Shown here: one piece after another, positions 1 through 64,000 of the stretch
Layout: the number at the start of each line of letters is the position of its first letter
How positions within the stretch are numbered: the stretch's first letter is position 1
From: Candidatus Buchananbacteria bacterium
Lineage (GTDB): Bacteria; Patescibacteriota; Patescibacteriia; 2-01-FULL-39-33; JBAYJR01
Assembly: GCA_041665005.1 (NCBI GenBank)
Contig: JBAYJR010000006.1
Location: 13,309-77,308 of the forward strand
Length of the DNA: 64,000 bases
Reading direction: 5' to 3'
Program-made: the position numbers and the translations under genes
The notes under the pieces: model-generated
What the model was told of the DNA's origin: nothing
The model's input: the letters and a program-made list of their open reading frames with translations, nothing else
Databases searched by the model: none

Positions 1-174
1 TTGGCGTTTTGTACTGTAATGGAGGCCACTTCTTCGTTGTTAATTTGGCCAATCAATGCGCCGAGGTCGATTTTTTTGACCTCAGTGGTTGGATAATTAT
101 ATAAACTAAAAATAAAGGCGAGAACTAAAAAAGAGGCCAAAAACCAGAAAAAGTTCTTATATAGCGATTTCATA
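1..174 (-). CDS. N-terminal fragment of a membrane-anchored protein; the gene starts at 174 and runs off the window start. Possibly an FtsH-like N-terminus.
   Basis: Reverse-complement ATG at 172-174 reads MKSLYKNFFWFLASFLVLAFIFSLYNYPTTEVKKIDLGALIGQINNEEVASITVQ. A single hydrophobic anchor is followed by a soluble segment. Truncated by the window edge. Confidence 0.35.
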
Positions 175-339
175 GGTAAAGATTTCATAGATAGAATTAA
201 ATTATTTAGCTGTTTAATGCTATCTTATTATAGCAAATCAGTCAAGATCTGGCTATAATTAATTTTGTTCGCCCTGGTTGCATTTTGTTGTAAGTATAGT
301 ATGATAAGATTAAATGTCTTTAGTTAGTAAATTATTTAT

Positions 340-813
340 ATGGAAGGTGTTATTAAAAAAGCGAGAATCCAAGATTTAAAAGCGGTGCAAGAATTAAATC
401 TATTACTATTTAAAAAAGAGTATCAAGAATTTGATCAGACTCTTGATCGCCAATGGACTTTTAGTTCAGCCGGCGAAAAGTATTTTAAACATCGCTTGAC
501 CAAAGATGATGGCTGTATCTTCTTAGCCTATGTAGATGATAAATTGGTTGGCTATTTAGCCGGCGGTCTGAATAATCATCTTCCTTGTCGGGTCTTACCA
601 AAATTAGCGGAGCTAGAAAACACCTTAGTGTTGGAGGAGTTTAGAAGTCAGGGCATCGGAACCAAGCTTTACCAGGCTTTTGTTGATTGGTGCAAAACTA
701 AAGGGGTTAAAAGGTTACGCGTGATTGCCTCGGTGCAAAATGTTAAAGGGATAAATTTTTATCGGAAAAGTGGTTTTGTGGATTATGATTTAATTTTAGA
801 AACCGAGTTATAA
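340..813 (+). CDS. GNAT family N-acetyltransferase
   Basis: 157 aa. Acetyl-CoA binding motif region 'RSQGIGTKLYQAFVDWCKTKGVKRLRV' (Q/RxxGxG/A) typical of GCN5-related acetyltransferases. Confidence 0.75.
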   Translation: MEGVIKKARIQDLKAVQELNLLLFKKEYQEFDQTLDRQWTFSSAGEKYFKHRLTKDDGCIFLAYVDDKLVGYLAGGLNNHLPCRVLPKLAELENTLVLEEFRSQGIGTKLYQAFVDWCKTKGVKRLRVIASVQNVKGINFYRKSGFVDYDLILETEL

Positions 814-856
814 AATATAAAAACTGACTTAAGGAAAATTAAATTTTTATTTCGTT

Positions 857-1438
857 ATGGAACTATCTGCTTCAACTTTTGAAAACCAAACCTGGCAAAA
901 TCTGGCTTGCCTTAATCAAGACTTGCGCCACAAGGAATTTGTTGGTTGTGTTTTTAAAAAATGTGATTTTAGTAACAGTCAATTTTCTGACTCAGCTTTT
1001 ATCAATTGCACCCTGGTGGATTGCAATTTAGCTAATATTAAAGTTGATGGCTGCAGTTTTCAGGAGGTGGCTTTTGAAAATTGCAAATTGGTGGGTGTTA
1101 TTTTTAATAAAATTAATACTTTATTGTTACGGTGGGCGTTTAAAAATTGTATTATTACCTTGTGTAATTTTAGTTTGTTAGATATTAGGCATAGCAAATT
1201 TACGGGTTGTGAAATTAAAGAAACAGATTTTATCAAGACTAATTTGTCGGGAGCGGATTTTGCTAAGGCCGATTTGCGTGGTAGTCGCTTTCAAAATACT
1301 AATTTAGAAAAGGCTAATTTTGTCGGCGCCAAAAATTATTTTATTGATCCAACGGGTAATAAATTAAAACAAGCACGCTTTGCTACCCCGGAGGTTTTGG
1401 CTTTATTGGTTCCTTTTGGGATTAAAATAGAGTACTAG
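857..1438 (+). CDS. Pentapeptide-repeat protein (Qnr/MfpA-like)
   Basis: 193 aa with tandem pentapeptide repeats ('CVFKKCDFSNSQFSDSAFINCTLVDCNLANIKVDGCSFQEVAFENCKLVGVIF', 'DFAKADLRGSRFQNTNLEKANFVGA'). Size and two-block repeat layout resemble Qnr-type DNA-gyrase protection proteins. Confidence 0.7.
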   Translation: MELSASTFENQTWQNLACLNQDLRHKEFVGCVFKKCDFSNSQFSDSAFINCTLVDCNLANIKVDGCSFQEVAFENCKLVGVIFNKINTLLLRWAFKNCIITLCNFSLLDIRHSKFTGCEIKETDFIKTNLSGADFAKADLRGSRFQNTNLEKANFVGAKNYFIDPTGNKLKQARFATPEVLALLVPFGIKIEY

Positions 1439-1465
1439 TCTATAAAAACACCCGCAGCTATCTAT

Positions 1466-1497
1466 CTTGACTGTGGTGCGAAGTATGGTATAATACA
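1466..1497 (+). promoter_or_regulatory. Sigma70-like promoter: ttgact - 17 nt - tataat with TG extension
   Basis: 'ttgactgtggtgcgaagtatggtataat' lies upstream of ORF 1523. Confidence 0.5.
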
Positions 1498-1522
1498 GTT
1501 ATATTATTAACTAAATAAATTT

Positions 1523-1834
1523 ATGGGAGTTGAAAACAAAGACGCTGGTTCGCCAGATAGCCAGCCAAAAAAGCAATTTAAAGTTGGTATAGAAATGGAA
1601 GTTCGTGGCAAAGATGGCACGGAAATTGAAGGTGGTAATTTATGGGAAGATGTGATAGTGGACGCGAGTAGTGAGGACGAAGCCCGAGATATCGTATTTA
1701 ATAAAATGGATTTCGGTAATAGAAAACCAAATGGTTATTCTGAGGTAGAAGAAATTATTAAACCGACAAGCAGTAGACCAACGTCGGGTAAATCAGAAGA
1801 GCCGCCATTATTTTTTACGCGTTTGGGTAAATAG
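1523..1834 (+). CDS. Hypothetical acidic small protein
   Basis: 103-aa ORF behind a strong promoter. No recognisable motif. Confidence 0.4.
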   Translation: MGVENKDAGSPDSQPKKQFKVGIEMEVRGKDGTEIEGGNLWEDVIVDASSEDEARDIVFNKMDFGNRKPNGYSEVEEIIKPTSSRPTSGKSEEPPLFFTRLGK

Positions 1835-1885
1835 AGTTTATCAATAAAAAACACCCCCAGAAATGGAGGTGTTTTTTAAAGAGAA

Positions 1886-3223
1886 CTATTCTTTGATTGG
1901 TTCTTCAGTCTTTGGTTCCTCGGATTTTACTGCCTCTTCCTTTTTTTCTTTTTTCGGTCGACCGCGATGTTTTTTGGCTTCAGCGGTTTCAGCGGTTGCT
2001 TCGTCGGTAACGGCTGTTTCGGTTTTTTCAATTTCCGCCTTTTCTTTTTTGGTTTCAGATTTCTTTTCGGTTTTAGCTTTAGGGGTTTGGACCTTGTCAT
2101 TGCTTAAGCTTAAACCTAAACGATGGTTTTGCGGTTCAATGGAAATAATTTTAAATTCTAAAGTATCGCCGGGCTTGGCAATGTCGGCTGGAGTTAAGCC
2201 TTGACTGGCTAATTCTGAAACGTGAGCTAAGCCATGAATGTCTGGATCAAGTTCTACAAACAAACCAAAAGGATTAACTTTTAAGACTTTGCCCGAAACG
2301 GTTTGGCCGACTTGATATTTAGTTTCTACGTCAGACCACGGATCTTTTTGGAGTTTTTTAATGGATAAGAAAAGCTTAGAGCCTTCAATACCGATAATTT
2401 GAGCGGAAATTTTTTGGCCGATTTGTAAAAAGTCGGCGGGGTTATCAATGCGTTGCCAAGCAATTTCGGAAATATGAATTAAGCCCTCTAATTTTTCGCC
2501 AAATTCTACAAAGGCGCCAAAATCGGTCGTGGCGGTAATTTTGCCTTCCACGGTATCGCCAATTTTGTATTTGGCCAAGACATGACGTTGTTGTTCTTCC
2601 CAAGCAGCTTTTTCAGAAACAATTAATTTATTATCGCGTTCTTGAGCATCCAAAACTTTGACTGGAAACTTTTTGCCCACGTAACTTTTTAAGACTTCTA
2701 AAATACGACCCTTATCACCACCAGGCACGCGAGGATATTTTTCGGGTGATAATTGAGAAACTGGTAAAAAACCAGAAACACCGAAGAGTTTAATCATTAA
2801 GCCGCCTTTGTTGGCGTCTAAAATTTCCACTTCGGTTACTTCGCCGCTGGCTTGTAGTTGGCTTAAATTGTCCCAAGCTTTTTGTTGACCGGCAAAGCGG
2901 AAAGAAAGTTCAATTTCACCGTTTTCATTTTCCAACTCCATAACTGTGGCTTCCACTTCTTGGCCGATGGCTAAGCTGGTAGTTTGGCTGGATTGGTCAA
3001 AAAATTCATGACCGCGAACTACGCCGGTAGCAATCCCGTCTAAGTCCACATAAACTTCATTATGGCCTAAGGCAATAATTTTTCCTTTAACTAAATCACC
3101 AACTTTAGGAAATTTTAAAAATTGGTTATCGGCTAATAATTTTTTGAATTCAGAATCATTAGCATCGGCGCTGAGAGTAGTATCTTCAGCAGGAACACTT
3201 TTTTTCTTTTTGAATAACATCAT
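1886..3223 (-). CDS. rpsA: 30S ribosomal protein S1
   Basis: 445 aa with several S1 RNA-binding repeats ('GDLVKGKIIALGHNEVYVDLDG', 'IGQEVEATVMELENENGEIELS', 'GDTVEGKITATTDFGAFVEF', 'VGQTVSGKVLKVNPFGLFVEL') and a lysine-rich C-terminal tail. Confidence 0.9.
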   Translation of the reverse strand: MMLFKKKKSVPAEDTTLSADANDSEFKKLLADNQFLKFPKVGDLVKGKIIALGHNEVYVDLDGIATGVVRGHEFFDQSSQTTSLAIGQEVEATVMELENENGEIELSFRFAGQQKAWDNLSQLQASGEVTEVEILDANKGGLMIKLFGVSGFLPVSQLSPEKYPRVPGGDKGRILEVLKSYVGKKFPVKVLDAQERDNKLIVSEKAAWEEQQRHVLAKYKIGDTVEGKITATTDFGAFVEFGEKLEGLIHISEIAWQRIDNPADFLQIGQKISAQIIGIEGSKLFLSIKKLQKDPWSDVETKYQVGQTVSGKVLKVNPFGLFVELDPDIHGLAHVSELASQGLTPADIAKPGDTLEFKIISIEPQNHRLGLSLSNDKVQTPKAKTEKKSETKKEKAEIEKTETAVTDEATAETAEAKKHRGRPKKEKKEEAVKSEEPKTEEPIKE

Positions 3224-3391
3224 AAAATAATAAAACCCTGATACTTGTCAGGGGGTTTTGGCTTTAACCCGGCCCCGAAGGGACAAGTCTCCCGATTAAA
3301 AGTGGGAGTTATTTAGTAAGGAGAGTATAACACGGGGTGATTATTACGTCAAGCAGGGGGAATTACTCCCCCTACTTGGCAATTTAGCCAC

Positions 3392-4102
3392 TTAAAAACT
3401 TTGTTGAGCCTGCCTAAAATCAATTCTACCGGAATACAGGGCTTGGCCGACAATTGCTTCTTTAATTCCTAAACGAGTCAAACGTTTAATTTGCGCTAAG
3501 CTAGCAATGCCACCAGAAGCGACTATTGATAAATTAGTTTGCTTAATTAGTTTAGTCAGCAGTTGATAGTTGGGTTGGGTTAAAGTGCCATCGCGCGTAA
3601 TGTCAGTAAAGATTATTTTTTTTATTCCCAGTTCGGTTACTTTTTTTACTAGGTCAAAAATTTTTAGCTGACTTGATTCTAACCAACCCCCGGTCATTAC
3701 TAAATTATTATGGGCATCAATCGCCACCACAATGATTTGGCCATATTTTTGGCTAACCAGTCTAAGTAGTTGAGGATTTTTAATGGCAGCACTGCCTAAG
3801 ATAACATTTTGCGCACCGGCGGCCAGATAAGCTTCAATATCTTTTTTAGTTCTAATGCCACCGCCAACTTGTATGGGAATATTAAGCGTGGCAATAATTT
3901 TTTTGATCAGAGTAAAGTTAGTCGGTCGACCATTTTTGGCACCATCCAGATCTACTAAGTGAATTAGCGTGGCGCCTAGTTTTTGCCAAATCAAGGCTTG
4001 GGCTAGGGGGTCACGATTCACCACGGTTTTTTGCTGATAATTTCCTTGGTATAAACGAACCGCCTGGCCGTTTAAGATATCAATGGCTGGAATAATAGTC
4101 AT
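3392..4102 (-). CDS. hisA: ProFAR isomerase HisA
   Basis: 'MTIIPAIDILNGQAVRLYQGNY...LIHLVDLDGAKNG...IQVGGGIRT' is the HisA signature. Confidence 0.85.
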   Translation of the reverse strand: MTIIPAIDILNGQAVRLYQGNYQQKTVVNRDPLAQALIWQKLGATLIHLVDLDGAKNGRPTNFTLIKKIIATLNIPIQVGGGIRTKKDIEAYLAAGAQNVILGSAAIKNPQLLRLVSQKYGQIIVVAIDAHNNLVMTGGWLESSQLKIFDLVKKVTELGIKKIIFTDITRDGTLTQPNYQLLTKLIKQTNLSIVASGGIASLAQIKRLTRLGIKEAIVGQALYSGRIDFRQAQQSF

Positions 4103-4108
4103 AGAGTT

Positions 4109-4426
4109 TTAATTAAATTTTTGGTAAAAGCAAGAAACTTGGCCGGTGTGACAAACACTTTGGCCGGCTAGTTTAACTAAAATCAACAGAGTGTCGTTAT
4201 CGCAATCTAAGTAAATCTTTTTTACCAGTAAATAATTGCCAGAAGTTTCGCCTTTGGTCCAGAGTTTTTTACGAGTGCGCGAATAAAAACAAACCTTTTT
4301 GGTGATACGGGTTTTTTGCCAAGCCGCTTGATTCATAAAGCCCAGCATCAGTACTTGTTTGGTGTTAATTTCTTGAATTATCACCGGAACTAAACCACAC
4401 ATTTTAGTAAAGTTAATTTTGAGCAT
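4109..4426 (-). CDS. hisI: Phosphoribosyl-AMP cyclohydrolase HisI
   Basis: 'GLVPVIIQE...VLMLGFMNQAAWQKT...FYSRTRKKLWTKGETSGN...DCDNDTLLILV...CHTG' matches the HisI cyclohydrolase motifs. Confidence 0.85.
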   Translation of the reverse strand: MLKINFTKMCGLVPVIIQEINTKQVLMLGFMNQAAWQKTRITKKVCFYSRTRKKLWTKGETSGNYLLVKKIYLDCDNDTLLILVKLAGQSVCHTGQVSCFYQKFN

Positions 4427-4438
4427 AAGAGTTTGTAT

Positions 4439-5302
4439 TTAGTAAATTATTTTTTCAATTGGCCACAGGACAATATCTTGCGCGCCAAGTGCTTTTAGTT
4501 GTTCAATGATTGGCCAACTAGCTTGACTGTCAATTACCGATTGAACAGCTAACATGCCAGGTTGGGCTAAGCGTAAAACTGTGGGAGCAGTTAGACCGGG
4601 GATAACTTTTTTAATTTTGGGTAGCAATTCTTCGGCTGCGTTTAAGGTTAGGTATTTTTTTTCTTTGGCGTTTAGCACGCTATCAAAGCGGAGTAGTAAG
4701 GATTTAACCAAGGCAAGTTTGGCGGGATTTAGGGCTTGGTTGCTAAGCAAAACCGTTTCGGATTCTAAAATGGTTTGCATAATTTTTAAACCATTTAGTT
4801 TTAAGGTTTCACCGGAGGAAACCAAATCAGCAATAGCCTCGGCTAAACCTAGGCGGGGAGTAATTTCTACGGCGCCTTCAATTTCAATCACTTGAGCAGA
4901 AATTTTTTGTTGAGCCAAAAATTCTTTAGTTAGGCGACCAAAAGAGGTGGCAATTCTTTTGCCATTAAGGTCACTTAACCGTTTAATTTTAGATTCGGCG
5001 CCAACGGCCAAGGTTAAATTGGTTTTGCCATAGCCCAGTTTTTTTAAGATAGTTACTTGGGCGGCTTTTTCTTGAACTAAATCGTAGCCAGTAATTCCTA
5101 AATCCGCTAAACCGGTTTGGACATATTGTGGAATGCAACTGGCTGAGATAAATAACAACTCTAAAGCAAAGTTTTGGGCAGGGCAGCAAAGTTGCCGTTC
5201 GGAGCAATTAAATTCTAAGTCAATCTTTTTTAAGAGCGCTAGAGTTGGCTCTTTAAGTCGGCCTTTATTAGGCACAGCTAAGCGTAAAGTATTGTTGGTC
5301 AT
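4439..5302 (-). CDS. hisG: ATP phosphoribosyltransferase HisG (long form)
   Basis: 287 aa. 'LRLAVPNKGRL...P' N-terminus and the C-terminal regulatory domain are typical of long-form HisG. Confidence 0.8.
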   Translation of the reverse strand: MTNNTLRLAVPNKGRLKEPTLALLKKIDLEFNCSERQLCCPAQNFALELLFISASCIPQYVQTGLADLGITGYDLVQEKAAQVTILKKLGYGKTNLTLAVGAESKIKRLSDLNGKRIATSFGRLTKEFLAQQKISAQVIEIEGAVEITPRLGLAEAIADLVSSGETLKLNGLKIMQTILESETVLLSNQALNPAKLALVKSLLLRFDSVLNAKEKKYLTLNAAEELLPKIKKVIPGLTAPTVLRLAQPGMLAVQSVIDSQASWPIIEQLKALGAQDIVLWPIEKIIY

Positions 5303-5307
5303 AAATT

Positions 5308-5589
5308 TTACTTAAAGCGTTTTTTTAGTTCAGTGGTAACTTGATTGGGGGTTAATTGACAATCAGCCAGCAAGACTAATAGGTTATAGATTAAATCAGC
5401 CGCTTCAGAGATTATTTCAGTTGGTTCATTTTTCATTCCCGCTAAAGCCACTTCCACCCCTTCTTCGCCGACCTTTTGGCAAATTCTGGCCCGGCCGCGT
5501 TTAAACAGCGAAGCGGTATAAGAATTAGCCGGTAAATCTTTTTGTCTTTGTTTAATGGTGTTAAATAAGGCAATAATAATTTTTTCCAT
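5308..5589 (-). CDS. hisE: Phosphoribosyl-ATP pyrophosphatase HisE
   Basis: 93 aa. 'SYTASLFKRGRARICQKVGEEGVEVALAG...EAADLIYNLLVLL' (MazG-like HisE). Confidence 0.8.
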   Translation of the reverse strand: MEKIIIALFNTIKQRQKDLPANSYTASLFKRGRARICQKVGEEGVEVALAGMKNEPTEIISEAADLIYNLLVLLADCQLTPNQVTTELKKRFK

Positions 5590-5611
5590 ATGATTATAAG
5601 TTAGAGTTAAT

Positions 5612-5640
5612 AAGAGTAAATAAAAAAATCTCGCCTTTCA
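5612..5640 (-). terminator. Intrinsic terminator (minus strand) between the yerC-like gene and hisE
   Basis: Hairpin tctcgc-ctttcag-cgagga, followed on the minus strand by a T-run. Confidence 0.5.
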
Positions 5641-5669
5641 GCGAGGATTAAAATTTTAAACAACTTAAA

Positions 5670-5990
5670 TTATCCTTGGCTGAAAGGCTTGGTATGGGGT
5701 AAGTGTAAATTTAATTTTTTTAAGGCAGTTTGATAGCCACCTTGGCCATTATTTAACCAATAAGCCACGCGGGCTACGGTGGTAGTACTAACTTGGAGTT
5801 TTTTGGCAATCTCGCGGTAAGTTTTTTGCTTAGTCAACAACAGAACAATTTGCCAACGTTCATTTATTTCTTTAAGTTCATCTAAAGTGCAAAGATCACG
5901 AAAAAAAGCCTTGAGGTCGCCAGGTTTTTTAAGAGCCAAAAGGATTTTGACTAAATCGTCGCTAAGTCGTTGATTATTTTGAGTGGTCAT
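5670..5990 (-). CDS. YerC/YecD family TrpR-like DNA-binding protein
   Basis: 106 aa. 'ELKEINERWQIVLLLTKQKTYREIAKKLQVSTTTVARVAYWLNNG' is the TrpR-like YerC/YecD helix-turn-helix region. Confidence 0.7.
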   Translation of the reverse strand: MTTQNNQRLSDDLVKILLALKKPGDLKAFFRDLCTLDELKEINERWQIVLLLTKQKTYREIAKKLQVSTTTVARVAYWLNNGQGGYQTALKKLNLHLPHTKPFSQG

Positions 5991-6049
5991 AAACTTGTAT
6001 TACTGTATTACTATAGTAACACAAGGACTAAAAGTAGTCAAGGGCTAAT

Positions 6050-6427
6050 TTGGGGATAACTAAATTTAGTCAGAAAATATTTGAATTTTTGGCTAAATTA
6101 TGGTATAAAGTAACAACTATGAGTCAAAAATTTCAAAAAACGGTAGAAGATTTTAATTGTGAACATTGTCAGGCGGTTATTAAGGGTAATGGTTATACTA
6201 ATCATTGCTCGCGATGTTTATGGTCTAAACACGTTGATATTAATCCGGGTGACCGGTTGGCTACTTGCGGTGGCTTAATGATGCCACAGGAGCTAATTTT
6301 AGAGCATGGCGAGCAACAATTAATTCATCGCTGCCGTAAATGCGGGCAAGTTAAAAAGAATAAAGTCTCGGCTAATGATGATTTTGAAGCTATTCTTAAG
6401 TTAATGAAAAACGTTTCAAAAATATGA
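6050..6427 (+). CDS. RNHCP-domain zinc-ribbon protein
   Basis: 125 aa. 'CEHCQAV...GYTNHCSRCLWSKHVD...CGG...HRCRKCG' is a Cys/His-rich RNHCP-like pattern. The stop overlaps the next gene's start (ATGA). Confidence 0.55.
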   Translation: MGITKFSQKIFEFLAKLWYKVTTMSQKFQKTVEDFNCEHCQAVIKGNGYTNHCSRCLWSKHVDINPGDRLATCGGLMMPQELILEHGEQQLIHRCRKCGQVKKNKVSANDDFEAILKLMKNVSKI

Positions 6428-7308
6428 AAGTCGGTTTAGTACTAGAAGGTGGTTTTATGCGTGGGGCTTATGTGGCCGGGGCTTTACGGGCCTTAGCAGA
6501 TTTAGGTTTGAAAAAGTTTGAAGTAATCAGTGCGGTTTCTATTTCTACTTTTTCGGCGGCTTATTTTGTGACTGGTCAATATGCCGAAATGGTGCATATT
6601 TGGCGCAACATAGTAACCAGCAAAGATTTTATTGGTTGGAGGGTTTTTTTAAAACACGGCCGAATTTATAATATTAATAAATTAGTGTTTGAGGTTTTTA
6701 CTAAACAAGTTCCTTTTGCCAAGCAAGTATTTAAAGATTCAGCCACAGAAGTATTTTTTGCCGTGACTAATCACGAGACTGGTGAAGTGGAATATTTAAA
6801 CAATCATACGCCGGGTGATATTTTTTATAAAATGATTTGTGCTACGGCTAATTTTCATGTACATCCGCCTAAATACAAAAGTGGGGGTCAGTATTATCAG
6901 GACGGCGGCTTTGTTTCACCCTTAACTTTGGATAAGGCGGTGGCCGAGGGTTGTGATAAAATTATTTTTATTCGGACCAAAAAAGAATATGGCCAAGAAT
7001 ATGATTATTTAATGCCCTTGACCAAATATTTTTGGCCTAAAATGTATCAAGCCTATCTTAAACGGGTGGCAAATTTTAAATTAAATCAAGAGCTGGTTGA
7101 AGATTTAACCAAGCGAGGTAAAATTTTGGTGATTGCGCCAAAAAATATTAGTCGTTACGAACGTTGGACGACTAAACCACATAAATTGGGGGCTTGGGTA
7201 GAGATGGGTTATCGTGAATGTTTGGAAGTCTTTACCAGAAATCAGGATTTTTTGCCAATTAACGACCCTAAAGAGTTTTTAGCCATAAAAAATCCAGGCC
7301 AGTTTTAG
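6424..7308 (+). CDS. Patatin-like phospholipase
   Basis: 294 aa. N-terminal 'LVLEGGFMRGAYVAGALRAL' (GGxxRG oxyanion motif) and 'YQDGGF' (catalytic DGG/DGA block). Confidence 0.75.
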   Translation: MKVGLVLEGGFMRGAYVAGALRALADLGLKKFEVISAVSISTFSAAYFVTGQYAEMVHIWRNIVTSKDFIGWRVFLKHGRIYNINKLVFEVFTKQVPFAKQVFKDSATEVFFAVTNHETGEVEYLNNHTPGDIFYKMICATANFHVHPPKYKSGGQYYQDGGFVSPLTLDKAVAEGCDKIIFIRTKKEYGQEYDYLMPLTKYFWPKMYQAYLKRVANFKLNQELVEDLTKRGKILVIAPKNISRYERWTTKPHKLGAWVEMGYRECLEVFTRNQDFLPINDPKEFLAIKNPGQF

Positions 7309-7382
7309 TTGAGATTATTAATTATAATTGGTTGAGGTTTGGAAGTTTTTTTAAAATAATTTTTTACAATACAGTAAGTTAC

Positions 7383-7420
7383 TTTTTTATTTGGCTAAAA
7401 AGTGATATAGTTTAAGCAAG
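7383..7420 (+). promoter_or_regulatory. Extended -10 promoter with conserved upstream palindrome-like box (copy A)
   Basis: 'ttttttatttggctaaaaagtgatatagtttaagcaag' lies 10 nt before the ATG of the acyl-CoA ligase gene. It is near-identical to the block at 9183-9222. Confidence 0.45.
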
Positions 7421-7429
7421 AATTTTTTT

Positions 7430-9154
7430 ATGGCAACTTTGCCCGAACAATTTTTTGTTACTGCAAAAAAGTTTCCCGATAAAACCGCTTTGAAATACAA
7501 ACAGAGTGGTGCTTATTTGGAATTAACGTTTAATGAATTAGCTAAGCAGATTAAAACCGTAGCCCAGGCTTTGCTAAAATTAGGCCTGAGCCCCACTGAA
7601 AGGGTGGCGGTGTTAGCGCCAAATTGTCCGGAATGGGTAATGCTAGATTTGGGTATAATGTTGGCGGGCGGTATCACGGTGCCAATTCACACCACCTTTA
7701 GCCCCAAATTGATCGCCGGAGTCATAAAAAATTCAAACGCACAGATTTTAGTAGTCTCCACTCAAGAACAGTTAAATAAGATTGGTTTAATCATTTCGGA
7801 GATTCCGCAAGTTAGAAAAATTATTTATTTAAATGCTGATTACCTAAACAATCTGCCCGCTAAGTTGGCTACGGCCTGGGCAGATTTTTTATGTTTAACT
7901 TCAACCGAAACTGTTTGGCCAAAAATTGAAGCGAAAGATATTTGTAGTATTATTTATACTTCTGGCACCACTGGGGAACCTAAGGGTGTAGCTTTAACTC
8001 ACAAAAATTTTTTGAGTGACGCACAGGCTTGTGCGCAGGTAGTGCCGGTCACCAAGGAAGATACTTTGTTATCTTTGTTACCGTTATCTCATGTATTTGA
8101 GCGAACGGCTGGTTATTATACACCATTACTTTTTGCTGGAGCGACCATTGCTTATGCTGAAAGTTTTAAGGAGTTTTCAAAAAATTTACGGGAGGTTAAT
8201 CCGACTATTTTAGTTTCGGTGCCACGAGTTTTTGAAAAGATGCAGGATAGTATTTGGCAAAAGATGCGCCAACGGGGTAAATTTACTTTAAAATTATTTT
8301 ATTGGGCTTTAAAGCAACCTAGCGGCAGTGTGACACAATGGTTGGCTGAACTGTTGATTTTAAAAAAGATTAGAAAGGCTTTAGGGACTAATTTTCGGTT
8401 TGCGATTGCCGGAGGTTCGGCCTTGAGTTTGCGCCAGGCTAAATTTTTTAATAAAATCGGCTTAGCGGTTTACCAGGGTTATGGCTTAACAGAAGCTTCA
8501 CCGGTTGTCGCCACTAATTATCCGGCTCAGCAGGAGCGGGGCACCGTCGGCAAGGCTTTGCCGGGGGTAGAAATAAAAATTGCTAATGACAAAGAAATTT
8601 TAGTGCGAGGACCTAACGTCATGAAGGGTTATTGGGAAGACGACGAGGCGACCAGGGAAGCGCTTGATGAACAAGGATATTTGCATACGGGTGATTTAGG
8701 CCACTTAAGTAATCAGGGCTATTTAACAATTATTGGTCGTAAAAAAGAAATGATTGTTACCGCCGGTGGTAAAAATTTTTGGCCGGAAATTTTGGAGGAA
8801 AAATTAAACGAAACCAAATATATTTCTCAAACCATGGTGATTGGGAATAACCGCAAGCATCTAGCCGCGTTGATTGTGCCAGATTGGATTAATTTAAAAC
8901 GTTACCTGCAAGAAAATAAAATTGAAGTGCCACAAGATGAGATTTTGAATCAGCCGTCAGTGTTGCAACTTTATCGTCAAAACATTAATACGGCCACCCA
9001 GTATTTGGCGGAATATGAAAAAATTATTAAATTCGTTTTAGTGGTTAATGAGTTTACTCAGGAACGGGAAGAATTAACCCCAACTTTAAAATTGCGTCGG
9101 TCGGTGATTGCTACGCATTATAAAAAAGAAATTGAGCAAATGTATTTTGAGTAA
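7430..9154 (+). CDS. Long-chain fatty-acid--CoA ligase (AMP-binding superfamily)
   Basis: 574 aa. AMP-binding motif 'YTSGTTGEPKGV', 'GYGLTE', 'YLHTGDLG...GRKKEMI'. Confidence 0.85.
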   Translation: MATLPEQFFVTAKKFPDKTALKYKQSGAYLELTFNELAKQIKTVAQALLKLGLSPTERVAVLAPNCPEWVMLDLGIMLAGGITVPIHTTFSPKLIAGVIKNSNAQILVVSTQEQLNKIGLIISEIPQVRKIIYLNADYLNNLPAKLATAWADFLCLTSTETVWPKIEAKDICSIIYTSGTTGEPKGVALTHKNFLSDAQACAQVVPVTKEDTLLSLLPLSHVFERTAGYYTPLLFAGATIAYAESFKEFSKNLREVNPTILVSVPRVFEKMQDSIWQKMRQRGKFTLKLFYWALKQPSGSVTQWLAELLILKKIRKALGTNFRFAIAGGSALSLRQAKFFNKIGLAVYQGYGLTEASPVVATNYPAQQERGTVGKALPGVEIKIANDKEILVRGPNVMKGYWEDDEATREALDEQGYLHTGDLGHLSNQGYLTIIGRKKEMIVTAGGKNFWPEILEEKLNETKYISQTMVIGNNRKHLAALIVPDWINLKRYLQENKIEVPQDEILNQPSVLQLYRQNINTATQYLAEYEKIIKFVLVVNEFTQEREELTPTLKLRRSVIATHYKKEIEQMYFE

Positions 9155-9182
9155 GATTTGATTTTAACAACCTCGTCCAGCG

Positions 9183-9222
9183 GGGTTTTTTATTTGGCCA
9201 AAAAATGGTATAGTAAAGGCAA
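9183..9222 (+). promoter_or_regulatory. Extended -10 promoter with conserved upstream palindrome (copy B)
   Basis: 'ttttttatttggccaaaaaatggtatagtaaaggcaag' contains the perfect 10-bp palindrome tttggccaaa and TGnTATAGT. It precedes the plsC-like gene. Confidence 0.45.
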
Positions 9223-9227
9223 GATTT

Positions 9228-9848
9228 ATGTTTTACTTTTTACTAAAACTTTTTTTAGCGCCAGTAGTTAAAGAGCTTTGGGTTAAAGAAATCAAAGGCC
9301 TGGAAAATTTTCCAGCCACTGGCCCAGTTGTAGTGGCAGCTAATCACACTAGTTATTTGGATTTTTTCATTTTAGCGGCCTTGTTGCCCCGGCGGGTTTA
9401 TTTTTTGGCCGGTGAAGTTTTTTTTAAAAAATGGTGGTGGTATCCGCTAGTAAAATTGACTGGGCAAATTAAGGTTGAACGTTATGGTGGTGGCGACAAA
9501 AGCGCGGTTGTTAATACGGCGGTGGAAATTTTAAAACAGGGCAAGATTTTGGGAATTTTTCCTGAAGGCACTAGGTCGGCCACGGGGGAAATTGGCTCAA
9601 CTTTTACTGGCGTGGCAAGGATTGCTTTAGCGGCGCAATGTTCGGTAGTGCCGGTGGGCATTAATGGCGCTTTTACGGTTTGGCCACGGCAAAAGAATCA
9701 GCCGAATTTTAAAAAAGCTATTATTATCAAGATTGGTCAGCCGATTAATTTAAGCCAGTATTATTCAGTGGTAGCTAGTCCGGAAGTGTTGCGTAAGATC
9801 ACCGATGAAATAGTTATGGGGGAAATAAAAAAATTGTTAAAATATTAG
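9228..9848 (+). CDS. plsC: 1-acyl-sn-glycerol-3-phosphate acyltransferase (PlsC family)
   Basis: 206 aa. HX4D motif 'AANHTSYLDFF', 'FPEGTRS', 'VPVGINGA'. Confidence 0.8.
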   Translation: MFYFLLKLFLAPVVKELWVKEIKGLENFPATGPVVVAANHTSYLDFFILAALLPRRVYFLAGEVFFKKWWWYPLVKLTGQIKVERYGGGDKSAVVNTAVEILKQGKILGIFPEGTRSATGEIGSTFTGVARIALAAQCSVVPVGINGAFTVWPRQKNQPNFKKAIIIKIGQPINLSQYYSVVASPEVLRKITDEIVMGEIKKLLKY

Positions 9849-9892
9849 TTTTTTAGTCTTAGTTTAAAAGTGGTATAATATACTAGACAAAT

Positions 9893-10546
9893 ATGTCCGA
9901 ACTTGTTTTTTTTGATGTAGATAATACCTTGGTTTCTGGCCAAACCCAAGAATATTTAATTAAATATCTTTTTAAATGTGGTAGGATTAGTTTTTGGTTT
10001 TTGCTTAAGTTGTATTTTTGGTTTTTGCTGTATCGGTTAGGTTTAATTAGAGATACAATAAAGATTAGAGAAAAAACTTTTAAATTAGTTTCTGGTTGGG
10101 ATAACGAAGAGACTAAGCAACTATTAGAGGATTTTTTTAACAGGGAAATAAAAGAGAAAATTTTTCCACAAGCCATAGAAATTATTAATAGCTATCAGAA
10201 GGAAGGGAGAAGGGTTGTTTTGCTTTCTGCTTCTTTAAAGCCTTTGATTGAGATTATTGGCAAATGGTTTAACATTACTGATGTCGTGGCAGTTGAACTG
10301 GAGACTAAGAATAAGAAGTATACAGGTAAGATTTTAGGATCAGTTGTTTATGGCCAACAAAAAGTTGAAGCGCTAAAAAATATAATTAATCGGTATAATC
10401 CAGAGAGGCTAATTGCTTACGCAGATCATTATTCAGATTTAGAATTATTAAGGTTTGTTTCCGAGCCCCACGTAGTTAACCCGGATAAGAAAATTCTGGT
10501 TATAGCGAAAAAGAATAATTGGCCGATACATTATTTTAAATTATGA
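9893..10546 (+). CDS. HAD-superfamily hydrolase (HAD-IB/SerB-like)
   Basis: 217 aa. Motif I 'FFDVDNTLV', followed by the later HAD motifs (K, DD). Confidence 0.65.
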   Translation: MSELVFFDVDNTLVSGQTQEYLIKYLFKCGRISFWFLLKLYFWFLLYRLGLIRDTIKIREKTFKLVSGWDNEETKQLLEDFFNREIKEKIFPQAIEIINSYQKEGRRVVLLSASLKPLIEIIGKWFNITDVVAVELETKNKKYTGKILGSVVYGQQKVEALKNIINRYNPERLIAYADHYSDLELLRFVSEPHVVNPDKKILVIAKKNNWPIHYFKL

Positions 10547-12711
10547 ACAGCTTTACAATTTCTTGCATTTTGACTTCGCTTATAAGTTTTTTAATGGGCG
10601 TCTTTGTTTATGCAAAAAATAAGGCTAGAACTAATCGTATTTGGTTTTGGCTTTCCATGGTTATTTCTTTTTGGAGTATTGGCTTATGGGGCGTGGTTGC
10701 CAGTCAAACTCCGGAAAATGCTATGCTTTGGCAATATGTTTTAGACTTCGGAGCAATTTTTATTGCCCCGCTTTACCTACATTTTATTTTAGCTTTATTA
10801 AGCCTAAACAAGGAAAAAAGAAAGATTATTATTGCTTGTTATGGTTTTAGCATTGTTTTATTTTTATTGAGTTTTACTGGCTTATTTAAAATTGGCATGA
10901 AGCCAATTTTCGGGTTTAGTTATTGGATAGAACCTGGTCCGCTTTATTTTTTATTTCCCCTGGCTTTTTTGGTATTCATTTTTTATTCAATTTTTTTAAT
11001 TATAAAATTTTATTATAAAGTTTCCGGTTATAAGAGGCAACAACTTAGGTATGTTTTATTAGCCGGAGTAGTTGGTTTTTCCGGTGGTTTGACTGACTTT
11101 TTTCCACAACTAATTAAATTTTATCCCATTGGTAACTACTTTATTGTTTTTTATGTAGCTTTTATTGCTTATGCTATTACTCGTTATCGTTTAATGGAAA
11201 TAAAAACTATTATTAAACGTTCTACAGTGTTTGGTGTTTTGGTGGTAGTAATCGCCAGTGCTTACACCTTATTAGCCATTTATTTAACAGGATTTTTGGA
11301 AGTATTTGTAGGCACTAACTCAGTAGTAGTAACTGGTTTAATTACCGCCGTGTTAGTAGTACTAGTTTTTCAGCCATTAAAAAATTGGTTACAAAAAGTT
11401 ACGGATCGGTTTTTATTCGTTGGGGCATATGAACCAGCGGTATTATTGGCTAAAGTTAATGAAATCTGTAGTTCTATTTTAAATTTAGATCAGCTATTAA
11501 CTTCCCTGGTTCAGGTAGTAAAGGATAATCTTAGAACTAGTAATTTAGCAGTTTTATTGTTAGATAAAAAGAAACAACTAGCGATAGCTAAAAAAGATGG
11601 TTGGCCTAAAGAGTTTGATAAATTTATTGCGGGTAAGGAAAAAATGTTGCCGTTATATTTTAAAAATAGCCGGGAAATTTATATTATTCCGGAATTAAAG
11701 GCTCGGTATGAAAGCGGTGATTATCAACCTAAAGACGCAACTTTTTTGTATGAGCTGGATGAATTGAACGTTAGTCTAATTGTGCCTTTATTTACTCATG
11801 AGAATTTAATTGGTGTTATTGTTTTTGGGCCCAAAAAATCCGGCGATCCATATTCGCAAGAAGACTTAAACACCTTAGGTATTATTGCCGGTCAGGCAGC
11901 GATTGCAATTACGAATACGGAATTATATGAAGAGCAACGAGGGTTCGCGGTTAAGCTACAAAAGGAAGTAGAAAAAGCCACGGCAGAGTTACGGGCGGCT
12001 AATGCCGAGTTAAAAAAGTTGGATGAAGCTAAGTCGGATTTTATTTCCATTGCTTCGCATCAGTTACGTACTCCGTTAACGGTGATCAAAGGTTACGGTT
12101 CTATGATTAAAGAGGGGAGTTTTGGTAAGGTGCCGAAAAAAATTATGGAGGTGGTGGGTAAAATGTATATTTCTAACGATCGTCTAATTGATTTGGTGGA
12201 AAATTTGTTAAATATTTCCCGGATTGAAAGCGGTCGGCTAGAGTTTAATTTAGAAAAAATGGATTTAGCAGATTTAGCTAAAGAAGTATTTGAAGAATTA
12301 TCGCAAAAAGCAGCGGCTAAAAAATTGGATTATCAATTGTCAGTAGAAAAAAAATTGCCGCCAATTATGGCGGATCGCAATCGCTTACACGATGTGGTTA
12401 GTAATTTAATTGATAATGCCATTAAATATACGCCTAGTGGTCAGGTTAAGGTGTTTGCTAGATTAGAACAGGGGCAAGTTTTGTTTGAGGTGATTGATAC
12501 TGGTTCGGGTGTGGATCCTAAAGATTTGCCACATTTATTTCAAAAATTTACTCGCGGTCAGGGGGCATTTCAAATTCATACCGAAGGTGTGGGGCTGGGG
12601 TTGTATGTCGCCAAAATGATGATGGATAAAATGCAAGGCAAAATTTGGGCCGAAAGTGCGGGTTTGAATAAAGGTAGTCGGTTTGTGTTTACTATTCCAC
12701 CGAGTAAGTAA
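10543..12711 (+). CDS. Sensor histidine kinase (multi-TM N-terminal domain, GAF, HisKA, HATPase)
   Basis: 722 aa. About 7 predicted TM helices, a GAF-like middle, H-box 'IASHQLRTPLT', N-box 'LIDNAIKYT', G-boxes 'DTGSGV' and 'GVGLGL'. No response regulator is adjacent. Confidence 0.85.
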   Translation: MNSFTISCILTSLISFLMGVFVYAKNKARTNRIWFWLSMVISFWSIGLWGVVASQTPENAMLWQYVLDFGAIFIAPLYLHFILALLSLNKEKRKIIIACYGFSIVLFLLSFTGLFKIGMKPIFGFSYWIEPGPLYFLFPLAFLVFIFYSIFLIIKFYYKVSGYKRQQLRYVLLAGVVGFSGGLTDFFPQLIKFYPIGNYFIVFYVAFIAYAITRYRLMEIKTIIKRSTVFGVLVVVIASAYTLLAIYLTGFLEVFVGTNSVVVTGLITAVLVVLVFQPLKNWLQKVTDRFLFVGAYEPAVLLAKVNEICSSILNLDQLLTSLVQVVKDNLRTSNLAVLLLDKKKQLAIAKKDGWPKEFDKFIAGKEKMLPLYFKNSREIYIIPELKARYESGDYQPKDATFLYELDELNVSLIVPLFTHENLIGVIVFGPKKSGDPYSQEDLNTLGIIAGQAAIAITNTELYEEQRGFAVKLQKEVEKATAELRAANAELKKLDEAKSDFISIASHQLRTPLTVIKGYGSMIKEGSFGKVPKKIMEVVGKMYISNDRLIDLVENLLNISRIESGRLEFNLEKMDLADLAKEVFEELSQKAAAKKLDYQLSVEKKLPPIMADRNRLHDVVSNLIDNAIKYTPSGQVKVFARLEQGQVLFEVIDTGSGVDPKDLPHLFQKFTRGQGAFQIHTEGVGLGLYVAKMMMDKMQGKIWAESAGLNKGSRFVFTIPPSK

Positions 12712-12733
12712 TAAGCAATAAGTTATAAGCAAT

Positions 12734-12803
12734 AGATACTCCATTTTAGCGGAGTATCTATTTGTTAATAAAATAACCCACGGTTTTATTCCGTGGGTTT
12801 TTT
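12734..12803. terminator. Two consecutive hairpins forming a bidirectional terminator between convergent genes
   Basis: 'agatactcc-attttagc-ggagtatct' (12734-12759) and 'cccacgg-ttttatt-ccgtggg' + tttttt (12777-12803). Confidence 0.6.
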
Positions 12804-13034
12804 GATTGCTTTAAAATGTTCGGGTAAAACCCCAAATAGATATGTCCCCGATATTAAGACTAAAGACATAATAGAGAGGGACATTATTAGTGTTATTTGG
12901 GCTCCCTGGCAAATGGTCATAAAATATTTCAGTACCAGGTACCACAATGAGGACAGTATAAAAATAATTATACTTGTTTCGTAGAAAAATGCCAACACAG
13001 CTATTATTTTTTTTATGGCTGTTATTTTTTTCAT
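12786..13034 (-). CDS. Small hypothetical membrane protein
   Basis: 82-aa ORF with two predicted TM helices. No motif. The ORF's 3' end overlaps the second terminator hairpin, so its extent is uncertain. Confidence 0.3.
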   Translation of the reverse strand: MKKITAIKKIIAVLAFFYETSIIIFILSSLWYLVLKYFMTICQGAQITLIMSLSIMSLVLISGTYLFGVLPEHFKAIKKPTE

Positions 13035-13166
13035 TTTTTTACCTCCTTTTGATATATTAATCTATAGCAAGTATTGCATTTTTTGTCAAGGGAACAGCTC
13101 GGCGTTATTTGAAAAATTATGAATTTTATCCGCCAGAGTATTAATCAGCCGGCTGATTTTTTAATA

Positions 13167-13195
13167 TTTGACAGTCAGTTTAAAAGGGGATACAA
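13167..13195 (+). promoter_or_regulatory. Sigma70-like promoter of the copper operon: ttgaca - 17 - tacaat
   Basis: 'ttgacagtcagtttaaaaggggatacaat'. Confidence 0.55.
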
Positions 13196-13200
13196 TATAC

Positions 13201-13221
13201 CTATACCTGGGGTCGGGGTAT
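13201..13221 (+). promoter_or_regulatory. Candidate CsoR operator
   Basis: GC-rich inverted repeat 'tatacc-tggggtcgg-ggtata' immediately downstream of the -10. It resembles known CsoR boxes (TACC-N-GGTA cores flanking a G/C tract). Confidence 0.5.
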
Positions 13222-13256
13222 AATAATTTAAAATTTAAAAGGCAAAATTAAAAATT

Positions 13257-13523
13257 ATGTCTAAAGAAAAAATTGCGGTTAATTTTAAAAAAGCTAACAG
13301 CTTGTTGGTTAAAATTTTAAAAATGCAGGAGTCCGGCGCTTACTGTGTGGATTTGATGCAACAAAATTTAGCCGTAATTGGTCTATTAAAATCCGCTCAT
13401 CAAATGCTAATGGAAGGGCATCTTAATTCTTGTTTTAAAAATGCTATGGCTTCCAAAAATGAAGCGCGTAAACAGCAGATGATTAAAGAAATTTTAACGG
13501 TTAGTAAATTAGCTAGTAAATAA
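13257..13523 (+). CDS. csoR: Copper-sensing transcriptional repressor CsoR family
   Basis: 88 aa. DUF156 fold signature with Cys ('GAYCVDLMQQ') and a later H-x3-C ('HLNSC'), the x-C-H-C fingerprint of Cu(I)-sensing CsoR. Confidence 0.75.
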   Translation: MSKEKIAVNFKKANSLLVKILKMQESGAYCVDLMQQNLAVIGLLKSAHQMLMEGHLNSCFKNAMASKNEARKQQMIKEILTVSKLASK

Positions 13524-13527
13524 TGGT

Positions 13528-14664
13528 ATGTCGGTAAAAAAGATAATAATTGGTTTATTGGTTTTGATTGCTTTGTCGTTAATCGGTGGCTGGTTTATTT
13601 TAGTGGGCAAGTTTCCGGCCTTAATTTTTCCTAGCTCTAATAGTTGGAGTTATTGGTTAATTTTTATGACCGGCTTAACCACGGGTGGTTTAACTTGTTT
13701 AGCAATTCAGGGGGGATTATTAATTAGTAGTATCTCGGCTCAGGAACAAGTAAACAAGCAGGTTAATAATTTAGCGGGACCACGGCGTAAGTTAGTGGCA
13801 ACTACGGCTTTTGTTTTAGCTAAGTTAATTGCTTATACGGTAGTTGGTTTTTTATTAGGTAGTTTGGGTTCAGTGTTGCAACTCAATGGGACGGTGCGGG
13901 CAAGTTTGCAGATTTTAATTGGGGTTTACATGCTGGCCGTGGCCTTAAATTTGTTATCAGTTCATCCGATTTTTCGTTATGTAGTGATACCGCCACCTCG
14001 TTTTTTGTATCGCTATTTAAAAAATTATTCACAACAGGGTGCGTGGTTTACGCCGGGTTTACTTGGAGCCTTAACAATTTTTTTGCCCTGTGCCACCACG
14101 CAAGCTATGGAAGTGTTAGCGCTAGGTAGTGGTAGCGCGGTACGCGGTGCAGCAATTATGCTTTGGTTTATTTTAGGTACTATTCCGATGTTTGTAATTT
14201 TAGGTTGGCTGATTACTCGTTTAGGTGAGAAAAAACAAAAACCCTTTTTTAAATTAGCGGGGGCGATTTTAATCGTCTTAGGCTTAATGACGGTTAATAG
14301 CGGTTTAATTTTAATTGGTAGTCCGGTTACCTGGCAGAGTGTGACTCAGGTTTTTGGTAAAGCAATAATATCTAACAACACTGAAATACAAGGTGGTAAA
14401 CAAGTGGTGACTATAAACATTGATAATTCTGGCTATAATCCTGGGCAGGTTGTGGTTAAAAAGGGCGTGCCGGTTCAGTTAATTTTAAAAACTAAAGAAA
14501 CTTATTCTTGCGCTCGGTCAGTGGTGTTTTCAGCCTTTAGTAAACGAGCGATTTTATTGCCGAATGATGAGCAGGTGGTAGAGTTTACTCCGGATAAGGT
14601 GGGAGATTTTTCTTTTTCTTGTAGTATGGGGATGTATCAAGGCATAATTAGAGTGGTGGATTAG
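13528..14664 (+). CDS. Membrane protein with DsbD/CcdA-like transmembrane core (Cys in TM helices) fused to a C-terminal cupredoxin-like domain
   Basis: 378 aa. TM cysteines 'TGGLTCLAIQGG' and 'FLPCATTQAMEV'. C-terminal beta-rich domain 'VVTINIDNSGYNPGQVVVKKGVPVQLILK...FSFSCSMGMYQG' (cupredoxin-like with C/M ligand candidates). Confidence 0.5.
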   Translation: MSVKKIIIGLLVLIALSLIGGWFILVGKFPALIFPSSNSWSYWLIFMTGLTTGGLTCLAIQGGLLISSISAQEQVNKQVNNLAGPRRKLVATTAFVLAKLIAYTVVGFLLGSLGSVLQLNGTVRASLQILIGVYMLAVALNLLSVHPIFRYVVIPPPRFLYRYLKNYSQQGAWFTPGLLGALTIFLPCATTQAMEVLALGSGSAVRGAAIMLWFILGTIPMFVILGWLITRLGEKKQKPFFKLAGAILIVLGLMTVNSGLILIGSPVTWQSVTQVFGKAIISNNTEIQGGKQVVTINIDNSGYNPGQVVVKKGVPVQLILKTKETYSCARSVVFSAFSKRAILLPNDEQVVEFTPDKVGDFSFSCSMGMYQGIIRVVD

Positions 14665-14673
14665 TTTTTTTCT

Positions 14674-14788
14674 TTGTCATTCCTGCGAAAGCAGGAATCC
14701 AGATTAATTTAGGTTGTTACTGTTACTCCCGAAGTGATTACTTCTCAGCAGAATATCCTCCTTAATTCTCTTGCCCTTTTGTAACCAA
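14674..14788 (+). repeat. About 115-nt intergenic repeat (copy 1), starting with a 'ttgtcattcc-N-ggaatc' hairpin
   Basis: About 88% identical over about 95 nt to 50417-50555: '...ggaatccagattaatttaggttgttactgttactcccgaagtgattacttctcagcagaatatcctccttaattctcttgcccttttgtaaccaa'. Confidence 0.7.
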
Positions 14789-14789
14789 T

Positions 14790-14996
14790 ATGAAAAAAAT
14801 AATTTTGAAAATAAAAACCATGCATTGTACAGGCTGTGCTTTGTTAATTGATGATGAATTACAAGCTCTGCCTGGAGTAATTAGCGCTAAAACCAGTTAT
14901 GCCAAAAGCCAAAGCGTAGTGGAATTTGAGGATGAGGTAAAAAATAGTGATTTAGTGGCCGCGGTCAAACGCGCCGGCTATGAAGTAGAAAACTAA
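14790..14996 (+). CDS. copZ: Copper chaperone CopZ (HMA domain)
   Basis: 68 aa. 'MHCTGCALLIDDEL' MxCxxC metal-binding motif. Confidence 0.85.
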   Translation: MKKIILKIKTMHCTGCALLIDDELQALPGVISAKTSYAKSQSVVEFEDEVKNSDLVAAVKRAGYEVEN

Positions 14997-15008
14997 TCAT
15001 TAATATTT

Positions 15009-17243
15009 ATGAATAAAAAAATTACTTTAGATATTAGTGGGATGCATTGTGCTTCTTGTGCGGTGCTAATTGAAAAAGCCTTAAAGCGAGTGTCAGGCGT
15101 AGTAGCAAGTAATGTCAATTATGCTTCGGAAAAGGCGCAGGTTGAAGCCGGACCAGAGGTTAAGTATGATGATTTAATTAAGGCGGTTAATGGTGTCGGC
15201 TATAAAGTTTTAGAAAACGCATTAACCGAACGTCCAGAAATGAACATGCCTGTGGGGCATGATCATGTAGCGATGTTGCGAGCTGAAGAGTTACAAGTAT
15301 TAAAACGTAAATTAATTTTTAGTATTATTTTAGCCATACCCATCGTAGTCTTGAGTATGGGCAGGTTAATTCCGGGTTGGCCTGAAATGTCATTAACTGT
15401 TTTGAATTCGGTTTTGTTAGTATTAACTACGCCAATTTTGTTTTGGGCCGGTGGGCAATTTTTTATTAGTGCCGTTAAATCCGCTCGTCACCTCCAGGCT
15501 AATATGGATACTTTGGTAGCGATGGGTACGGGAGTGGCTTATTTATATTCTTTAATTGCTACGCTGTGGCCCCAAATTTTTGTGATTGCGGGTAAAATGC
15601 CAGAGGTTTATTTTGATACCACGGCGGTAATCATTGCCTTAATTTTATTAGGTAAGTATTTAGAAAACCGGGCCAAGGGAAAAACCAATGAGGCAGTAAA
15701 GGAATTGATGGGCTTACAAGTTAAAATTGCACACGTTAAACGTCAGGGTCAGATAATTGATTTACCGATTGAGCAGGTAATTGTCGGTGATTTAATTTTA
15801 GTTAAACCGGGAGAAAAAATTCCCGTTGATGGTTTGATTGTTGAAGGATTATCGGCTGTTGATGAAGCAATGATTACGGGTGAGAGTTTGCCGATTGATA
15901 AAAAGGTGGGTGACATGGTGACTGGGGCGACGCTTAATATAATGGGAATGCTTATTTTTAGAGCGACGCAGGTGGGTTCGGGCACGGTTTTGGCGCAGAT
16001 AATTAAATTGGTACAAGAAGCGCAAGGTTCAAAAGCACCAATTCAACGTTTGGCTGATAAAATTTCAGGAATTTTTGTGCCGATGGTTATAATAATAGCA
16101 ATGGTTTCTTTTGTAACTTGGTTAGTTTTGGGTCCTGCGCCGGTTTTAACTTATGCTTTAATGGCTGCGGTAACCGTATTAATTATTGCTTGTCCTTGCG
16201 CCATGGGTCTGGCTACACCGACGGCGATTATGGTGGGTACTGGTCGAGGGGCCAAGCAGGGTATTTTATTTAAAGATGCTACTAGTTTGGAAAATTTACA
16301 AAAAGTAGCAGTGGTTGTTTTTGATAAAACTGGCACCCTAACCAAAGGTGAATTACAAGTGGTTAATTATAGTAATGATGAAGTTTTAAAAATTGCCGCC
16401 AGTCTAGAACAATATTCGGAACATCCTTTGGCTATGGCAGTGGTCACTAAGGCCAAAGACCAAAAAATTAATTTGTTAGCCGCGGCCGATTTTTTGGCCG
16501 TGGTGGGCTATGGTGTTAAAGCGAAAATTAAAAATCAAGAGTATATTTTAGGTAATCAAGCGTTATTAACCGAGAATAATATTAGTTTAACGGAAGTGGA
16601 ACAAAGTACAATTAAACAGTTAGAAGCTCAGGGACAAACCGTTTTATTACTAGCTGAGATTAGTCGCCGGCAATATTTAGGTTGTTTAGCTTTAGCTGAT
16701 ACGCTTAAATCAGAAGCGCGCGCGGCGGTGGCAAGTTTATTGCGTTTGAATATTATACCGATTATGTTGACTGGCGATAACGAAGCCACGGCGCAAACTA
16801 TTGCCGAGCAAGTGGGGATTAAAGAGTGGCGAGCAAAAGTAAAACCTGAGGATAAATTACGGATAGTGAGAGAATTAAAAAGTAAATATCAGACGGTGGC
16901 CATGGTGGGCGACGGTATTAATGATGCCCCAGCTTTAACCGAAGCCACGGTGGGCCTGGCGATGAGCACGGGGACAGATATTGCTATGGCGGCGGCTAGT
17001 GTTACAATTTTGCACGGCGACCTTAATAAAGTGGTGGAAGCAATAATACTTTCGCGCAAGACCATGAAAATAATCAAGGGTAATTTATTTTGGGCTTTTA
17101 TTTATAATATTTTAGGTTTACCGGTGGCCGCTGGAGTCCTTTATCCTTTAGGGGGAATAATGTTAAGTCCAATGTTGGCGGCCGGTGCCATGGCTTTTAG
17201 TTCGGTGTTTGTGGTTAGTAATTCTTTGCGTTTACGGCGTTAA
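15009..17243 (+). CDS. copA: Copper-translocating P1B-type ATPase CopA
   Basis: 744 aa. N-terminal HMA 'GMHCASCAV', 'CPC' in TM6 ('[11 protein letters not shown]'), 'DKTGTLT', 'GDGINDAP', 'TGES'. Confidence 0.92.
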
Positions 17244-17306
17244 GTGCCTTGATAAATTTTGTAATTTGTTCTATTCTATATAAAGCTTAGTAATAAAAAA
17301 TAGCTT

Positions 17307-17693
17307 ATGAAAAAAAATCAATTAATCATTACGGTCGTAGTTTTATTGGTGGTAGCACTAGGCGTTTCTTATTGGTTATCTCGACCGCAAGTTGAAGTTA
17401 AGGTGGTTAGCGAGGGTCCGATTTTATATTGGGGATCAGGTTGTCCACATTGTATTACAGTTGAGGAATTTATTAATCAGAATAAGATTGCCGATAAATT
17501 TAAGTTTGAACGGAAAGAAGTTTTTAATAATCAAGCCAATGCTCAAGAAATGTTAACGCATGCCGCAGATTGCGATACCCAGGGCGGCGGGATGGGCGTG
17601 CCATTATTGTGGGATGAAAAAAATTCTCCCAAGTGTTTAATTGGGGCCGAACCAATTATTAATTATTTTAAAGCCAAAACCAATGCTCAATAA
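17307..17693 (+). CDS. Membrane-anchored thioredoxin-fold protein with DsbA-type CPHC active site
   Basis: 128 aa. N-terminal TM anchor, then 'YWGSGCPHCI'. Further Cys residues in 'DCDTQGGG' and 'PKCL'. Confidence 0.6.
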   Translation: MKKNQLIITVVVLLVVALGVSYWLSRPQVEVKVVSEGPILYWGSGCPHCITVEEFINQNKIADKFKFERKEVFNNQANAQEMLTHAADCDTQGGGMGVPLLWDEKNSPKCLIGAEPIINYFKAKTNAQ

Positions 17694-18192
17694 AAGTGCT
17701 AAATATTTGTTGGTGCTTCCGGTTTTGTTGGTAGCAAGCCCGGCTTTAGCGGTTTGTCCAATTTGTACGGTGGCGGTAGTGGCTGGTTTAGGCTTATCGC
17801 GTTATTTAGGAATTGACGATACGGTTTCTGGTTTGTGGATTGGTGCTTTAATTTTAGCAACGGTGCTTTGGACTATTATTTGGTTTAATAAGAAGGGCTG
17901 GAGATTTGTTGGCCGTGATGTTTTGATTTTATTAACTTGGTATAGCTTAGTAGTTGGTCCGTTATTTTATTATGAAATAATTGGTCATCCTTTAAATAAA
18001 ATTTGGGGAATTGATAAATTAATATTGGGTATTTTGGTAGGCAGTTTGTCTTTTGCGGCCACAGAATGGCTGGATCAATTTATGCGGAAGCAACATCCGG
18101 AAAACAAGGCTCATTTTAAATTGCAAAAAGTAATTTTACCGATTTGTGGTTTGTTGATTTTTAGTTTAATTTTTTATTTAATTACTCGTTAG
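17683..18192 (+). CDS. Integral membrane protein with N-terminal CPIC motif
   Basis: Start refined to ATG 17683 (the track ORF begins at 17641, overlapping the previous gene). 'LAVCPICTVAVVAGLG' sits in the first TM helix. About 5 TM helices. A second Cys in 'LPICGLL'. Confidence 0.45.
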   Translation: MLNKSAKYLLVLPVLLVASPALAVCPICTVAVVAGLGLSRYLGIDDTVSGLWIGALILATVLWTIIWFNKKGWRFVGRDVLILLTWYSLVVGPLFYYEIIGHPLNKIWGIDKLILGILVGSLSFAATEWLDQFMRKQHPENKAHFKLQKVILPICGLLIFSLIFYLITR

Positions 18193-18223
18193 TTTTTTAT
18201 AAATAATAATTGCAGTTAATTAT

Positions 18224-18751
18224 ATGGAAATAACCAATGATAAAATTCAGGCTTTTGTGCAAAAAGTTAACGATAGTAAAACGCACAAATTAGATTTATC
18301 TTCGGATGAGGATCTATCCATCGCCATTATGAATTTAGTGTCTATTGAAGAACATTTTTTCTTTACGGGTAACAAAACCGGCAAACCGGAATATTTTGAT
18401 TTGTTAAATCAGGTACGAGAAATGCGCAAAGAACTGTTGAAAAAGATTATTAAAGAATACGAAGGTGAGGTTTGGTGTATTTCTAAACATTTATTAGCCG
18501 CTTCTTATCGTTTAATGGAAGTAGGTACAAAAGCGCAAGGCCAAGGCAAACCAGAAGAGGCCCAAGATTTGTTTAAAAAATCATACGAACTTTATTCCTT
18601 ATTTTGGGGTTTGAATTTAAAATTAATTGATGTAGGAGAAGTTAAAAAGATTGATGAAAACTCCCTAAATAAACACGACGAAAAAAAATCTGGTTTTATG
18701 GGAAAATTGGGTGATTTAGTTAAAAAGGCAATTGATTGTTGTTTGGAATAG
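18224..18751 (+). CDS. Hypothetical protein
   Basis: 175-aa ORF with no recognisable motif. A terminator follows. Confidence 0.4.
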   Translation: MEITNDKIQAFVQKVNDSKTHKLDLSSDEDLSIAIMNLVSIEEHFFFTGNKTGKPEYFDLLNQVREMRKELLKKIIKEYEGEVWCISKHLLAASYRLMEVGTKAQGQGKPEEAQDLFKKSYELYSLFWGLNLKLIDVGEVKKIDENSLNKHDEKKSGFMGKLGDLVKKAIDCCLE

Positions 18752-18778
18752 AAATTAGTAATTAGAGAAAGCGGCCAA

Positions 18779-18801
18779 GAGCCGCTTTTTTATTGTTATT
18801 G
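18779..18801 (+). terminator. Intrinsic terminator
   Basis: 'agcggccaagagccgct' + tttttt. Confidence 0.6.
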
Positions 18802-18925
18802 CGAGCATAGCGTGGCAATCTCAGTTATTAGGTAGAGCAAAAATTATTTCTTCCTTTTATTCCTTATAATAACAGCAGGGATTATTTTGGCCAAAAGTTT
18901 GTTTTTATGCTAAATTAATAGCAGT

Positions 18926-20662
18926 ATGATTAATTTTAGACAGGAAGTAGCCAAGCTAATTAAAGTAGCGACTAGCTTTAAGGTAGAAACTAGTAGCTTA
19001 ATTGTGCCACCAAATCCGGCTTGGGGGGATTTTGGTTGGTCAGTATTTGGTTTAGCTAAAGAGCAAAAGATAGATCCGGCTAAGTTGGCTAAAGATTTGG
19101 CGGCCAAAGTTAATCTTAAAATAAAAAGTGGTTCAACTATCAAGCGTTGTCAGGCGGTTGGCCCTTACCTTAATTTTTTTCTAGATCAAACAGCCGTCGC
19201 CCAAGAAGTGCTAGGGCAAATTGCCATGCAGGGTAAAAAATATGGTCAGCAAAAATTAGCCAAATCAAAGACGGTAATGTTGGAATATTCCGGACCCAAT
19301 ACTCATAAAGATTTTCATATTGGTCATTTACGCAATACAGTTTTGGGTGCCGCTTTAATTAATTTATATCAAGCGCAAGGCTTAAAGGTGATTAGCGCTA
19401 ATTATATCAATGATGTGGGTTCTCATGTTGCAAAAGTTTTGTGGTATTTAACCAAATCAAAAATTAGAAATGAAAAGCTAATAAGGTTAGAACCAGGAAC
19501 TTTAGGTCAGGCTTATGCTAGGGCCAGCCAGTTAATTAAAGAAAAGCCGGAGTTTGAAGGAGCGGTGTCGGAAGTAAAACAGCAATTAGAAAATATTTTA
19601 CCGCCACAAAAAGCCAAAACCAAAACAGAGCAAGAACTGTTTGAATTGTGGAAAAAAACCAAAGAATTTAGTTTGGCCGAGTTTAAAAAAATTTATAGTT
19701 TATTGGGAGCTAAGTTTAGCGTCTATTATTTTGAAAAAGATTTACGCACCAAAGGCAAAGCGATAGTGGAACAATTACTTAAGCAAAAAATTGCAGTTAG
19801 ATCTCAAGGGGCGGTGATTGTGGATTTAAAATCATACGGCTTGGATGTTTTATTAATTTTGCGAACCGACGGTACTGGGCTTTATGCTACTTCCGACCTG
19901 GCCTTAGCACAAGAAAAATTTAAAAAAGCAAAGTTAGCTGCCAGTATTTATGTGACGGATTCACGCCAGAGTTTTTATTTTAAGCAATTGTTTAAAATTT
20001 TAGAACTACAAGGCTTTAAAGGCAAATTAATTCATGTGCCTTATGAATTTGTTACTTTGGGTGGTAAGGTATTAGCTTCTCGCGAAGGGGTAACGATGAC
20101 CTTTTGGTCAGTATATGAGGAGGCGGTTAAATTAGCGGTGGCGGAAACCACTAAGCGCCATACTGAGTGGTCAGCTAAAAAGATTGCGCAAACGGCACAA
20201 ACGTTAGCTTTGGCAACTTTAAAATTTGAAATGTTAAAAACTTCGGCGCAAAATAAAATTGATTTTGTACTGGAGCAAGCTATTCGCTTTGAAGGCTTTA
20301 CGGGGCCTTATTTACTTTATACTTTAGCGCGAATTAACAGCATTTTTAGTAAAGGCAAAGTAAAAACCATCAAACATTTTGTCGCGGATAAATTAAATTC
20401 AGAAATTGAGAAAAAGATTATTAGTCAGCTGGCGCAGTTTTCGCCCGTCGTGGCTAAAGCGCAACAAACGCATAATCCAGCTTTATTAGCGCAGTATTTA
20501 TTTGAATTGGCTAGAAATTTTGCTTCATTTTATGAAAGTCAACCAGTATTGCAGGCGGAAATTGAAATAAAAAATTCGCGTTTATATCTATTGCAAAATA
20601 TTAGGCAGGTAATGGAAAATGGTTTGGCCTTGTTGGGGATTGAGACTTTGAAGGAGATGTAG
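18926..20662 (+). CDS. argS: Arginine--tRNA ligase
   Basis: 578 aa. Class I HIGH motif 'PNTHKDFHIGHLRN', anticodon-binding C-terminal DALR-type region. Confidence 0.9.
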   Translation: MINFRQEVAKLIKVATSFKVETSSLIVPPNPAWGDFGWSVFGLAKEQKIDPAKLAKDLAAKVNLKIKSGSTIKRCQAVGPYLNFFLDQTAVAQEVLGQIAMQGKKYGQQKLAKSKTVMLEYSGPNTHKDFHIGHLRNTVLGAALINLYQAQGLKVISANYINDVGSHVAKVLWYLTKSKIRNEKLIRLEPGTLGQAYARASQLIKEKPEFEGAVSEVKQQLENILPPQKAKTKTEQELFELWKKTKEFSLAEFKKIYSLLGAKFSVYYFEKDLRTKGKAIVEQLLKQKIAVRSQGAVIVDLKSYGLDVLLILRTDGTGLYATSDLALAQEKFKKAKLAASIYVTDSRQSFYFKQLFKILELQGFKGKLIHVPYEFVTLGGKVLASREGVTMTFWSVYEEAVKLAVAETTKRHTEWSAKKIAQTAQTLALATLKFEMLKTSAQNKIDFVLEQAIRFEGFTGPYLLYTLARINSIFSKGKVKTIKHFVADKLNSEIEKKIISQLAQFSPVVAKAQQTHNPALLAQYLFELARNFASFYESQPVLQAEIEIKNSRLYLLQNIRQVMENGLALLGIETLKEM

Positions 20663-20668
20663 ATTATT

Positions 20669-20722
20669 CGTCATCTTGAACTTGCTTGCCCCGCGTAGCG
20701 GGGACCCGGGGTGGCTCTGCTG
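20669..20722 (+). repeat. GC-rich hairpin repeat, copy 1 ('gtcatcttgaacttgcttgccccgcgtagcggggacccggggtggctctgc')
   Basis: Near-identical to 50702-50748. Contains the hairpin ccccgc-gta-gcgggg. Immediately 3' of argS. Confidence 0.65.
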
Positions 20723-20764
20723 GAGTGCTATCAGGTAAATTAAATCAATAAAAAAGCCAACAAG

Positions 20765-20950
20765 TTACTTGTTGGCGATTTTTTTAATTAGTTTTAATTT
20801 TGTTTCTTCTTTTTTGAGACGGCAGTCGTGACACTCTGCTAAATGTCTTTCTGCGTCTTGAATTTGTTTGGCAGTTAGTTCTTCTAAAATGTAAGCTTTT
20901 AAGCTAGCTGCCAGTAAGTGGTTGGTTCTGTTGAATAGATCTTTACTCAT
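20765..20950 (-). CDS. Small zf-HC2 (anti-sigma-factor-like) zinc-finger protein
   Basis: 61 aa. 'AERHLAECHDCR' H-x3-C-x2-C motif. Confidence 0.4.
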   Translation of the reverse strand: MSKDLFNRTNHLLAASLKAYILEELTAKQIQDAERHLAECHDCRLKKEETKLKLIKKIANK

Positions 20951-21082
20951 CTTATTTTCTCCTTTTAAATTTAATCCAGCTTAGCTTAAGTTGGGCTTTT
21001 TGTCAACCCTTTTAAAATAGGTCTATTGCTTTATGGGTTTTAGTGTAGTAAAATATAAATATAATTTTTTAATATAAACTTC

Positions 21083-21268
21083 ATGTCTCCCAAAGTTAAC
21101 GAAGATTTGTGTATTGGTTGTGGCACCTGCGAAGCCGTTTGTCCGGCGGTGTTTAAAATTGCCGAAGACGGTAAGGCTAAGGTATTAGCCGCGGATTACA
21201 TTGCTGAAGCTGATAAGATTAAGGAATCCATTGAATCTTGTCCGGTGCAGGCTATTAGTGAGGAATAA
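21083..21268 (+). CDS. Small 4Fe-4S ferredoxin
   Basis: 61 aa. 'CIGCGTCEAVCP' plus a distal 'CP'. Confidence 0.75.
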   Translation: MSPKVNEDLCIGCGTCEAVCPAVFKIAEDGKAKVLAADYIAEADKIKESIESCPVQAISEE

Positions 21269-21287
21269 ACACTTGTTTGGTAAAAAG

Positions 21288-21316
21288 GCCCCGGCAAACC
21301 GGGTCTTTTTGTTTTT
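21288..21316 (+). terminator. Probable intrinsic terminator after the ferredoxin gene
   Basis: 'cccgg-caaa-ccggg' followed by tctttttgtttttt. Confidence 0.45.
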
Positions 21317-21376
21317 TATGCAATCTTTACAGAGCGGTTAATAAATGTTAAAGTATAAAGGATATTTACATATTTT

Positions 21377-24316
21377 ATGACTGAGAAAAAATCAATTATT
21401 GCTTTGCAGGAAGAAGCCATTTTAGAGCAGTGGCAAAGTAAAAATATTTTTGCTAAAACCTTGGCCAAAGAGGCGCCGCAAGGTAGTTTTGTTTTTTTTG
21501 AAGGCCCACCGACGGCTAATGGTAAACCCGGCATCCATCACATTGAAGCGCGAGCTTATAAGGATGTGGTTTTGCGCTATAAAACCATGCAGGGTTTTAA
21601 AGTTGAGCGTAAGGCTGGTTGGGACACACATGGTTTGCCGGTAGAATTACAGGTGGAAAAAGAATTAGGTATTTCGGGTAAACCGCAAATTGAAAATTTG
21701 GTGCCAGGGCAAGTTATTGCCAGTATCAAACAGTTTAATGCTAAGTGTAAAGAGAGTGTTTGGTCTTACAAAAATGAATGGGAAGAAATGACCAAACGAA
21801 TTGGTTTTTGGCTTGATTTGGCCGACCCTTATGTTACTTATCAAAATGAATTTATTGAATCGGTTTGGTGGTTTATTAAGCAGGCGGCGGAAAAGGATTT
21901 GTTGTATAAAGGTTTTAAGGTAGTACCTTATTGTGCTCGGTGTGGCACAACGCTGTCTTCGCATGAAGTTGCGCAAGGTTATCAAAACATTAAAGAAAAT
22001 TCGGTTTATTTAAAATTTAAAATTACAGCGGCACAAGACAAAGAATTAATTGGGGCCAGTTTATTGGTTTGGACTACTACGCCTTGGACCTTGCCGGGTA
22101 ATTTGGCGTTGGCGGTAGGGAAGGATATCGAATATATAAAGGTAAAAAGGTTTACTGGCGAGTGGGATAAAAATGGTAAGGCTATTTATGATCAAGTTAT
22201 ATTAGCAAAAGAAATATATAAAGAATTAGAAAAAGACCCTGCTTTATTAAGGGCTCGGCCATTTAATTTTCTTTTTACGGAAACTCCTGAAGGTTATGAG
22301 GTTACTTCAATTCCAGAAATTTTAGGAACTTTTAGAGGTTCTGATTTAATTGGCACCGAATATCAGCCTTTGTTTAATGAATATGAAAATAATGGCCAAT
22401 ATTTTAAAGTTTATGCCGGTGATTTTGTTAGTACCACTGATGGCACGGGCATTGTGCATATTGCGCCACATTTTGGTGAAGATGATTTTAGTCTATTTGC
22501 TGCCAATAATTTAGTAGTACCAGAAAGAATTACGGTTGATGGTGAAGGAAAATTGCAAGCCAAGGTACCTGGTCAGGGCAAATTTGTTAAAGAGGCTGAT
22601 CCAGAAATTATTGAAGAATTAAAAGCCAAAAATATTTTGTTTAAAGTTGAGCCACATGCTCACGATTATCCTTTTTGTTGGCGTTGCAATACTCCATTAT
22701 TATATTACGCTCGCACCTCTTGGTTTATTCGCGTCTCCGCTTTACGCTCGGAGTTAAACAAAAATAATGAACAAATTAATTGGCACCCCGATTATTTAAA
22801 AGCCGGTCGGTTTGGTGAGTGGTTAAAAGAGGCCAAAGATTGGGCAATTTCTCGTGAACGTTATTGGGGCACGCCATTGCCAATTTGGGAATGTGTTTCT
22901 TGTAAAAAATATAAAGTAATTGGTAGCGCTCAAGAATTGTTACAGCCCTTAGACGATTTACATCGACCGTTTATTGATGAGGCTACCTTTAAATGTGAAT
23001 GTAGTGGTGAGATGAAAAGAGTGCCAGAAGTGTGCGATGTTTGGATGGACTCGGGTTGCATGCCTTTTGCGCAATGGGGTTATCCGGCCAAAAGTGGTAG
23101 CGCGGAGCAATTTAAAAAATTCTATCCGGCAGATTATATTGCCGAAGGCATTGATCAGACGCGCGGTTGGTTTTATACCTTGTTAACGGTGGCCACCATT
23201 TTAGGTTTTGACCCACCTTATAAAAATGTTTTAGCGGTGGGAATTATTTTAGACAAACAAGGTAAAAAAATGTCTAAATCCAAAGGTAATACTATAGAGC
23301 CGTGGTTTATTGCTGATAAATATGGCGTAGATGCTTTGCGTTATTATTTATACACCGTTAACCAATGTGCTGATTCTAAAAATTTTGATGAGAAAGATGT
23401 AGATCTAGTAGTTAAAAAAGTTATTTTGATTGCTAAAAATGTTGTTTCATTTTATAAATTATTTGCGAACAACACGCCGCAAACTTTACCGGTAGATTTA
23501 GCGGTGTTGGATCAATGGATTTTGTCACGTTTACAAGTATTAATTAAATCCGTGACGGAAAAGTTTGAATTATATCAATTAACTGATAGCCATCGAGAAA
23601 TTGGGGAGTTTATTAATGATTTGTCAACTTGGTATATTCGTCGTTCGCGCGAACGATTTAAGGGCGAAGGCAAGATTTCTGCTCAGGCAACTTTACGTGA
23701 GGTATTATTACAGCTCAGTAAATTATTAGCCCCAGGTTTACCATTTTTAGCGGAAGAAATTTATCAAGCCGTTGGCGGTCAGCTAGAATCAGTCCACCTA
23801 GAAACTTGGCCAGAAGTGAAGTTAGAATTAATTGATGAAAAATTAATAACTGAAATGGCACAGGCCAGAACCGATGTGGAAAAAGGCCTAGCTTTGCGCG
23901 CCGAGGCTAATCTTAAAGTGCGTCAGCCGTTAACTTCATTTACTTCACCTAATAATTATCAGCCAGAGATTAAAGAAATTTTAGCCCAAGAGTTAAATGT
24001 CTTAGAAATTATTAAGGGTGCTGATTACGCCATTGATACTAATTTAACCCCGGAATTAAAACAGCAAGGCTTGTTGCGCGAACTGGTTAGGCAAATTAAT
24101 ACTTTACGTAAAGAACTGAAATTAACTATTCAGGATCAAGTAACCCTTCAGTGGCAGACGGCTGATCAGGGATTATTAGAATTATTAGGCAATAAAGAAT
24201 TTAGAGAGCAACTGGCTAAAAATGTTTTAGCTAATGAAATAATTGAACAAGCCAATGAGGGAGTAGAATTAAAGGTTAACGAGTTAAGTGTTAAAATTAA
24301 GTTGGAAAAAGTTTAA
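21377..24316 (+). CDS. ileS: Isoleucine--tRNA ligase
   Basis: 979 aa. 'PPTANGKPGIHH' (HIGH), 'KMSKSKGN' (KMSKS), zinc-binding Cys cluster 'CARCGT...CWRC'. Confidence 0.92.
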   Translation: MTEKKSIIALQEEAILEQWQSKNIFAKTLAKEAPQGSFVFFEGPPTANGKPGIHHIEARAYKDVVLRYKTMQGFKVERKAGWDTHGLPVELQVEKELGISGKPQIENLVPGQVIASIKQFNAKCKESVWSYKNEWEEMTKRIGFWLDLADPYVTYQNEFIESVWWFIKQAAEKDLLYKGFKVVPYCARCGTTLSSHEVAQGYQNIKENSVYLKFKITAAQDKELIGASLLVWTTTPWTLPGNLALAVGKDIEYIKVKRFTGEWDKNGKAIYDQVILAKEIYKELEKDPALLRARPFNFLFTETPEGYEVTSIPEILGTFRGSDLIGTEYQPLFNEYENNGQYFKVYAGDFVSTTDGTGIVHIAPHFGEDDFSLFAANNLVVPERITVDGEGKLQAKVPGQGKFVKEADPEIIEELKAKNILFKVEPHAHDYPFCWRCNTPLLYYARTSWFIRVSALRSELNKNNEQINWHPDYLKAGRFGEWLKEAKDWAISRERYWGTPLPIWECVSCKKYKVIGSAQELLQPLDDLHRPFIDEATFKCECSGEMKRVPEVCDVWMDSGCMPFAQWGYPAKSGSAEQFKKFYPADYIAEGIDQTRGWFYTLLTVATILGFDPPYKNVLAVGIILDKQGKKMSKSKGNTIEPWFIADKYGVDALRYYLYTVNQCADSKNFDEKDVDLVVKKVILIAKNVVSFYKLFANNTPQTLPVDLAVLDQWILSRLQVLIKSVTEKFELYQLTDSHREIGEFINDLSTWYIRRSRERFKGEGKISAQATLREVLLQLSKLLAPGLPFLAEEIYQAVGGQLESVHLETWPEVKLELIDEKLITEMAQARTDVEKGLALRAEANLKVRQPLTSFTSPNNYQPEIKEILAQELNVLEIIKGADYAIDTNLTPELKQQGLLRELVRQINTLRKELKLTIQDQVTLQWQTADQGLLELLGNKEFREQLAKNVLANEIIEQANEGVELKVNELSVKIKLEKV

Positions 24317-24325
24317 GTAATATTT

Positions 24326-25399
24326 ATGCCCCAACTTTGCCCCGAACTTACTACCAAACTAGAAATTCTTAAACAACTCAAGCAACAGTTTGATTTGGAA
24401 TTAACCAAAGTCAAAAATCTAGACCCTAAAAAGTCTAATGACCTTATTTCCATCAGAGACTTTAAAGCCAAACTAAACCAAACCCTCCAAGATCTCCAAA
24501 ACGAACTCTGGCTAGAAACCCCCGAACTAACCCAAGAAAACCTTAAAGCCCAATATGAAGCCCAAGTAGACCTTCTCCGTAAAAACAACCTCCTTAAAAC
24601 CCTCGCCACTGGTGAATTAGGCATTGAAGCAATTGATAAGCAAGAATACCCTATACCCACCCTAGAACAGATTGAAAAAATGATGCTAGAAGAACCAGAA
24701 TTCTTTAAAACCAAAATCAATCAAGGTTTTGTTAAGCTAGTCCTTGTTCCCTTTGGTTCACCAATAAGTTCTCTAATAGAAGCTTATGACAAGGCTCTAA
24801 TGGAACATCATCAGCAAGGTGAACTATTAGACACCCAAAATAAACCTTTGGGGCTTAATAAAGGGATTGGTGAAAAGTTTATTTTTGATAATGCTGAATT
24901 GGTAGAGGCTGAAGCTACAGGAGAATTAGTCTATTTTCCCAAAGAATTCTCTAAAACTACTCATCAAGGTAAAACCAAACAAGAACTTTTACCAACCCAA
25001 GCTTGGCAAGTCCTACTACTTGAAGACTTGCCTGATCTTCGAGATAAAGGTCAAGGTAAAACCGTTAATGGTCGTAAGCAACTAGGAGCCAACCAATCAC
25101 CCAATGGCTATCTTAAACAACTTCAAACGGATCAATATAAAGGTGAACAAGGTTTAACTCCAGAATCCTGGCTAGTTTACGGCTTAGGTCATTTAGAACA
25201 AACCAACCAAATGATTGAGGGCGGGGAAAGTAAGTATGATTATAGGGGTTGTTTTTTGGTTGGTGGTTATTTTAAAAAAACTGGCAGCGTGCCGAGTGCT
25301 TTTTCCGACCGTGGTCGTGCGCAGATCTACTTGGATCGGAATGCTTCGGGCCTTCCCATTTCCTTCCGTGCCGGCCGTTTCTCGGTGAGCATTTCTTGA
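24326..25399 (+). CDS. Paralog family member A (unknown function, hypervariable C-terminal tail)
   Basis: 357 aa starting MPQLCPELTTKLE. Over 90% nucleotide identity to copy B across the first about 330 nt. C-rich codon usage. Ends ...GRFSVSIS. Confidence 0.75.
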   Translation: MPQLCPELTTKLEILKQLKQQFDLELTKVKNLDPKKSNDLISIRDFKAKLNQTLQDLQNELWLETPELTQENLKAQYEAQVDLLRKNNLLKTLATGELGIEAIDKQEYPIPTLEQIEKMMLEEPEFFKTKINQGFVKLVLVPFGSPISSLIEAYDKALMEHHQQGELLDTQNKPLGLNKGIGEKFIFDNAELVEAEATGELVYFPKEFSKTTHQGKTKQELLPTQAWQVLLLEDLPDLRDKGQGKTVNGRKQLGANQSPNGYLKQLQTDQYKGEQGLTPESWLVYGLGHLEQTNQMIEGGESKYDYRGCFLVGGYFKKTGSVPSAFSDRGRAQIYLDRNASGLPISFRAGRFSVSIS

Positions 25400-25404
25400 T
25401 TTTT

Positions 25405-25434
25405 TTGTCATTCCGGACTTGATCCGGAATCTAG
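25405..25434 (+). repeat. 'ttgtcattcc-ggacttgatcc-ggaatc' hairpin repeat (copy between the tandem paralogs)
   Basis: Same 'gtcattcc...ggaatc' stem motif as at 14676, 50419 and 51887. Confidence 0.6.
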
Positions 25435-25454
25435 GTTATATCTTAGATAAATTT

Positions 25455-26537
25455 ATGCCCCAACTTTGCCCAGAACTTACTACCAAACTAGAATCCCTTA
25501 AAACGCTTAAACAACAGTTTGATTTGGAATTTATTAAAATTAAAAAGTTAGGCTCTAAAAAGTCTAATGACCTTATTTCCATCAGAGACTTTAAAGCCAA
25601 ACTAAACCAAACTCTCCAAGACCTCCAAAATGAACTCTGGCTAGAAACCCCCGAACTAACCCAAGAAAACCTTAAAGTTCAATATGAATTCCAGAAAGAT
25701 GTTCTTATTAAGGCTGGCCTCCTGAAAACCCTCTCTACTGGCGAATTAGGTATTAAAGCAATTAATAACAAAGAATACCCGATACCCACCCTAGAACAGA
25801 TTGAAGAAATGATGCTAGAAAAACCAGAATTTTTTAAAACTAAAATTAATCAGGGCTTTATTAAACTAATTATGGTTCCCTTTGGCTTACCAATAAGTTC
25901 CCTAATAGAGGCTTATGACAAGGCTCTTATGGAACATCATCAGCGAGGTGAGCTGCTAGACACCCAAAATAAACCATTGGGGCTTAATAAAGAGATTGGT
26001 AAAAAGTTTATTGATGATGATCAGGCTAAACATTATGTCCAAGCCGAAGCCACAGGGGACTTAGTATATTTCCCCCAAAAATTCTCTAAAACTGCTCATC
26101 AAGGTAAAACCAAACAGGAACTTTTGTCCACTCAAGCTTGGCAGGTTCTATTGCTTGAAGACCTACCCAACCTTCCAGATCAAGGTCAAGGTAAAATCAT
26201 AGCTAATCGCGAGCAACCAGAAGCCAGTCGATCACCAAATAGTTATCTTAAACAACTCCAAATCGACCTTCAATATGAAGGTGAACAAGGTTTAACCCCA
26301 GAATCCTGGTTAGTTTATGCCCTAAACCATTTAGCCCAAACTAATAAAGTGATTGGAAGCGGGGAAAGTAAGTATGGTTATATGGGCTGTTTTTTGCTTA
26401 ATAGTTTTTTTAAAGAATCTGGCAGCGTGCCGGGCACCTATTTCCGCTGTGGTAGTGCACAGGTCGATTTGGATCAGTATGCTCCGAATCATCCCTATTC
26501 CAACTATGCCGGCCGTTTTTTGGTGAGTATTATTTGA
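25455..26537 (+). CDS. Paralog family member B
   Basis: Start refined to ATG 25455 (MPQLCPELTTKLESLK...). The track ORF begins at 25419 with a non-ATG start. Ends ...GRFLVSII. Confidence 0.75.
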   Translation: MPQLCPELTTKLESLKTLKQQFDLEFIKIKKLGSKKSNDLISIRDFKAKLNQTLQDLQNELWLETPELTQENLKVQYEFQKDVLIKAGLLKTLSTGELGIKAINNKEYPIPTLEQIEEMMLEKPEFFKTKINQGFIKLIMVPFGLPISSLIEAYDKALMEHHQRGELLDTQNKPLGLNKEIGKKFIDDDQAKHYVQAEATGDLVYFPQKFSKTAHQGKTKQELLSTQAWQVLLLEDLPNLPDQGQGKIIANREQPEASRSPNSYLKQLQIDLQYEGEQGLTPESWLVYALNHLAQTNKVIGSGESKYGYMGCFLLNSFFKESGSVPGTYFRCGSAQVDLDQYAPNHPYSNYAGRFLVSII

Positions 26538-26594
26538 TCTTTGGTTTTTGATTTTATTTTTGTTTTTTGACTTTAGACCTTAGTTTTTATTTTT

Positions 26595-27206
26595 TTGAAT
26601 TTAAAATTTATATCTATGATTGCCTACCTCAAGGGAAAAATTTTAGTGCTTAAACCTTCTACCAAAAAGGATAGTTTTATTATTTTGGAAGTTAATGGGG
26701 TGGGTTACGAAATAATGTGTCCGCCTCAGTTGTTGGTTAAACGTAAATTGGGCGAAGAAGTAGAAATTTATACTTATCACAGTGTGCGGGAAGATAATCA
26801 AGAACTATTTGGTTTAAGTAGTTTGGAAGATTTGGAATTTTTTAAATTGTTGTTAACCGTTTCCGGGATTGGTCCACGCTCGGCTTTAAGTGTTATGTCG
26901 GCGGCTACGCGGGAACAAATTAAAAAAGCAGTGGTGCAAAATCAGCCGGATCTATTGCATAAAATTTCTGGTCTAGGCGCCAAGACTGCTCAAAAAGTGG
27001 TGGATGGTCTTAAAGATAAGCTAGGGGTAGAAGAACTTGGTCGGGGCGAAGGCTTTGATGACGACTTTGCTCAGGCTTTGGACGGTTTACTAGCTTTAGG
27101 TTATAATCTGTTTGATGCTAGAAAAGCTTTGGAAAAAACCTCGGCCATTAGCGGGGCGTCTAGTAAAATTAAGGAAGCATTAAAAAGGTTGAGTAATAGA
27201 AATTAA
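26595..27206 (+). CDS. ruvA: Holliday junction branch-migration complex subunit RuvA
   Basis: 203 aa. 'MIAYLKGKI', OB domain, HhH pairs 'LLTVSGIGPRSAL' and 'ISGLGAKTAQKV', C-terminal domain III. Confidence 0.88.
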   Translation: MNLKFISMIAYLKGKILVLKPSTKKDSFIILEVNGVGYEIMCPPQLLVKRKLGEEVEIYTYHSVREDNQELFGLSSLEDLEFFKLLLTVSGIGPRSALSVMSAATREQIKKAVVQNQPDLLHKISGLGAKTAQKVVDGLKDKLGVEELGRGEGFDDDFAQALDGLLALGYNLFDARKALEKTSAISGASSKIKEALKRLSNRN

Positions 27207-27257
27207 TAAAAAGCTTGTGCTCGTCGTTTAATTAGTTATCCGCCTGCCATTACCTGT

Positions 27258-27329
27258 GCCCTCATCGTTCAGTGGATAGGACACCAGATTCCGGATCTGG
27301 CAACAGAGGTTCGAGTCCTCTTGAGGGCA
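27258..27329 (+). tRNA. tRNA-Arg (anticodon CCG)
   Basis: Folded by hand. Acceptor gccctca/tgagggc, D-arm gttc-agtggata-ggac, anticodon arm ccaga-ttCCGga-tctgg, variable caac, T-arm agagg-ttcgagt-cctct, discriminator A. No encoded CCA. Confidence 0.85.
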
Positions 27330-27345
27330 AAGGCAACGGCAGGCG

Positions 27346-27403
27346 GGAAGCGTCAGCCTCCGGAGCTGAAAGACCGTGCGTTCAAATCGCACCGGGGACA
27401 CCA
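27346..27403 (+). other. tRNA 3'-half-like fragment ending in encoded CCA (anticodon arm + T arm + 3' acceptor strand, no matching 5' acceptor strand)
   Basis: 'tcagc-ctCCGga-gctga ... gtgcg-ttcaaat-cgcac-cggggac-a-cca'. No complementary 'gtccccg' upstream. An 8-bp inverted repeat cgcctgcc (27241) / ggcaggcg (27338) brackets the intact tRNA-Arg. Confidence 0.4.
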
Positions 27404-27516
27404 AATTAAATATTGTTGCGGGGCGGATCTCGTAACAGAGGTTTCCCAAAGGTATTACTTTGTGACGAGTCTCTGTCTGCCGGCAGGCAGGCTCTTGGGA
27501 GCACACGAGATTTATT

Positions 27517-27547
27517 ATCAACCAGACTAGGGTCTTGGTTTTTTTAA
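27517..27547 (+). terminator. Intrinsic terminator closing the tRNA/RNA locus
   Basis: 'accagac-tagg-gtcttggt' + ttttttt. Confidence 0.5.
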
Positions 27548-27562
27548 TTTAAAAAGCGACTC

Positions 27563-28210
27563 TTAGGTTAAGAGTCGCTTGGTTGTTTCTAAAACTTTTT
27601 TAAAAATTTCTTCTTTGGTTTGACCAGCATCTATTTTTAGATACGGTCCAGCTGATAAAGAAGGGTTGGCGAGGAAATTAGCAAAACCCTTTCTGACTTG
27701 TTGGTGAAAAGCCAGGCCTTCACTTTCTAAACGATCTAAAGGTAGATTAGGGTTTTTGCGGGCAAAGGCAATTTTGGGGTCAAGATCTAACCAAAAAGTG
27801 AAATGTGGCACTAAACTGCGGGTAACAAAATTATTCAATTGAATAAATTCGTCTTTAGTACAGGCTTTGCGAGCGATGCATTGATAGGCGTAGCTATCCA
27901 TGTTATAGCGATCACAAATGACGATTTTTCCCGCTTCCAAATTAGGAATAATTGTTTGATCGATGTGTTGGGCGCGGTCAGCTAGATAAAGCAAGAGTTC
28001 GGCGCGTCCGGTTAAGATGATTCCTGGGAAAGGGGTTAACAGTAATTGGCGAATTTTTTGGCAGTAATTAAGATCACCGCCCGGTTCTTTGGTCAAGATA
28101 GTATTTCGACCATTTTTTAATAGCCACTCGTGTAATAATTGGGCTTGGGTGGTCTTGCCGCAGCCTTCACCACCGGTAAAGACTAAAAATAAACCTGGCT
28201 TGTTTGACAT
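27563..28210 (-). CDS. tmk: Thymidylate kinase
   Basis: Start refined to the internal ATG at 28210, which has a GGAGG Shine-Dalgarno site 7 nt upstream. 'LFLVFTGGEGCGKTTQ' P-loop, 'DRY' motif. A terminator hairpin overlaps the stop codon. Confidence 0.85.
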   Translation of the reverse strand: MSNKPGLFLVFTGGEGCGKTTQAQLLHEWLLKNGRNTILTKEPGGDLNYCQKIRQLLLTPFPGIILTGRAELLLYLADRAQHIDQTIIPNLEAGKIVICDRYNMDSYAYQCIARKACTKDEFIQLNNFVTRSLVPHFTFWLDLDPKIAFARKNPNLPLDRLESEGLAFHQQVRKGFANFLANPSLSAGPYLKIDAGQTKEEIFKKVLETTKRLLT

Positions 28211-28307
28211 GATTTTACCTCCTAAGATTGTTGTCAGTAAATTATCACGTTGCTGCAGTCGTGTCAAATAAATTGAAAAAGTTAAGCAAATAAGCTATAG
28301 TAGTGGT

Positions 28308-28907
28308 ATGAAAAAAACTAAGCTACCAAAGATTGTTTTTCGTTATTCTTGGATTTATGATGATTTGCGACGGCGTAAGGCTATGCCAGATTTTAAATAT
28401 CCAGAGATTAAAGAAATTAAAAAGTTTACTTGGGGTTTTGAAAAATATTGGCGTTTAAGGGAAAAGAAAGTTTTATTAGCCATTAGTCAAATTTTTGATT
28501 TGTCTTGGGCCGAAGCTGAGATTTTGGTTTATGTGGTTGGTGGTGGTTTAAGTTATTCTGATCCTTTAACAGTTAGTTTACGCGGTGGCCACCAATATTT
28601 TTTTAATACCATAGTACACGAATTAATCCACCGTTTTTTAGCGGTTAGAACCGGTGACCAAGAAGTGTCACATGTAATTAAGAAATGGGAAAAAAAATAT
28701 CAGACTGAGACCATTACCACTAAGAATCATATTATTATTTACGCCACCTTGGCTAAGTTGCACGAGTTGTTGCCAGAATTATTTGGTGATAAAAAGGAAC
28801 GCCCCGGTAATTCTTTTAGTCCAGAATATGTACGCGCTAAAGAAATTGCAGTAGAACTTGGTTATGATAACGTTTTGCAGCAGTTTAAAAAACAATATCA
28901 AAAATGA
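28308..28907 (+). CDS. Hypothetical protein with HExxH motif
   Basis: 199 aa. 'IVHELIHRF' is a possible metallopeptidase-like site. The stop overlaps the start of the Mur ligase gene. Confidence 0.35.
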   Translation: MKKTKLPKIVFRYSWIYDDLRRRKAMPDFKYPEIKEIKKFTWGFEKYWRLREKKVLLAISQIFDLSWAEAEILVYVVGGGLSYSDPLTVSLRGGHQYFFNTIVHELIHRFLAVRTGDQEVSHVIKKWEKKYQTETITTKNHIIIYATLAKLHELLPELFGDKKERPGNSFSPEYVRAKEIAVELGYDNVLQQFKKQYQK

Positions 28908-30211
28908 AAGCTTTTGTTAAAAAATTATTACCTAAGTTTTTATTAAGCTATTACCACAAATTTTTAGCGGTCGCGGCTAATTTTTATTATGGCCGACCAT
29001 CGGAAAAATTAATAGTCATTGGCATTACTGGCACAACCGGCAAATCTACTACGGTAGCTATGTTGGATTTTGTTTTGACGCAAGCCGGCTATAAGGTTGG
29101 ATATACTTCTACTATTGCTTTTAAATATCCTGGCTATTATGAATTAAATAAGAAGAAGATGACCATGCTGGGTCGTTTTCAATTACAAAAGATTTTGCGG
29201 CAAATGGTTAGTGCGGGTTGCCAATATGCCATCGTGGAAACCACTTCGCAGGGGATTGAGCAATGGCGACATTGGGGAGTTCATTACGATTTAGCAGTTT
29301 TAACTAATTTATATCCCGAACATTTAGAAGCGCACGGCGGGTTTGATAATTATAAAGCGGCGAAATTAAAATTGTTTGCCCGTTTGTCTCAATTGGCGCC
29401 AAAAATCATTGCCGGCCAAAAAATTAAACGACAAATTGTGGTTAATTTAGATGATCAACATGCTACGGAATTTTTAGCTTGGCCGGTGGAGCAAAAAATT
29501 GGCTATACTACCAAGGCTAATCATAATATTAGCGGGGTAAAAGAAATTAAGGCTGAATTATTTAGTGATAAATTTTATATCCAACAGGTAGAATTCAGTT
29601 TACCGATGCCTGGCCAGCCTAATTTACTTAATGCTTTCGCTGCGGTGAATATTGGCTTAGCCTTGGGGCTTTCTTTGGAACCAATGGCCAAAGCGTTAAA
29701 AGAATTTCAAGGTGTACCAGGACGCTTGGAAGAAATAAAAGTTGGCCAAAGTTTTAGAGTAATTGTGGATTATGCTTTTGAACCACAGGCGTTAACAAAT
29801 TTGTATCAAACAGTCAAAATTTGGCCACACCAAAAGATAATTTCGGTTTTAGGTTCTACTGGCGGCGGTCGGGATATTTGGCGGCGGGCAGTTTTAGGGG
29901 AATTAGCGGGAAAAAATGCTGAAGTAGTAATTGTTACTAATGAAGATCCTTACGATGAAGACCCGCAGCAGATTATTGATCAAGTGGCCACGGGAGCGGT
30001 AAAAGCGGGCAAGATCTTAGAACAAAATTTGTTTAAAATCTTAGATCGGCGGCAAGGGATTGCTAAGGCAATTTCTTTAGCGCAAGCCGGCGATATTGTT
30101 TTAATTACTGGCAAAGGTTGTGAACCAGTGATGGCGGTAGCGAACGGTAAGTTAATTCCTTGGGATGATCGAGAAGTAGTAAGAGAGGAGATAGGCCGGT
30201 TAGTAAATTAG
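28904..30211 (+). CDS. Mur ligase family protein (MurE/MurF-like)
   Basis: 435 aa. P-loop 'IGITGTTGKSTT', middle-domain 'DNYKAAKLKLF', C-terminal 'ITGKGCE'. Confidence 0.7.
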   Translation: MKAFVKKLLPKFLLSYYHKFLAVAANFYYGRPSEKLIVIGITGTTGKSTTVAMLDFVLTQAGYKVGYTSTIAFKYPGYYELNKKKMTMLGRFQLQKILRQMVSAGCQYAIVETTSQGIEQWRHWGVHYDLAVLTNLYPEHLEAHGGFDNYKAAKLKLFARLSQLAPKIIAGQKIKRQIVVNLDDQHATEFLAWPVEQKIGYTTKANHNISGVKEIKAELFSDKFYIQQVEFSLPMPGQPNLLNAFAAVNIGLALGLSLEPMAKALKEFQGVPGRLEEIKVGQSFRVIVDYAFEPQALTNLYQTVKIWPHQKIISVLGSTGGGRDIWRRAVLGELAGKNAEVVIVTNEDPYDEDPQQIIDQVATGAVKAGKILEQNLFKILDRRQGIAKAISLAQAGDIVLITGKGCEPVMAVANGKLIPWDDREVVREEIGRLVN

Positions 30212-30243
30212 TAAAATTATAGACTAATAGTTAAAAAGAAAAA

Positions 30244-30268
30244 CGATCATTGTTGATCGTTTTTTTAT
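30244..30268 (+). terminator. Intrinsic terminator after the Mur ligase gene
   Basis: 'aacgatca-ttgt-tgatcgtt' + ttttttt. Confidence 0.6.
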
Positions 30269-30273
30269 TCAGA

Positions 30274-30342
30274 GTCTGATTCATCCAAAGATATGGTTTG
30301 CGCGTGAGGGTCTGGGTGCATGCTTTCCTTTTTCCTCAGCCA
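30274..30342. repeat. Perfect 13-bp inverted repeat (tccaaagatatgg ... ccatatctttgga) enclosing a 43-nt GC-richer loop
   Basis: Read directly: 30274-30286 and 30330-30342 are reverse complements. Confidence 0.6.
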
Positions 30343-30404
30343 TATCTTTGGACGTATTTTTAGTATAAATTAACAATAAAATATTGTCAAGAGTAGATAA
30401 ACCA

Positions 30405-30433
30405 TAAAAAAGACGGTCAAGGTTTTGACCGTC
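30405..30433 (-). terminator. Intrinsic terminator (minus strand)
   Basis: 'agacggtc-aaggtttt-gaccgtct', followed on the minus strand by ttttt. It implies a minus-strand transcript in 30436-30690. Confidence 0.5.
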
Positions 30434-30656
30434 TGCTTAGTAACTGGTGGAAAGGGGGTCGAGGCTGGTTTCGACAACCAAAGTGAGCTGTTTACTCAGA
30501 CAGCATGAAGTCTGTTTTGTTCAATGTCTTTGGTAAGACCCAATTGAATAAACCCCCATACTGGAACTTTGGCATACACCTTCCCACAAAGTACTAATAA
30601 TATTAGCAGAGAATTACTATTGCGTCAAGTAGAAAGGTGGGTTTTTTGAATAAAAA

Positions 30657-30690
30657 AGGGTGATTTTATTAATCACCCTGGGTTTTGACA
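30657..30690. terminator. Bidirectional hairpin terminator immediately 3' of the minus-strand tRNA cluster
   Basis: 'agggtgatt-ttat-taatcaccct' flanked by A-run and T-run. Confidence 0.5.
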
Positions 30691-30691
30691 G

Positions 30692-30784
30692 TGGAGCGGG
30701 AGAAAGGAGTCGAACCTTCGGCTTTTTGGTCGTCTAATTGTTTAGACAGAGAACCAAATACTCTACCCACTGAGTTACCCCCGC
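30692..30784 (-). tRNA. tRNA-like gene (Gly-like acceptor/discriminator U73, encoded CCA) with a 24-nt anticodon-loop region containing a 17-nt hairpin insertion
   Basis: Reverse complement: gcggggg-ta-actc-agtgggta-gagt-a-tttgg-[ttctctgtctaaacaattagacga]-ccaaa-aagcc-gaagg-ttcgact-ccttt-ctcccgc-t-cca. All arms canonical except the loop. If an insert is spliced out, one reading gives loop ttCTCga. Confidence 0.6.
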
Positions 30785-30789
30785 TTTGT

Positions 30790-30864
30790 TGGAGCGTATA
30801 GGATTTGAACCTATTATCTCTTGCTTGAAAGGCAAGCGCTTATCCTGATTTCAGCTTACGCTCC
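30790..30864 (-). tRNA. tRNA-Glu (anticodon UUC)
   Basis: Reverse complement: ggagcgt-aa-gct-gaaatcaggata-agc-g-cttgc-ctTTCaa-gcaag-agata-atagg-ttcaaat-cctat-acgctcc-a. Confidence 0.8.
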
Positions 30865-30890
30865 ATCGGAAATAATAGCTTTAATAAATT

Positions 30891-30966
30891 TGGTGAAGCG
30901 TATAGGATTTGAACCTACAACCTCTTTCTTTGCAAGAAAGGGCTCAACCAGTTGAGCTTACGCTTC
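30891..30966 (-). tRNA. tRNA-Cys (anticodon GCA), CCA encoded
   Basis: Reverse complement: gaagcgt-aa-gctc-aactggtt-gagc-c-ctttc-ttGCAaa-gaaag-aggtt-gtagg-ttcaaat-cctat-acgcttc-a-cca. The discriminator is A (the E. coli Cys identity element U73 is not present). Confidence 0.75.
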
Positions 30967-31175
30967 GCCATTAAAGAACAATAATTATCTTTAGAATATT
31001 ATCTTAGCGGATAGTTAGTTGTTTGTAAATATCTGCTCTAGTGGCTAGTTGTGGATAAGTTGTTGACTACCCAGAAAGTTGATTGTTTGTTATAATAGGG
31101 ATAATTATTGTCAAAATCGTAAAATTTTGGCTAAACAAAGCTATAATTCAGATTTTAAATAACCAGCAAGTCAAA

Positions 31176-31205
31176 TATTTGACATTTTTTTTATTTCTTG
31201 TTAGA
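31176..31205 (+). promoter_or_regulatory. Sigma70-like promoter upstream of rpoB: ttgaca - 17 - tagaat
   Basis: 'ttgacattttttttatttcttgttagaat'. Confidence 0.45.
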
Positions 31206-31427
31206 ATTTAAACACTTTTTATTATTCCTAGCTATCTTAAAGGTAGGGGGTAAGGTAACTAAAAGTCAAATTCCCATTAAGGGAATTGCCCGCAGGCCAA
31301 AACATATTTTATTAAATTCATTGCCGTGGGAGACAATTTCTTAAAAATTTAATTATAATAACTCATCTTCTATTTGTCGGCTAAAGGCCTAAACCTCCGC
31401 GGGCAAAGACTGAGATGGGGCATTTTT

Positions 31428-34400
31428 ATGTCTTTTTCTAAACAACCAACCCATACTTTGGCATTTAAAAACTTTAAGTCAGCTGGCGATGCGATACCCA
31501 TGCCAAACCTGATTGAAGTGCAGAAAAATTCTTATGAATGGTTTTTTCGTGAAGGTTTAAAAGAGTTGTTTGATGAAGTTTCACCGATTAGAGATTTTAC
31601 GGGTCGTGATTTAGAATTATATTTTGATGATTTTTATTTAGATGAGCCTAAATTTGACGAGAGTACTTCTCGGGCTAAAAATTTAACTTATGAAGCGCCG
31701 ATGCGCATTAAGGCTCGCTTGACCAACAAACGAACTGGCGAATCGCGCGAGCAAGAAGTTTATTTAGGAGATTTTCCCTTAATGACCGACCGCGGCACTT
31801 TTGTAGTTAACGGCGTAGAACGCGCCGTAGTTTCCCAGTTGATTAGATCAGCTGGTGTTTTTTTTGACGCAGAGTTTGCAGCCGGACGTTATTATTATGG
31901 GGCTAAAATTATTCCTAATCGCGGTTCTTGGTTAGAATTTGAAACGGATCAAAACAACGTACTGTGGGTTAAGATTGATCGTAAGCGCAAAGTGGCAGTT
32001 ACTTCTTTATTACGGGCGTTTGGTTTTAGCAGTGACGAGGATATTCAAAAATTATTTGCGGAAGTAGATACGCATCCAGTTAATCGCTATATTGAATCCA
32101 CTTTTAAAAAAGATATTTCTCATAATGAAGCCGAAGGCTTGATTGAAATTTATAAACGAATTCGTCCGGGCGATCTAGCAACTGCCGATAACGCTAAACA
32201 GTTGATTCATAACATGTTTTTTAATTTTTCGCGTTATGATTTTGGTCGAGTCGGTCGTTATAAATTAAATCAACGTTTTGGTTTTGATGTGCCTAATACC
32301 AAAGAAAATCGGATTTTACGTCCCGAAGATTTAATGGCCATTATTTCAGAAATTATTAAATTAAATAATACTCAACAGTTGCCCGACGATATTGATCATT
32401 TAGGTAATCGTCGCGTGCGAACGGTTGGTGAATTAGTCCAAATGAAGTTTCGGGTTGGTTTAGCGCGGATGGAACGGATTATTAAAGATCGGATGTCTAC
32501 TTTGGATGTGGCAGCTATTACGCCAGGCAAATTAATTAATGCCCGGCCAGTCATTGGGGCGATTAAAGAATTTTTCATGTCTTCGCAGTTATCTCAGTTT
32601 ATGGATCAGATCAATCCGTTGGCCGAGTTGGAACATAAGCGTCGTTTATCCGCCATGGGTCCTGGTGGTTTGTCTCGTGAACGGGCCGGTTTTGAAGTGC
32701 GTGATGTACATACTTCTCACTACGGTCGGATTTGTCCAATTGCTACTCCGGAAGGTCCAAACATTGGCTTGGTTGGTCATTTAGCTTCTTATGCGCGGGT
32801 TAACGATTTTGGTTTTTTAGAAACTCCTTTCCGTAAAATAGAAAAAGATAAGAATGGTAAGCCACGGGTGACTAATCAAATAGATTGGTTGGATGCTTTT
32901 GCTGAAGATAAGACCACCACCACTCCAGCCACCACGCCAATTGATGAGCAGGGCTATTTTATGGAAGAAAAAGCGGAAGTTCGGATGAATATGAAGCCAA
33001 CTGTCGCTTACGTGGAAAATATTGATTACATGGATGTTTCTTCAAAACAAATTATTTCCATTGCCACGGCCTTGATTCCTTTTTTGGAGCATGATGATGC
33101 AATTCGCGCTTTGATGGGTTCAAATATGCAACGTCAGGCGGTTTCGGTTATTAAGCCCGAAGCACCGTTAATTGGCACGGGGGTAGAATATCGCGCGGCT
33201 TGTGATTCGGGTCACGTGCTATTAGCTAAAAATGATGGTAAGGTAATTACCGTGCAAGGTGACAAAGTAGAAATTTTAACTAAAGATAATAAAATTGATA
33301 AATACTCTTTTAATAAATTTTTAAAGTCAAATTCTTCAACCGCCATTAACCAACGTCCGATTGTTGCTAAGGGACAGTCGATCAAAAAAGGCGAGGTAGT
33401 AGCTGATGGTCCGGCTACTGACCATGGCTATTTGGCTTTAGGTCAAAATATTTTAGTGGCCTTTATGCCTTATGAAGGCTATAACTATGAAGATGCGATT
33501 GTTCTATCAGAACGCTTAGTGCAAGACGATCGTTATTCTTCGATTCATATTGAAAACTATACAATTGATGTCCGTGATACTAAATTAGGCTTGGAAGTAA
33601 TTACTTCTGATATTCCGAATGTCTCGGAGGAAAAATTAAAAGATTTGGACGAAGAAGGTGTGGTTCGGGTTGGGGCAACGGTTTCTTCTGGGGATATTTT
33701 GGTCGGAAAAATTACGCCTAAAGGTGAAACTGAATTATCAGCTGAAGAAAAATTATTAAGAGCAATTTTTGGAGAAAAAGCTCGCGATGTCCGCGACTCT
33801 TCCTTATACTTAGAACATGGATCACGGGGTAAGGTAATTGATGTTAAAGTTTTTTCTCGAGAAAATAGTGATAAATTATCGGCCGGAGTAATTAAGTCTA
33901 TTCAAGTGACTGTTGCTTCTTTACGCAAAGTTCAGGTTGGTGATAAGATGGCCGGACGTCACGGTAATAAAGGGGTAATTTCTAAAATTGTTCCAGTCGA
34001 AGATTTGCCTTATATGGCTGACGGCACGCCAGTTGATATTGTGCTTAGTCCTTTAGGTATTATTTCACGTATGAATTTGGGTCAGGTTTTAGAAACTCAT
34101 TTAGGTTTAGCGGCCAAAACTTTGGGTTATCGTGCCGCCACGCCACCTTTGAACGGTATTCCGGAAGAAATGATCAATCAAGAATTAGTTAAAGCTGGCT
34201 ATTCAGCCGAAGGCAAAATGATTTTGTATGATGGTCGCAACGGACAACCTTTTGCTCAGCCAATCACCGTGGGTTATATTTACATGCTGAAATTGAATCA
34301 CTTAGTAGAAGATAAGATTCATCAACGCTCAATTGGTCCGTACTCTTTAATTACCCAGCAACCGTTAGGCGGTAAAGCACAAATGGGTGGTCAGCGTTTT

Positions 34401-34661
34401 GGTGAAATGGAAGTTTGGGCTTTGGAAGGTTACGGTGCCGCTCATACTTTGCAAGAAATTTTAACCATTAAATCCGATGATGTGCCCGGCCGTTCTAAGG
34501 CTTATGAGGCGATTATTAAAGGAGAAAAGATTCAAAAATTAAATGTTCCTGAATCCTTTAATGTTTTAGTGCGAGAATTAAAAGGTCTAGGTTTAAATGT
34601 AGAATTATTAGGAGAAAAGGTCATAGAAGAAAGCCAAGATCGTCCGGATAAAATAAATTAA
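31428..34661 (+). CDS. rpoB: DNA-directed RNA polymerase subunit beta
   Basis: Track ORF 31374-34661. The probable true start is ATG 31428 ([11 protein letters not shown]...). Conserved blocks: '[10 protein letters not shown]', '[24 protein letters not shown]', 'NMQRQAV', 'GYNYEDA', '[13 protein letters not shown]'. Confidence 0.93.
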
Positions 34662-34685
34662 TTTGCCAATTAGCTATAAATTTTT

Positions 34686-37600
34686 ATGATACCAGAACAA
34701 AATGTAAAAATTGCGGACTTTGAAGCGATGCGCTTAAGTATTGCTTCGCCCGAAGACATTTTAAAGTGGTCTTATGGCGAAGTTGCTCGCGCGGAGACGA
34801 TTAATTACCGTACCCAAAAACCGGAAAAAGATGGGTTATTTGATGAACGTATTTTTGGTCCGACTAAAGATTGGGAATGCTATTGTGGCAAGTATAAAAA
34901 AATTCGTTATAAAGGAATAATTTGTGACAAATGCGGAGTGGAAGTTACTCGTTCCATTGTGCGTCGTGAACGGATGGGGCATATTGCTTTGGCCACCCCG
35001 GTTTCGCATATTTGGTTTTTACGTGGGGTGCCTTCCAAGATTGGTTTGGTGTTAGATTTGTCGGTGCAGGGCTTAGAAAAAGTAATTTATTTTGCCGATT
35101 TTATTATTACTAAAGTTGATGAAGACTTAAAGCAAGAAACGATTAGTCAATTAAAACAAGAATTTAAAAATCGTAAACAACAAATTGAAAGCGAAACCAA
35201 CCGTCAAATTAATCAAGTAAAAGTTAAAAAAGGTTTGGCGGAAGAAGCTACTGACGATGAAGTGGTTGGTTTGGCCCGGCAAAAAGAGGAGCAGTTAAAG
35301 GAATTAATGGAGACCTTTCATTTAGCTGAGCAAGAATTAAAAGAGTTAAAACCGTTGCGTATTATTTCGGAACATTCTTATCAAGAATTGTCTTTGCGGT
35401 ATGGTCATATTTTTGAAGCAGGAATTGGTGCCGAGGCGGTTCGTGATTTGTTAGAAAAAGTTGATTTTGAAAAAACGATTAATGAATTAGAAACCGAATT
35501 AAAGGTTGCTACGGGAGCAAAAAGAGAAAAAATTATTCGCCGGATAAAATTATTTAAAAATTTAGAAAAAAATAAATTGCGGCCAGAATGGATGATTATG
35601 ACTATGGTGCCGGTGATTCCTCCAGATTTACGGCCAATGGTACCGTTAGATGGCGGTCGGTTTGCGACTTCAGATCTGAATGACTTATATCGTCGAGTTA
35701 TTAATCGCAATAACCGTTTAAAGCAGTTATTGGAATTAAATGCGCCAGAAGTAATTATTCGTAATGAAAAGCGCATGCTGCAGGAAGCGGCTGATGCCTT
35801 AATTGATAATAATGCTCGGCAGGGTAAAACGGTAACAGCCTCTACAGGGCAACGTCGGATGCTTAAATCTTTAGCGGATATGTTAAAGGGTAAGCAAGGA
35901 CGTTTTCGTCAAAATTTATTAGGTAAGCGGGTGGATTATTCTGGTCGCTCGGTTATTATTGTCGGTCCTTCTTTAAAATTAGATCAATGTGGTTTGCCAA
36001 AGATTATGGCTTTAGAGCTTTATCGTCCCTTTGTAATTTCGCAGTTGATTAAACGAGAATTAGTTCATAATATCCGCTCGGCTAATCGTTTTATTGAAAG
36101 TGGTCGGATTGAGGTTTGGGATATTTTAGAAGAAGTGGTAGCTAAATCTCACGTGTTATTAAATCGAGCGCCAACTTTACATCGTTTGGGTATTCAAGCT
36201 TTTAAGCCGATTTTGATTGAAGGTAAAGCGATTCAGGTACATCCCTTAGTTTGTCCCGCTTTTAATGCTGACTTTGATGGTGACCAGATGGCGGTACATC
36301 TACCTTTAACGGAGGAAGCCCAATGGGAAGCCGCTAATTTGATGTTAGCCACCAAAAATTTACTTAAACCAGCCACCGGTGATCCAATTGTAGCACCAGA
36401 TAAAGATATTGTTTGGGGCTGTTATTACTTAACTAGATTATTAGAGGCCGAAAAAGAACTTAAAGTTTTTAGTGATTGGTCGGAAGTGTTGTTGGCTTGG
36501 CAAACTGATAATTTGAAGTTGCAAGAAAAAATTAAGGTTAGAGTTGAATTAGATAAAGATGGTCGGATTATTAAATATGGGCAGAGAAAAGCTAAGTCTG
36601 TTAAGAACCAACTATTTGAAACTTCAGCTGGTCGGATTATTTTTAATCAAGTTTTGCCGCCTGAAGTTGATTATTTAAATGAGCAAGTAGCTAAATCACA
36701 TTTATCTGGTATTTTACGCCAAGTTTTGCGCAAATGCGGACCAGAGGTCACGGTAGAGTTATTAGACACCATAAAATCTTTGGCCTATAAACATTTAACG
36801 ATGGCGGGTGTTTCTTTGGGTATGTCGGATTTTCCAGATATTCCCAAGGTTAAAGAATTAATTAAAGCCGGTGATCAACAGGTGGATGAAATTATTGAAC
36901 AATATGAAGCAGGTTTATTAACCCAAGATGAACGTTATACTAAAATTATTGGGGTTTGGACAGAAATCAAGGATCAAATTGCTACAGAAAGCAAAAAAGC
37001 AATTGATAAAAATAGTTCAGTTTTTGCCATGGTAGATTCTAATGCTCGTGGTTCTTGGGCACAGTTGGTACAAATGATTGGTATGAAGGGTTTGGTAATT
37101 AATCCCGCTGGCCAAATTATTGAATTACCGGTTAAAGGTAATTTTAAACGAGGCTTTGATGTTTTGGAATTTTTTATTTCTACTCATGGTGCTCGCAAAG
37201 GTTTATCTGATACTGCTTTAAGAACTTCTTCAGCCGGTTACTTGACTCGTCGCTTAGTAGATGTGGCGCAGGAGTTAATTATTCGGGAAGACGATTGTAA
37301 AGATGAAGAGGGTTTGATTGTGACTAAAGCAGAAAGCGAAGAAATGGGTAAAAATTTAGCTGATCGGGTGTCTGGCCGTTATACCATTGAAGCAATTATT
37401 GACACTAAGACTAAAAAGACAATCGTGGAAGCCGGTGAACTAATCACTGAAGATTTAGTTAAAAAGGTAAAAGAGGCCGATGTTTCTGAAATAAAAATTC
37501 GTTCACTGCTAACCTGTCGCAGTTTGCGTGGTATTTGTAAAAAATGTTATGGCATTGATTTGGCTTATAATAAATTAGTCGAAACTGGCACCGCGGTTGG

Positions 37601-38573
37601 GGTAATTGCCGCCCAAAGTATTGGTGAACCTGGTACTCAGTTGACCATGAGAACCTTCCACACTGGTGGGGTAGCGGCAGCTAGTGATATTACCCAGGGT
37701 TTACCGCGCGTGGAAGAAATTTTTGAAGTTAGACCGCCTAAATATAGTGCTTTAGTGGCCGAAGAGGGCGGTTTTGTTAGTATTAAAGAAGGACCCAAGG
37801 GTTCACGTCAACGTTTGTTGCAAATTGAGTATCAAAAATTAACTGAAGAGGTGTATAATTTTGGAGTTAAGGATGAAAAAATTAATTTGCAAGTCAAAGA
37901 AGGTGAAAAAGTAGCTGTGGGTAGTGTTTTGTATATTAGAAATAAAGAGAAGATTTTGGCCAAAAAAGCCGGCCTAATTAAACTTGAAGAAGGACAGGTA
38001 AAAATAATTAGCGAAGGTCCAGCCGTTAGCGAATATGTTATTTCTCCGGATATGATTTTGTTAGTTCATGAAGGACAAACGGTTTTAGCCGGTGACCAAT
38101 TGACCGAAGGCTCCTTAGATTTAAAAAATCTATTTAGACAAAAAGGTAAATTGGCCACACAAAAATATATTATTAAAGAAATTCAAGGAATTTATTCTTC
38201 GCAGGGTCAAAAATTAAATGATAAACACATTGAAACAATTGTTAGACAAATGTTTTCTAAGGGTTATATTAAGGATGCTGGCGACACCGAATTATTGCCA
38301 GGCGAAATAGTTGATATCTCTGAGGCGATAGAAGAAAATCTCAAACTACCAAAAACCAAAGGACAGGAAGCGGTCTTTGATCAATTGTTGTTGGGTATTA
38401 CCAAAATTTCCTTGGCTACTCGTAGCTTTTTAGCCTCCGCCTCTTTCCAGGAAACTTCTCGAGTTTTAATCAATGCGGCAGTCTCTGGTAAGATTGATAA
38501 ACTAGAAGGTTTAAAGGAAAATATTATCATCGGTCGATTAATTCCAGCTGGTACAGGTTTTAGAAAAATTTAA
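34686..38573 (+). CDS. rpoC: DNA-directed RNA polymerase subunit beta'
   Basis: 1295 aa. Zinc-binding 'CYCGKY...CDKCGVEV', catalytic 'NADFDGDQMAVH', bridge-helix and trigger-loop regions. Confidence 0.93.
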   Translation: MIPEQNVKIADFEAMRLSIASPEDILKWSYGEVARAETINYRTQKPEKDGLFDERIFGPTKDWECYCGKYKKIRYKGIICDKCGVEVTRSIVRRERMGHIALATPVSHIWFLRGVPSKIGLVLDLSVQGLEKVIYFADFIITKVDEDLKQETISQLKQEFKNRKQQIESETNRQINQVKVKKGLAEEATDDEVVGLARQKEEQLKELMETFHLAEQELKELKPLRIISEHSYQELSLRYGHIFEAGIGAEAVRDLLEKVDFEKTINELETELKVATGAKREKIIRRIKLFKNLEKNKLRPEWMIMTMVPVIPPDLRPMVPLDGGRFATSDLNDLYRRVINRNNRLKQLLELNAPEVIIRNEKRMLQEAADALIDNNARQGKTVTASTGQRRMLKSLADMLKGKQGRFRQNLLGKRVDYSGRSVIIVGPSLKLDQCGLPKIMALELYRPFVISQLIKRELVHNIRSANRFIESGRIEVWDILEEVVAKSHVLLNRAPTLHRLGIQAFKPILIEGKAIQVHPLVCPAFNADFDGDQMAVHLPLTEEAQWEAANLMLATKNLLKPATGDPIVAPDKDIVWGCYYLTRLLEAEKELKVFSDWSEVLLAWQTDNLKLQEKIKVRVELDKDGRIIKYGQRKAKSVKNQLFETSAGRIIFNQVLPPEVDYLNEQVAKSHLSGILRQVLRKCGPEVTVELLDTIKSLAYKHLTMAGVSLGMSDFPDIPKVKELIKAGDQQVDEIIEQYEAGLLTQDERYTKIIGVWTEIKDQIATESKKAIDKNSSVFAMVDSNARGSWAQLVQMIGMKGLVINPAGQIIELPVKGNFKRGFDVLEFFISTHGARKGLSDTALRTSSAGYLTRRLVDVAQELIIREDDCKDEEGLIVTKAESEEMGKNLADRVSGRYTIEAIIDTKTKKTIVEAGELITEDLVKKVKEADVSEIKIRSLLTCRSLRGICKKCYGIDLAYNKLVETGTAVGVIAAQSIGEPGTQLTMRTFHTGGVAAASDITQGLPRVEEIFEVRPPKYSALVAEEGGFVSIKEGPKGSRQRLLQIEYQKLTEEVYNFGVKDEKINLQVKEGEKVAVGSVLYIRNKEKILAKKAGLIKLEEGQVKIISEGPAVSEYVISPDMILLVHEGQTVLAGDQLTEGSLDLKNLFRQKGKLATQKYIIKEIQGIYSSQGQKLNDKHIETIVRQMFSKGYIKDAGDTELLPGEIVDISEAIEENLKLPKTKGQEAVFDQLLLGITKISLATRSFLASASFQETSRVLINAAVSGKIDKLEGLKENIIIGRLIPAGTGFRKI

Positions 38574-38733
38574 AACAATTAGTTATCAAAAAGACGGGCC
38601 CGTTTGGCCCGTCTTTTTGATTAGTTGGGTCTTTTTTGCCTAGTTTATTAGGTTTTTAGACAAACTGCTAAGGGCTTACCTTTTGGTTAAAAATATGTTA
38701 AAATTACCTTGCTATTAATTATTTTTTATCCAC

Positions 38734-41070
38734 ATGTCAAACGTTGTTTCGCCAAAAAATTCTAGCAAAAATAAGGCTGATTTTAAGCTTAATATTCACC
38801 CCGAGACCAAAAAAGGTATTGTGGTGATTTTATTTTTTGCTTTAGCCGGGGTAAGTTTGCTAAGTTTTTTTAGTTTAGCCGGTAGTTTAGGGGTTTTTTT
38901 GCATCATTATTTGGCCTTGGGTTTTGGCTGGGGAAAATGGTTAGTACCGGCTTTATTGGCCTTGGTTGGTTATCTTATTTTGCGAGAAGAAACCTTAGAA
39001 GTTAGAATTGTTAATTATTTAGGAGTAGTTTTATTTATTTTTACTTTTCAGGCTTTGTTGCAGGTGGGTTATTTGCCATCAGAAATGCTAAGTATCGATC
39101 AAGCCGGTTTGGGTGGTGGTTTGGTAGGTTTAATTTTAGCTTGGCCGGCTGTGACTTATTTGGGTTTTTGGGCTAGCCTAATTAGCTTGGCGTCTTTGGT
39201 AGTTATTGCTATTCTGTTGACTTGGCAAACCACGTTAATAAAATTGTTTTTTCCAGTTAAGTGGCTAGCTCAAGGTTTACTTAGTTTTACTCGAGGGTTT
39301 GGTGAGTGGCAATTACATCAACAGGCTAAAAAAATGGCTAGACCAGAATTATATCGGCAACAACCAGACTTGACTGAGGAATCGACGCCAACCCCTCAGT
39401 TTGAAGCTAAACCAGTAGTTAAAATTCCAACCGCAAAGGTGGCTTCTAAAGAAAGAACCGAAAGTGATCAGCAGCAATTAATTGAAGTTAGACCAGCTAA
39501 ACTTCACCAGAAAAAAATTGATTTACCATTGAGTTTATTAACGCAGAATAATTCTAAGGCAGCGGCGGGGGATGTTAAGTTGAATCAAGCGATTATTCAA
39601 AAAACTTTAGAAAATTTTGGGATTATTTCCGAAATGGGAGAAGTTAATATCGGACCAACCTTTACTCAGTTTACTTTACGCCCAGCCGATGGAGTCAAGC
39701 TTTCTCGGATTACTACTTTAAACAACGATTTAGCATTATCTTTGGCGGCGCACCCAATTCGGATGGAAGCACCAATTCCCGGACGTAGTTTAGTAGGTAT
39801 TGAAGTGCCAAATCAAACCAAAGCTTTGGTTGGTTTGCGAGAAATGTTAGAAAGTACCGAATTTCATTCTCGTAAATCAAATTTATCTTTGGCCTTAGGT
39901 AAAGATGTGACGGGTAAAAGTTGGTTTATTGATTTAGCTCGCTTGCCACATTTATTGGTAGCCGGAGCAACTAATTCTGGTAAGACGGTTTGTTTAAATG
40001 CGATTATTACTTCTTTGCTTTATCAAAATGGCCCGGAAGATTTAAAGTTTATTTTAATTGATCCTAAAAAAGTTGAATTGCATTCATATAATGACATTCC
40101 ACATTTAATTACGCCAGTGATTATGGATGTTAAGAAAACCATTAACGCTTTAAAATGGTGTATTTTAGAAATGGATCGTCGATTTGAAGTTTTGTCAAAA
40201 ATGGGTAAGCGAAATATTGAGGCTTATAATCAAGATGCCGCAGAAAAATTGCCGTATATTGTGGTAATTGTGGACGAATTGGCGGACTTAATGGCTGCAG
40301 CTTATTCGGAAATGGAAGCTTTGATTGTGCGATTAACCCAAATGGCTCGGGCAGTGGGTATTCATTTAATTTTGGCCACGCAACGCCCCTCAGTCGATGT
40401 AATTACCGGTTTGATTAAAGCTAATGTGCCAGCGCGTATTGCTTTTTCCGTTGCCTCCTTGGTTGATTCACGGACCATCTTAGATACTTCCGGTGCGGAA
40501 AAATTAGTTGGTTGTGGCGATATGTTGTATGTTTCAGCAGAAATTTCTAAACCTAAACGTTTGCAGGGTGTGTATCTTTCGGATAAGGAAATAAAGAATA
40601 TGGTTGATTATTTAAAAGAAAATGGCTCGCCGGAATATGTAGAAGAGGTTACTGAAGGACGTGGTTCGGTGGTTAATTTGTCGGGTGGAAATTCTTTTGG
40701 TGAGGAAGATGGCGATGAATTATTGCCGCAGACTAAAGAAATAATTCAGCAGTCTGGTAAAGCTTCAGCCACTTTACTACAACGGCGATTAAAGGTGGGC
40801 TACGCTAGAGCGGCTAGGTTATTAGATTTGCTAGAACAAGATGGTTTTATTGGACCAGGTGAAGGCGCTAAACCTCGAGAAATTCACTGGGAAAAATTTG
40901 AGGGTCGGCCAGGAGTTGATAATTTTGCCAACGAGGAGCCATTAGTGGCAGTTCAGCCGGAAGTTTTTCAAGAAGAAGTTGAAGAAGAGCCGACCATAGC
41001 TGAGGAAGTAGTTGATGAGGAAGAGTCTGAGGCTGAGGAAAAATTAGCGGCCAAAGAGGATAAATTTTAA
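38734..41070 (+). CDS. ftsK: DNA translocase FtsK/SpoIIIE
   Basis: 778 aa. N-terminal TM helices, motor domain with Walker A 'AGATNSGKTVCLN' and 'ATQRPSVDV', C-terminal winged-helix gamma-like domain, acidic tail. Confidence 0.88.
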   Translation: MSNVVSPKNSSKNKADFKLNIHPETKKGIVVILFFALAGVSLLSFFSLAGSLGVFLHHYLALGFGWGKWLVPALLALVGYLILREETLEVRIVNYLGVVLFIFTFQALLQVGYLPSEMLSIDQAGLGGGLVGLILAWPAVTYLGFWASLISLASLVVIAILLTWQTTLIKLFFPVKWLAQGLLSFTRGFGEWQLHQQAKKMARPELYRQQPDLTEESTPTPQFEAKPVVKIPTAKVASKERTESDQQQLIEVRPAKLHQKKIDLPLSLLTQNNSKAAAGDVKLNQAIIQKTLENFGIISEMGEVNIGPTFTQFTLRPADGVKLSRITTLNNDLALSLAAHPIRMEAPIPGRSLVGIEVPNQTKALVGLREMLESTEFHSRKSNLSLALGKDVTGKSWFIDLARLPHLLVAGATNSGKTVCLNAIITSLLYQNGPEDLKFILIDPKKVELHSYNDIPHLITPVIMDVKKTINALKWCILEMDRRFEVLSKMGKRNIEAYNQDAAEKLPYIVVIVDELADLMAAAYSEMEALIVRLTQMARAVGIHLILATQRPSVDVITGLIKANVPARIAFSVASLVDSRTILDTSGAEKLVGCGDMLYVSAEISKPKRLQGVYLSDKEIKNMVDYLKENGSPEYVEEVTEGRGSVVNLSGGNSFGEEDGDELLPQTKEIIQQSGKASATLLQRRLKVGYARAARLLDLLEQDGFIGPGEGAKPREIHWEKFEGRPGVDNFANEEPLVAVQPEVFQEEVEEEPTIAEEVVDEEESEAEEKLAAKEDKF

Positions 41071-41114
41071 AAAACAAAAATTAAATATTAATTAAAAAGT
41101 TTTACCAGTTAAGT

Positions 41115-41780
41115 ATGACCAGTTTTGTGGTTAAAAAGTTGATACCCGAAAATTTTGTTGGTGGCTTATTAAAAGAAGCTAGAGAATCTTTTGGTTTGAG
41201 CTTAAAACAAGCGGCGGATAATTTACGGATTGCCGCTAAGTATTTGCAGGCCTTAGAGGATAACGCCTATAATTTAATTCCGGGTGAGGTTTATGCTAAA
41301 AGCTTTTTAAAAAGTTATGCTAAATTTTTAAAACTAGACAGTAGTTTAATTTTAAGGCAATATGAACAAGAAAAGAAGCTTCGCCAAAAAATTATTTATA
41401 AAAAAACGGTCGGGGAAGTTTCTAATCAAGAGTTAAGACGGTGGCCCCGGATTTTAAAAGTTTCTTTGGCTAGTTTGGCAGTAACGCTTTGTTTAGTTTA
41501 TTTGGTGGTGCAAGCGCAAAAGATTTTTGCTTCACCAGTTTTAGAAATTAATGACCCAATTGATAATTTAGTAACCAACCAAAGTATGCTGGCGATTAAG
41601 GGCTTGACTGATCATGAGGCGGGTTTAACGATTAATGGTTTAGCGGTTTTGGTCAATCCCGATGGTAGTTTTAGTCAAGATATTGAGTTGCAAAAAGATG
41701 TTAATAATATTAAAATAGTAGCGAGTAAAAAACATAGTCAAAATACAGTGGTTGAAAGGCGAGTAGTTTTTAATCCTTAG
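41115..41780 (+). CDS. Helix-turn-helix, single-TM membrane protein (RodZ-like)
   Basis: 221 aa. XRE-type HTH 'FGLSLKQAADNLRIAAKYLQALED', one TM helix, C-terminal beta domain. Confidence 0.55.
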   Translation: MTSFVVKKLIPENFVGGLLKEARESFGLSLKQAADNLRIAAKYLQALEDNAYNLIPGEVYAKSFLKSYAKFLKLDSSLILRQYEQEKKLRQKIIYKKTVGEVSNQELRRWPRILKVSLASLAVTLCLVYLVVQAQKIFASPVLEINDPIDNLVTNQSMLAIKGLTDHEAGLTINGLAVLVNPDGSFSQDIELQKDVNNIKIVASKKHSQNTVVERRVVFNP

Positions 41781-41803
41781 TTAATAAAAGCTAACAAAAA
41801 TAT

Positions 41804-42871
41804 ATGCCCAAAGAGGACAAAAGTCAGGTTAATGAGAAGTTAAAAGCGGTCAATGAGGCCTTAAGCCAAATCAAAGAAAGGTTTGGTGAGGGTTCAATTA
41901 TGAGATTAGGCGAAGCTAAAAAGATGCAGGTAGACTCAGTTACTACCGGTTGTCTTTCTTTGGATATCGCTTTAGGGGTTGGAGGTGTACCTCGTGGTCG
42001 GATTATTGAAATTTTTGGCCCTGAGGCTTCGGGTAAAACCACCTTAGCTCAGCATATTGTGGCGGAAGTACAAAAAGCTGGCGGCACGGCGGCTTTTGTG
42101 GATGCTGAGCACGCTTTAGATCCAGATTACGCTAGAAAAATCGGAGTTAAGGTTGATGATTTATTAATTTCTCAACCCGACACTGGTGAGCAAGCTTTGG
42201 ATATTGTAGAAACCTTAGTCCGTTCTAATGCGGTGGACGTGATTGTCGTAGATTCGGTTGCAGCCTTAACTCCCAAGGCAGAAATTGAAGGGGATATGGG
42301 GGATTCTCATATGGGTTTGCAGGCTCGGTTGATGTCACAAGCCTTAAGAAAGTTGACGGCGATTATCAGCAAGAGCCACACTATTTTAGTTTTTATCAAC
42401 CAAACGCGACAAAAGATCGGGGTATTTTTCGGTAATCCGGAAACCACTACCGGTGGTAATGCTTTAAAATTTTATTGTTCGGTGCGGATTGAAGTCCGCC
42501 GTGCGGCTCAGATTAAACAAGGGGAGCAAATTATTGGTAACCGAGTCAAGGCTAAGGTAGTTAAAAATAAGGTCGCCGCGCCATTTAGAACTTGTGAGTT
42601 TGATATTATGTATAATGAAGGTATTTCAATTTCTGGTGATGTAATTGATGCTGGGTTGTTGAATAAAGTGATTGAAAAATCTGGCAATACTTATAATTTT
42701 GGTGAAATTAAATTAGGAGTAGGCCGAGAAATCGCTAAAACTTTTTTGCGAGAAAATCCTAAATTAATTGCGGAGATTAAAAAACAGGTTTGGGAAGTAA
42801 TTAAAGCCGGCGGCGATGCCGAAAAAAATATTGACCTCGAGGCGGAAGTACCACCAGCGGAGGAAGCATAA
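41804..42871 (+). CDS. recA: Recombinase RecA
   Basis: 355 aa. '[13 protein letters not shown]' Walker A, 'VDSVAAL', L1/L2 loop regions, 'IMYNEGIS'. Confidence 0.93.
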
Positions 42872-42949
42872 AAATATCTAAAAAATAAAAATCAGTCCCA
42901 TTTAAGGGACTGATTTTTATTTAGCTAGTGAATTTATTATGTTAGTTGT

Positions 42950-43519
42950 TTAATTTACTCTTTCTACGTATTCGCCGGTGTCGGTATTAACTCGGATCAT
43001 TTCATCCTCTTTAATAAACAAGGGGACCATTACTTTAATGCCACCTTCTAGAGTTGCTTCTTTCATGGCGGAAGTACCAGTGGCCGAATCACCCTTGATG
43101 GCGGGTGGGGCTTCTACTACTTTTAATTCCACTTTTTTGGGTAATTCTACGGAGGCAGGTTTGTTTTCAAAATAAACAATATCCAAAGTTGCCCCTTCTT
43201 TTAAGTATTTACCAGAATCACCTAAAACGTCATCAGTTAAGAAAAATTGTTCGTAGTCATCAACGGTCATAAATTGATAACCTTGAGCGTCTTTGTATAA
43301 AAAATTAGCTTTGCGACGATTCATGTCGGCAAATTCAATGGCATCTGAGGCGTTGAAGGTTTTTTCTAAAGTCCGGCCAGTAGTTAAACTTTTTAATTTG
43401 GTCCGGGCAAAGGCGCGCCGTTGAGCGGTTCGGGCATTTTGGTAAAAAGTTACTAAAAATGGTTCATTTTGGATTTTGATGATTGAACCGGTTTTAATAT
43501 CATTGATTCCTAGAGACAT
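42950..43519 (-). CDS. efp: Elongation factor P
   Basis: Start refined to ATG 43519 (MSLGINDIKTGSIIKIQNEPF...). The track ORF begins at a TTG 8 codons upstream. KOW-like N-domain with the conserved modification-loop K. Confidence 0.85.
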   Translation of the reverse strand: MSLGINDIKTGSIIKIQNEPFLVTFYQNARTAQRRAFARTKLKSLTTGRTLEKTFNASDAIEFADMNRRKANFLYKDAQGYQFMTVDDYEQFFLTDDVLGDSGKYLKEGATLDIVYFENKPASVELPKKVELKVVEAPPAIKGDSATGTSAMKEATLEGGIKVMVPLFIKEDEMIRVNTDTGEYVERVN

Positions 43520-43624
43520 AATAGATAGATTAACAATAAACAATCCAGCCAGACAGCGGATTAGTAAATCAGTGTAAATTTTTTGCTGAGATACCGACTT
43601 GCTGGTCAGCTTAGATGTTTATTT

Positions 43625-43885
43625 TTATTTATTAACAAAGGGCAATAAAGCCATGATGCGAGATTGTTTGATGGCCGTGGCTAATTTGCGTTGATGAAAA
43701 GCACAGCAACCACTTCGTTTGCGCGGGGCAATTTTACCATAGGAAGAAGTAAAACGTCTTAATAAATTAGCATTTTTATAGTCTAATTCGTTAAGATTAT
43801 TTTGACAAAAATAACATTCTTTGGCTTCGGCGGGAGCGCTACTGTTATTTCGTTGATTGTTTCTTGATTGATTGTTCATAAGCAA
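43625..43885 (-). CDS. rpsR: 30S ribosomal protein S18
   Basis: 'CYFC...YKNANLLRRFTSSYGKIAPRKRSG...HQRKLATAIKQSRIMALLPF'. Confidence 0.88.
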   Translation of the reverse strand: MLMNNQSRNNQRNNSSAPAEAKECYFCQNNLNELDYKNANLLRRFTSSYGKIAPRKRSGCCAFHQRKLATAIKQSRIMALLPFVNK

Positions 43886-43900
43886 GGGATTGATAAGTTA

Positions 43901-44365
43901 TTAAAAAGGAATATCTTCAACTTTGATTTCAGCTTCGGTGTTGGTATTAGGTGTTGGTGATTCAAAATTTTCAACATTATTAGCTTGATTGTCGGTTGGG
44001 GTGTAAGAATTTTCGGAACTAGCAGTTTTGGCGCCACCAGGTTGCGGGCCCATTTGAATATTTTCGGCAATAATTTCGGTGCGATAACGCTTAATACCAT
44101 CTTGGCCTTCCCAGGAGCGGGTTTGTAAGCGCCCTTCTACCATAATTAATCGGCCCTTAGTCATATATTGATTAATAATTTCCGCTAAGCGACCCCAGGC
44201 CACAATATTATGAAATTCAACTTGTTGTTTTTTTTGTTTGTTCTGGTCTAACCAAACTCGGTTGGTAGCCACCGAAAAGGAAACTACGGACTGACCACTG
44301 GGGGTAGTGCGCATTTCTGGATTTTGAGTTAAATTGCCCAAGATGAAAGTTTTGTTTAAATTCAT
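43901..44365 (-). CDS. ssb: Single-stranded DNA-binding protein
   Basis: OB fold 'ILGNLTQNPEMRTTPSGQSVVSFSVATN...HNIVAWGRLAE', acidic C-terminal tip 'DIPF'. Confidence 0.9.
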   Translation of the reverse strand: MNLNKTFILGNLTQNPEMRTTPSGQSVVSFSVATNRVWLDQNKQKKQQVEFHNIVAWGRLAEIINQYMTKGRLIMVEGRLQTRSWEGQDGIKRYRTEIIAENIQMGPQPGGAKTASSENSYTPTDNQANNVENFESPTPNTNTEAEIKVEDIPF

Positions 44366-44393
44366 ACAATTAAGCTAAAAAATTATTAAATAA

Positions 44394-44843
44394 TTAAGAA
44401 ATTTTTTCTTCTAAAATCTCTTCTAATTTTTTATCCAGCTCGTCAATATTCATAACCGTCGGGGCGGGCGGAGTTTCTATTTTTCTAGGGGCCGGGGCTT
44501 CCGTTCTGATTGGCAAAGGGGTTTCTATCTTTAATTCTGCCGCTACACCAGAGCCCACCGTTTCTTTGGCTAAAATTTGGTGACGTAAAATTTCTGGAGT
44601 CATGCGTAATTCGTTTTCTAATTTTTGTAAATTAGTTGGTTCTAGATCAAACTCACAAACATAATAGTAGCCGGTATAAAAGTTTTTAATGGGGTAAGCT
44701 AATTTGCGACGACCCATTAATTCGTTGAAAGTCAACTTAGCTCCATATTTGTAAAGCAAAGCTAAAACTTTTTCAATTTGGGGTTTTAGTTCTTCTTCCG
44801 TGTATTTGGCCGGAAAAAGGTACAAAATTTCGTAGTGGTTCAT
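44394..44843 (-). CDS. rpsF: 30S ribosomal protein S6 (with C-terminal extension)
   Basis: 'MNHYEILYLFPAKYTEEELK...GRRKLAYPIKNFYTGYYYVCEFD'. Classic rpsF-ssb-rpsR order. Confidence 0.88.
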   Translation of the reverse strand: MNHYEILYLFPAKYTEEELKPQIEKVLALLYKYGAKLTFNELMGRRKLAYPIKNFYTGYYYVCEFDLEPTNLQKLENELRMTPEILRHQILAKETVGSGVAAELKIETPLPIRTEAPAPRKIETPPAPTVMNIDELDKKLEEILEEKIS

Positions 44844-45187
44844 AAGGTAAAAGTTTAAATTATTATTTTAATAAATAAAAAACTCGGACTTTTCCGAGTC
44901 AAACGACAAAATGGCTTAAAGGCCCCTTGAGTCAATTGACCCGTCCAGCTGATTTTGGTCAGTGGAAATGGAAAAAGGCTAAATAGTTTTAATAGAGCTA
45001 GTTTAACACGGTTAAAAAGCTTTGTCAAGATTAGCCGATTTAAGAGCAATTTTAGTAATACTGGTCATTGGTTCTGTTTGGCTTTGACGCTTCTGGGTGG
45101 CTAATTTAGGGGCCTTGGTGGAGTTTTGGTGAGATAACTTGGGTTTGGCCTCTTATTAGTACTCAGGGTTTATGTTATAATAAGGCC

Positions 45188-46411
45188 ATGAAACAAATCT
45201 TTATTTTGGGGCAAAATCCCGCTTTGTCAACGGCCGAAATTATCACTTTGACCAAGCGTTTAGAACTGTTTGTGGGGCTAATTGAGGTTAGTCCAGAATT
45301 TTTATTGTTAGAATTACGCCAAGCATTGGATTTGCGACAGCTGGGTGGAACGGTTAAAACCGGTGTAGTTATTGATGAAGTAGCCGAAGCAAATTTAGAA
45401 TTGTTTGTTGGTCGGGCCTTGCAGGAATTACAAAAATTAGCCTTGCCTAAAGTTTGGTTTGGTTTTTCTTTTTATGGTCAAAACTCAAATTATTTTCAAG
45501 CTAAAGACGCCGGCATGATGATTAAGCGACGATTGGAGTTGGTAGACATTGCTTCGCGGTTTGTTGTCGCAAAAGGTAAACAACTTTCTTCGGTAATTGT
45601 CCAAAAAGAACACTTACTGGATAAGGGTCGAGATTTTTTGGTGGCCGCAATTGGTTCAAAGGTTTATTTTGGCTATACTACGGCGGTACAAGAATTTGAA
45701 GCTTATGGCGAACGTGATTTTGGCCGGCCGAGTCGTGATGCGGTTTCGGGAATGTTACCACCAAAACTAGCTAAAATGATGTTAAATTTGGCCGGGATTA
45801 AATCAAACACTAAAACTTTGGATCCTTTTTGTGGTTCTGGTACCGTTTTGCAGGAAGCCTTGTTGCTGGGAGTTAAAAAGGTTTACGGCACTGATTCCTC
45901 GGCCAAAGCGGTGGCCGACGCGCAACGGAATTTAAATTGGTTAAAAACTAAACAGCCAAATTTAAGTCAACAAGAAGTAAAAATCTTTCAAGCCGACGTA
46001 AAATTTATTGATAAGTATTTTAATGAATCCAAAGTTGATGTTATTGTAACCGAACCGTATTTAGGGCCAGCCTTAAAGATTAAAGATTTGATTAGTTTTA
46101 GAAAAGAACCGCTTAAATTGCAAATGCTGGTTAAAGAAATAGAGCAACTATACAGTTTAGCCCTGACGGTTTTTGTAGAAATTTTAAATCCCAAAGGACG
46201 GGTGGTTATGATTTGGCCAAATTGGAAAATCGGTAACAAAATTTATCGTTTGGAGCTAGTTAAAAAACTTAATCAGTTAGGTTTTAAAATTATTAATCCT
46301 TTAGCAGAAGTAAAATTTGGTTTTAAAGAAAAAACCGAGCGTCAGACTATTATTTATCAGCGCAATGAGCAGATTATTTTGCGCGAAGTGGTTATTTTAG
46401 AACGAGATTAA
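45188..46411 (+). CDS. Putative RNA (guanine-N2/adenine-N6 class) methyltransferase, UPF0020/Trm11-like
   Basis: 407 aa. SAM motif I 'LDPFCGSGTVLQEA', motif IV-like 'VIVTEPYLG'. Confidence 0.55.
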   Translation: MKQIFILGQNPALSTAEIITLTKRLELFVGLIEVSPEFLLLELRQALDLRQLGGTVKTGVVIDEVAEANLELFVGRALQELQKLALPKVWFGFSFYGQNSNYFQAKDAGMMIKRRLELVDIASRFVVAKGKQLSSVIVQKEHLLDKGRDFLVAAIGSKVYFGYTTAVQEFEAYGERDFGRPSRDAVSGMLPPKLAKMMLNLAGIKSNTKTLDPFCGSGTVLQEALLLGVKKVYGTDSSAKAVADAQRNLNWLKTKQPNLSQQEVKIFQADVKFIDKYFNESKVDVIVTEPYLGPALKIKDLISFRKEPLKLQMLVKEIEQLYSLALTVFVEILNPKGRVVMIWPNWKIGNKIYRLELVKKLNQLGFKIINPLAEVKFGFKEKTERQTIIYQRNEQIILREVVILERD

Positions 46412-46419
46412 TATTTTTT

Positions 46420-47493
46420 ATGTTTAAACTCAAGACCAGGACAATTTGGCTGATGTTGCCAATAATTATATTATTGGCTTTTTTAGATTATCAGGTTTTA
46501 ACGGGGCGAACGGTACAGACTATTGCTGGGTGGCAAAATAAATTGGTAGCCACGAAGGTTTTACCGTCTGAGTTGCCAAAAAGTATTTCCACGGTTATTT
46601 TTGGGGGCGATGTAATGTTGTCGCGAGTAGTTGGTCAACAAATGGCAAAACAGCAAGATTATACCTGGCCGTTTAAAAAAATTGCGGCAAGTTTGGCCGA
46701 GGCCGATTTAACGGTAGTTAATTTAGAATCTCCTTTGGCCAAAACCGGACCATATTTAGTTAAAACCGGTTCATTTGCTTTTAAGGCTGATCCTTTGGCG
46801 GTAGTCGGCTTAAAAACAGCGGGTATTGATGTGGTTAGTTTGGCGAATAATCACGCTTTAAATGCAGGGTTGGATAATTTATTATTTACCAAAGAATTTT
46901 TGCAACAACAGGGGATTAAGGCCTTGGGAGCGGGCGTGAATAAACAGCAGGCTAGTTTGCCGGTAATTATTAAAGTCAATGATTTGGTCTTGGGTTTTTT
47001 GGCTTATACCTATAATAGTGAACCATATTTAGCCGAGTTATCATCAAAGACGATGGCCAAAGAAGTTGAGCAGTTAAAAAAACAAGTTGATCAGGTGGTG
47101 GTGATTATGCATGCGGGTGAAGAATATAGTGCTCAGCCGACTTTGGAACAACAAAAGTTTGCCGACCGGGCGATTGCCGCGGGAGCGGCGCTAGTAGTGG
47201 GACATCATGCTCATTGGCCACAAAAAATTAAAGTGGTGTTAGACGAAAATGGTCAAACTAAGGGTTTAATAATTTATGGTTTAGGTAATTTGGTGTTTGA
47301 TCAAATGTGGTCACGCGAAACTCAGCGCGGGGTTTTGGCTAAAATTAGCTGGCAAGGCCAGACTTTAAAAAGTTTAGAAATAATTCCAGTGCGAATTTTA
47401 AATTATGGCCAGGCTAATTTAGCTACCAGCACTATGGATATTGATTGGGTGTTGCAAAGTTTAGGAATTTCAAAAACTAAATTAGAGTTTTAA
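46420..47493 (+). CDS. CapA/PgsA-family metallophosphatase-like protein
   Basis: 357 aa. 'FGGDVMLSR' and 'NLESPL', 'ANNHALN', 'HAGEEY', 'GHHAH' calcineurin-like blocks typical of CapA (PGA_cap). Confidence 0.7.
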   Translation: MFKLKTRTIWLMLPIIILLAFLDYQVLTGRTVQTIAGWQNKLVATKVLPSELPKSISTVIFGGDVMLSRVVGQQMAKQQDYTWPFKKIAASLAEADLTVVNLESPLAKTGPYLVKTGSFAFKADPLAVVGLKTAGIDVVSLANNHALNAGLDNLLFTKEFLQQQGIKALGAGVNKQQASLPVIIKVNDLVLGFLAYTYNSEPYLAELSSKTMAKEVEQLKKQVDQVVVIMHAGEEYSAQPTLEQQKFADRAIAAGAALVVGHHAHWPQKIKVVLDENGQTKGLIIYGLGNLVFDQMWSRETQRGVLAKISWQGQTLKSLEIIPVRILNYGQANLATSTMDIDWVLQSLGISKTKLEF

Positions 47494-47586
47494 TTTTGAT
47501 TAGGTATTAAAAAAATTTAGGGCGTAAAAAACTTTCCCAGTAGGAAAGTTTTTTGTTTCAATAGGTAATTGGCAAGCGATTGAAAA

Positions 47587-49038
47587 TTATAATTTGTCCA
47601 ATTCTAAGTATTCGGTAATTTTTATTTTTTTTACAAAATCTGGCATATGGCTAATCATAATCATGGCGCCCTGATATTCATTTAAAGCCGCGGCGATAAC
47701 TGGCAGGTGACGAAAATTAATATGGTTGGTGGGTTCATCTAAAATTAACAAGCCGGGCTTCATTAGAACTAGGCGAGCAAAAGCGAGTAGGCCTTTTTGT
47801 CCTTCGGATAAGTCGCCCACTTTATGATCCATTAGCTCGCCGGTGAGTAAAAAGCCGGCCGCTACGGCCCGCATTTCTTGTAGACTATAATTTTCTGATC
47901 GAGCACTATTTAAGGAATCAAAAACGGTTTGGGAAAAATCCAGGCTAGAAAAATCTTGGCTATAATAACCAACTACTACTTCGGGTAAAATTATCGCGCC
48001 TTCATTCTTTCCCGCCACCAGGGAACGCAAAAAAGTGCTTTTACCAATACCGTTGGGGCCAGAGATTAAAAGTTTTTGTCTTTTTCGCAAAATTAATTCT
48101 TTGGGTTTTAAAACTGGTTCATGGTTAACAATTATTTTTATAGAATTTATGGTGACGATAGCACCATTAATTTCTTGCATAGGAATATTAAAATCACGGA
48201 TAGTTTTGTCTTCCCGGCGAACTTCCACCATATTTTCTTCTGATTCTTCAATTTCTTCACGTAATTTTTTGGCCAATTTTCGCATCTTGCCGCCCTTGTT
48301 GGCAAAAAAGTTTACTTTTTCTTTACGATCTTGAATATTTTTTTGTAATTGAGCATTTTTCATTTGTTCACGTTCTACTCGCTTGGTAATTTCTTCCGTG
48401 ACACTATAATAATCGCCGACATAAATTTCGGTTTGCTTAGTAAAACTATCCAAATAAATAACGCCCTCGGTAAAACAATTTAAAAAATCCGCATCATGAG
48501 AAATAACAATAACGGTTTTGTTGTACATTACTAAAAATTCAATTAAATGGTCAATGCCGGCTTGATCCAGGTTGTTGGTTGGTTCGTCAAGTAATAAAAC
48601 GTCTGGGTCTTCAATTAAAGCAAAGGCCAGTAATAAACGGGCTTGCTGACCGCCAGATAATTCACCAACTTTGCGGTCTAAAGGAATTGATAAATTTATC
48701 GCTTCTAATACCTTACCAATTCTGCCAGGTAAATTATGAGGCACCGGCGAAAAAGCTTTAGCAAAATATTCTTTAACCGTTAAAGTTAAATCAGCGCGGG
48801 CAATCATTTGTCGGGCCGTTCCTACGCTTACTCCCTTATTGACCGAAACTACGCCTTGTTTGGGTTTTAATTCACCTAAAATCAAACCAAAAATTGTGCT
48901 TTTGCCAGCCCCATTTTGTCCCATTAAGGCTACTTTAGCGCCACGACGTAAACTAAAACAAGCACTACTTAAAATAGGCTTTTTTTCTTGATATTCAAAT
49001 TCCACATTATCAAAACGTAAAATTACTTCTTCGGCCAT
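47587..49038 (-). CDS. ABC-F family ATPase (two fused ABC domains, no TM domain)
   Basis: 483 aa. Walker A 'GQNGAGKST' and 'GPNGIGKST', signatures 'LSGGQQARL' and 'LSEGQKGLL', Walker B 'LLLDEPTNNLD' and 'LILDEPTNHIN'. Confidence 0.85.
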   Translation of the reverse strand: MAEEVILRFDNVEFEYQEKKPILSSACFSLRRGAKVALMGQNGAGKSTIFGLILGELKPKQGVVSVNKGVSVGTARQMIARADLTLTVKEYFAKAFSPVPHNLPGRIGKVLEAINLSIPLDRKVGELSGGQQARLLLAFALIEDPDVLLLDEPTNNLDQAGIDHLIEFLVMYNKTVIVISHDADFLNCFTEGVIYLDSFTKQTEIYVGDYYSVTEEITKRVEREQMKNAQLQKNIQDRKEKVNFFANKGGKMRKLAKKLREEIEESEENMVEVRREDKTIRDFNIPMQEINGAIVTINSIKIIVNHEPVLKPKELILRKRQKLLISGPNGIGKSTFLRSLVAGKNEGAIILPEVVVGYYSQDFSSLDFSQTVFDSLNSARSENYSLQEMRAVAAGFLLTGELMDHKVGDLSEGQKGLLAFARLVLMKPGLLILDEPTNHINFRHLPVIAAALNEYQGAMIMISHMPDFVKKIKITEYLELDKL

Positions 49039-49112
49039 AGATTTAAGGTAGTAAAATAGTAGTTAAACAGCTAACAGAGTTTAACAGATTATTGAGGAAA
49101 TGTCCAGCCGGA

Positions 49113-50357
49113 TTAATTTTGGTTGGTTATGGTTAAAGCGTTTTCACCGGCCAAGTGGCCAGTACTCCAGCAAGCTTGTAGATTGAAGCCACCAGTTGGT
49201 CCGGCCAAATCTAAGATTTCTCCGGCGAGTAGTAAATTGGGAATAATTTTTGAGCGCAGGGTTTTGGGGTCCACTTCGTTAAGAGCCACGCCGCCAGTGG
49301 TTAACATCGCCTTAGTATAATCTTCAACCTTGGTAACTTCCAGGCTAAAATTTTTAATTAAGTGGCTCAAGGTTTGGCGATTGGTTTTAGTAATTTGGTT
49401 AACTTCGGTTTCTGGTTTTATTTGGGCTTTAGTTAACAGGGTCAGCACTAATTTTGGGGTTAAAAGATTAGCTAAGACGTTTTTAATTTGTTTATTTTTA
49501 TTTTCCGAAAAAATAGTCCGTAAACGTAAATCTAGGCTGGCACTGGTTTCTTGAGGTAAAAAATCAAGATTTAAAGCAACGTGGGGCAAGGCGCGAGCGA
49601 CTTCACCGCTAGCATCAAAAATTGCCGGGCCACTAAGACCTTGGGCGGTAAAAATAGCTTCCCCGTGCTGACTGGCAATAACTTTATTATTTTTTAGCCA
49701 AGTAAAATTGACCTCGGTTAAACTCGTACCTTCTAATTGTTTGACAATTTTATCTTTAACGATAATTGGGGTTAGAGCGGGATAAGTTTTAGTAATGGTA
49801 TGACCCAGCTTAGCCAACCAAGTGTAGCCATCACCAGTAGAACCGGTTATCGGATAGGCTAAACCTCCGGTAGCAATTAAATAGTTATTAGCCGAAAATT
49901 CTTGGCCATCAGTTAAGACAATCTTGGTAATTAAATTTTTTTGTTTAATAATTTTTTTTACAGTTGCTCGAGTTATAACTTTTACCGAAGACTTCCGCAA
50001 ATAATCAAGCATAACCCTGAGAACATCGTTAGCTTTATTACTAACGGGAAAAACGCGGTTGGCTGTTTCTGTTTTTAGGGGCACGCCCCGGCTAGTAAAA
50101 AATTTAATAGTGTCAGAGGAATCAAATTTGGTTAAAGCCGAAAAAAGAAATTTACCGTTATTGCCAAAGGCTTTAACCAATGCTCGGACGTTGACGGCAT
50201 TAGTTAAATTGCAACGTTGGTTGCCAGTCAGTAGGAGTTTTAGGCCAGGTTGGTTGTTTTTTTCCAATAATAAAACTCGTGCGCCTAGTTCGCCGGCTCG
50301 GCCCGCCGCCATTAGGCCGGCTGGTCCGCCACCAATAACAATTAAATCGTAGTTCAT
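49113..50357 (-). CDS. HI0933-like (BaiN/aminoacetone-oxidase family) NAD(P)/FAD-dependent oxidoreductase
   Basis: 414 aa. 'YDLIVIGGGPAGLMAAGRA...GARVLLLEK' dinucleotide-binding motif, C-terminal 'GGFNLQ'. Confidence 0.75.
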   Translation of the reverse strand: MNYDLIVIGGGPAGLMAAGRAGELGARVLLLEKNNQPGLKLLLTGNQRCNLTNAVNVRALVKAFGNNGKFLFSALTKFDSSDTIKFFTSRGVPLKTETANRVFPVSNKANDVLRVMLDYLRKSSVKVITRATVKKIIKQKNLITKIVLTDGQEFSANNYLIATGGLAYPITGSTGDGYTWLAKLGHTITKTYPALTPIIVKDKIVKQLEGTSLTEVNFTWLKNNKVIASQHGEAIFTAQGLSGPAIFDASGEVARALPHVALNLDFLPQETSASLDLRLRTIFSENKNKQIKNVLANLLTPKLVLTLLTKAQIKPETEVNQITKTNRQTLSHLIKNFSLEVTKVEDYTKAMLTTGGVALNEVDPKTLRSKIIPNLLLAGEILDLAGPTGGFNLQACWSTGHLAGENALTITNQN

Positions 50358-50416
50358 GGTAATTATTTACCGTTTAAGTATAACAGCCATTTATAAAAAA
50401 TAAAAATATACACTTT

Positions 50417-50555
50417 TTGTCATTCCGGCCTACGAAAACCGCCTGCCTACCGGTAGGCAGGGAATCCAGATTAATTAAGGTTGTCACTATTACTCTCGAA
50501 GTGATTAAATCTCAGTAGAATGCCCTCCTTAATATCCTTGTCCTTTTGTAACCAA
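50417..50555 (+). repeat. About 115-nt repeat copy 2 (with an expanded first hairpin)
   Basis: 'ttgtcattcc-ggcctacgaaaaccgcctgcctaccggtaggcag-ggaatccagattaattaaggttgtcactattactctcgaagtgattaaatctcagtagaatgccctccttaatatccttgtccttttgtaaccaa'. Opposite orientation to the adjacent gene, unlike copy 1. Confidence 0.7.
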
Positions 50556-50701
50556 AAGGACCCACCGCCATGCGGGGCAGGCAAAAGTTTTGGGGGCCCA
50601 AATTTCCGCCCAAGGCGGACCAGCCTAGGGCTGGCGCTCTGCTATCTTATAAATTACTTGTTTTTATTTTTTAATCCTTGACGCTCAATTGTCACTTAGC
50701 T

Positions 50702-50748
50702 TGCCCCGCGTAGCGGGGACCCGGGGTGGTTCTGCCAGGATTTTTAAT
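50702..50748 (+). repeat. GC-rich hairpin repeat, copy 2
   Basis: 'tgtcacttagcttgccccgcgtagcggggacccggggtggttctgcc' matches 20669-20722. Confidence 0.65.
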
Positions 50749-50767
50749 AAATGTTTTTAAACAAAAA

Positions 50768-50806
50768 AATTAGGCGAGAATCACTTGGTGTGACTCTCGC
50801 CTAAAA
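50768..50806 (-). terminator. Intrinsic terminator of the 291-aa gene (minus strand)
   Basis: 'aggcgagaatcac-ttggtgt-gactctcgcct', followed on the minus strand by ttttttt. Confidence 0.55.
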
Positions 50807-50812
50807 GTTGGG

Positions 50813-51688
50813 TTAGCGAGTTAGTTGTGCTAACTCCTGTTTGGTGTGTTTCCGGCTTGTTCTGGCCGGAATTTTTACACCACGCCCTTTAGCGTTGGTG
50901 AGGGGGATTTTTTTCCCTTTTGCTTTCGCTTTGGGAGTGGCGACAATAATTTCTTCCGGATCAGGTTCGTCGGTCGTTACCATGGCAACTTCGTCAGTTG
51001 CCAAAGTGGTGACCGTAATCATCGGTTCCGGTGCCGGTTTTTCGATTGGGGCCGGGGCATTGTACCCCGGGATTTCGATATGGAAAGTCTCGTGACCTTC
51101 CAACTCTTTTTGCCAGTTTGCTTTGGAAAGCATTTCCTGGACTTTGGCGACGGCTTTTTTTGCCGCGACCTTGGTTGCCGGATCGGGGATCCGGTCAATT
51201 TCGTTCCAGTTTCCAACCAACACTTCGCCGGATTGTTGGTGGAGATACATTGGCTTTATTTCAACCATTTTTTCGCCGGTGCTGCGAACAGCACTGGCGG
51301 TTACCAGAGAGTAATCTCTGGCAAACGGTGTCGCCGATGCGACGGTGAATTGGAGGACACCGTGTTCAAAACGTCCTTCCGGTTGAGTTTTGATGCAGTA
51401 ATGATACTGCACCCTGTCCACTTGATTTTTAATATTTTTTATTTCTGTGATGACCCAGGAAAGGTCATCGGGGTTGTCACCTTTGACGGTGACAAATAAG
51501 TTTCCGCTGGCTTTGTCAAGCCAGGAGAACATTTGCGGAAGTCGGCGGTTTGCCTCTAACTGAAAAAAGTTTTCCAGATTTCCCTCTGGTTTGAGGGAAA
51601 TCGCCACTGCCGCATGGCAGTGGATAAAAGTCATCCAGGCTTCATAGCCTGGTTGACCTTTCTTTTTGGGATATACACGGGTAAACAT
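50813..51688 (-). CDS. Hypothetical 291-aa protein encoded in a GC-rich (about 50%) island, with a basic Lys/Arg-rich C-terminus
   Basis: Shine-Dalgarno 'aaggagggtaaact' before ATG 51688. No recognisable catalytic motif. Tail 'KAKAKGKKIPLTNAKGRGVKIPARTSRK'. Several overlapping spurious ORFs in other frames reflect the high GC. Confidence 0.6.
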   Translation of the reverse strand: MFTRVYPKKKGQPGYEAWMTFIHCHAAVAISLKPEGNLENFFQLEANRRLPQMFSWLDKASGNLFVTVKGDNPDDLSWVITEIKNIKNQVDRVQYHYCIKTQPEGRFEHGVLQFTVASATPFARDYSLVTASAVRSTGEKMVEIKPMYLHQQSGEVLVGNWNEIDRIPDPATKVAAKKAVAKVQEMLSKANWQKELEGHETFHIEIPGYNAPAPIEKPAPEPMITVTTLATDEVAMVTTDEPDPEEIIVATPKAKAKGKKIPLTNAKGRGVKIPARTSRKHTKQELAQLTR

Positions 51689-51844
51689 AGTTTACCCTCC
51701 TTTAAAAAAATTCTTGACCTCGTTAAACTAATTGTTTATTGAGGTGATCTACCAAGCGGTAGACTCTTGTTGTAAGGAACTATACATAATAGCATATTAA
51801 TAATATTTTGTCAAGGCATTTTGGGTTATTTTTGTTTAAATAAT

Positions 51845-51868
51845 TAAAAAAGTGGCTATAATTAGCCA
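51845..51868. terminator. Hairpin 'aagtggctataattagccactt', a probable terminator downstream of paralog C
   Basis: 10-bp stem flanked by A/T runs. Confidence 0.45.
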
Positions 51869-51884
51869 CTTTTGTTGTTTAACT

Positions 51885-51957
51885 TTGTTATTCCGTACTT
51901 GTTTGACCCATCATCGGCGGTGAATGCGCCTGCCTGCTGTTAGGCAAGTGCGGAATG
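51885..51957 (+). repeat. Divergent copy of the 'ttgt(c/t)attcc...ggaat' hairpin element with a long loop containing cgcctgcct...aggcaag
   Basis: 'ttgttattccgtacttg...gcgcctgcctgctgttaggcaagtgcggaatg'. Resembles the expanded hairpin at 50417-50465. Confidence 0.4.
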
Positions 51958-51968
51958 ATAAAGAAAAT

Positions 51969-53018
51969 TTAAAGAATACTCACCGCAAAACGAACAGAAT
52001 CATCAGAGCTGGGATCGCCCGGAGTGCTCTGATACAAATCAACCGTCTCACTGTCACGGCTGAAATCGGCGTCTGGCACACTGCTAGATTTAAAATAGCT
52101 ATTAAGTAAACAACAAGCCTTACCCGAGCCTTGCCAGTCATCAATCACTTGATCGGTTTGGGTTAGATGAGTTAGGGCATAAACTAGCCAGGATTCTAGG
52201 GTTAAACCTTGCTCACCTTTATATTGAGGGTCAGTTTGGAGTTGTTTAAGATAGTCATTGGGTGATTTATTAGCTTCTGGTTGTTTACGACCAGCTAAAA
52301 CTTTGCCCTTTCCTTCACCTGGAAGATCAGGCAAGTCTTCAAGTAACAGGACTTGCCAGGCTTGGGTGGCTAGGAGTTGTTTTTTAGTTTTACCTTGATG
52401 AGTAGTTTTAGAGTATTCTTGAGGGAAATATACTAAATATCCTTTAGCTTCAGCCTTGGCGCATCCAAACCAATCATTGATAGGTTCTTCCCTAAGTCTT
52501 AAAGGTTTATCTTGAGTGTCCAAGAGTTTACCTTGTTGATGGTGTTTGGTTAAGGAGTTGCCATAGGCCTTAATTAGAGAATCTAGAGGCAAGCCAAAGG
52601 GGACAATGATTAGTTTAACAAAGCCTTGATTAATTTTGGTTTTCAAGAACTCTTTGTTTTTTAACATTTTATTCTCAATCTGTTCTAGGGTGGGTATCGG
52701 GTATTCTTGGTGGTTAATTGCCTCAATACCCAATTCGCCAGTGGCGAGGGTTTTAAGGAGGTTGGTTTTACGGAGGAGGTCTACTTGGGCTTCATATTGG
52801 GCTTTAAGATTTTCTTTAGTTAGTTCGGGGGTTTCTAGCCAGAGTTCGTTTTGGAGTTCTTGGAGAGTTCGTTCTAATCTAAATTTAACAACCCTAATAA
52901 ACATCAGATCGTCTGACTTACCTGTTTGAGGCAAACTGGCTAATTCTTGATTGAACGTTTGTTTCAGTTGTTTGAGGGACTCTAATTCACTGGTGAGTCT
53001 TTGGCAGGATTGGGACAT
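51969..53018 (-). CDS. Paralog family member C (inverted, about 27 kb from A/B)
   Basis: 349 aa. About 70-75% aa identity to A/B through the body ('LWLETPELT.ENLKAQYEAQVDLLRK.NLLKTLATGELGIEAI', 'KTKINQGFVKLI.VPFG', 'HQGKTK', 'TQAWQVLLLEDLPDL', 'ESWLVY'). Divergent tail ending ...VRFAVSIL. Confidence 0.75.
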   Translation of the reverse strand: MSQSCQRLTSELESLKQLKQTFNQELASLPQTGKSDDLMFIRVVKFRLERTLQELQNELWLETPELTKENLKAQYEAQVDLLRKTNLLKTLATGELGIEAINHQEYPIPTLEQIENKMLKNKEFLKTKINQGFVKLIIVPFGLPLDSLIKAYGNSLTKHHQQGKLLDTQDKPLRLREEPINDWFGCAKAEAKGYLVYFPQEYSKTTHQGKTKKQLLATQAWQVLLLEDLPDLPGEGKGKVLAGRKQPEANKSPNDYLKQLQTDPQYKGEQGLTLESWLVYALTHLTQTDQVIDDWQGSGKACCLLNSYFKSSSVPDADFSRDSETVDLYQSTPGDPSSDDSVRFAVSIL

Positions 53019-53296
53019 AAAAATAATTTAAAGTTTGACTGATTTTTGACAGCTAAACTTGTGTCTATCTTAACAAAAACCCTTACTTTTTACAAATAAG
53101 TTAGACCAGAATAAGCCGGTAAGCAAGTCAGCATATCAGCAAGTCAGAAAACTTGGGGTTACAAGTGGGCCAGATTCTGAATTCACCACCAATGGCGTGA
53201 CCGGCAAACTTAGGATGGCGGGGATCCCTAAGTGCTTCTGTTAGAGTTTTGTTAAGTAACTTAAAATAAGTAAAAATTATTTTTTAGAAAACAAAA

Positions 53297-53330
53297 AAGC
53301 CGATTGTGGTATTACGCTTTCGGCTTGTTT
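53297..53330 (-). terminator. Intrinsic terminator (minus strand)
   Basis: 'aagccg-attgtggtattacgcttt-cggctt' preceded by aaaaaa (T-run on the minus strand). Confidence 0.45.
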
Positions 53331-53621
53331 TGGTTTGAGTTTCTTGTTGGTCAAAATAATGGCAGAATAATAGAAATCCTTTTTATAAATATCAGCACGG
53401 CAATAACATCAAGGGTCAGGCTAATAAAAATAACAATACACCAAAATAATTTCCAAACAGCTTTAGTTGCAAAGGTTAGCGCTATTAGACTAATTACCAG
53501 TAAAATAAAACTACCCACGAGGTACGCTATTATAATCAGATACCCTCCAGTACGTGTTTATGTTGATAATATAATCTTTTTTTAATTTTGTCAATAACTA
53601 CTTTTTTGTATTTTATGTTAT

Positions 53622-54905
53622 TTATTTTTCTATAATTTTTTCAATATTATAAGCACCTAATTTGTTGCCGTCGATAAAACCTTGCATGGCCGCTTCGGCT
53701 AAAAAGCCGTTTTGGTGCCAATCTAACAGCCATTCATTGGTATAGCGCGGATCTTCTTGTTCTAAACCCGCCCCCATTTTGCGAATATATTGGCGGTTGA
53801 ATTTTTCTTGCGAGCCAATTGGCGGGGCAATAATAATTGGTAGGCCTAAGGCGGAATAAAAACTTAATTCACTCGGTTTGGTCCATAAAACATCAGTTTG
53901 ATGCAGTAGACGATTAAATTCCGCCAAATATTTTAATTTATTATGGTTATAAATTATTTTGACATAGCGGCTAAGTTTGAGTTTAGAAAGTTCTTGTTTA
54001 AAATATAAATAAATTTCTTCACGTGAGCCGGCAATCAAAATAAAATAAACTTTTTTTTGTAAAATTTCTTGGCGCAAACTTTTGACAATAGTAATACCTA
54101 ATTCCTGTTGCGCTCCGGCCCCACCGACGGCAAAAGCAATTGTTAGGGGATGATGATCGGTGTCGGGCAGCCGGGAAATACCCAGCCAAGTGGCGATATT
54201 TTTTTTGTATTCATTAAAATAAATACGGTTAGGGTCTAGATGGGCCAGTCTTTCTTTGAGGTCACGTTTAAGTCGGGGTAAAGTTGGTCCACCCAAATTT
54301 TCTTTAGGCAAAGGAAAGCCGGTTAAAAAAATATTTTCTGCTTTAACCGCATAAAGTTTAAGTCGTTCCACTACTCGAGTGGTTGGCGCAAAATATTTTA
54401 TCTTGCTAGAGCGACTGTCCAGGGGAGCCCAGGCGCGGGAGATGTCTGCGTCACAAACAATTAAGTAAATTTCCCCGGGGTAACCAAAAATTTCAGCCAT
54501 GTAGGCAGTAGTAAAAAAGGGAGTAATTAAAGGCAGGGGATTTTGGGCTAATTTGTTGATTAAATGTTTACCCCAGCTTTTTTGCTTGATCATTTTGTAG
54601 GTCATTTTTAATTGCAGGGTGGGTTTGGATAAATCACGGCGGGGGTAAAAATTTTCAATACTTTGAAAATAGTCAAACAAGTCAAAACTAAGCTCGCCAA
54701 CCAAGGGGACTTTTTTAAAACGAGAGATTGCTTCGTAACCCGAAGTACTTTGCTCCCAAATTTTACGGTCAGCGGCGGGCATACCAGGGTAGTTGTTGGC
54801 ATCAATAATTTCGCCGACCGCTAAGTCTTTTAGCGGGTAAGTGGCGCGTTGGTGGCCATAACCCATATCAACTGTCACCACCCAGGCTTTGGGTTTTTTA
54901 TTCAT
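53622..54905 (-). CDS. Putative GT-B glycosyltransferase (MGDG-synthase/UgtP-like)
   Basis: 427 aa. N-terminal 'WVVTVDMGYGHQRATYPL' resembles the 'G-x-GH' start of MGDG synthase-family enzymes. C-terminal 'FAVGGAGAQQ'. Confidence 0.45.
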   Translation of the reverse strand: MNKKPKAWVVTVDMGYGHQRATYPLKDLAVGEIIDANNYPGMPAADRKIWEQSTSGYEAISRFKKVPLVGELSFDLFDYFQSIENFYPRRDLSKPTLQLKMTYKMIKQKSWGKHLINKLAQNPLPLITPFFTTAYMAEIFGYPGEIYLIVCDADISRAWAPLDSRSSKIKYFAPTTRVVERLKLYAVKAENIFLTGFPLPKENLGGPTLPRLKRDLKERLAHLDPNRIYFNEYKKNIATWLGISRLPDTDHHPLTIAFAVGGAGAQQELGITIVKSLRQEILQKKVYFILIAGSREEIYLYFKQELSKLKLSRYVKIIYNHNKLKYLAEFNRLLHQTDVLWTKPSELSFYSALGLPIIIAPPIGSQEKFNRQYIRKMGAGLEQEDPRYTNEWLLDWHQNGFLAEAAMQGFIDGNKLGAYNIEKIIEK

Positions 54906-55028
54906 AAAGATTTTTAGAAATATTCTGTTTTAATTATATACTATTTATTTTTATTAGTCATTGTGGCAGTCATTAAAAAAAAGAAGCCTAGAAGGCCTCT
55001 GATTATTCTGCTAGTAGAAAATAAATGA

Positions 55029-56093
55029 TTAAACGCTAAATCTGAAGTTACAAATATCACCATCTTGAACTACATAATCTTTGCCTTCTAAACGCATCAA
55101 GCCTAACTCCTTAGCCTTCAGCTCACTGCCGGCTTTAATAAAATCAGCATAGGCAATTACCTCGGCGCGGATAAAGCCTCGTTCAAAATCAGTATGAATG
55201 GCGCCGGCCGCTTGAGGCGCTTTACTGCCACGTTTAATGGTCCAAGCCCTGGTTTCGTCAGTGCCAGTAGTTAAAAAAGTGATTAAATCTAGGTTTTGAT
55301 AAGCCACTTTAATAAGTTGGTCTAGGCCGGATTGAGCTAAGCCCAGTTCTTGCAAATAATTTTTGGCTTCGGCCGGTTCAAGCTCTGATAATTCGGCTTC
55401 AATTTTGGCGGAAATGTATAAATCATTGGGTCGGTGAGTGGCGAAATTTTTAATATCTTCTTCAGCAATATTGTAAACGTAAAATTGTGGTTTAAAAGTC
55501 AAAAGTTGTAAATCTTTTAAAGCCAATTTTTCTTCCTCAGTTAAATCTAAGGTTTGCGCCAATAAACCGGCTTCCAGATGTTGTTTTAATTTTTCTAACA
55601 ACTGATAGTAGGCTAACAATTTGGCATCTTTATTAGCTTGAGCGGTTTTTATGCCACCCTCACAACGCTTAGTTACCGTAGCCAGGTCGGCTAAAATTAA
55701 TTCTAGGTTAATAATTTCTTTGTCGGCTTCAGGGTCAACCCGATCCTGGACATGGATAATATTTTTGTCAGAAAAATTACGCAAAACTTGCACAATAGCA
55801 TCAACTTCTCTAATGTGAGATAAAAATTTGTTACCCAAGCCTTCGCCCAAAGAAGCACCCTTAACTAAACCAGCAATATCTACAAATTCAATGGTAGTGT
55901 AAATAGTTTTGGCGGAATTATTTAGTTTAGTTAAAACTTCCAAACGTTCATCAGGCACCGCGACTACCCCCACGTTAGGATCAATGGTGCAAAAAGGGTA
56001 ATTAGCAATATCTACCTGTTTTTTGGTCAGGGCTTTGAATAGAGTAGATTTGCCAACATTGGGTAAACCGACAATTCCTACGGCTAAGCTCAT
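55029..56093 (-). CDS. ychF: Ribosome-binding ATPase YchF
   Basis: 354 aa. G1 'GIVGLPNVGKSTLF', 'DIAGLV', C-terminal TGS domain. Confidence 0.9.
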   Translation of the reverse strand: MSLAVGIVGLPNVGKSTLFKALTKKQVDIANYPFCTIDPNVGVVAVPDERLEVLTKLNNSAKTIYTTIEFVDIAGLVKGASLGEGLGNKFLSHIREVDAIVQVLRNFSDKNIIHVQDRVDPEADKEIINLELILADLATVTKRCEGGIKTAQANKDAKLLAYYQLLEKLKQHLEAGLLAQTLDLTEEEKLALKDLQLLTFKPQFYVYNIAEEDIKNFATHRPNDLYISAKIEAELSELEPAEAKNYLQELGLAQSGLDQLIKVAYQNLDLITFLTTGTDETRAWTIKRGSKAPQAAGAIHTDFERGFIRAEVIAYADFIKAGSELKAKELGLMRLEGKDYVVQDGDICNFRFSV

Positions 56094-56265
56094 AAAGGTA
56101 AAAGGATAAAAAGTTAACTTCAGTTAGAGGTGATTGGTTGCAAAACAACCGTTATCACTATGGTAGCGAATTAGAGTTGCTTTGGCAAGGGGGTAAATGT
56201 TATAATATAAGCAAGTTTTATAAATAAGTTTTGGGCTAAAAACATTTTTTTCACCTTTTTTAACT

Positions 56266-56958
56266 ATGCCAAAAATCAAAGTTATCATTTTAGGTCTTGG
56301 TTGGTTAATTTTAGCCTGGCCGGTTTTGGCGGCGATGGATTCAGCTAATTATACTATTTACGCTGATGTGCTTTCTACTGGGGGCAATTATGGCACTTCA
56401 GACACTAATTATAAATTATGGGATACTTTAGGTGAGGCGATTATTAGCACCGCTTCTAGTACTAGCTATGGGGTTAAGCAGGGTTTTCAGTTGATGAATC
56501 GCGACAATAATGTAATTACCTTGAGTCTTTCGGCGGCTAGTTTAAATTTTGGCACGCTTTCGGCCAGTGAAACTAAAACTGCTAGTCATACTTTAACTGT
56601 TAGTACTAATGCGGCGAATGGCTATACTATTAGTTATGCGGGGTCTACTTTAAGTTTTGATACTTATACAATTAGTCCGATTGGTGCTAGTCCGGTAGTG
56701 CCGGCGACCCCTGGTAGTATCCAACAATTTGGTTTAAATGTAATCAATCCCACTGGTTCGGCGCCAATTGGTAGTACGGTGGCTAATTATGGTGATGCAA
56801 GTAAATACGCTTTTTCTAGCGGTGACGTGGTGGCACAAGCTAATAGTGCGGTTAATCAAACTGTTTATACGGTTGGTTATGTGGCCAATATTCAAGCCGG
56901 CATGCAGGCGGGTACCTACACTACTAATTTGGTATTTACCGCCACGGGAAATTTTTAA
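56266..56958 (+). CDS. Secreted Ser/Thr-rich hypothetical protein
   Basis: Signal peptide 'MPKIKVIILGLGWLILAWPVLAA', low-complexity S/T/N-rich body. Confidence 0.5.
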   Translation: MPKIKVIILGLGWLILAWPVLAAMDSANYTIYADVLSTGGNYGTSDTNYKLWDTLGEAIISTASSTSYGVKQGFQLMNRDNNVITLSLSAASLNFGTLSASETKTASHTLTVSTNAANGYTISYAGSTLSFDTYTISPIGASPVVPATPGSIQQFGLNVINPTGSAPIGSTVANYGDASKYAFSSGDVVAQANSAVNQTVYTVGYVANIQAGMQAGTYTTNLVFTATGNF

Positions 56959-56961
56959 AAT

Positions 56962-57882
56962 TTGATTATGAAAAAAAGGATATTTTTGATGGTAACTCTA
57001 GCCGTAATGATTTTTTTGCCAACTAAAGTTTGGGGGATTACTCTGGCTCCGGCCACTTTGGAGTTAAAAGTAGCGGCTGGTCAAAGCCAGGAGTTTAAAA
57101 TTAAGTTGTTTAATGAAGAGGATAAAACCGTATTTTTACTAGCGAGTTTAAAAAAATTTGTTAGCCAGGGTACAGAGGGGTCGGCTAAAATTTTAGTCAC
57201 CACGGCGCAAGATGAATATTTAAATTGGTTTAATTTGCCGGGCCGCTATACTAAGTTAGCGCCTGGTGAAATGCAAGAAATTACTTTAAAAATTAGTATT
57301 CCGGCCAAAGCCGCACCAGCCGAATATTTTCCGGTGCTGGCCTGGCAAACTTTGACCGGAACAAATTCCGGGGATAATTTAGCAGTTTCGTCTGAGGTTG
57401 GCACCTTAATTTTTTTACAAATAACAGGCCCTAAGGAAGAAAAGTTGAGTCTACAAAATTTTTCTTTACCTACTAAGCAACAAATACTCTGGTCTTGGCC
57501 TAAAAAGTTTTTAGTGCAAGTTCAAAATGAAGGCAATATTCATCTAGTACCACAAGGGAATATTAAACTGGCTGGTTATTGGCAGAAAACCCCATTAATT
57601 TTAGCGGTTAATGAAGGTCAAGGAAAAATTTTGCCCAACAGTCAACGAGTCTATGAGGTTTTTTTGCCTCAGCGTAGTAGTTCAATGCTGGCTAGCTTAA
57701 AAAAGTTTTTAGTAATTGGTAAATATCAAGCCACTTTAAATTTAACTTATGGCGAAACGAATAAAAGTTTGACTCAGATGATTAATTTTTGGGTAATTTC
57801 TTGGCCAGCGGTCAGCTTGTTTGGGGTGTTACTAATTATTTTAGGTTATAATCTAATTAAATTTAATGCCAAAAGACAATAA
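56962..57882 (+). CDS. Secreted protein with C-terminal membrane anchor
   Basis: Signal peptide, beta-rich body, C-terminal TM 'ISWPAVSLFGVLLIILGYNLI' + KR. Confidence 0.5.
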   Translation: MIMKKRIFLMVTLAVMIFLPTKVWGITLAPATLELKVAAGQSQEFKIKLFNEEDKTVFLLASLKKFVSQGTEGSAKILVTTAQDEYLNWFNLPGRYTKLAPGEMQEITLKISIPAKAAPAEYFPVLAWQTLTGTNSGDNLAVSSEVGTLIFLQITGPKEEKLSLQNFSLPTKQQILWSWPKKFLVQVQNEGNIHLVPQGNIKLAGYWQKTPLILAVNEGQGKILPNSQRVYEVFLPQRSSSMLASLKKFLVIGKYQATLNLTYGETNKSLTQMINFWVISWPAVSLFGVLLIILGYNLIKFNAKRQ

Positions 57883-60800
57883 AATATTTTTTAGTTTAGG
57901 TTTGGTAGTAGCCGGTTTATTGGTGGCTAATTTTTTTGGTGCGGCTAGTTATTTGATTGCCGCTAATGCTAATGTCACAATTTCTGGCACGATTGAAGGT
58001 GTAACCCCGCCGCCAGATTGTTTTTTGGCCGGTACTAAAATTTTAATGACTGACGGTAGTCAAAAAGATATTGAGCAGATTAAAGTCGGGGAAAAAGTCT
58101 TGAGTAAAAATTTAACTTACGGACAATTAACTAGTAATACAGTTGAACAAACTTACACTCACCAGGATATTCGGCGCATTATTGTCATAAACCAAAAATT
58201 ATTCGTGACTGGTTGGCACCCTTTATATTTAAATGGTAGTTGGCAATTGGCCCGACTGGCAAATTTGGGTGATGAATTACAAACTGTTGATGGTGCGGTA
58301 GAAAAAATTAATTCGTTGCAAGAAATTACGGGTCCCTTTACGGTTTATAATTTAGCAGTGGCCCAAGATAATAATTATTTTGCGGAAAATATTTTAGTCC
58401 ATAATAAAGGGGGCGGCTGTACTCCAGTGGCTATTACTTGTGGCGAATGTGTTTATAGCAATAACCAGTGGACTAAAACTTGTTCAGATGGTTGTAGTAG
58501 TAACTCATTTTCTTGTAGTGCTCCAGCTCCGGTGGCAGCTTTTGTGGTGCAAGATCCGGCGACGGGTGTTGAAATTTTTCAAGGTGATGGCCCTTTAGTT
58601 TTAAATTATTTAGATCGTTCTACCAATAATCCTACGCAATGGAAATGGGAATTTTTAGATGGTAGTCGTAGCAATCATTTAATTTTTACTAGTAATCAGC
58701 AAAATTTACTCGCTTATGTTTTGTATAATACTTCGACTGCCCAAAAAACTTATACGGTTAAGTTAACAGTTAATAGTAGTTCTTGGGCGACTACACAAGT
58801 TAAGGTTTTTCCCGATGCTACCACGGTTTTTAATATAAGTAGTGACAAATTAAATAATCAAGTGGAACAATTTGATCCGGCAGATCCTAGCGACACTAAT
58901 GCGCTTGTGCAATTTAAAATGAATTATGTTTCTGGTGGGTTGCCACAGACTTATTTGTGGGATTTCGGTGATGGTCGAACTAGTACCGAAGGTTCAATTG
59001 TTACCCACTATTATTCTAATCTGGGTAGCTACTGCGTTACTTTAAAAACTTGTAATGATAAGGGCTGTACCTTTAATACTAACAAGCAATGTAGTGGCAA
59101 TAATACCGGTATTAAAATGTCGGTGGTTAAAACCATTAATTGTTCAGCCTTTTTTGATGCTACAGTAGTCGATCCTGATCCGTTGACTTTAACTTTTAAC
59201 GCTAAAAAGTCCGTGCAATTTAATAATGGTTCAGCCGGCAAAGGAATTTTAAGTTATTTATGGACTTTTACTAATCGGCAAACTGGGCAAGTTTTTACGC
59301 GCACTGACAAAGAGCCATTAATTGAGTTTGATAATCAAACAGCTGTGGCTCATAATTATAACGTTTCTTTGGTTACTACTTGCTCTGGTTATACAAAAAA
59401 TAGTACTCAAGCTCGGACGAATTATATTAATGTTAAGCCGCGGCCACCGGAAGCAGATTTTAATTGTTATATTAATGATCAAAATTCTATAACTTGTAGT
59501 GGCCTTTCGCCGTTAGTGGTGAATTTAAGAGATGCAACAACCGAAAGCACACCTAGTTCTTGGGCTTGGTCTTTTGTAGTTAATCGTACCGGACAACGAG
59601 CACCTGTTTGTGGAAGTAAAACAGTAGCTAATCCTAGCTGTACTTTTACCGGTAATCGCGGTGATATTTGGAATGCAACTTTATTAGTAAATAATGCCGC
59701 TGGTTTGCCCAGCAGTAAAATGAAGCAAATTAAAATTGGTAATCCCGAAGCACCAATACCTTGGTTTACTGTGGACAAGGCCATAGCTTATAGTGGCGAA
59801 ACTATTACTTTTACTGATAAGTCGCAAAACATTACTAACGTCCCAATTACGGGTTGGGATTGGAATTTCGATGGCTTTAATCATTCTACACAAGTTAGTG
59901 GCACTTTAACGCATGTTTACGTCGTAGATAAGCAAACCACTTTTACTCCCACCCTAACCTTAACTGATAAATTTGGTCAGAAAAATACTTTTACTATCCC
60001 CGTTGTTATTTATCCTTCAGCTCCGCCGGTGGCGCAGTTTAGTTGTCAGCCAACTAGTCCGCCGGCTTGGCCGGCCCCTAAGGCAGTTAATTTAATTGAT
60101 CAATCTACTAATAAGCCAAATTATTGGCAATGGACCATTACTTTACCGGATGGCCAAAAGGCAATTTATTACGAACAGAATCCCACGGTTACTTTAGCGC
60201 CGACGGCCGAACATTCTTATGAAGTAGCCTTAAAAGTTTGCAATAAAATTTGTTCAGATTTTGTTAATCCTCATTGTAATTGTACCGAAAGAAGCCAAGC
60301 GGGTTGTATTACAGTGGCCCCTTTGCCAGTTGTGGCCTTAAGGTTGACGCCAAATTTAATTAATCAGGGTCAGAGTGCTAGTTTGGCTTGGCAAAGTTTA
60401 AATGCCCGGGAGATTAATTTAGATCAAGGTTTAGGACAAGTTTCAACTAACGGTAGTAATTCTAATGGTAGTGTGCAAGTTAGTCCGACCAAAACCACTA
60501 CTTACACGGCTACGGCTACTAATGAAGTGGGCAGTAGTCAGGCCATGGCCACTTTAAGTGTTTCTTCTTCGGCTATGGTGACTGTTAGTATTACTGCTAC
60601 TCCAACTTTAATTAAAGCCGGGCAAACTTCCTTGTTAACTTGGAATTCACAAAATGCCCAAACTTTAAATATTGAAGGGATCGGTCCGGTTAGTGCTTCG
60701 GGTAGTGCAGAAGTTTCGCCTACCAAGACTACCACTTACACCATAACCGGCCAAGGAGAAAATGGTTTGTCCGCTAGTGCTAGTATTACGGTGGCGGTAG

Positions 60801-62344
60801 AACCAGTTTATCCACCGATTACTCCCGACCCACCAGAGTTGCCGCCAACTATTCCACCTTTTATTGAAAATTTATTACCGCCAATTGTTAATGAAGTAAT
60901 TAAAGATATTATTAACAATCCGGTGGTGGTAATGGTGCGAAAGTTTATCAGTCAGCCGGAAGTGAAACGAGTAACCAGACAGACTGTCGCGCCAATTATT
61001 GTTGCCACTTCGGCGATAGCCGTTAGTACTTCTTTTGGTTTGTTGGATTTATTATCGTTGTTGCGTTTTATTTTTACCGAACCATTTTATTTATTATTTC
61101 GTCGTCGTCGGCAAGGTTGGGGGACGGTCTACAACACTTTTACTAAACAGCCAATTGATTTGGCGGTAGTGCGTTTGTATAGCACTAAAGATAATAAATT
61201 AGTGACCAGTCGAGTGACCAATACGCGAGGGCAGTATTTAATTTTAATAGAGCCAGGAGAATATTATTTGGAAGTAACTAAACAGGATTTTGTTTTTCCG
61301 TCTAATGTTTTGTTTGGCAAAACACAAGATGAAAAATTTACTGATCTTTATACTGGCGGTAAAATTATCATCACGGCCGAACAGCCAAATATTGCCTTAA
61401 ATATTCCGCTGGATTCGCATTTGCCAGAATTATCCGACAATCAAATTATTAGACATTATCATCGACAGGCTTTACGTTTAGTATTACTATCTTTAGGGCC
61501 AATTGCCGCTGTAGTTTCTTTTGTGATTGCGCCTAGTTATTTAATGTTTAGTTTAATTTTAGTGCATTTATTCTTTTATTGGTTATTCCGCAAGCTATCT
61601 TATCGCGGGGTGCCCAAGAGTTGGGGTTCGGTGTTTGATAAGCTAAAATCCTCACCGGTGGCAACAGCGGTAACGAGAATTTATGAACCAACTTATCATC
61701 GTTTGTTAGAAGTTCAGGTAACGGATCGCCAAGGACGCTATGGCTTTTTAGCGGATAATAATATTTATTATGTTACGGCGCAAAAGGCCGGCTACAAAAC
61801 GGCGCAGTCAACCTTAGTAGATTTGCGACAAAAGGATTCTTCGGTAGTTAAGTTGGATTTACCATTAGAATTAGAAAGTGGTGGGGCTAATTTGGAAATT
61901 GAAAAACAAAAATCTATTTTGGGTTTAGCTACGGCCAAAGAATTAAACCGAGTAGAAGAAAAGGTTCACGCGGTTAAGGGGCAAGTGGATCGAGTACAGT
62001 TACGGGTTGGTAAAACGGAATTAGGTTTGGCCGGAGCCAAAAAACAATTAACCAAACAACATAAAATTTTGGAAGAGAGATTAGCGGAGCAAGAAAAAAG
62101 TATTAAAGCGGTAGAAACTAAGCCAGTTACCAAAACTATTGAAGAAAAAGTTGTGGTGACAAAGCCCGAAGCCTTACCAGAAGTAATTTTGTTGCCACCA
62201 GCCAGCCAGCCAGTTGAGTTACCAAAAAATTTGGTAGAAAATGAACCAGCAACCGAGGAAAATAATTTGTCTGGGGATAAGTCAGTCGGGGAGGAGTCAT
62301 CAGATGACCCGACCAAACAACCGCCGGAGGGTTTAGTTGGCTAA
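57866..62344 (+). CDS. Giant (1492-aa) surface protein: signal peptide, Hint (bacterial intein-like) domain, PKD/Ig-like repeats, Pro-rich linker, TM segments, two carboxypeptidase-regulatory-like domains, coiled-coil
   Basis: Hint blocks 'CFLAGTKILMTDGS', 'TGWHPL', terminal 'ILVHN' followed by Lys. Two tandem ~90-aa repeats ('...SVQVSPTKTTTYTATATNEVG' and '...AEVSPTKTTTYTITGQGENG'). 'EPVYPPITPDPPELPPTIPP'. 'VVRLYSTKDNKLVTSRVTNTRGQYLILIEPGEYYLEV'. Confidence 0.8.
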   Translation: MPKDNKIFFSLGLVVAGLLVANFFGAASYLIAANANVTISGTIEGVTPPPDCFLAGTKILMTDGSQKDIEQIKVGEKVLSKNLTYGQLTSNTVEQTYTHQDIRRIIVINQKLFVTGWHPLYLNGSWQLARLANLGDELQTVDGAVEKINSLQEITGPFTVYNLAVAQDNNYFAENILVHNKGGGCTPVAITCGECVYSNNQWTKTCSDGCSSNSFSCSAPAPVAAFVVQDPATGVEIFQGDGPLVLNYLDRSTNNPTQWKWEFLDGSRSNHLIFTSNQQNLLAYVLYNTSTAQKTYTVKLTVNSSSWATTQVKVFPDATTVFNISSDKLNNQVEQFDPADPSDTNALVQFKMNYVSGGLPQTYLWDFGDGRTSTEGSIVTHYYSNLGSYCVTLKTCNDKGCTFNTNKQCSGNNTGIKMSVVKTINCSAFFDATVVDPDPLTLTFNAKKSVQFNNGSAGKGILSYLWTFTNRQTGQVFTRTDKEPLIEFDNQTAVAHNYNVSLVTTCSGYTKNSTQARTNYINVKPRPPEADFNCYINDQNSITCSGLSPLVVNLRDATTESTPSSWAWSFVVNRTGQRAPVCGSKTVANPSCTFTGNRGDIWNATLLVNNAAGLPSSKMKQIKIGNPEAPIPWFTVDKAIAYSGETITFTDKSQNITNVPITGWDWNFDGFNHSTQVSGTLTHVYVVDKQTTFTPTLTLTDKFGQKNTFTIPVVIYPSAPPVAQFSCQPTSPPAWPAPKAVNLIDQSTNKPNYWQWTITLPDGQKAIYYEQNPTVTLAPTAEHSYEVALKVCNKICSDFVNPHCNCTERSQAGCITVAPLPVVALRLTPNLINQGQSASLAWQSLNAREINLDQGLGQVSTNGSNSNGSVQVSPTKTTTYTATATNEVGSSQAMATLSVSSSAMVTVSITATPTLIKAGQTSLLTWNSQNAQTLNIEGIGPVSASGSAEVSPTKTTTYTITGQGENGLSASASITVAVEPVYPPITPDPPELPPTIPPFIENLLPPIVNEVIKDIINNPVVVMVRKFISQPEVKRVTRQTVAPIIVATSAIAVSTSFGLLDLLSLLRFIFTEPFYLLFRRRRQGWGTVYNTFTKQPIDLAVVRLYSTKDNKLVTSRVTNTRGQYLILIEPGEYYLEVTKQDFVFPSNVLFGKTQDEKFTDLYTGGKIIITAEQPNIALNIPLDSHLPELSDNQIIRHYHRQALRLVLLSLGPIAAVVSFVIAPSYLMFSLILVHLFFYWLFRKLSYRGVPKSWGSVFDKLKSSPVATAVTRIYEPTYHRLLEVQVTDRQGRYGFLADNNIYYVTAQKAGYKTAQSTLVDLRQKDSSVVKLDLPLELESGGANLEIEKQKSILGLATAKELNRVEEKVHAVKGQVDRVQLRVGKTELGLAGAKKQLTKQHKILEERLAEQEKSIKAVETKPVTKTIEEKVVVTKPEALPEVILLPPASQPVELPKNLVENEPATEENNLSGDKSVGEESSDDPTKQPPEGLVG

Positions 62345-62374
62345 AGTTAGATTAAATTATAAATAAAAATAGCT

Positions 62375-62400
62375 AGTTAGCTATTTTTATTTTGTCCAAA
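62375..62400 (+). terminator. Intrinsic terminator
   Basis: 'aaaatagctagttagctatttt' + tatttt. Confidence 0.5.
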
Positions 62401-62560
62401 AAATGATTTTGTTTGACTACTTGGTTTATGTTATAATATATAGCGTAAATGATTAGAATGGCCTCCAAAAATTGTGTCTAGGCTAAACCTTTGTATATGG
62501 AGGGATTTTTGGCGTGGTTAAGAGAAAAAACAAAATAAAAATCATAAAAAATTATCAGTA

Positions 62561-64000
62561 ATGAACGCTTCACAGTTCAGAATTAAAAAGTTATACACAA
62601 CTGCCATGATACTTGGTCTATTTTTGGTCGTGATTTTATTATCACAATTTTTTGATAATTCAAAGTTTGCTCAAGCGGCGGTGGGAGTGCCAAGGCTATT
62701 AAATTATCAAGGCAAAGTAGCTAATTCGGCCGGCACCGCTGTTACTGACGGCAATTATAATTTTAGATTTAGACTTTATACAGTTAGTTCTGGCGGTACG
62801 GCCGTTTGGACTGAACGTTGGACTTCAACTTCTACGGCAGTTACGCTTAATCACGGAATTTTCTCGGTCAATTTAGGAAATATCGCCACTTTAGCTAATG
62901 TGGATTTTAGTCAGGACACTTATTATTTGCAAGTAGACTTTGATTCGGATAGTAATGGCAGTTGGGATGAATCCTTTAGTCCGCGTAAACAAATAACTTC
63001 TGCCGTGTATGCCTTTAATGCCAATATTGTGACTGGTACAGCCACTACCACCGAAGCGACTTCCACCAAAGCGTATATTGCTAATGTCTTAAAAGTTGCC
63101 ACTACTACCGAAGCGGCTGGTCAAAAATTGATAGTCGGTGGTGATTCTTATTTCGGTGGTAATATTTATGTTACCGGTAATGCTACGACTAGCATTTTGC
63201 GAGTAAATTCGTTTAACTTAAACGGTGACGATATTACAGACATTACCGGTTCAGGGCTTTCAATTATTGACGGCGCTTTAACAGCTACCGGCTTTGCCCC
63301 GACGGGTTTTAGTGGCGCTTGGCAAACCTTAACCGGGAATATTTTAACGCCTACTTCTACCGGTGCCGGAATTTTAATAAATGCCGCTTCGTCAACAATT
63401 ACGCAGTTAAATGTTAATAGTGTTACTAGTACTAGCCGTTTAGTAGTTGGTTCAATCACTCCTACTACTAATGATCCTTTGTGGGTGGGGGGCAGTGCTT
63501 ATGTTTCCAGTAATCTTGGTATAGGCACAACGCCAACTGTTGGTTTAGATTTAGCAGCCGATAAATCAATTCGTCTAACGGGTGGAACTAGTTTTCCAAT
63601 CGCTCCCGCTGAAGGTCAAATATTTTTTAGAACTGATACTTATCAGCTTTATGTTTATGCAAACGGTAAATGGCAAGCTGATCGTTCTACGGCCACCAAA
63701 ATTGTGGCGGCTAATAATTCTGTAAACAAAGAAAAGGCGGATTATGTGGTTCCTGACGGGTCAACTTCTGCTCAAAATACTATTAATACTGCTTTGGCCG
63801 CGCTACCTATTGGTGGCGGCATAGTTTATTTGTCAGAAGGCACCTACGTTGTTGATGGTAGTGTTAATATTAATGCCTCCAGTACTACTTTAATGGGCAC
63901 AGGCGCTGGTACGGTTATTAAACTTAAAGATAATTTTAATAGTGCAATTAAAATTATTAAAGCTACGGGACTACTTAGCAAGGTTTTAATTAGAGATTTA
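62561..64000 (+). CDS. Partial (5' portion) large secreted protein, probable right-handed beta-helix/pectin-lyase-like fold; runs off the window end
   Basis: Open frame from ATG 62561 to the window end. Signal-anchor 'TAMILGLFLVVILL', T/S/N/G-rich beta repeats, 'DGSTSAQNTINTALAALPIGGGIVYLSEGTYVVDGSVNIN'. Confidence 0.6.
   Translation, partial: MNASQFRIKKLYTTAMILGLFLVVILLSQFFDNSKFAQAAVGVPRLLNYQGKVANSAGTAVTDGNYNFRFRLYTVSSGGTAVWTERWTSTSTAVTLNHGIFSVNLGNIATLANVDFSQDTYYLQVDFDSDSNGSWDESFSPRKQITSAVYAFNANIVTGTATTTEATSTKAYIANVLKVATTTEAAGQKLIVGGDSYFGGNIYVTGNATTSILRVNSFNLNGDDITDITGSGLSIIDGALTATGFAPTGFSGAWQTLTGNILTPTSTGAGILINAASSTITQLNVNSVTSTSRLVVGSITPTTNDPLWVGGSAYVSSNLGIGTTPTVGLDLAADKSIRLTGGTSFPIAPAEGQIFFRTDTYQLYVYANGKWQADRSTATKIVAANNSVNKEKADYVVPDGSTSAQNTINTALAALPIGGGIVYLSEGTYVVDGSVNINASSTTLMGTGAGTVIKLKDNFNSAIKIIKATGLLSKVLIRDL

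Follow-up and report, generated by a model that had tools for sequence, protein, structure and literature searches.

A modular intergenic repeat with an oriented, NTS/dRS3-like leading hairpin in a Patescibacteria genome

The REP/BIME repeats of enterobacteria and pseudomonads carry a GTAG-type 5' tetranucleotide, often occur as inverted doublets and are associated with RAYT HUH transposases, and the BOX elements of Streptococcus pneumoniae are modular. The genomes of Patescibacteria (Candidate Phyla Radiation, CPR) are small, and our literature search brought up no description of REP- or MITE-type repeats in this group.

Among oriented hairpins, the Neisseria Transformation Sequence (NTS) is a 28-nt sequence, CGTCATTCCCGCGMAVGCGGGAATCYRG, that contains the classical dRS3 repeat (PMC11893778; 2025). 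It is bound and cut by SsnA, a 94-aa GIY-YIG protein (cd10448) that acts on single-stranded DNA only, and on one strand only; cleavage depends most on the three bases 5' of the palindrome and binding on the C that follows it, and the enzyme has been shown not to act on an NTS-type hairpin as RNA (PMC11893778). NTS-related hairpins, known as Ssn-related motifs (SRM), accompany Ssn homologues across several phyla, with no mention of Patescibacteria, and Ssn genes are usually flanked by NTS/SRM repeats (PMC11893778). On a larger scale, neisserial intergenic mosaic elements (NIME) consist of dRS3 flanking RS families of 50-150 bp, and are found beside variable genes in Neisseria (PMC1797815).

Here we analyse a repeat in a 64-kb stretch, referred to in its whole length as the window, of a metagenome-assembled Patescibacteria (CPR) genome of Candidatus Buchananbacteria. 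The window has 38% G+C, its GC skew is positive throughout, and it is core genome, with argS, ileS, ruvA, recA, ssb, efp, ribosomal proteins and histidine genes. We consider that the element is probably a modular DNA repeat of the NIME/BIME kind, intergenic and restricted to this lineage, and not an RNA leader. Judged by its sequence, the leading hairpin GTC-ATTCC-stem-loop-GGAAT-C represents an oriented hairpin of the NTS/dRS3 type, though it falls outside the published definitions, and the unit behind it, module A, appears by analogy to be a companion module comparable to the Neisseria RS element. The sample comprises three copies of module A and six hairpins (H1 to H6), from about 104 kb of two genomes: the source genome and that of a related organism, represented by an 82-kb ENA contig (L051) which was reached via a protein of the paralogue family discussed below. 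A second locus, L058, is from the same ENA assembly. The nhmmer --max scan for module A covered the window and the retrieved contigs of relatives. Features are collected in Table 1.

Table 1. Positions of repeat modules, hairpins and neighbouring genes; coordinates are those of the window unless L051 is named.
Feature	Position	Strand	Description
H1	14673..14699	+	TTTGTC + ATTCCTGC-GAAA-GCAGGAAT + C; NTS-like, 8-bp stem
Module A, copy 1	14694..14788	+	95 nt, AT-rich; ends 1 nt before the copZ ATG
Solitary 37-nt GC module and block D	20684..20725	+	3' region of argS, before the argS terminator
H3, solitary	25404..25432	+	TTTGTC + ATTCCGGA-CTTGA-TCCGGAAT + C; between two tandem paralogue genes
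Degenerate 20-nt palindrome	27472..27491	+	TCTGTCTGCCGGCAGGCAGG; downstream of tRNA-Arg
H2	50416..50466	+	TTTGTC + ATTCC ... GGAAT + C; perfect 20-nt palindrome 50442-50461 nested in loop/3' arm
Module A, copy 2	50461..50555	+	86% identical to 14694-14788
V1, variable GC-rich stretch	50557..50599	+	replaced in the L051 alignment
Block B	50600..50644	+	AAATTTCCGCCCAAGGCGGACCAGCCTAGGGCTGGCGCTCTGCTA; two adjacent GC hairpins; ~95% identical to L051 7166-7210
Block C	50671..50695	+	TTAATCCTTGACGCTCAATTGTCAC; 25/25 identical in L051
37-nt GC module overlapping block D	50699..50739	+	GCTTGCCCCGCGTAGCGGGGACCCGGGGTGGTTCTGC overlapping GACCCGGGGTGGTTCTGCCAGG; 3' end of composite
H4, degenerate	51884..51962	+	TTTGTT + ATTCCGTAC ... 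GTGCGGAAT + G; 57-nt insert
Module A, copy 3	L051 7025-7119		nhmmer E 8e-22; directly behind hairpin H5
csoR	13257-13523		copper operon
DsbD_2/cupredoxin membrane protein gene	13528-14664		copper operon; followed by the element with copy 1
copZ	14790-14996		copper operon
copA	15009-17243		copper operon
HI0933-type flavoprotein gene	49113-50357	minus	
291-aa orphan gene	50813-51688	minus	

The first-pass annotation of the window had reported a repeat of about 115 nt, present twice and each time led by a hairpin that also stands alone at two further sites. The pair is real: in the window, blastn-short aligns 14694-14788 with 50461-50555 at 86.3% identity over 95 nt (E 1.3e-19), a repeat search gives 14694-14793 versus 50461-50560 (85% over 100 nt), and both long copies are directly preceded by TTTGTCATTCC...GGAATC. 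By direct mismatch count, the two window copies of module A agree at 82/95 positions; identity is high, as had been said, but at 86% it is slightly lower than the 88% or so first given. Both solitary hairpins are also present, H3 intact with an 8-bp stem and H4 degenerate. When at most one mismatch is allowed, the 11-mer TTTGTCATTCC occurs seven times in the window, as against 1.44 +/- 1.26 times in shuffled sequences, with seven or more in 0/100 shuffles. Five of the seven matches correspond to the four intergenic hairpins, H4 being scored on both strands, and in the window the hairpin family is multi-copy, extragenic and far above chance expectation.

The outer bases of the hairpin are its most regular part. 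H1, H2, H3 and H5 all read GTC-ATTCC...GGAAT-C, with GTC 5' and C 3' of the palindrome, while H4 reads TTTGTTATTCC...GGAATG and H6, on L051, is degenerate like H4. H5, which lies on L051 directly 5' of module A, reads TTTGTC-ATTCCGGG-CTTGA-CCCGGAAT-C. Between these constant flanks the three inner stem pairs covary, from TGC/GCA in H1 to GGA/TCC in H3 and GGG/CCC in H5; as the inner pairs differ yet stay complementary, the hairpin itself is indicated to be the conserved feature. The loop lengths had been put at 4, 11, 34 and about 55 nt. Measured from ATTCC to GGAAT the distances are 10, 11, 34 and 57 nt, the value of 4 being the tetraloop of the version with the 8-bp stem. The core that the two long loops were said to share does exist, and belongs to a 20-nt palindrome family, CCTGCCTRCCGGYAGGCAGG, with a perfect member at 50442-50461 and degenerate ones at 51929-51948 and 27472-27491. 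The insert of H4 carries the degenerate palindrome and a CATCGGCGG module, the latter also present in H6.

H1 matches the NTS consensus at 25/28 positions (14675-14702), and of its three mismatches, two are the halves of one compensatory change in the stem, C:G to T:A; any match to the consensus was found in 0/100 shuffles. The published counting rule for NTS allows at most one mismatch (PMC11893778), whereas the best match in the window has three, and H3 and H5, with a 5-nt loop, need an indel to fit the consensus. The SRM pattern HGTCWYN(0-2)YYVSBRHN(0-5)WNVSBRGN(0-2)RNCYNB has 0 matches in the window and L051, but it is fitted by variant hairpins of relatives (L058 10586-10615, L050 6404-6431). 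In all six hairpins and all module copies the NTS-sense sequence lies on the G-rich strand, including two amid minus-strand genes; with five independent loci, this same-strand bias has a two-sided p of ~0.06, and gene orientation is a partial confounder. The hairpin doublet of L051, H6-H5, is direct, not inverted.

The three copies of module A are 83-86% identical in pairwise comparison and 87-93% identical over a 71-nt core (copy 1 and L051 7025-7119, for instance, share 84% overall and 93% of the core), and are thus about equidistant from one another. On these sequences, equidistance seems to fit old, constrained copies better than recent transposition. The neighbouring paralogues have unsaturated dS values of 0.5-1.1, and by comparison with the neutral expectation that these set, module A appears to be conserved beyond what neutrality would predict.

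The 115-nt unit makes up the 5' portion of a longer composite of ~340 nt (window 50414-50745), which is revealed by homology between window copy 2 and L051 (composite 7003-7300; ~340 nt, 75% identity over 305 aligned columns). Its order is hairpin, module A, a replaced GC-rich stretch (V1), block B, an AT-rich spacer, block C and block D. V1 repeats the 37-nt module of 50699-50735 imperfectly and in inverted orientation; in the minimum free energy (MFE) structure it pairs with 50699-50722. Block B has the sequence AAATTTCCGCCCnAGGCGGACCAGCCTnGGGCTGGCGCTCT in common between the window and L051, and its double hairpin is found twice more in L051 (4225-4258 and 4324-4357), inside tandem partial tRNA-Asn copies. 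The 37-nt module is a 97% repeat of 20684-20720, and block D, with the consensus GACCCrGGGTGsTTCTGnCAGG, is common to the window composite, L051 and 20702-20725. The composite is thus full length at window 50414-50745 and in one related genome, and partial at 14673-14788, where only hairpin and module A are present, and at 20684-20725. The place of the 20-nt palindrome also differs, being in the hairpin loop in the window and after module A in L051. This occurrence of modules in differing combinations points to a mosaic of about 340 bp assembled from the hairpin, module A and GC palindromic modules (the 20-nt palindrome, the double hairpin and the 37-nt module). A GC-rich region upstream of paralogue 3 (53104-53300) has no significant homology to the composite. 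Both the extent of the composite and the kinship of the hairpin with NTS/dRS3 had been overlooked in the first-pass annotation.

The two long copies of the window lie in very different settings. As first described, copy 1 is in the sense orientation directly upstream of copZ, and its hairpin starts 8 nt past the DsbD/cupredoxin stop codon; copy 2, which is antisense to the flavoprotein gene, occupies a 455-nt spacer with the terminator of the 291-aa orphan gene on one side and the promoter of the flavoprotein gene on the other. The spacer between the DsbD/cupredoxin gene and copZ is 125 nt in the window, as opposed to 13 nt and 1 nt in two relatives (L053 and L054, respectively). When the copy 1 element (14673-14788) is removed, a 9-nt spacer is left, in which TAGTTTTTTTC is joined to TATG with no duplicated bases. 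Given the junctions of 1-13 nt in the relatives, copy 1 was inserted into an otherwise tight junction of the cop operon. At the flavoprotein gene the picture is similar, as L050, with a flavoprotein 70% identical to that of the window, keeps the extended -10 promoter TGtTATACT and has no element upstream, and neither does the flavoprotein locus of L058. Full-length copies also differ in their flanks, which are dUTPase and paralogue genes in L051, and orphan and flavoprotein genes in the window. As the orthologous sites are empty in relatives, the copies are insertions and not conserved leaders, and the early argument against a gene-specific leader or riboswitch holds up.

More distant searches were also made. 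Two parts of module A and two of the conserved blocks served as exact patterns for scanning viral, GTDB-representative and JGI metagenome contigs, and gave chance matches only; these collections are without the source contig, and hence say little on close relatives. In phage and plasmid collections, blastn found no match to the element.

Two of the four window hairpins, H3 and H4, abut genes of a family of ~350-aa paralogues, and H2 and H4 bracket the 291-aa orphan gene. The paralogue family has about 20 members in the source genome, with dN/dS of 0.2-0.35; an AlphaFold model of one member (pLDDT 89) has no fold match in the PDB, the best Foldseek E-value being 1. The orphan gene has ~50% G+C and a Shine-Dalgarno site, a rare feature here (3/44 genes), and its protein has a single homologue among 1.84 billion representative proteins. 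Neither the paralogue family nor the orphan gene gave a Pfam, NCBIfam, PHROG, PADLOC or significant PDB sequence match, and as candidates for an enzyme acting on the repeat both were rejected. The first-pass annotation had further suggested that the repeat is the recombination substrate linking the paralogue loci. Our data do not bear this out, in that only two of four hairpins adjoin paralogues, copy 1 is 10 kb away from them, and the paralogue locus L052 of the same genome has no hairpin.

Several familiar types of element can be set aside. The hairpins are not intrinsic terminators, as the T-run stands before the stem and not after it. Across the copies there is no shared ORF starting with ATG, GTG or TTG; a frame of 14-16 codons behind a minus-strand AAGGAGG is open in 3/3 copies, but was rejected, having a CTG start only and, by hand count, ~2 synonymous to 4 non-synonymous changes. 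A TR/VR pair of a diversity-generating retroelement (DGR) was likewise rejected, as the 13 mismatches involve all bases, the copies are non-coding, and no reverse transcriptase is found among the window ORFs scanned. The likeness to MITE/REP elements that was first proposed stands in so far as this is a family of short structured repeats of REP type; the defining features of MITEs are absent, as neither the 115-nt nor the 340-nt units end in terminal inverted repeats and none of the copies has a target-site duplication.

The strongest alternative to a DNA repeat is that the ~340-nt composite is a structured ncRNA gene of which each genome has a single full-length copy, while the copy in the cop operon and the fragment at 20684 are partial duplicates; module A would then serve as a functional sub-domain, possibly a small RNA derived from a 3'UTR, in which CCUCCUUA mimics an anti-Shine-Dalgarno sequence. 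Such a gene would account for the finding of one full-length copy in each of two related genomes with different flanks, for invariant blocks (25/25 and ~95%) separated by replaced helices, for a central domain closed by a long helix whose sequence is different in each full-length copy, and for a core that is more conserved than neighbouring synonymous sites. The folding z-scores of -3.7 to -4.6 also count in its favour, and RNAalifold predicts that the 3' part of module A pairs with block D in an 11-bp long-range helix, whose four one-sided changes are all G:U-compatible on the + strand. In module A, a GUYACU/AGUGAY hairpin is kept in 3/3 copies via wobble pairs.

The same structural data, however, argue against an RNA when the two strands are compared. 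Full-length copies fold much better than shuffled sequences (z -3.5 to -4.6), but the two strands are equally stable (plus versus minus, -104.2 vs -103.5 and -115.2 vs -115.9 kcal/mol), and equal folding of both strands is expected for DNA palindromes. With the L051 structure as reference, wobble-compatible changes on the plus and minus strands number 9:5, which is not significant, and for module A alone the consensus fold is only a weak one, at -6.5 and -8.1 kcal/mol and with a single covarying pair. Neither a sigma-70-like promoter nor an intrinsic terminator is present in or around the units on either strand, and Rfam gives nothing on the window at the gathering threshold and nothing on the three copies at permissive E-values. 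Furthermore, the modules occur independently elsewhere, and the leading hairpin is that of a DNA-level repeat family, whose enzyme SsnA does not act on RNA (PMC11893778). An ncRNA gene is thus unlikely in our view, and the trans-acting small RNA put forward in the first-pass annotation, having no promoter, terminator or strand-specific structural support, fares no better.

A little less likely still, the copies could have been left behind passively when the expanding paralogue family underwent segmental duplication, gene conversion or horizontal exchange, and have no mobility or function of their own. Proximity speaks for this, as H3, H4 and the composite of L051 all lie right next to paralogue genes. 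Moreover, the paralogues of L051 and the window are 78% identical at the DNA level with unsaturated dS, while the flavoprotein and ABC orthologues of L058 are saturated, which suggests that the whole neighbourhood was exchanged. Passive carriage does not, however, explain why copy 1 stands alone in the cop operon, 10 kb from any paralogue, nor why homology stops exactly at the borders of the element; module boundaries are sharp and the modules recombine independently, the core is conserved beyond the neutral expectation for DNA of that age, and the hairpin keeps the bases that are functionally critical in the NTS.

Finally, a cis-regulatory leader (riboswitch or attenuator) serving copZ-copA and, on the other strand, the flavoprotein gene might be read from the position of the copies, copy 1 ending immediately before the copZ start in the sense orientation and copy 2 lying ~60 nt upstream of the flavoprotein start, but it is highly improbable in view of the empty junctions at L053, L054, L050 and L058, the opposite orientation of the two copies to the downstream gene, the different gene context of the third copy, where the following gene has its own promoter region, and the absence of an Rfam match.

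If the element is a modular DNA repeat, as we favour, the modules may act as single-stranded DNA hairpins formed on one strand, be it the lagging-strand template or a strand of incoming transforming DNA. A site-specific single-stranded DNA nuclease or recombinase would then recognise them, and we predict an enzyme of Ssn type (GIY-YIG) or HUH/RAYT type. Such an enzyme might spread the modules, or cut near them, or both, and in this way modulate the recombination of incoming DNA near adjacent variable genes. Copies that are transcribed would merely add stable stem-loops between cistrons. Among the 59 window ORFs scanned against Pfam, there was no match to an Ssn/GIY-YIG gene, and the same scan of the window found no HUH, Y1 transposase or other recombinase gene. 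It is conceivable that the system is the CPR counterpart of the NTS/NIME-Ssn system of Neisseria, in which a putative hairpin-specific nuclease gates recombination of incoming DNA around the fast-diverging family of ~20 genes and the hairpin-bracketed orphan genes, with cassettes being exchanged between co-resident CPR lineages; we regard this larger picture as doubtful.

By this analogy, the window carries an oriented hairpin of the kind by which Neisseria governs how transforming DNA is integrated, found here in mosaics with companion modules. Either Ssn/NTS-type recognition of single-stranded DNA extends to CPR, or the same hairpin has arisen by convergence in an unrelated mechanism, and either case bears on gene exchange and diversification in these episymbionts. 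There are practical consequences as well: such repeats break assemblies, as in the case of a Logan contig which ends at about 50566, within ~10 nt of the edge of the repeat, and they can be mistaken for riboswitches or small-RNA genes.

Compared with the NTS, the hairpins described here have the same outer bases, GTC-ATTCC...GGAAT-C(C/T)AG, and are likewise multi-copy, extragenic and located beside variable genes. The bracketing of the 291-aa gene by two hairpins resembles the NTS-gene-NTS arrangement of Neisseria, and is a resemblance only. The stem, in contrast, consists of ATTCC plus three variable pairs, where that of the NTS is ATTCCCGCG, the host is a Patescibacteria (CPR) genome, and the 64-kb window is without an Ssn gene. 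Similarly, dRS3 is a 20-bp ATTCCC-N8-GGGAAT, whereas the present hairpins are ATTCC-N10/11-GGAAT with an 8-bp stem.

At the level of the whole unit, the arrangement is like that of NIME: an ATTCC(C)...(G)GGAAT hairpin is followed by a unit of ~95 bp with lower GC, so that GC content alternates between hairpin and unit, other small repeats join in to form a mosaic, and a diversifying multigene family is adjoined. Unlike in NIME, the hairpin is found 5' of module A only, in 3/3 copies, with unrelated GC palindromes on the other side in place of a second flanking hairpin; the arrays are short (one composite of ~340 bp), and there is no sequence relation to the Neisseria RS elements.

With REP/BIME and BOX elements the repeat shares the joining of small extragenic palindromes with other motifs into mosaics, the coexistence of partial and full combinations, a location just past stop codons or between cistrons, and stable folding of both strands. 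It differs from REP/BIME in its conserved 5' flank, which is TTTGTC and not GTAG, in the lack of REPIN doublets and, in the window, of a RAYT gene, and in having no sequence similarity to them. MITEs such as Correia elements are also short, non-coding, multi-copy and inserted near genes, but are set apart by their terminal inverted repeats and target-site duplications.

Modules of the composite element, the ~340-nt modular intergenic repeat shared by the window and L051 (an 82-kb ENA contig of a related organism), are also found at tRNA loci (coordinates in the table). Positions 4190-4487 of L051 hold a 99-nt unit repeated in tandem (2.4 copies, 100% identical), each unit containing a 5' segment of tRNA-Asn(GTT) in which a GC-rich double hairpin of 31 nt occupies the position of the D-arm; the array is closed by an intact tRNA-Asn. 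This double hairpin is the module that constitutes block B of the composite element. In the window, a tRNA-like 3' half, itself only partial and with ...GGGGACACCA at its end, comes after tRNA-Arg(CCG); it scores 18.6 bits (E 0.31) against the Rfam tRNA model. Also 3' of this tRNA lies a degenerate version of the 20-nt palindrome nested in hairpin H2. At a further locus, where Rfam finds three tRNAs, ARAGORN reports only two, the first being a 93-nt tRNA-Glu(CTC) that is possibly an unusual or intron-containing tRNA.

Features compared in the window and in contigs of relatives
Feature	Contig	Positions	Strand	Remarks
Copper operon	window	13257-17243
Copper operon	L053	3435-7255
Copper operon	L054	7220-11315
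~350-aa paralogue genes	window	24326-25399; 25455-26537	+
~350-aa paralogue gene	window	51969-53018	-
~350-aa paralogue genes	L051	7446-8615; 8695-9699
tRNA-Arg(CCG) region	window	27230-27520		tRNA flanked by CCGCCTGCC / GGCAGGCGG
Three tRNAs	window	30692-30966	-	Rfam: 30695-30784, 30790-30864, 30894-30966
Hairpin variants	L050	1482-1497; 6647-6668; 7730-7745
Hairpin variant	L058	10586-10615
291-aa orphan gene	window	50813-51688	-	flanked by hairpins H2 and H4
CPR-type Pam pilin-like protein gene	window	56266-56958	+	NCBIfam models

Relatives carry hairpin variants of their own in L050 and L058, for example ATTCCCCTC-loop-GAGGGGAAT and GTCATCCCGGA-CCGCGA-TCCGGGATCCAG, which indicates that the hairpin type is common to the clade and the inner stem lineage-specific. 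All three copies of module A, the 95-nt repeat of the composite element, contain a perfect TAAGGAGG when read on the minus strand, corresponding to CCTCCTTA on the plus strand. Shine-Dalgarno motifs are rare in the window (three strong cases among 44 gene starts), in contrast with the perfect TAAGGAGG of every module A copy.

An independent Logan assembly of SRR6484324 yields a contig of the same organism as the window (L049), position 1 of which corresponds to window position 50566, some 10 nt past the outer boundary of copy 2 of module A. A contig end at this point is what one would expect if the DNA past this copy is repetitive or shows polymorphism within the population.

The orphan gene between H2 and H4 has a G+C content of ~50%, against 38% for the genome, and has a strong promoter (TTGACA-17-TATTAT), a terminator and a Shine-Dalgarno site of its own. 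Its product, with a Lys/Pro-rich tail, has a single homologue (44% identity) among 1.84 billion representative proteins.

The ~350-aa paralogue family is expanded, with ~20 members within the window's MAG. In comparisons inside the genome as well as with L051, its dN/dS is 0.2-0.35 and dS is not saturated. It is without a match in Pfam, NCBIfam, PHROG and PADLOC, and a PDB sequence search gave nothing significant. AlphaFold gives a confident model (pLDDT 89, pTM 0.84), but Foldseek found no match for it in the PDB (best E = 1).

The L051 paralogue and composite element share 78-80% DNA identity with those of the window. L058 is a contig of the ENA assembly that also contains L051; its flavoprotein and ABC-ATPase genes encode proteins with 65-71% identity to the window's, and their synonymous sites are saturated. 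Either L051 and L058 derive from different organisms, or the paralogue/element neighbourhood has been exchanged between lineages co-occurring in sample SRR6484324.

The copper operon of the window is ordered csoR, DsbD/cupredoxin, [element], copZ, copA, unlike those of the relatives' contigs L053 and L054, which both read csoR, copA, DsbD/cupredoxin, copZ; the best homologues of the window's DsbD/cupredoxin are just ~50% identical to it. Finally, two NCBIfam models match the Pam pilin-like protein: PamT at 6e-31, which falls below that model's cut-off, and the model for the C-terminal domain of Pam pilin at 1e-27, which lies above its own.

Follow-up and report, generated by a model that had tools for sequence, protein, structure and literature searches.

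Three genes of Candidatus Buchananbacteria are probable archived members of a diversity-generating retroelement target family

What kind of protein is encoded by neighbouring paralogous genes that remain similar along their bodies and differ at most positions of their C-terminal tails? The question is raised by two adjacent genes, A and B, in the 64,000-nt stretch of a Candidatus Buchananbacteria genome that was analysed here (the window). An earlier note had described them, together with a distant copy C, as a three-member family with homogenised 5' halves, C-rich codons and a hypervariable tail, and had offered three readings: surface/antigenic-variation proteins, polymorphic-toxin/effector families, or targets of diversity-generating systems. 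Our analysis indicates that A, B and C are probably paralogs of a variable-protein family of diversity-generating retroelements (DGRs) of Patescibacteria/CPR, with tails that were written by a DGR and are now archived. The genes are as follows.

24326-25399, plus strand: gene A, an open reading frame of 357 aa (family profile E=1.8e-139), identical to NCBI protein WCW02_02980
25455-26537, plus strand: gene B, 360 aa, tandem paralog of A (NCBI WCW02_02985)
51969-53018, minus strand: gene C, 349 aa, distant paralog, 26 kb away (NCBI WCW02_03100)

The coordinates and head-to-tail order of A and B were borne out by the open reading frames, and their setting by profile matches of the upstream neighbour ileS (TIGR00392, 2.5e-258) and the downstream neighbour ruvA (TIGR00084, 9e-47). 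For gene B, the ATG at 25455 fits the family N-terminus MPQLC; the mechanically called ORF begins at TTG 25419. Gene C is flanked by a 291-aa ORF without assigned function and a DUF6938 protein, and it is identical in a second assembly (ENA, locus L058), which may share its reads with the first. At the protein level A and B are 74.7% identical, in agreement with the about 75% given earlier, and A and C 63%.

The supposed family of three has about 20 members in this genome. A homology search returned 96 matches, of which about 20 bear the locus-tag prefix of the same MAG (WCW02_), and an exhaustive search gave 1027 cluster representatives, with the family confined almost entirely to Patescibacteria (Buchanan-, Uhr-, Staskawicz-, Nealson-, Berkel- and Magasanikbacteria). 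At least 35 copies were counted in an Uhrbacteria genome. Tandem arrays are frequent, with seven copies in a Berkelbacteria locus (L013). The copies in the window stand alone, scattered among housekeeping genes and with no ATPase beside them; an AAA_5 domain is fused to the family domain in five of ten long members. All of the approximately 20 copies have an intact frame, equal length and the conserved scaffold V-P...L...P...R-F-x-V-S-I. An IS element or transposase, considered for this multi-copy gene of ~1.1 kb, was rejected: the copies are only 43-75% identical, lack terminal repeats and have a lectin-like fold.

Whether started from single proteins or from the family profile, searches of Pfam, NCBIfam, PADLOC, PHROGs and PDB sequences yielded no match above noise, and at this level the statement that no known domain is recognisable was correct. 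Foldseek against the PDB returned no significant match. The AlphaFold model of protein A (pLDDT 91.9) predicts an N-terminal helical hairpin of ~65 residues, an alpha/beta region and a C-type-lectin-like C-terminal domain. This last domain fits the C-type-lectin / FGE-sulfatase fold, one of the marks by which DGR target proteins are recognised. The N-terminal modules are located as follows.

24326-24520, plus strand: N-terminal helical-hairpin module of A (~65 residues; helices 4-31 and 37-61 in the model)
25455-25649, plus strand: equivalent module of B
52824-53018, minus strand: equivalent module of C

In this organism the module also stands at the N-terminus of WD40 propeller proteins and of proteins of 241-250 aa; its dN/dS between A and B is 0.20. 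The variable region comprises the last ~36 codons ahead of the conserved R-F-x-V-S-I end, and the model places beta strands in the tail at high confidence. A McrC-like nuclease, suggested by the AAA_5 fusions, was dropped in view of the fold and of the template repeat/variable region (TR/VR) pairs described below.

Neither a signal peptide nor a hydrophobic N-terminus nor a TM segment was found in the A, B and C proteins, which appear to act inside the cell as soluble binders or sensors. An exchange of C-terminal cassettes within a surface antigenic-variation or polymorphic-toxin family would agree with the multiple copies, the variable C-termini and the recombination between copies, but is extremely improbable here. 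Apart from the missing export signals, the window holds three full-length copies and no partial or silent C-terminal cassettes, and the tail varies by point differences within a fixed-length scaffold rather than by swaps of unrelated modules. Nor are there toxin or immunity domains, and the gene after B is ruvA. The surface reading of the earlier note is thereby set aside, as is the toxin/effector reading: what varies is no toxin module but the predicted binding face of a C-type-lectin-like fold.

The third reading was addressed through related loci, of which four (L006, L029, L011 and L022) are textbook DGR cassettes. VR/TR pairs of 112-117 nt with 81-87% identity were present in each of them, with two targets in L011. 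The TR-VR mismatches fall at template adenines and elsewhere in the ratios 20/1 (L006), 16/0 (L029), 15/0 and 16/0 (the two targets of L011) and 18/0 (L022). Genes for bAvd (PF22296, 3e-11) and an RVT_1 reverse transcriptase (RT; 8e-18) adjoin the target cassettes of the relatives, an AAA_5 (MoxR-like) gene adjoins the target in L011 and L029, and a vWA protein of ~720-750 aa is encoded beside the target gene, TR, Avd and RT. With a single exception in L006 the mismatches of these homologs are adenine-only, and for the family as a whole the reading as targets of diversity-generating systems was right; the earlier note had suggested a search for an RT with an A-rich template repeat.

The A, B and C tails run collinear with the VRs and TRs of these relatives, and the TR-encoded peptides align with them free of gaps. 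The corresponding zones and their adenine content are given below.

25277-25384, plus strand: VR-equivalent zone of A (residues 318-353), adenine 0.13 vs 0.37 in the body, GC 0.58
26415-26522, plus strand: VR-equivalent zone of B, adenine 0.18 vs 0.36 in the body
51984-52091, minus strand: VR-equivalent zone of C, adenine 0.20 vs 0.35 in the body

In all three zones the third codon base is a pyrimidine at a frequency of 0.75, compared to 0.52 in the body, and GC reaches 0.52-0.58 compared to 0.39. Active VRs of the relatives show the same pattern of composition, with adenine at 0.09-0.13. Codon by codon, A, B and C agree at eight of the last 34 positions, exactly as had been reported; the shared residues are L, P, S, R, F, V, S and I, and the terminal R-F-x-V-S-I is retained. 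Tail columns in which the TRs of relatives encode Asn have an entropy of 2.80, against 1.45 in the others (P=2e-5). Across 20 paralogs, K, E, Q, M or W occupies 39 of 436 cells of the hypervariable tail columns, where 120 were expected (P=3e-22), and 152 of 499 cells in equally variable columns of the body. This depletion, and an enrichment of Y, S, D, N and G, could partly be due to selection for binding-site composition. Between A and B, the last 60 codons differ at 20 first, 16 second and 9 third codon positions, whereas in the body the order is reversed. The fingerprint of adenine mutagenesis, that is, adenine depletion, NNY codons and changes at positions 1 and 2, is present in the tails of A, B and C; its compositional part is lost in the divergent copies P0019 and P0024, where adenine stands at 0.28-0.30.

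The earlier note had linked an equal rise of synonymous divergence in the tail to simple relaxed constraint. No such rise was seen between A and B, where dS is 0.28 and dN/dS is 1.42 in the tail compared to 0.20-0.23 in the body. Against C, tail dS is high as well (1.2-1.3 for A-C and B-C); these values are saturated, so the dN/dS of 0.4 found there is by itself no sign of positive selection. The high dS against C and the composition of P0019 and P0024 would be consistent with the decaying C-terminus of redundant duplicates, yet decay is a very improbable explanation for tails that keep frame, length and scaffold in all of the ~20 copies, are modelled confidently as beta strands and change preferentially at codon positions 1 and 2.

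The similarity between A and B outside the tails proved to be a mosaic. The first 330 nt, described as nearly identical, share 85% of their nucleotides compared to 81% in the remainder, and 93% identity is reached only at nt 91-225 (nt 1-90: 84%). Two tracts stand out.

24416-24550, plus strand: most similar tract of A and B (gene nt 91-225, 93% nucleotide identity), which holds the longest identical run of 58 nt (permutation P=0.002)
24506-24595, plus strand: codons 61-90 of A, a gene-conversion or recombination tract in which A groups with C and not with its neighbour B

Within codons 61-90, 18 informative sites join A with C and four join A with B, and the identities are 94% (A/C) and 79% (A/B), a pattern that marks a gene-conversion or recombination tract. 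Gene conversion between copies, as had been proposed, was supported by a permutation test (P about 0.002). A homogenised 5' half with a divergent tail in a family of three is too simple a description of this mosaic among ~20 members; the 5' similarity of A and B reflects a common N-terminal module together with patchy gene conversion. Directly 3' of the stop codon, A and C have TCATTCCGSACTTG in common.

The following minor features lie in or beside gene A.

24313-24720, minus strand: antisense ORF of 135 aa, mechanically called, overlapping gene A
25193-25411, minus strand: antisense ORF, mechanically called, overlapping gene A
25410-25430, plus strand: 8-bp hairpin ATTCCGGA-cttga-TCCGGAAT in the A-B spacer (DNA fold -7.7 kcal/mol)

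An excess of C at third positions, noted earlier, is real (C 0.20-0.22 and G 0.11-0.13 in A and B, compared to C 0.10-0.12 and G 0.20-0.24 in the plus-strand neighbours), but it is not peculiar to the family: it is the composition typical of the minus-strand genes of the window, here found in two plus-strand genes. Both antisense ORFs exist as reported and are by-products of the composition of gene A; as genes they were rejected since they overlap one with strong homology support. The hairpin is also present. The spacer, however, measures 55 nt and not 20, and the hairpin occurs once in the window and is therefore not a repeat. It is probably incidental; a role as a DGR target-recognition cruciform found no support, as active targets of the relatives have no hairpin at that place. 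In sum, the description in the earlier note is confirmed in part, namely for the genes, the tail and the third-position C, and fails for the homogenised 5' half, the three-member family, the 20-nt spacer and the hairpin repeat; its interpretation is likewise supported in part, for DGR targets and gene conversion and not for a surface antigen or toxin/effector.

The retroelement itself was sought in the window and in 145.8 kb of DNA of this organism; loci were retrieved by exact match to the proteins P0013, P0017, P0020, P0011 and P0024 and to one protein of the window. Six-frame profile searches and tblastn detected no RT or Avd in the 145.8 kb, and no AAA_5 or vWA homologs were found there; the window has none of these genes either. 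An adenine-tolerant sliding scan of the window for a TR, and likewise blastn-short, recovered only the paralogs themselves; the further loci of the organism contained no TR, and neither RT nor TR was located within 10 kb of any of the 12 copies examined. Among the best 120 of 3444 database RT matches, none carried the WCW02_ tag, and a metagenome scan with protein A gave no match. Since the reachable DNA contained no TR, RT or Avd, we infer DGR authorship of the A, B and C tails from homology and the mutational fingerprint rather than from a TR/VR pair.

Could the tails have diversified without any retroelement, by point mutation under strong diversifying selection on a binding surface, with gene conversion homogenising the remainder of the gene? 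An A-B tail dN/dS above 1, the mosaic similarity among the copies and the lack of an RT or TR in the reachable DNA are all compatible with such a history. We nevertheless regard it as improbable because it leaves unexplained why the columns that vary are those at which the relatives' TRs have Asn codons, why the pyrimidine third base and a two- to three-fold adenine depletion occur exactly in the VR-homologous zone, and why non-NNY residues are missing only in the tail.

At least one of A, B and C, with A as the best candidate, might instead be an active target of a DGR elsewhere in the genome and still be rewritten. The VR zone of A is as low in adenine as the active VRs of the relatives, and the part of the genome that was inspected amounts to ~146 kb. 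Non-phage DGRs are known to have targets that lie more than 100 kb away from the RT (PMC5758913), and several DGR loci are common in CPR genomes (PMC10907252). Targets rewritten from one TR would, however, match at third positions, and within the VR zones many of these differ between A, B and C, C/T differences included (A-B dS 0.28), which counts against active rewriting. The vicinity of the 12 copies, free of RT and TR, speaks against it as well. In the Uhrbacteria, only one of 24 tails is pristine, namely that of the TR-adjacent copy; in the others, 61% of the A sites and 16% of the non-A sites deviate from the TR, and adenine content climbs as drift proceeds (rho 0.83) until it reaches values like those of B and C. 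Active rewriting is possible but unlikely. With no TR, RT or Avd in the 145.8 kb and with their third-position differences, the A, B and C tails look archived and drifting, like those of more than 20 Uhrbacteria paralogs; the copies are most likely archived variants that drift by ordinary substitution and are not all rewritten from one template.

A scheme for archived variants may be outlined. As shown in the relatives, an RT with Avd copies a TR of ~115 nt, with misincorporation at the places that face template adenines; the mutated copy then replaces the variable region, turns Asn (AAY) into NNY codons and alters the ligand-binding face. The tails of A, B and C were probably written in this manner, after which the genes would have multiplied through tandem and dispersed duplication, gene conversion would have partly homogenised the 5' and central parts, and the present copies would drift as archived variants. 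More tentatively, this might amount to a germline archiving of DGR output, in which the retroelement writes one cassette-proximal gene and duplication stores the variants; one DGR that serves ~20 remote targets would be an equally unusual alternative. If the archive is real, 20-35 or more lectin-fold binders, with WD40 binders on the same N-terminal module in addition, would form a standing repertoire, and this V-gene-like repertoire would persist and decay slowly even once the retroelement stops or is lost.

CPR bacteria, whose genomes are very small, are thought to be host-attached. That 2-3% of the genes belong to a single family of hypervariable binders indicates that recognition, of hosts, phages or other invaders, is an important task, and the occurrence of the N-terminal module on lectin-fold, WD40 and mini proteins alike suggests that all of them dock to a common partner. 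Some 20 'hypothetical proteins' of the MAG can be labelled as DGR-type C-type-lectin-fold variable proteins, and the same label may be extended to more than 1000 protein clusters without a Pfam or NCBIfam model. The series from pristine to decayed VRs, seen in Uhrbacteria and probably present here, offers a route to study DGR diversity after writing; variants written by a DGR may become fixed, duplicated and kept.

Compared to known DGR variable proteins, the family likewise carries its VR in the last ~40 codons before a short conserved end, and its homologs have the Asn-rich template, the adenine-specific mutagenesis and the NNY repertoire, of which A, B and C bear the same fingerprint. It differs by the absence of detectable sequence similarity and of Foldseek matches and by its helical hairpin and alpha/beta N-terminal part, and A, B and C by having no cognate TR or RT within 145.8 kb. 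With the DGRs of CPR/Patescibacteria (RT clade 2 of Roux et al., 2021; Paul et al.) the family has taxa in common, and the AAA_5 fusion or adjacency in relatives agrees with the description of CPR DGRs quoted in PMC10907252 and with passages of PMC8144416; unlike such targets, the window copies are without ATPase and dispersed among housekeeping genes. The AAA_5 and vWA neighbours of the relatives resemble the MoxR-vWA ternary conflict systems with DGR-diversified FGS/CLec sensors (Kaur et al., 2020; Dore et al., 2024), which are described mainly in multicellular bacteria. An adjacent pair of MoxR-type ATPase and vWA protein, which defines these systems, was found in the relatives only; no AAA_5 or vWA gene lies near A, B or C or in the 146 kb, and no VMAP or effector peptidase was identified. 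Dispersed DGR-target paralogs with remnant TR-VR homology are known from cyanobacteria (Vallota-Eastman et al., 2020), and a Treponema DGR has seven non-adjacent targets (PMC7517822, PMC5758913). As in those cases, CLec variable proteins are duplicated and dispersed in the genome, with some copies matched imperfectly to the TR; the present family is set apart by its 20-35 or more copies per genome in a group for which small genomes are expected, by a graded decay series (Uhrbacteria) and by its frequent tandem arrays.

The window has a GC content of about 38% and represents a Patescibacteria genome with mostly housekeeping content, including argS, ileS, ruvA, tmk, murE, rpoB/rpoC-sized genes, and recA-region genes. 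Three paralogous genes with hypervariable C-terminal tails are found in it; their VR zones, the parts of the tails collinear with the variable regions (VRs) of relatives, are given alongside.

Genes of the family in the window
Gene A: 24326-25399, + strand; 357 aa, ileS side of the tandem pair; VR zone 25277-25384
Gene B: ATG at 25455, end at 26537, + strand; 360 aa, head to tail with A, ahead of ruvA; VR zone 26415-26522
Gene C: 51969-53018, − strand; third copy; VR zone 51984-52091

A and B are 74.7% identical at the protein and 82% at the nucleotide level, A and C 63% and 74%, respectively. The A-B spacer, put at 20 nt with a hairpin repeat in the earlier note, measures 55 nt, and its hairpin (25410-25430) occurs once in the window. 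The count of 8 positions shared by A, B, and C among the last 34 codons was exact. The near-identity claimed for the first 330 nt of A and B was overstated (85% vs 81% for the rest, with only nt 91-225 at 93%), and the family exceeds the three members assumed. A database search returned 96 relatives, about 20 of which carry the locus-tag prefix of the window's MAG (WCW02_) and share 43-75% identity with A; the remainder are unnamed Patescibacteria proteins. An exhaustive profile search yielded 1027 cluster representatives and placed the conserved core at residues ~70-357, the N-terminal ~65 residues being variable or missing. Family genes were located at 55 loci in a scan of species-representative genomes. 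Uhrbacteria GW2011_GWE2_46_68 has 35 or more different full-length copies, and many of these form tandem pairs or triplets; a Candidatus Berkelbacteria locus (L013:1778-8624) has an uninterrupted tandem array of seven, with a TR-like segment after it at 8510-8624 (TR, template repeat).

Searches of Pfam, NCBIfam, PADLOC, PHROGs, and PDB sequences with the family gave no match. The family is thus unnamed by sequence; the fold is clear at the structure level, with likenesses to the C-terminal domains of Bd2740 and Legionella Lcl, to OvoA/EgtB/SenA, an FGE paralogue and PvdO, and to dozens of animal CTLDs.

At four loci of other Patescibacteria, a full-length family gene is followed by a short family-like fragment. 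The last ~115 nt of the gene and the fragment are 81-87% identical, and nearly all mismatches fall on adenines in the fragment.

TR/VR mismatches at the four loci (at TR adenines; elsewhere)
L006: 20; 1
L029: 16; 0
L011, target 1: 15; 0
L011, target 2: 16; 0
L022 (Uhrbacteria): 18; 0

The peptides encoded by these templates are Asn-rich (..VPNAYWNRDNRQANLNRNDVDNRNDNCGVRSA..). An RVT_1 reverse transcriptase (RT) and a gene resembling bAvd (PF22296) adjoin the templates. Such anatomy and mutational signature (TR/VR pair, adenine-only mismatches, Avd, RT) define a diversity-generating retroelement (DGR). The family homologs are bona fide DGR targets. The observation of the earlier note is confirmed in part, and its interpretation supported in part. 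Searching for an RT with an A-rich template, as it had proposed, was the right test, and one of its three interpretations, a DGR target, held; surface or antigenic variation and polymorphic toxins or effectors did not. The cassettes are flanked by AAA_5 (MoxR-type) ATPase and vWA genes, and in 5 of the 10 long members tested AAA_5 is joined in one protein with the domain of this family.

The RT at L022:11628-12616, in Uhrbacteria GW2011_GWE2_46_68, is present as two overlapping ORFs (11628-12206 and 12158-12616), beside a target whose VR is pristine, with adenine-only mismatches; candidate causes of the split are a frameshift, programmed recoding, and an error in sequencing. Downstream of B, the T-rich 3' flank (GATCTTTGGTTTTTGATTTT, 26538-26575) resembles flanks after the active VRs of relatives (..TTTGATCTTTGGATTC.., ..TTTGATCTTTTGATTC..; L011:10871-10900, L029:3505-3535, L006:7072-7105). 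It could be a target-recognition element or mere T-richness. A and C, unlike B, share TCATTCCGSACTTG after the stop codon.

The tails of the window's organism bear the corresponding fingerprint. The TR-encoded peptides of relatives align gap-free with the last ~40 residues of 20 same-genome paralogs, and TR-Asn columns coincide with the hypervariable ones (mean entropy 2.80 vs 1.45 elsewhere, P=2e-5). The 22 hypervariable tail columns comprise 436 cells, of which 39 hold residues that NNY codons do not specify (K, E, Q, M, W); the proteins' own composition would predict 120 (P=3e-22), and equally variable body columns have 152 of 499. Differences between A and B in the last 60 codons number 20, 16, and 9 at codon positions 1, 2, and 3, whereas the body differs most at position 3; dN/dS (Nei-Gojobori) is 1.42 in the VR zone, 0.20 in the N-terminal module, and 0.23 in the core. 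Base composition follows that of the active VRs of relatives.

Base composition (VR zones of A/B/C; bodies; active VRs of relatives)
Adenine: 0.13-0.20; 0.35-0.37; 0.09-0.13
GC: 0.52-0.58; ~0.39; 0.57-0.69
Third codon base pyrimidine: 75%; 52%; 0.59-0.72

From homology and this fingerprint, rather than from a TR/VR pair, we conclude that the tails of A, B, and C were probably written by DGR-type adenine mutagenesis.

No RT and, in an adenine-tolerant scan, no TR was found in the window. ENA assembly ERZ27249449 contains the same organism: its locus L058 matches the window at 100% identity across 16 kb. This assembly and one Logan contig gave five further loci with nine further copies. Homologs of RT, Avd, TR, AAA_5, and vWA were absent from the total of 145.8 kb of this organism, where family copies stand singly or in tandem amid housekeeping genes. 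The best 120 of 3444 matches in an RT search of a large database bear neither way on an RT in the WCW02_ MAG. Third codon positions in the VR zone vary between copies (A-B dS 0.28; many C/T differences across 10 copies), which argues against rewriting of all copies from one template, since repeated homing would reset every non-adenine site. Of the 24 distinct tails in the Uhrbacteria genome, the one next to the TR alone is pristine, with 18 mismatches at A sites and none at non-A sites; the remaining tails differ at 61% of the TR's A sites and 16% of its non-A sites, and their adenine rises from 0.07-0.09 to 0.20-0.25 with growing non-A drift (Spearman rho 0.83, P=5e-7). On this scale, the values of A (0.13), B (0.18), and C (0.20) correspond to moderate to clear drift, and the three are therefore most likely archived DGR-written variants. 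That a remote DGR is still active on one of them, A first, is a less likely alternative.

As a portable module, the ~65-residue N-terminus (MPQLCPELTTKL.., invariant Cys5) is not confined to the family. Other proteins of the same organism, WD40 beta-propellers and 'mini' proteins of 241-250 aa, begin with it and directly adjoin full-length copies (L056:959-2203 and 3281-4024; L057:7446-8615; L060:9088-9990 and 11092-11817; L061:3415-4602 and 11100-11852). It looks like a docking module carried on different binder domains. A, B, and C resemble one another in a mosaic pattern. The longest stretches of identity measure 58 nt (A/B), 38 nt (A/C), and 34 nt (B/C), each with a permutation P of about 0.002, and at codons 61-90 informative sites group A with C (18) rather than with B (4). 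A conserved module plus patchy gene conversion explains this better than the homogenised 5' halves proposed earlier.

Third positions in the window follow a replication-strand skew (plus-strand genes G>C, minus-strand genes C>G), yet A and B, on the plus strand, carry the minus-strand signature when 24326-26537 is set against neighbours (e.g. 21377-24316, 26595-27206, 27563-28267). Along the window, GC skew is clearly negative in the 24-26 kb bin alone and about zero in the 48-50 kb bin. The minus-strand signature of A and B fits a recent arrival, or conversion from oppositely oriented copies. The C-rich third positions keep antisense frames open, which accounts for both antisense ORFs, as the earlier note had stated. 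Homologs of ileS and/or ruvA also adjoin family genes at three loci of other Patescibacteria (L019, L039, L049; cf. window 21377-27206), so that one or more copies may be old and syntenic instead of newly inserted.

Beside C, a 291-aa ORF (50813-51688, − strand) has a GC content of 0.49 against a background of ~0.38, no Pfam match, and a low-complexity C-terminus rich in Lys/Ala/Pro. After two small secreted-looking proteins, a 1492-aa protein is encoded at 57866-62344 (+ strand), with precomputed Pfam matches that include Hom_end_hint, PT-HINT, and Vint (Hint/intein-type) together with PKD repeats. At 30692-30966 (− strand) and 27257-27330 (+ strand), Rfam called four tRNAs and ARAGORN three, omitting 30790-30864; the ARAGORN tRNA-Glu(ctc) at 30692-30784 is unusually long (93 nt).

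No signal peptide or transmembrane segment was found in the family proteins. The variable residues sit in the C-terminal strands of the lectin-like domain, which form the ligand-binding face in Mtd and TvpA. Relatives couple the domain to a MoxR-type ATPase and a vWA protein, and published models assign such proteins a sensor or effector role in NTP-dependent conflict systems (PMC7159879). From these features we infer that proteins of the A/B/C type would be soluble intracellular binders, possibly sensing invading or host molecules.

DGR variable proteins with the CLec fold, the abundance of DGRs in CPR bacteria and their association with AAA-ATPases, and dispersed target paralogs with remnant TR homology are already known. 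Two points go somewhat beyond the literature found, although they may in part be described already (Paul et al. 2017): the copy numbers, about 20 here and at least 35 in the Uhrbacteria genome, in lineages noted for very small genomes, and the graded tail-decay series, which points to duplication and archiving of DGR output. The AAA_5 and vWA neighbours of relatives and the AAA_5 fusion agree with published statements that MoxR-vWA conflict systems employ DGR-diversified FGS/CLec domains (PMC7159879).

What the first reader, a model, noticed from the sequence alone, without database searches (positions are those of the whole stretch)
30692..30784. tRNA gene with canonical arms but a 24-nt anticodon-loop region (17-nt hairpin insertion)
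Seen in sequence (minus strand): every arm folds canonically. This includes a Gly-like acceptor/discriminator (gcggggg...ctcccgc-U-CCA), a standard D arm, a perfect tttgg/ccaaa anticodon stem, a 5-nt variable loop and the T arm gaagg-ttcgact-ccttt. The anticodon stem, however, encloses 'ttctctgtctaaacaattagacga' (24 nt), which itself contains a gtct(a)/(t)agac hairpin. No reading gives a 7-nt loop without removing about 17 nt. One excision gives loop ttCTCga.

Established knowledge: bacterial tRNA introns are normally long group I introns, and short anticodon-loop introns are an archaeal/eukaryal feature.

Inference: this is either an unusual short intervening sequence, a tRNA with an expanded anticodon arm, or a degenerating tRNA copy. 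The gene sits in a three-tRNA cluster with its own terminators.
Basis: partly seen in the sequence, partly recalled or inferred. Interest (0 to 1): 0.6.

Follow-up and report, generated by a model that had tools for sequence, protein, structure and literature searches.

The report
Glycine-type tRNA gene with disrupted anticodon loop
A bacterial tRNA gene from an uncultured Patescibacteria (CPR) genome folds as a textbook glycine-type tRNA, but a 17-base palindromic hairpin sits where the anticodon loop should be; it is most likely a disabled or repurposed copy rather than a proven new kind of intron.

Summary
Window 30692-30784 (minus strand) is a high-scoring tRNA (Rfam 56 bits). All four arms and the tertiary-contact bases are canonical, but the perfect UUUGG/CCAAA anticodon stem encloses 24 nt instead of 7. 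The surplus forms a 6-bp hairpin (GUCUAA-ACAA-UUAGAC).

The body is a tRNA-Gly body: 88 of 89 ordinary tRNAs sharing its acceptor, D-arm and T-loop pattern carry Gly anticodons. No 17-nt excision restores a Gly loop. The readings give CUC (Glu) or GAC/CAC (Val), with G or U at position 37. ARAGORN's "Glu(ctc)" call comes from a weak long-variable-arm parse that is 15 kcal/mol worse than the extended-arm fold.

There is no bulge-helix-bulge motif and no group I core, and the window encodes no splicing enzyme. The viral and metagenome pattern scans found no second copy of the insert. A syntenic relative lacks the whole three-tRNA cluster.

One jumbo-phage lineage has a tRNA-Gly(GCC) with a 24-nt hairpin at the same 36/37 junction.

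Best reading (about 0.5): a non-decoding, tRNA-Gly-derived relic or tRNA-like RNA. A real short intervening sequence remains possible (about 0.15) but unsupported.

The parts
30692..30784 (-). Whole tRNA-shaped gene (93 nt, CCA encoded): a tRNA-Gly-type body with a disrupted anticodon loop
   Evidence: ARAGORN; Rfam RF00005 at 56.1 bits; cloverleaf is the minimum-free-energy fold
30778..30784 (-). Acceptor stem, 5' strand: GCGGGGG (G1-C72, C2-G71, G3-C70; G6-U67 wobble)
   Evidence: Sequence; fold; Gly-type pattern
30760..30775 (-). D arm: ACUC-AGUGGGUA-GAGU, with A14, G18, G19 and A21
   Evidence: Sequence; Rfam alignment
30754..30758 (-). Anticodon stem, 5' strand: UUUGG
30730..30753 (-). 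24-nt region enclosed by the anticodon stem: UUCUCUGUCUAAACAAUUAGACGA
   Evidence: Rfam shows a 21-nt insert relative to the model
30732..30748 (-). Surplus 17 nt, UGUCUAAACAAUUAGAC, placed after position 36. It contains a 6-bp hairpin, GUCUAA/UUAGAC, with loop ACAA
   Evidence: Unique in the window; hairpin pair probabilities 0.66-0.97 and p about 0.0035 for such a hairpin by chance
30725..30729 (-). Anticodon stem, 3' strand: CCAAA
30703..30719 (-). T arm: GAAGG-UUCGACU-CCUUU
30692..30702 (-). Acceptor stem 3' strand CUCCCGC, discriminator U73, and encoded CCA
30657..30679 (-). Intrinsic terminator (9-bp stem plus U-tract) that closes the tRNA operon
30790..30864 (-). Upstream tRNA #2, loop CUUUCAA (anticodon UUC), with A8, A73 and no encoded CCA. 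Only 5 nt separate it from the target
   Evidence: Rfam 61.1 bits; missed by ARAGORN
30891..30966 (-). Upstream tRNA #1, anticodon GCA (Cys), with atypical A8 and A73. It is a paralogue of #2
   Evidence: a CPR tRNA-Cys for comparison has U8 and U73
31001..31029 (-). Promoter-like site (TTTACA-17-TAAGAT), 35 nt upstream of tRNA #1. A weak consensus match only

Best explanation
This is a tRNA-Gly-family gene, closest to the Gly(CCC) type. Its anticodon loop has been destroyed as a decoding element by a 17-nt palindromic insertion immediately 3' of position 36, together with changes at positions 35 (C to U) and 37 (A to G).

It lies last in a lineage-specific three-tRNA operon of a Candidatus Buchananbacteria (Patescibacteria/CPR) chromosome.

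Inferred steps:
- The transcript is still processed as a tRNA. RNase P cleavage at its 5' end also releases tRNA #2, which ends only 5 nt upstream.
- The product is a stable tRNA-shaped RNA whose anticodon arm is a 13-bp helix with a CUCU bulge.
- That RNA cannot present a U-turn anticodon loop, and it lacks the C35 that GlyRS needs. It therefore does not take part in decoding.

It is a relic copy, possibly retained as a processing scaffold or for some non-decoding use. It is not an intron-containing functional tRNA.
For: Shown:
- The cloverleaf and tertiary-contact bases are canonical, at 56.1 bits.
- The body is Gly. Of 89 distinct ordinary tRNAs matching GCGGGNN-TAACTCAG..GGTAGAGT..GGTTCGANTCC, 88 have TCC/GCC/CCC anticodons and 87 have AA at positions 37-38. 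The closest is a Gly(CCC) with a CUUGG/CCAA(A) stem (L263).
- The target loop has no CC. Every 17-nt deletion gives CUC, GAC or CAC with G37 or U37.
- ARAGORN's own calls disagree with each other: Glu by the variable-arm parse, Val with the intron option on. The 7-nt-loop parse is 15 kcal/mol worse.
- No BHB motif is present.
- The window's proteins are housekeeping, with no RNA-splicing endonuclease or ligase.
- GAG codons decode as Glu, so there is no recoding.
- The insert is unique. Nothing similar was found in the window, the 80 CPR loci, the IMG/VR scans, the JGI metagenome scan or GenBank phages.
- Relative L337 has MurE-rpoB adjacent with no tRNAs between them. The cluster is therefore a recent lineage-specific addition, and its other two tRNAs are also atypical (A8, A73).
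Against: - All 21 stem pairs and all conserved D- and T-loop bases are intact, while both substitutions relative to the Gly consensus fall inside the 7 loop positions. That looks more like selection on the fold, or on a new use, than neutral decay.
- The gene keeps operon context, an encoded CCA and a strong terminator.
- The insert is a non-random perfect hairpin.
- A phage tRNA-Gly(GCC) carries a hairpin insert at the same 36/37 junction with otherwise intact exons. Short inserts at this site may therefore be tolerated or processed.
- The rest of the MAG could not be inspected, so it is unknown whether an intact Gly(CCC) or Gly(UCC) gene exists.
Confidence: 0.5

Rival explanations
1. A genuine short intervening sequence. 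The 17 nt (or the hairpin plus flanks) are cut out of the precursor by a protein endonuclease that does not use a BHB motif. The halves are rejoined, for example by an RtcB-type ligase, giving a 76-nt tRNA with loop UUCUCGA (anticodon CUC).
For: - The rest of the tRNA is perfectly canonical.
- The insert is a compact, stable hairpin, located beside the anticodon as in protein-spliced introns.
- Phage tRNA-Gly(GCC) L207/L336 has a 24-nt hairpin exactly between C36 and A37, with an intact UUGCC..AA loop, inside a working-looking tRNA array.
- Many IMG/VR tRNA genes carry short hairpins in the anticodon loop.
- Lak megaphages were reported to have 'enigmatic' tRNA introns (PMC6784885).
- tRNA #2, next door, has anticodon UUC, so a CUC partner would make an isoacceptor pair.
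Against: - No BHB motif is present, and the only half-motif has the wrong geometry.
- The canonical 37/38 position would leave U37.
- The spliced loop UUCUCGA has a Glu anticodon on a Gly body and G37. That fits neither GlyRS (which needs C35 and C36, per established tRNA identity rules) nor typical tRNA-Glu.
- No endonuclease or ligase gene is in the 64 kb.
- The only bacterial tRNA introns noted in the paper consulted are self-splicing group I introns, mostly over 200 nt (PMC8450103).
- No conserved second example of this insert was found.
Confidence: 0.15
2. A functional tRNA-like RNA with a deliberately extended anticodon arm. The acceptor/T minihelix and tRNA core are kept for RNase P, CCA and stability. 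The 13-bp arm with its CUCU bulge serves a non-decoding role, such as a protein-binding site, a decoy for a tRNA-targeting nuclease, or a processing scaffold for the operon.
For: - The stems and tertiary bases are fully conserved, while changes are confined to the anticodon loop.
- The extended arm is the dominant fold: the arm alone is -9.8 kcal/mol, and the hairpin pairs have probability 0.66-0.97.
- The 5-nt spacing to tRNA #2 makes RNase P cleavage of the target part of tRNA #2's 3' maturation (sequence; inference).
- A separate class of Gly-like tRNA-shaped genes in viral contigs (L135 versus L138) keeps an anticodon-loop hairpin through compensatory changes. Such hairpins can therefore be selected.
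Against: - No homologue of this particular arm exists in any collection scanned, so there is no covariation evidence here.
- No partner protein or complementary RNA was identified. Duplex energy with the neighbouring ncRNAs is no better than for shuffled sequences.
- A single occurrence in one MAG fits an accident as well.
Confidence: 0.2
3. An assembly or sequencing artefact in the MAG: the real gene would be an ordinary tRNA.
For: - The metagenome scan did return two tRNA-Gly genes with obvious assembly duplications (L333, L334).
- The source is a single MAG contig with no independent copy.
Against: - The 17 nt are not a duplication of adjacent sequence and occur nowhere else in the window.
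- Removing them still does not give a normal Gly loop.
- The insert is a clean hairpin inside an otherwise error-free gene.
Confidence: 0.06

Closest known systems
Bacterial tRNA-Gly (GCC/UCC/CCC isoacceptors)
   Same: GCGGG acceptor with G1-C72, C2-G71, G3-C70, and U73-CCA. TAACUCAG..GGUAGAGU D arm, 5-nt variable loop and GGUUCGANUCC T loop. 88 of 89 tRNAs with this body are Gly.
   Different: The anticodon loop is 24 nt. There is no C35-C36 pair (U35) and no A37, so the defining anticodon identity elements are missing.
Protein-spliced tRNA introns of Archaea and Eukarya (BHB / position 37-38)
   Same: A short insert (tens of nt) in the anticodon loop, next to the anticodon, partly forming a helix.
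   Different: No bulge-helix-bulge motif. The insert maps to 36/37 rather than 37/38. The host is bacterial and no splicing endonuclease is seen in the window.
Group I introns in bacterial tRNA anticodon loops (tRNA-Leu UAA, fMet, Ile CAU, Arg CCU)
   Same: A bacterial host and an interruption of the anticodon loop.
   Different: Those introns are mostly over 200 nt (PMC8450103) and need a catalytic core. This insert is 17 nt, and Rfam reports no intron family in the window.
Short hairpin inserts in phage tRNA genes (the 'enigmatic introns' of Lak megaphages, PMC6784885; IMG/VR examples L207/L336, L093, L094)
   Same: A bacterial-type tRNA body with a short hairpin in the anticodon loop. L207 is also a TAACUCAG-type tRNA-Gly, with its insert at the same 36/37 junction.
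   Different: In L207 the flanking loop bases are the intact Gly(GCC) loop UUGCC..AA. In the target they are not a Gly loop. The inserts share no sequence similarity. The target is chromosomal in a CPR bacterium.
tRNA pseudogenes and tRNA-like RNAs
   Same: A tRNA-derived gene lacking a usable anticodon loop, with body and anticodon mismatched.
   Different: Typical pseudogenes score low and have broken stems. This one scores 56 bits with every stem intact, and it sits in a promoter-terminator unit.

Membership tests
tRNA (Rfam RF00005) | Cloverleaf with acceptor, D, anticodon and T stems, scoring above the gathering threshold | tested here: met
   56.1 bits against a gathering score of 29. 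The minimum-free-energy fold is the cloverleaf.
tRNA (Rfam RF00005) | Conserved tertiary bases: U8, A14, G18, G19, A21, G53, U54, U55, C56, A58, C61 | tested here: met
   All are present in the sequence.
tRNA (Rfam RF00005) | A 7-nt anticodon loop with U33 and a purine at position 37 | tested here: not met
   A 24-nt loop is enclosed by UUUGG/CCAAA. The only 7-nt parse costs 15 kcal/mol and has U37.
tRNA-Gly | Acceptor identity set: G1-C72, C2-G71, G3-C70, U73 | tested here: met
   Sequence. 88 of 89 tRNAs with the same body pattern are Gly.
tRNA-Gly | C35 and C36 in the anticodon | tested here: not met
   The loop starts UUCUC, which has U35. No CC occurs anywhere in the 24 nt.
tRNA-Glu (CUC), the ARAGORN label | Anticodon CUC presented in a 7-nt loop | tested here: inconclusive
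   This holds only after deleting 17 nt, or in a weak alternative fold. With the intron option, ARAGORN calls Val(cac) instead.
tRNA-Glu (CUC), the ARAGORN label | A Glu-type body | tested here: not met
   The body pattern retrieves Gly tRNAs almost exclusively and no Glu. It is unrelated to the adjacent UUC tRNA #2.
Archaeal/eukaryal protein-spliced tRNA intron | Bulge-helix-bulge (3-4-3) motif at the splice sites | tested here: not met
   Enumerating all 4-bp helices in the arm found no complete hBHBh' motif in either orientation.
Archaeal/eukaryal protein-spliced tRNA intron | Splicing endonuclease and RNA ligase encoded by the organism | not testable with these tools
   None among the window's ORFs.
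Bacterial group I tRNA intron | Catalytic core (P3-P9), mostly over 200 nt | tested here: not met
   The insert is 17 nt. No intron family was hit in Rfam.
tRNA pseudogene | Loss of a feature essential for decoding | tested here: met
   The anticodon loop is disrupted and the body and anticodon are mismatched.
tRNA pseudogene | Degraded stems or a low covariance-model score, with an intact functional copy elsewhere | tested here: inconclusive
   The stems are intact at 56 bits. Whether another Gly gene exists cannot be checked, because only 64 kb is available.
Repeated palindromic or mobile mini-element | Additional copies in the genome or in relatives | tested here: not met
   The only copy in the window even at 3 mismatches, with 0.89 expected by chance. 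No copy in the 80 CPR loci.

The most novel reading that the evidence does not exclude
The 17-nt hairpin is a real, previously undescribed kind of short intervening sequence in a bacterial (CPR) tRNA. It sits at the 36/37 junction and is removed by a pathway that uses neither a BHB motif nor a group I core. The same junction is used in a jumbo-phage tRNA-Gly(GCC). Alternatively, the gene encodes a selected tRNA-like RNA with a 13-bp anticodon arm that has a non-decoding function.
Probability: 0.2. Interest if true: 0.8.

Novelty: new member of a known kind. Interest (0 to 1): 0.35.

Why it matters
The bacterial tRNA introns noted in the tRNAscan-SE 2.0 paper consulted here (PMC8450103) are self-splicing group I introns. 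If the insert were spliced, it would be a short non-group-I intron in a bacterial tRNA and would imply an unknown processing pathway in CPR bacteria and phages.

If it is a relic or a tRNA-like RNA, as judged most likely, its main value is practical. ARAGORN labels it 'tRNA-Glu(ctc)' from a weak parse on a Gly body, which would distort tRNA inventories for reduced CPR genomes. It also illustrates a rare but recurrent class of tRNA genes with hairpins in the anticodon loop that current annotation does not handle.

Tried and rejected
1. Synteny. RpoB-anchored retrieval of 80 Patescibacteria loci found no tRNA cluster upstream of rpoB.

2. Close relatives through MurE. The next-best protein is only about 60% identical. 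The source contig is not retrievable. Relative L337 lacks the cluster.

3. A generic 'tRNA with long D-to-T distance' pattern in IMG/VR saturated at 120 hits. These were mostly giant-virus Tyr introns and a heterogeneous set of phage oddities.

4. A Gly-specific insert pattern gave 15 viral hits and 4 metagenome hits. The real anticodon-loop-insert cases were the L207/L211/L335/L336 phage lineage (100% identical copies) and, among the viral hits, the separate L135/L205/L208/L213 class.

5. Patterns specific to the target's anticodon arm and T arm, and to the T arm and acceptor of tRNA #1/#2, gave nothing relevant in viral contigs. A BLAST against GenBank phages gave no match.

6. Repeat or mobile-element origin of the insert was rejected.

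7. GAG-to-Gly recoding was rejected.

8. Archaeal-type BHB splicing was rejected on structure.

9. The type II (long variable arm) reading was rejected on energy.

10. Base-pairing of the arm with the two neighbouring small transcripts is no better than for shuffled sequences.

11. The literature searches and the papers read described no short non-group-I intron in a bacterial chromosomal tRNA.

Full report
**Context.**
The window is a housekeeping stretch of a Patescibacteria (CPR) chromosome. ORFs around the finding encode RuvA, thymidylate kinase, a MurE-type ligase, RpoB and RpoC. Further out are ArgRS, a class I aaRS, FtsK, RecA, EF-P, SSB and S6. The MurE-like protein is 100% identical to NCBI MFA6428492.1 from a 'Candidatus Buchananbacteria' MAG. 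The next-best MurE homologue is only about 60% identical, and the best RpoB is 71-76%. The lineage therefore has no sampled close relative.

**The observation.**
On the minus strand, 30692-30784 reads GCGGGGG-UA-ACUC-AGUGGGUA-GAGU-A-UUUGG-[UUCUCUGUCUAAACAAUUAGACGA]-CCAAA-AAGCC-GAAGG-UUCGACU-CCUUU-CUCCCGC-U-CCA. ARAGORN reports a tRNA at exactly these coordinates. Rfam's tRNA model scores it 56.1 bits against a gathering score of 29, with a 21-nt insertion in the anticodon loop. U8, A14, G18, G19, A21, the G15-C48 pair, G53-C61, U54, U55, C56 and A58 are all present.

RNAfold returns the cloverleaf as the minimum-free-energy structure. The anticodon arm is extended to 7 bp (UUUGGUU/GACCAAA), a 4-nt bulge (CUCU), 6 bp (GUCUAA/UUAGAC) and an ACAA loop. 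The arm alone folds at -9.8 kcal/mol, and the inner hairpin pairs have probabilities of 0.66-0.97. A perfect 6-bp hairpin occurs in only 0.35% of the window's 17-mers, so the insert is a non-random palindrome.

ARAGORN's default mode does not model an intron here. It pairs UUUGG with UCUAA (one mismatch, one G-U), reads a 7-nt loop UUCUCUG, and places 22 nt in a variable arm. That is where the label 'tRNA-Glu(ctc)' comes from. With the intron option on, the same program calls tRNA-Val(cac) with a 17-nt intron. The variable-arm fold is -14.3 kcal/mol against -29.2 kcal/mol. The software labels are therefore inconsistent and should not be taken as the isotype.

**What the body is.**
I took the target's acceptor start, D arm and T loop as a pattern, GCGGGNN-TAACTCAG-N(1-3)-GGTAGAGT-N(26-56)-GGTTCGANTCC, with the anticodon left free, and scanned IMG/VR. 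Ninety distinct sequences were recovered, of which 89 have a normal 7-nt loop. Of these, 88 carry Gly anticodons (TCC 67, GCC 17, CCC 4), and 87 have AA at positions 37-38. The closest is a Gly(CCC)...A-CUUGG-UUCCCAA-CCAAA... (L263).

The target is therefore a tRNA-Gly body with the full acceptor identity set (G1-C72, C2-G71, G3-C70, U73). Its loop, however, begins UUCUC and ends GA. Relative to a Gly(CCC) loop UUCCCAA it has C35U, A37G, and 17 extra nucleotides after position 36. No deletion of 17 nt gives a Gly loop. The possibilities are UUCUCGA or UUCUCUA (CUC), UUGACGA (GAC) and UUCACGA (CAC), all with G or U at position 37. A Gly body with U35 lacks the C35 that GlyRS requires (established tRNA identity rules). 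A CUC anticodon on this body does not look like tRNA-Glu either.

**Could it be spliced?**
I enumerated every 4-bp helix in the arm and asked for the 3-nt bulges and flanking helices of a bulge-helix-bulge motif. No complete motif exists in either orientation. The only partial one (UCU bulge plus GUCU/AGAC) has the bulge on the wrong side of its helix strand. The canonical 37/38 position would leave U37. Seventeen nucleotides cannot hold a group I core, and Rfam finds no intron family. The bacterial tRNA introns noted by the tRNAscan-SE 2.0 paper are self-splicing group I introns, mostly over 200 nt (PMC8450103). No endonuclease or RNA ligase is encoded in the 64 kb. My literature searches and the papers I read described no short non-group-I intron in a bacterial chromosomal tRNA. 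The nearest report is the 'enigmatic' tRNA introns of Lak megaphages (PMC6784885).

**Is it conserved or repeated?**
The 16-nt palindrome occurs once in the window even at 3 mismatches and not at all in 80 Patescibacteria loci. Those RpoB-anchored loci have no tRNA cluster upstream of rpoB. In relative L337 the order is RuvA-MurE-(425 nt)-RpoB-RpoC, with no tRNA or Rfam hit in the spacer. In the window the spacer is 1.16 kb.

The three tRNAs, and the structured RNA next to them, are therefore a lineage-specific addition. A metagenome-wide scan for TAACTCAG-type Gly bodies with 7-37 extra nucleotides between the D and T arms found four contigs. Two are assembly duplications. Two are the phage described in the next section. 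Target-specific patterns in IMG/VR and a BLAST against GenBank phages found nothing. There is thus no comparative evidence for or against selection on the insert.

**An analogue.**
Contigs L207, L211, L335 and L336 are one phage lineage (100% identical where they overlap; the longest contig is 352 kb). They carry a TAACUCAG-type tRNA-Gly(GCC) inside a tRNA array. Its loop reads UUGCC[UGAAGACAUUAAGGUGUCUUGAAU]AA, a 24-nt hairpin insert exactly between C36 and A37. An insert-free counterpart is L229. This is the same junction as in the target. In the phage, however, the exonic loop bases are intact, which is what an intron (or a very recent insertion) looks like. The target's exonic loop bases are not intact, and that difference weighs against splicing for the target.

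More broadly, IMG/VR holds many tRNA genes with short stable hairpins in the anticodon loop, for example Arg(GCG) UUGCGA[GGGGGAAACCCC]A. It also holds a Gly-like class (L135 versus L138) whose loop hairpin is kept through compensatory changes. Such inserts are therefore a rare but real phenomenon, and their processing is not known to me.

**Other checks.**
- GAG codons in rpoB and rpoC align with Glu in relatives (58% E; Gly is not among the top five), so the code is standard.
- The arm shows no better-than-random pairing with the two neighbouring small transcripts.
- A promoter-like site lies 35 nt upstream of tRNA #1, and a strong terminator directly follows the target. The three genes therefore look like one transcription unit.
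- tRNA #2 ends 5 nt before the target's G1. RNase P cleavage of the target would therefore also define the 3' trailer of tRNA #2. This is an inference, and it offers one reason why the acceptor/T half might be kept.

**Verdict.**
- Most likely (about 0.5): a tRNA-Gly-derived gene that no longer decodes. It is a relic copy in a recently acquired, atypical tRNA cluster, still transcribed and folded as a tRNA with a 13-bp anticodon arm.
- The intactness of every stem, with all changes confined to the loop, keeps a selected non-decoding tRNA-like role alive (about 0.2).
- The phage analogue keeps a true short intervening sequence alive (about 0.15).
- An assembly artefact is unlikely (about 0.06).
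- The finding is real and odd, but it is a single occurrence without comparative or expression support. Interest is moderate to low.

Noticed in passing
window 30405-30630 (minus strand): An apparent independent small-RNA gene. It has a promoter-like TTGACG-17-TAATAT (30628-30600) and a 10-bp terminator (30434-30411). The 201-nt stretch folds at -67 kcal/mol, z = -5.15 against shuffles, and matches no Rfam family. It is absent from the MurE-rpoB spacer of relative L337.
   Followed up: partly
window 30239-30390 (minus strand): A third small transcription unit. A near-consensus promoter (TTGACA-17-TATACT) and a terminator (30264-30239) bracket a tiny ORF (MAEEKGKHAPRPSRANHIFG, or 31 aa from TTG).
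   Followed up: no
window 30790-30864 and 30891-30966 (minus strand): The other two tRNAs of the cluster are paralogues of each other, with the same acceptor and T arm. Both have A8 and U21 instead of U8 and A21, and both have A73. One has anticodon GCA (Cys), although tRNA-Cys normally has U73 (a CPR example, L033, has U8 and U73). The other has UUC (Glu), lacks an encoded CCA, and is missed by ARAGORN although Rfam scores it 61 bits.
   Followed up: partly
L207 6115-6210(-), L211, L335, L336 (IMG/VR 3300025357_000616; Ga0208257_1000001, 352 kb): A phage tRNA-Gly(GCC) inside a tRNA array carries a 24-nt hairpin insert exactly between C36 and A37, with an otherwise intact loop (UUGCC[...]AA). 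ARAGORN does not call it.
   Followed up: partly
L135 10281-10358(+), L205, L208, L213 and L138 (IMG/VR): Gly-like tRNA-shaped genes (GCGGGG...CCCCGC-U-CCA). The anticodon stem GCGGA/UCCGC encloses AAAG/C, a hairpin, and UACCUAA. The hairpin differs between the two versions by compensatory changes (UCCGG/CCGGA versus GAGGG/CCCUC), with a T-loop-like ..UCGAAA loop. Every 7-nt reading has A at position 33.
   Followed up: no
L093, L094, L142 and others among L081-L160 (IMG/VR): Many viral-contig tRNA genes have short stable hairpins (GAAA or UUCG tetraloops) inside the anticodon loop, for example Arg(GCG) UUGCGA[GGGGGAAACCCC]A and Lys(UUU) CUUUUA[UUUAAAAAGUA]A. ARAGORN's isotype calls for them are erratic.
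   Followed up: no
L333 543-631, L334 402-497(-): Metagenome contigs with tRNA-Gly genes containing internal partial duplications of the gene itself. These look like assembly artefacts and mimic 'insert-containing' tRNAs in pattern scans.
   Followed up: yes
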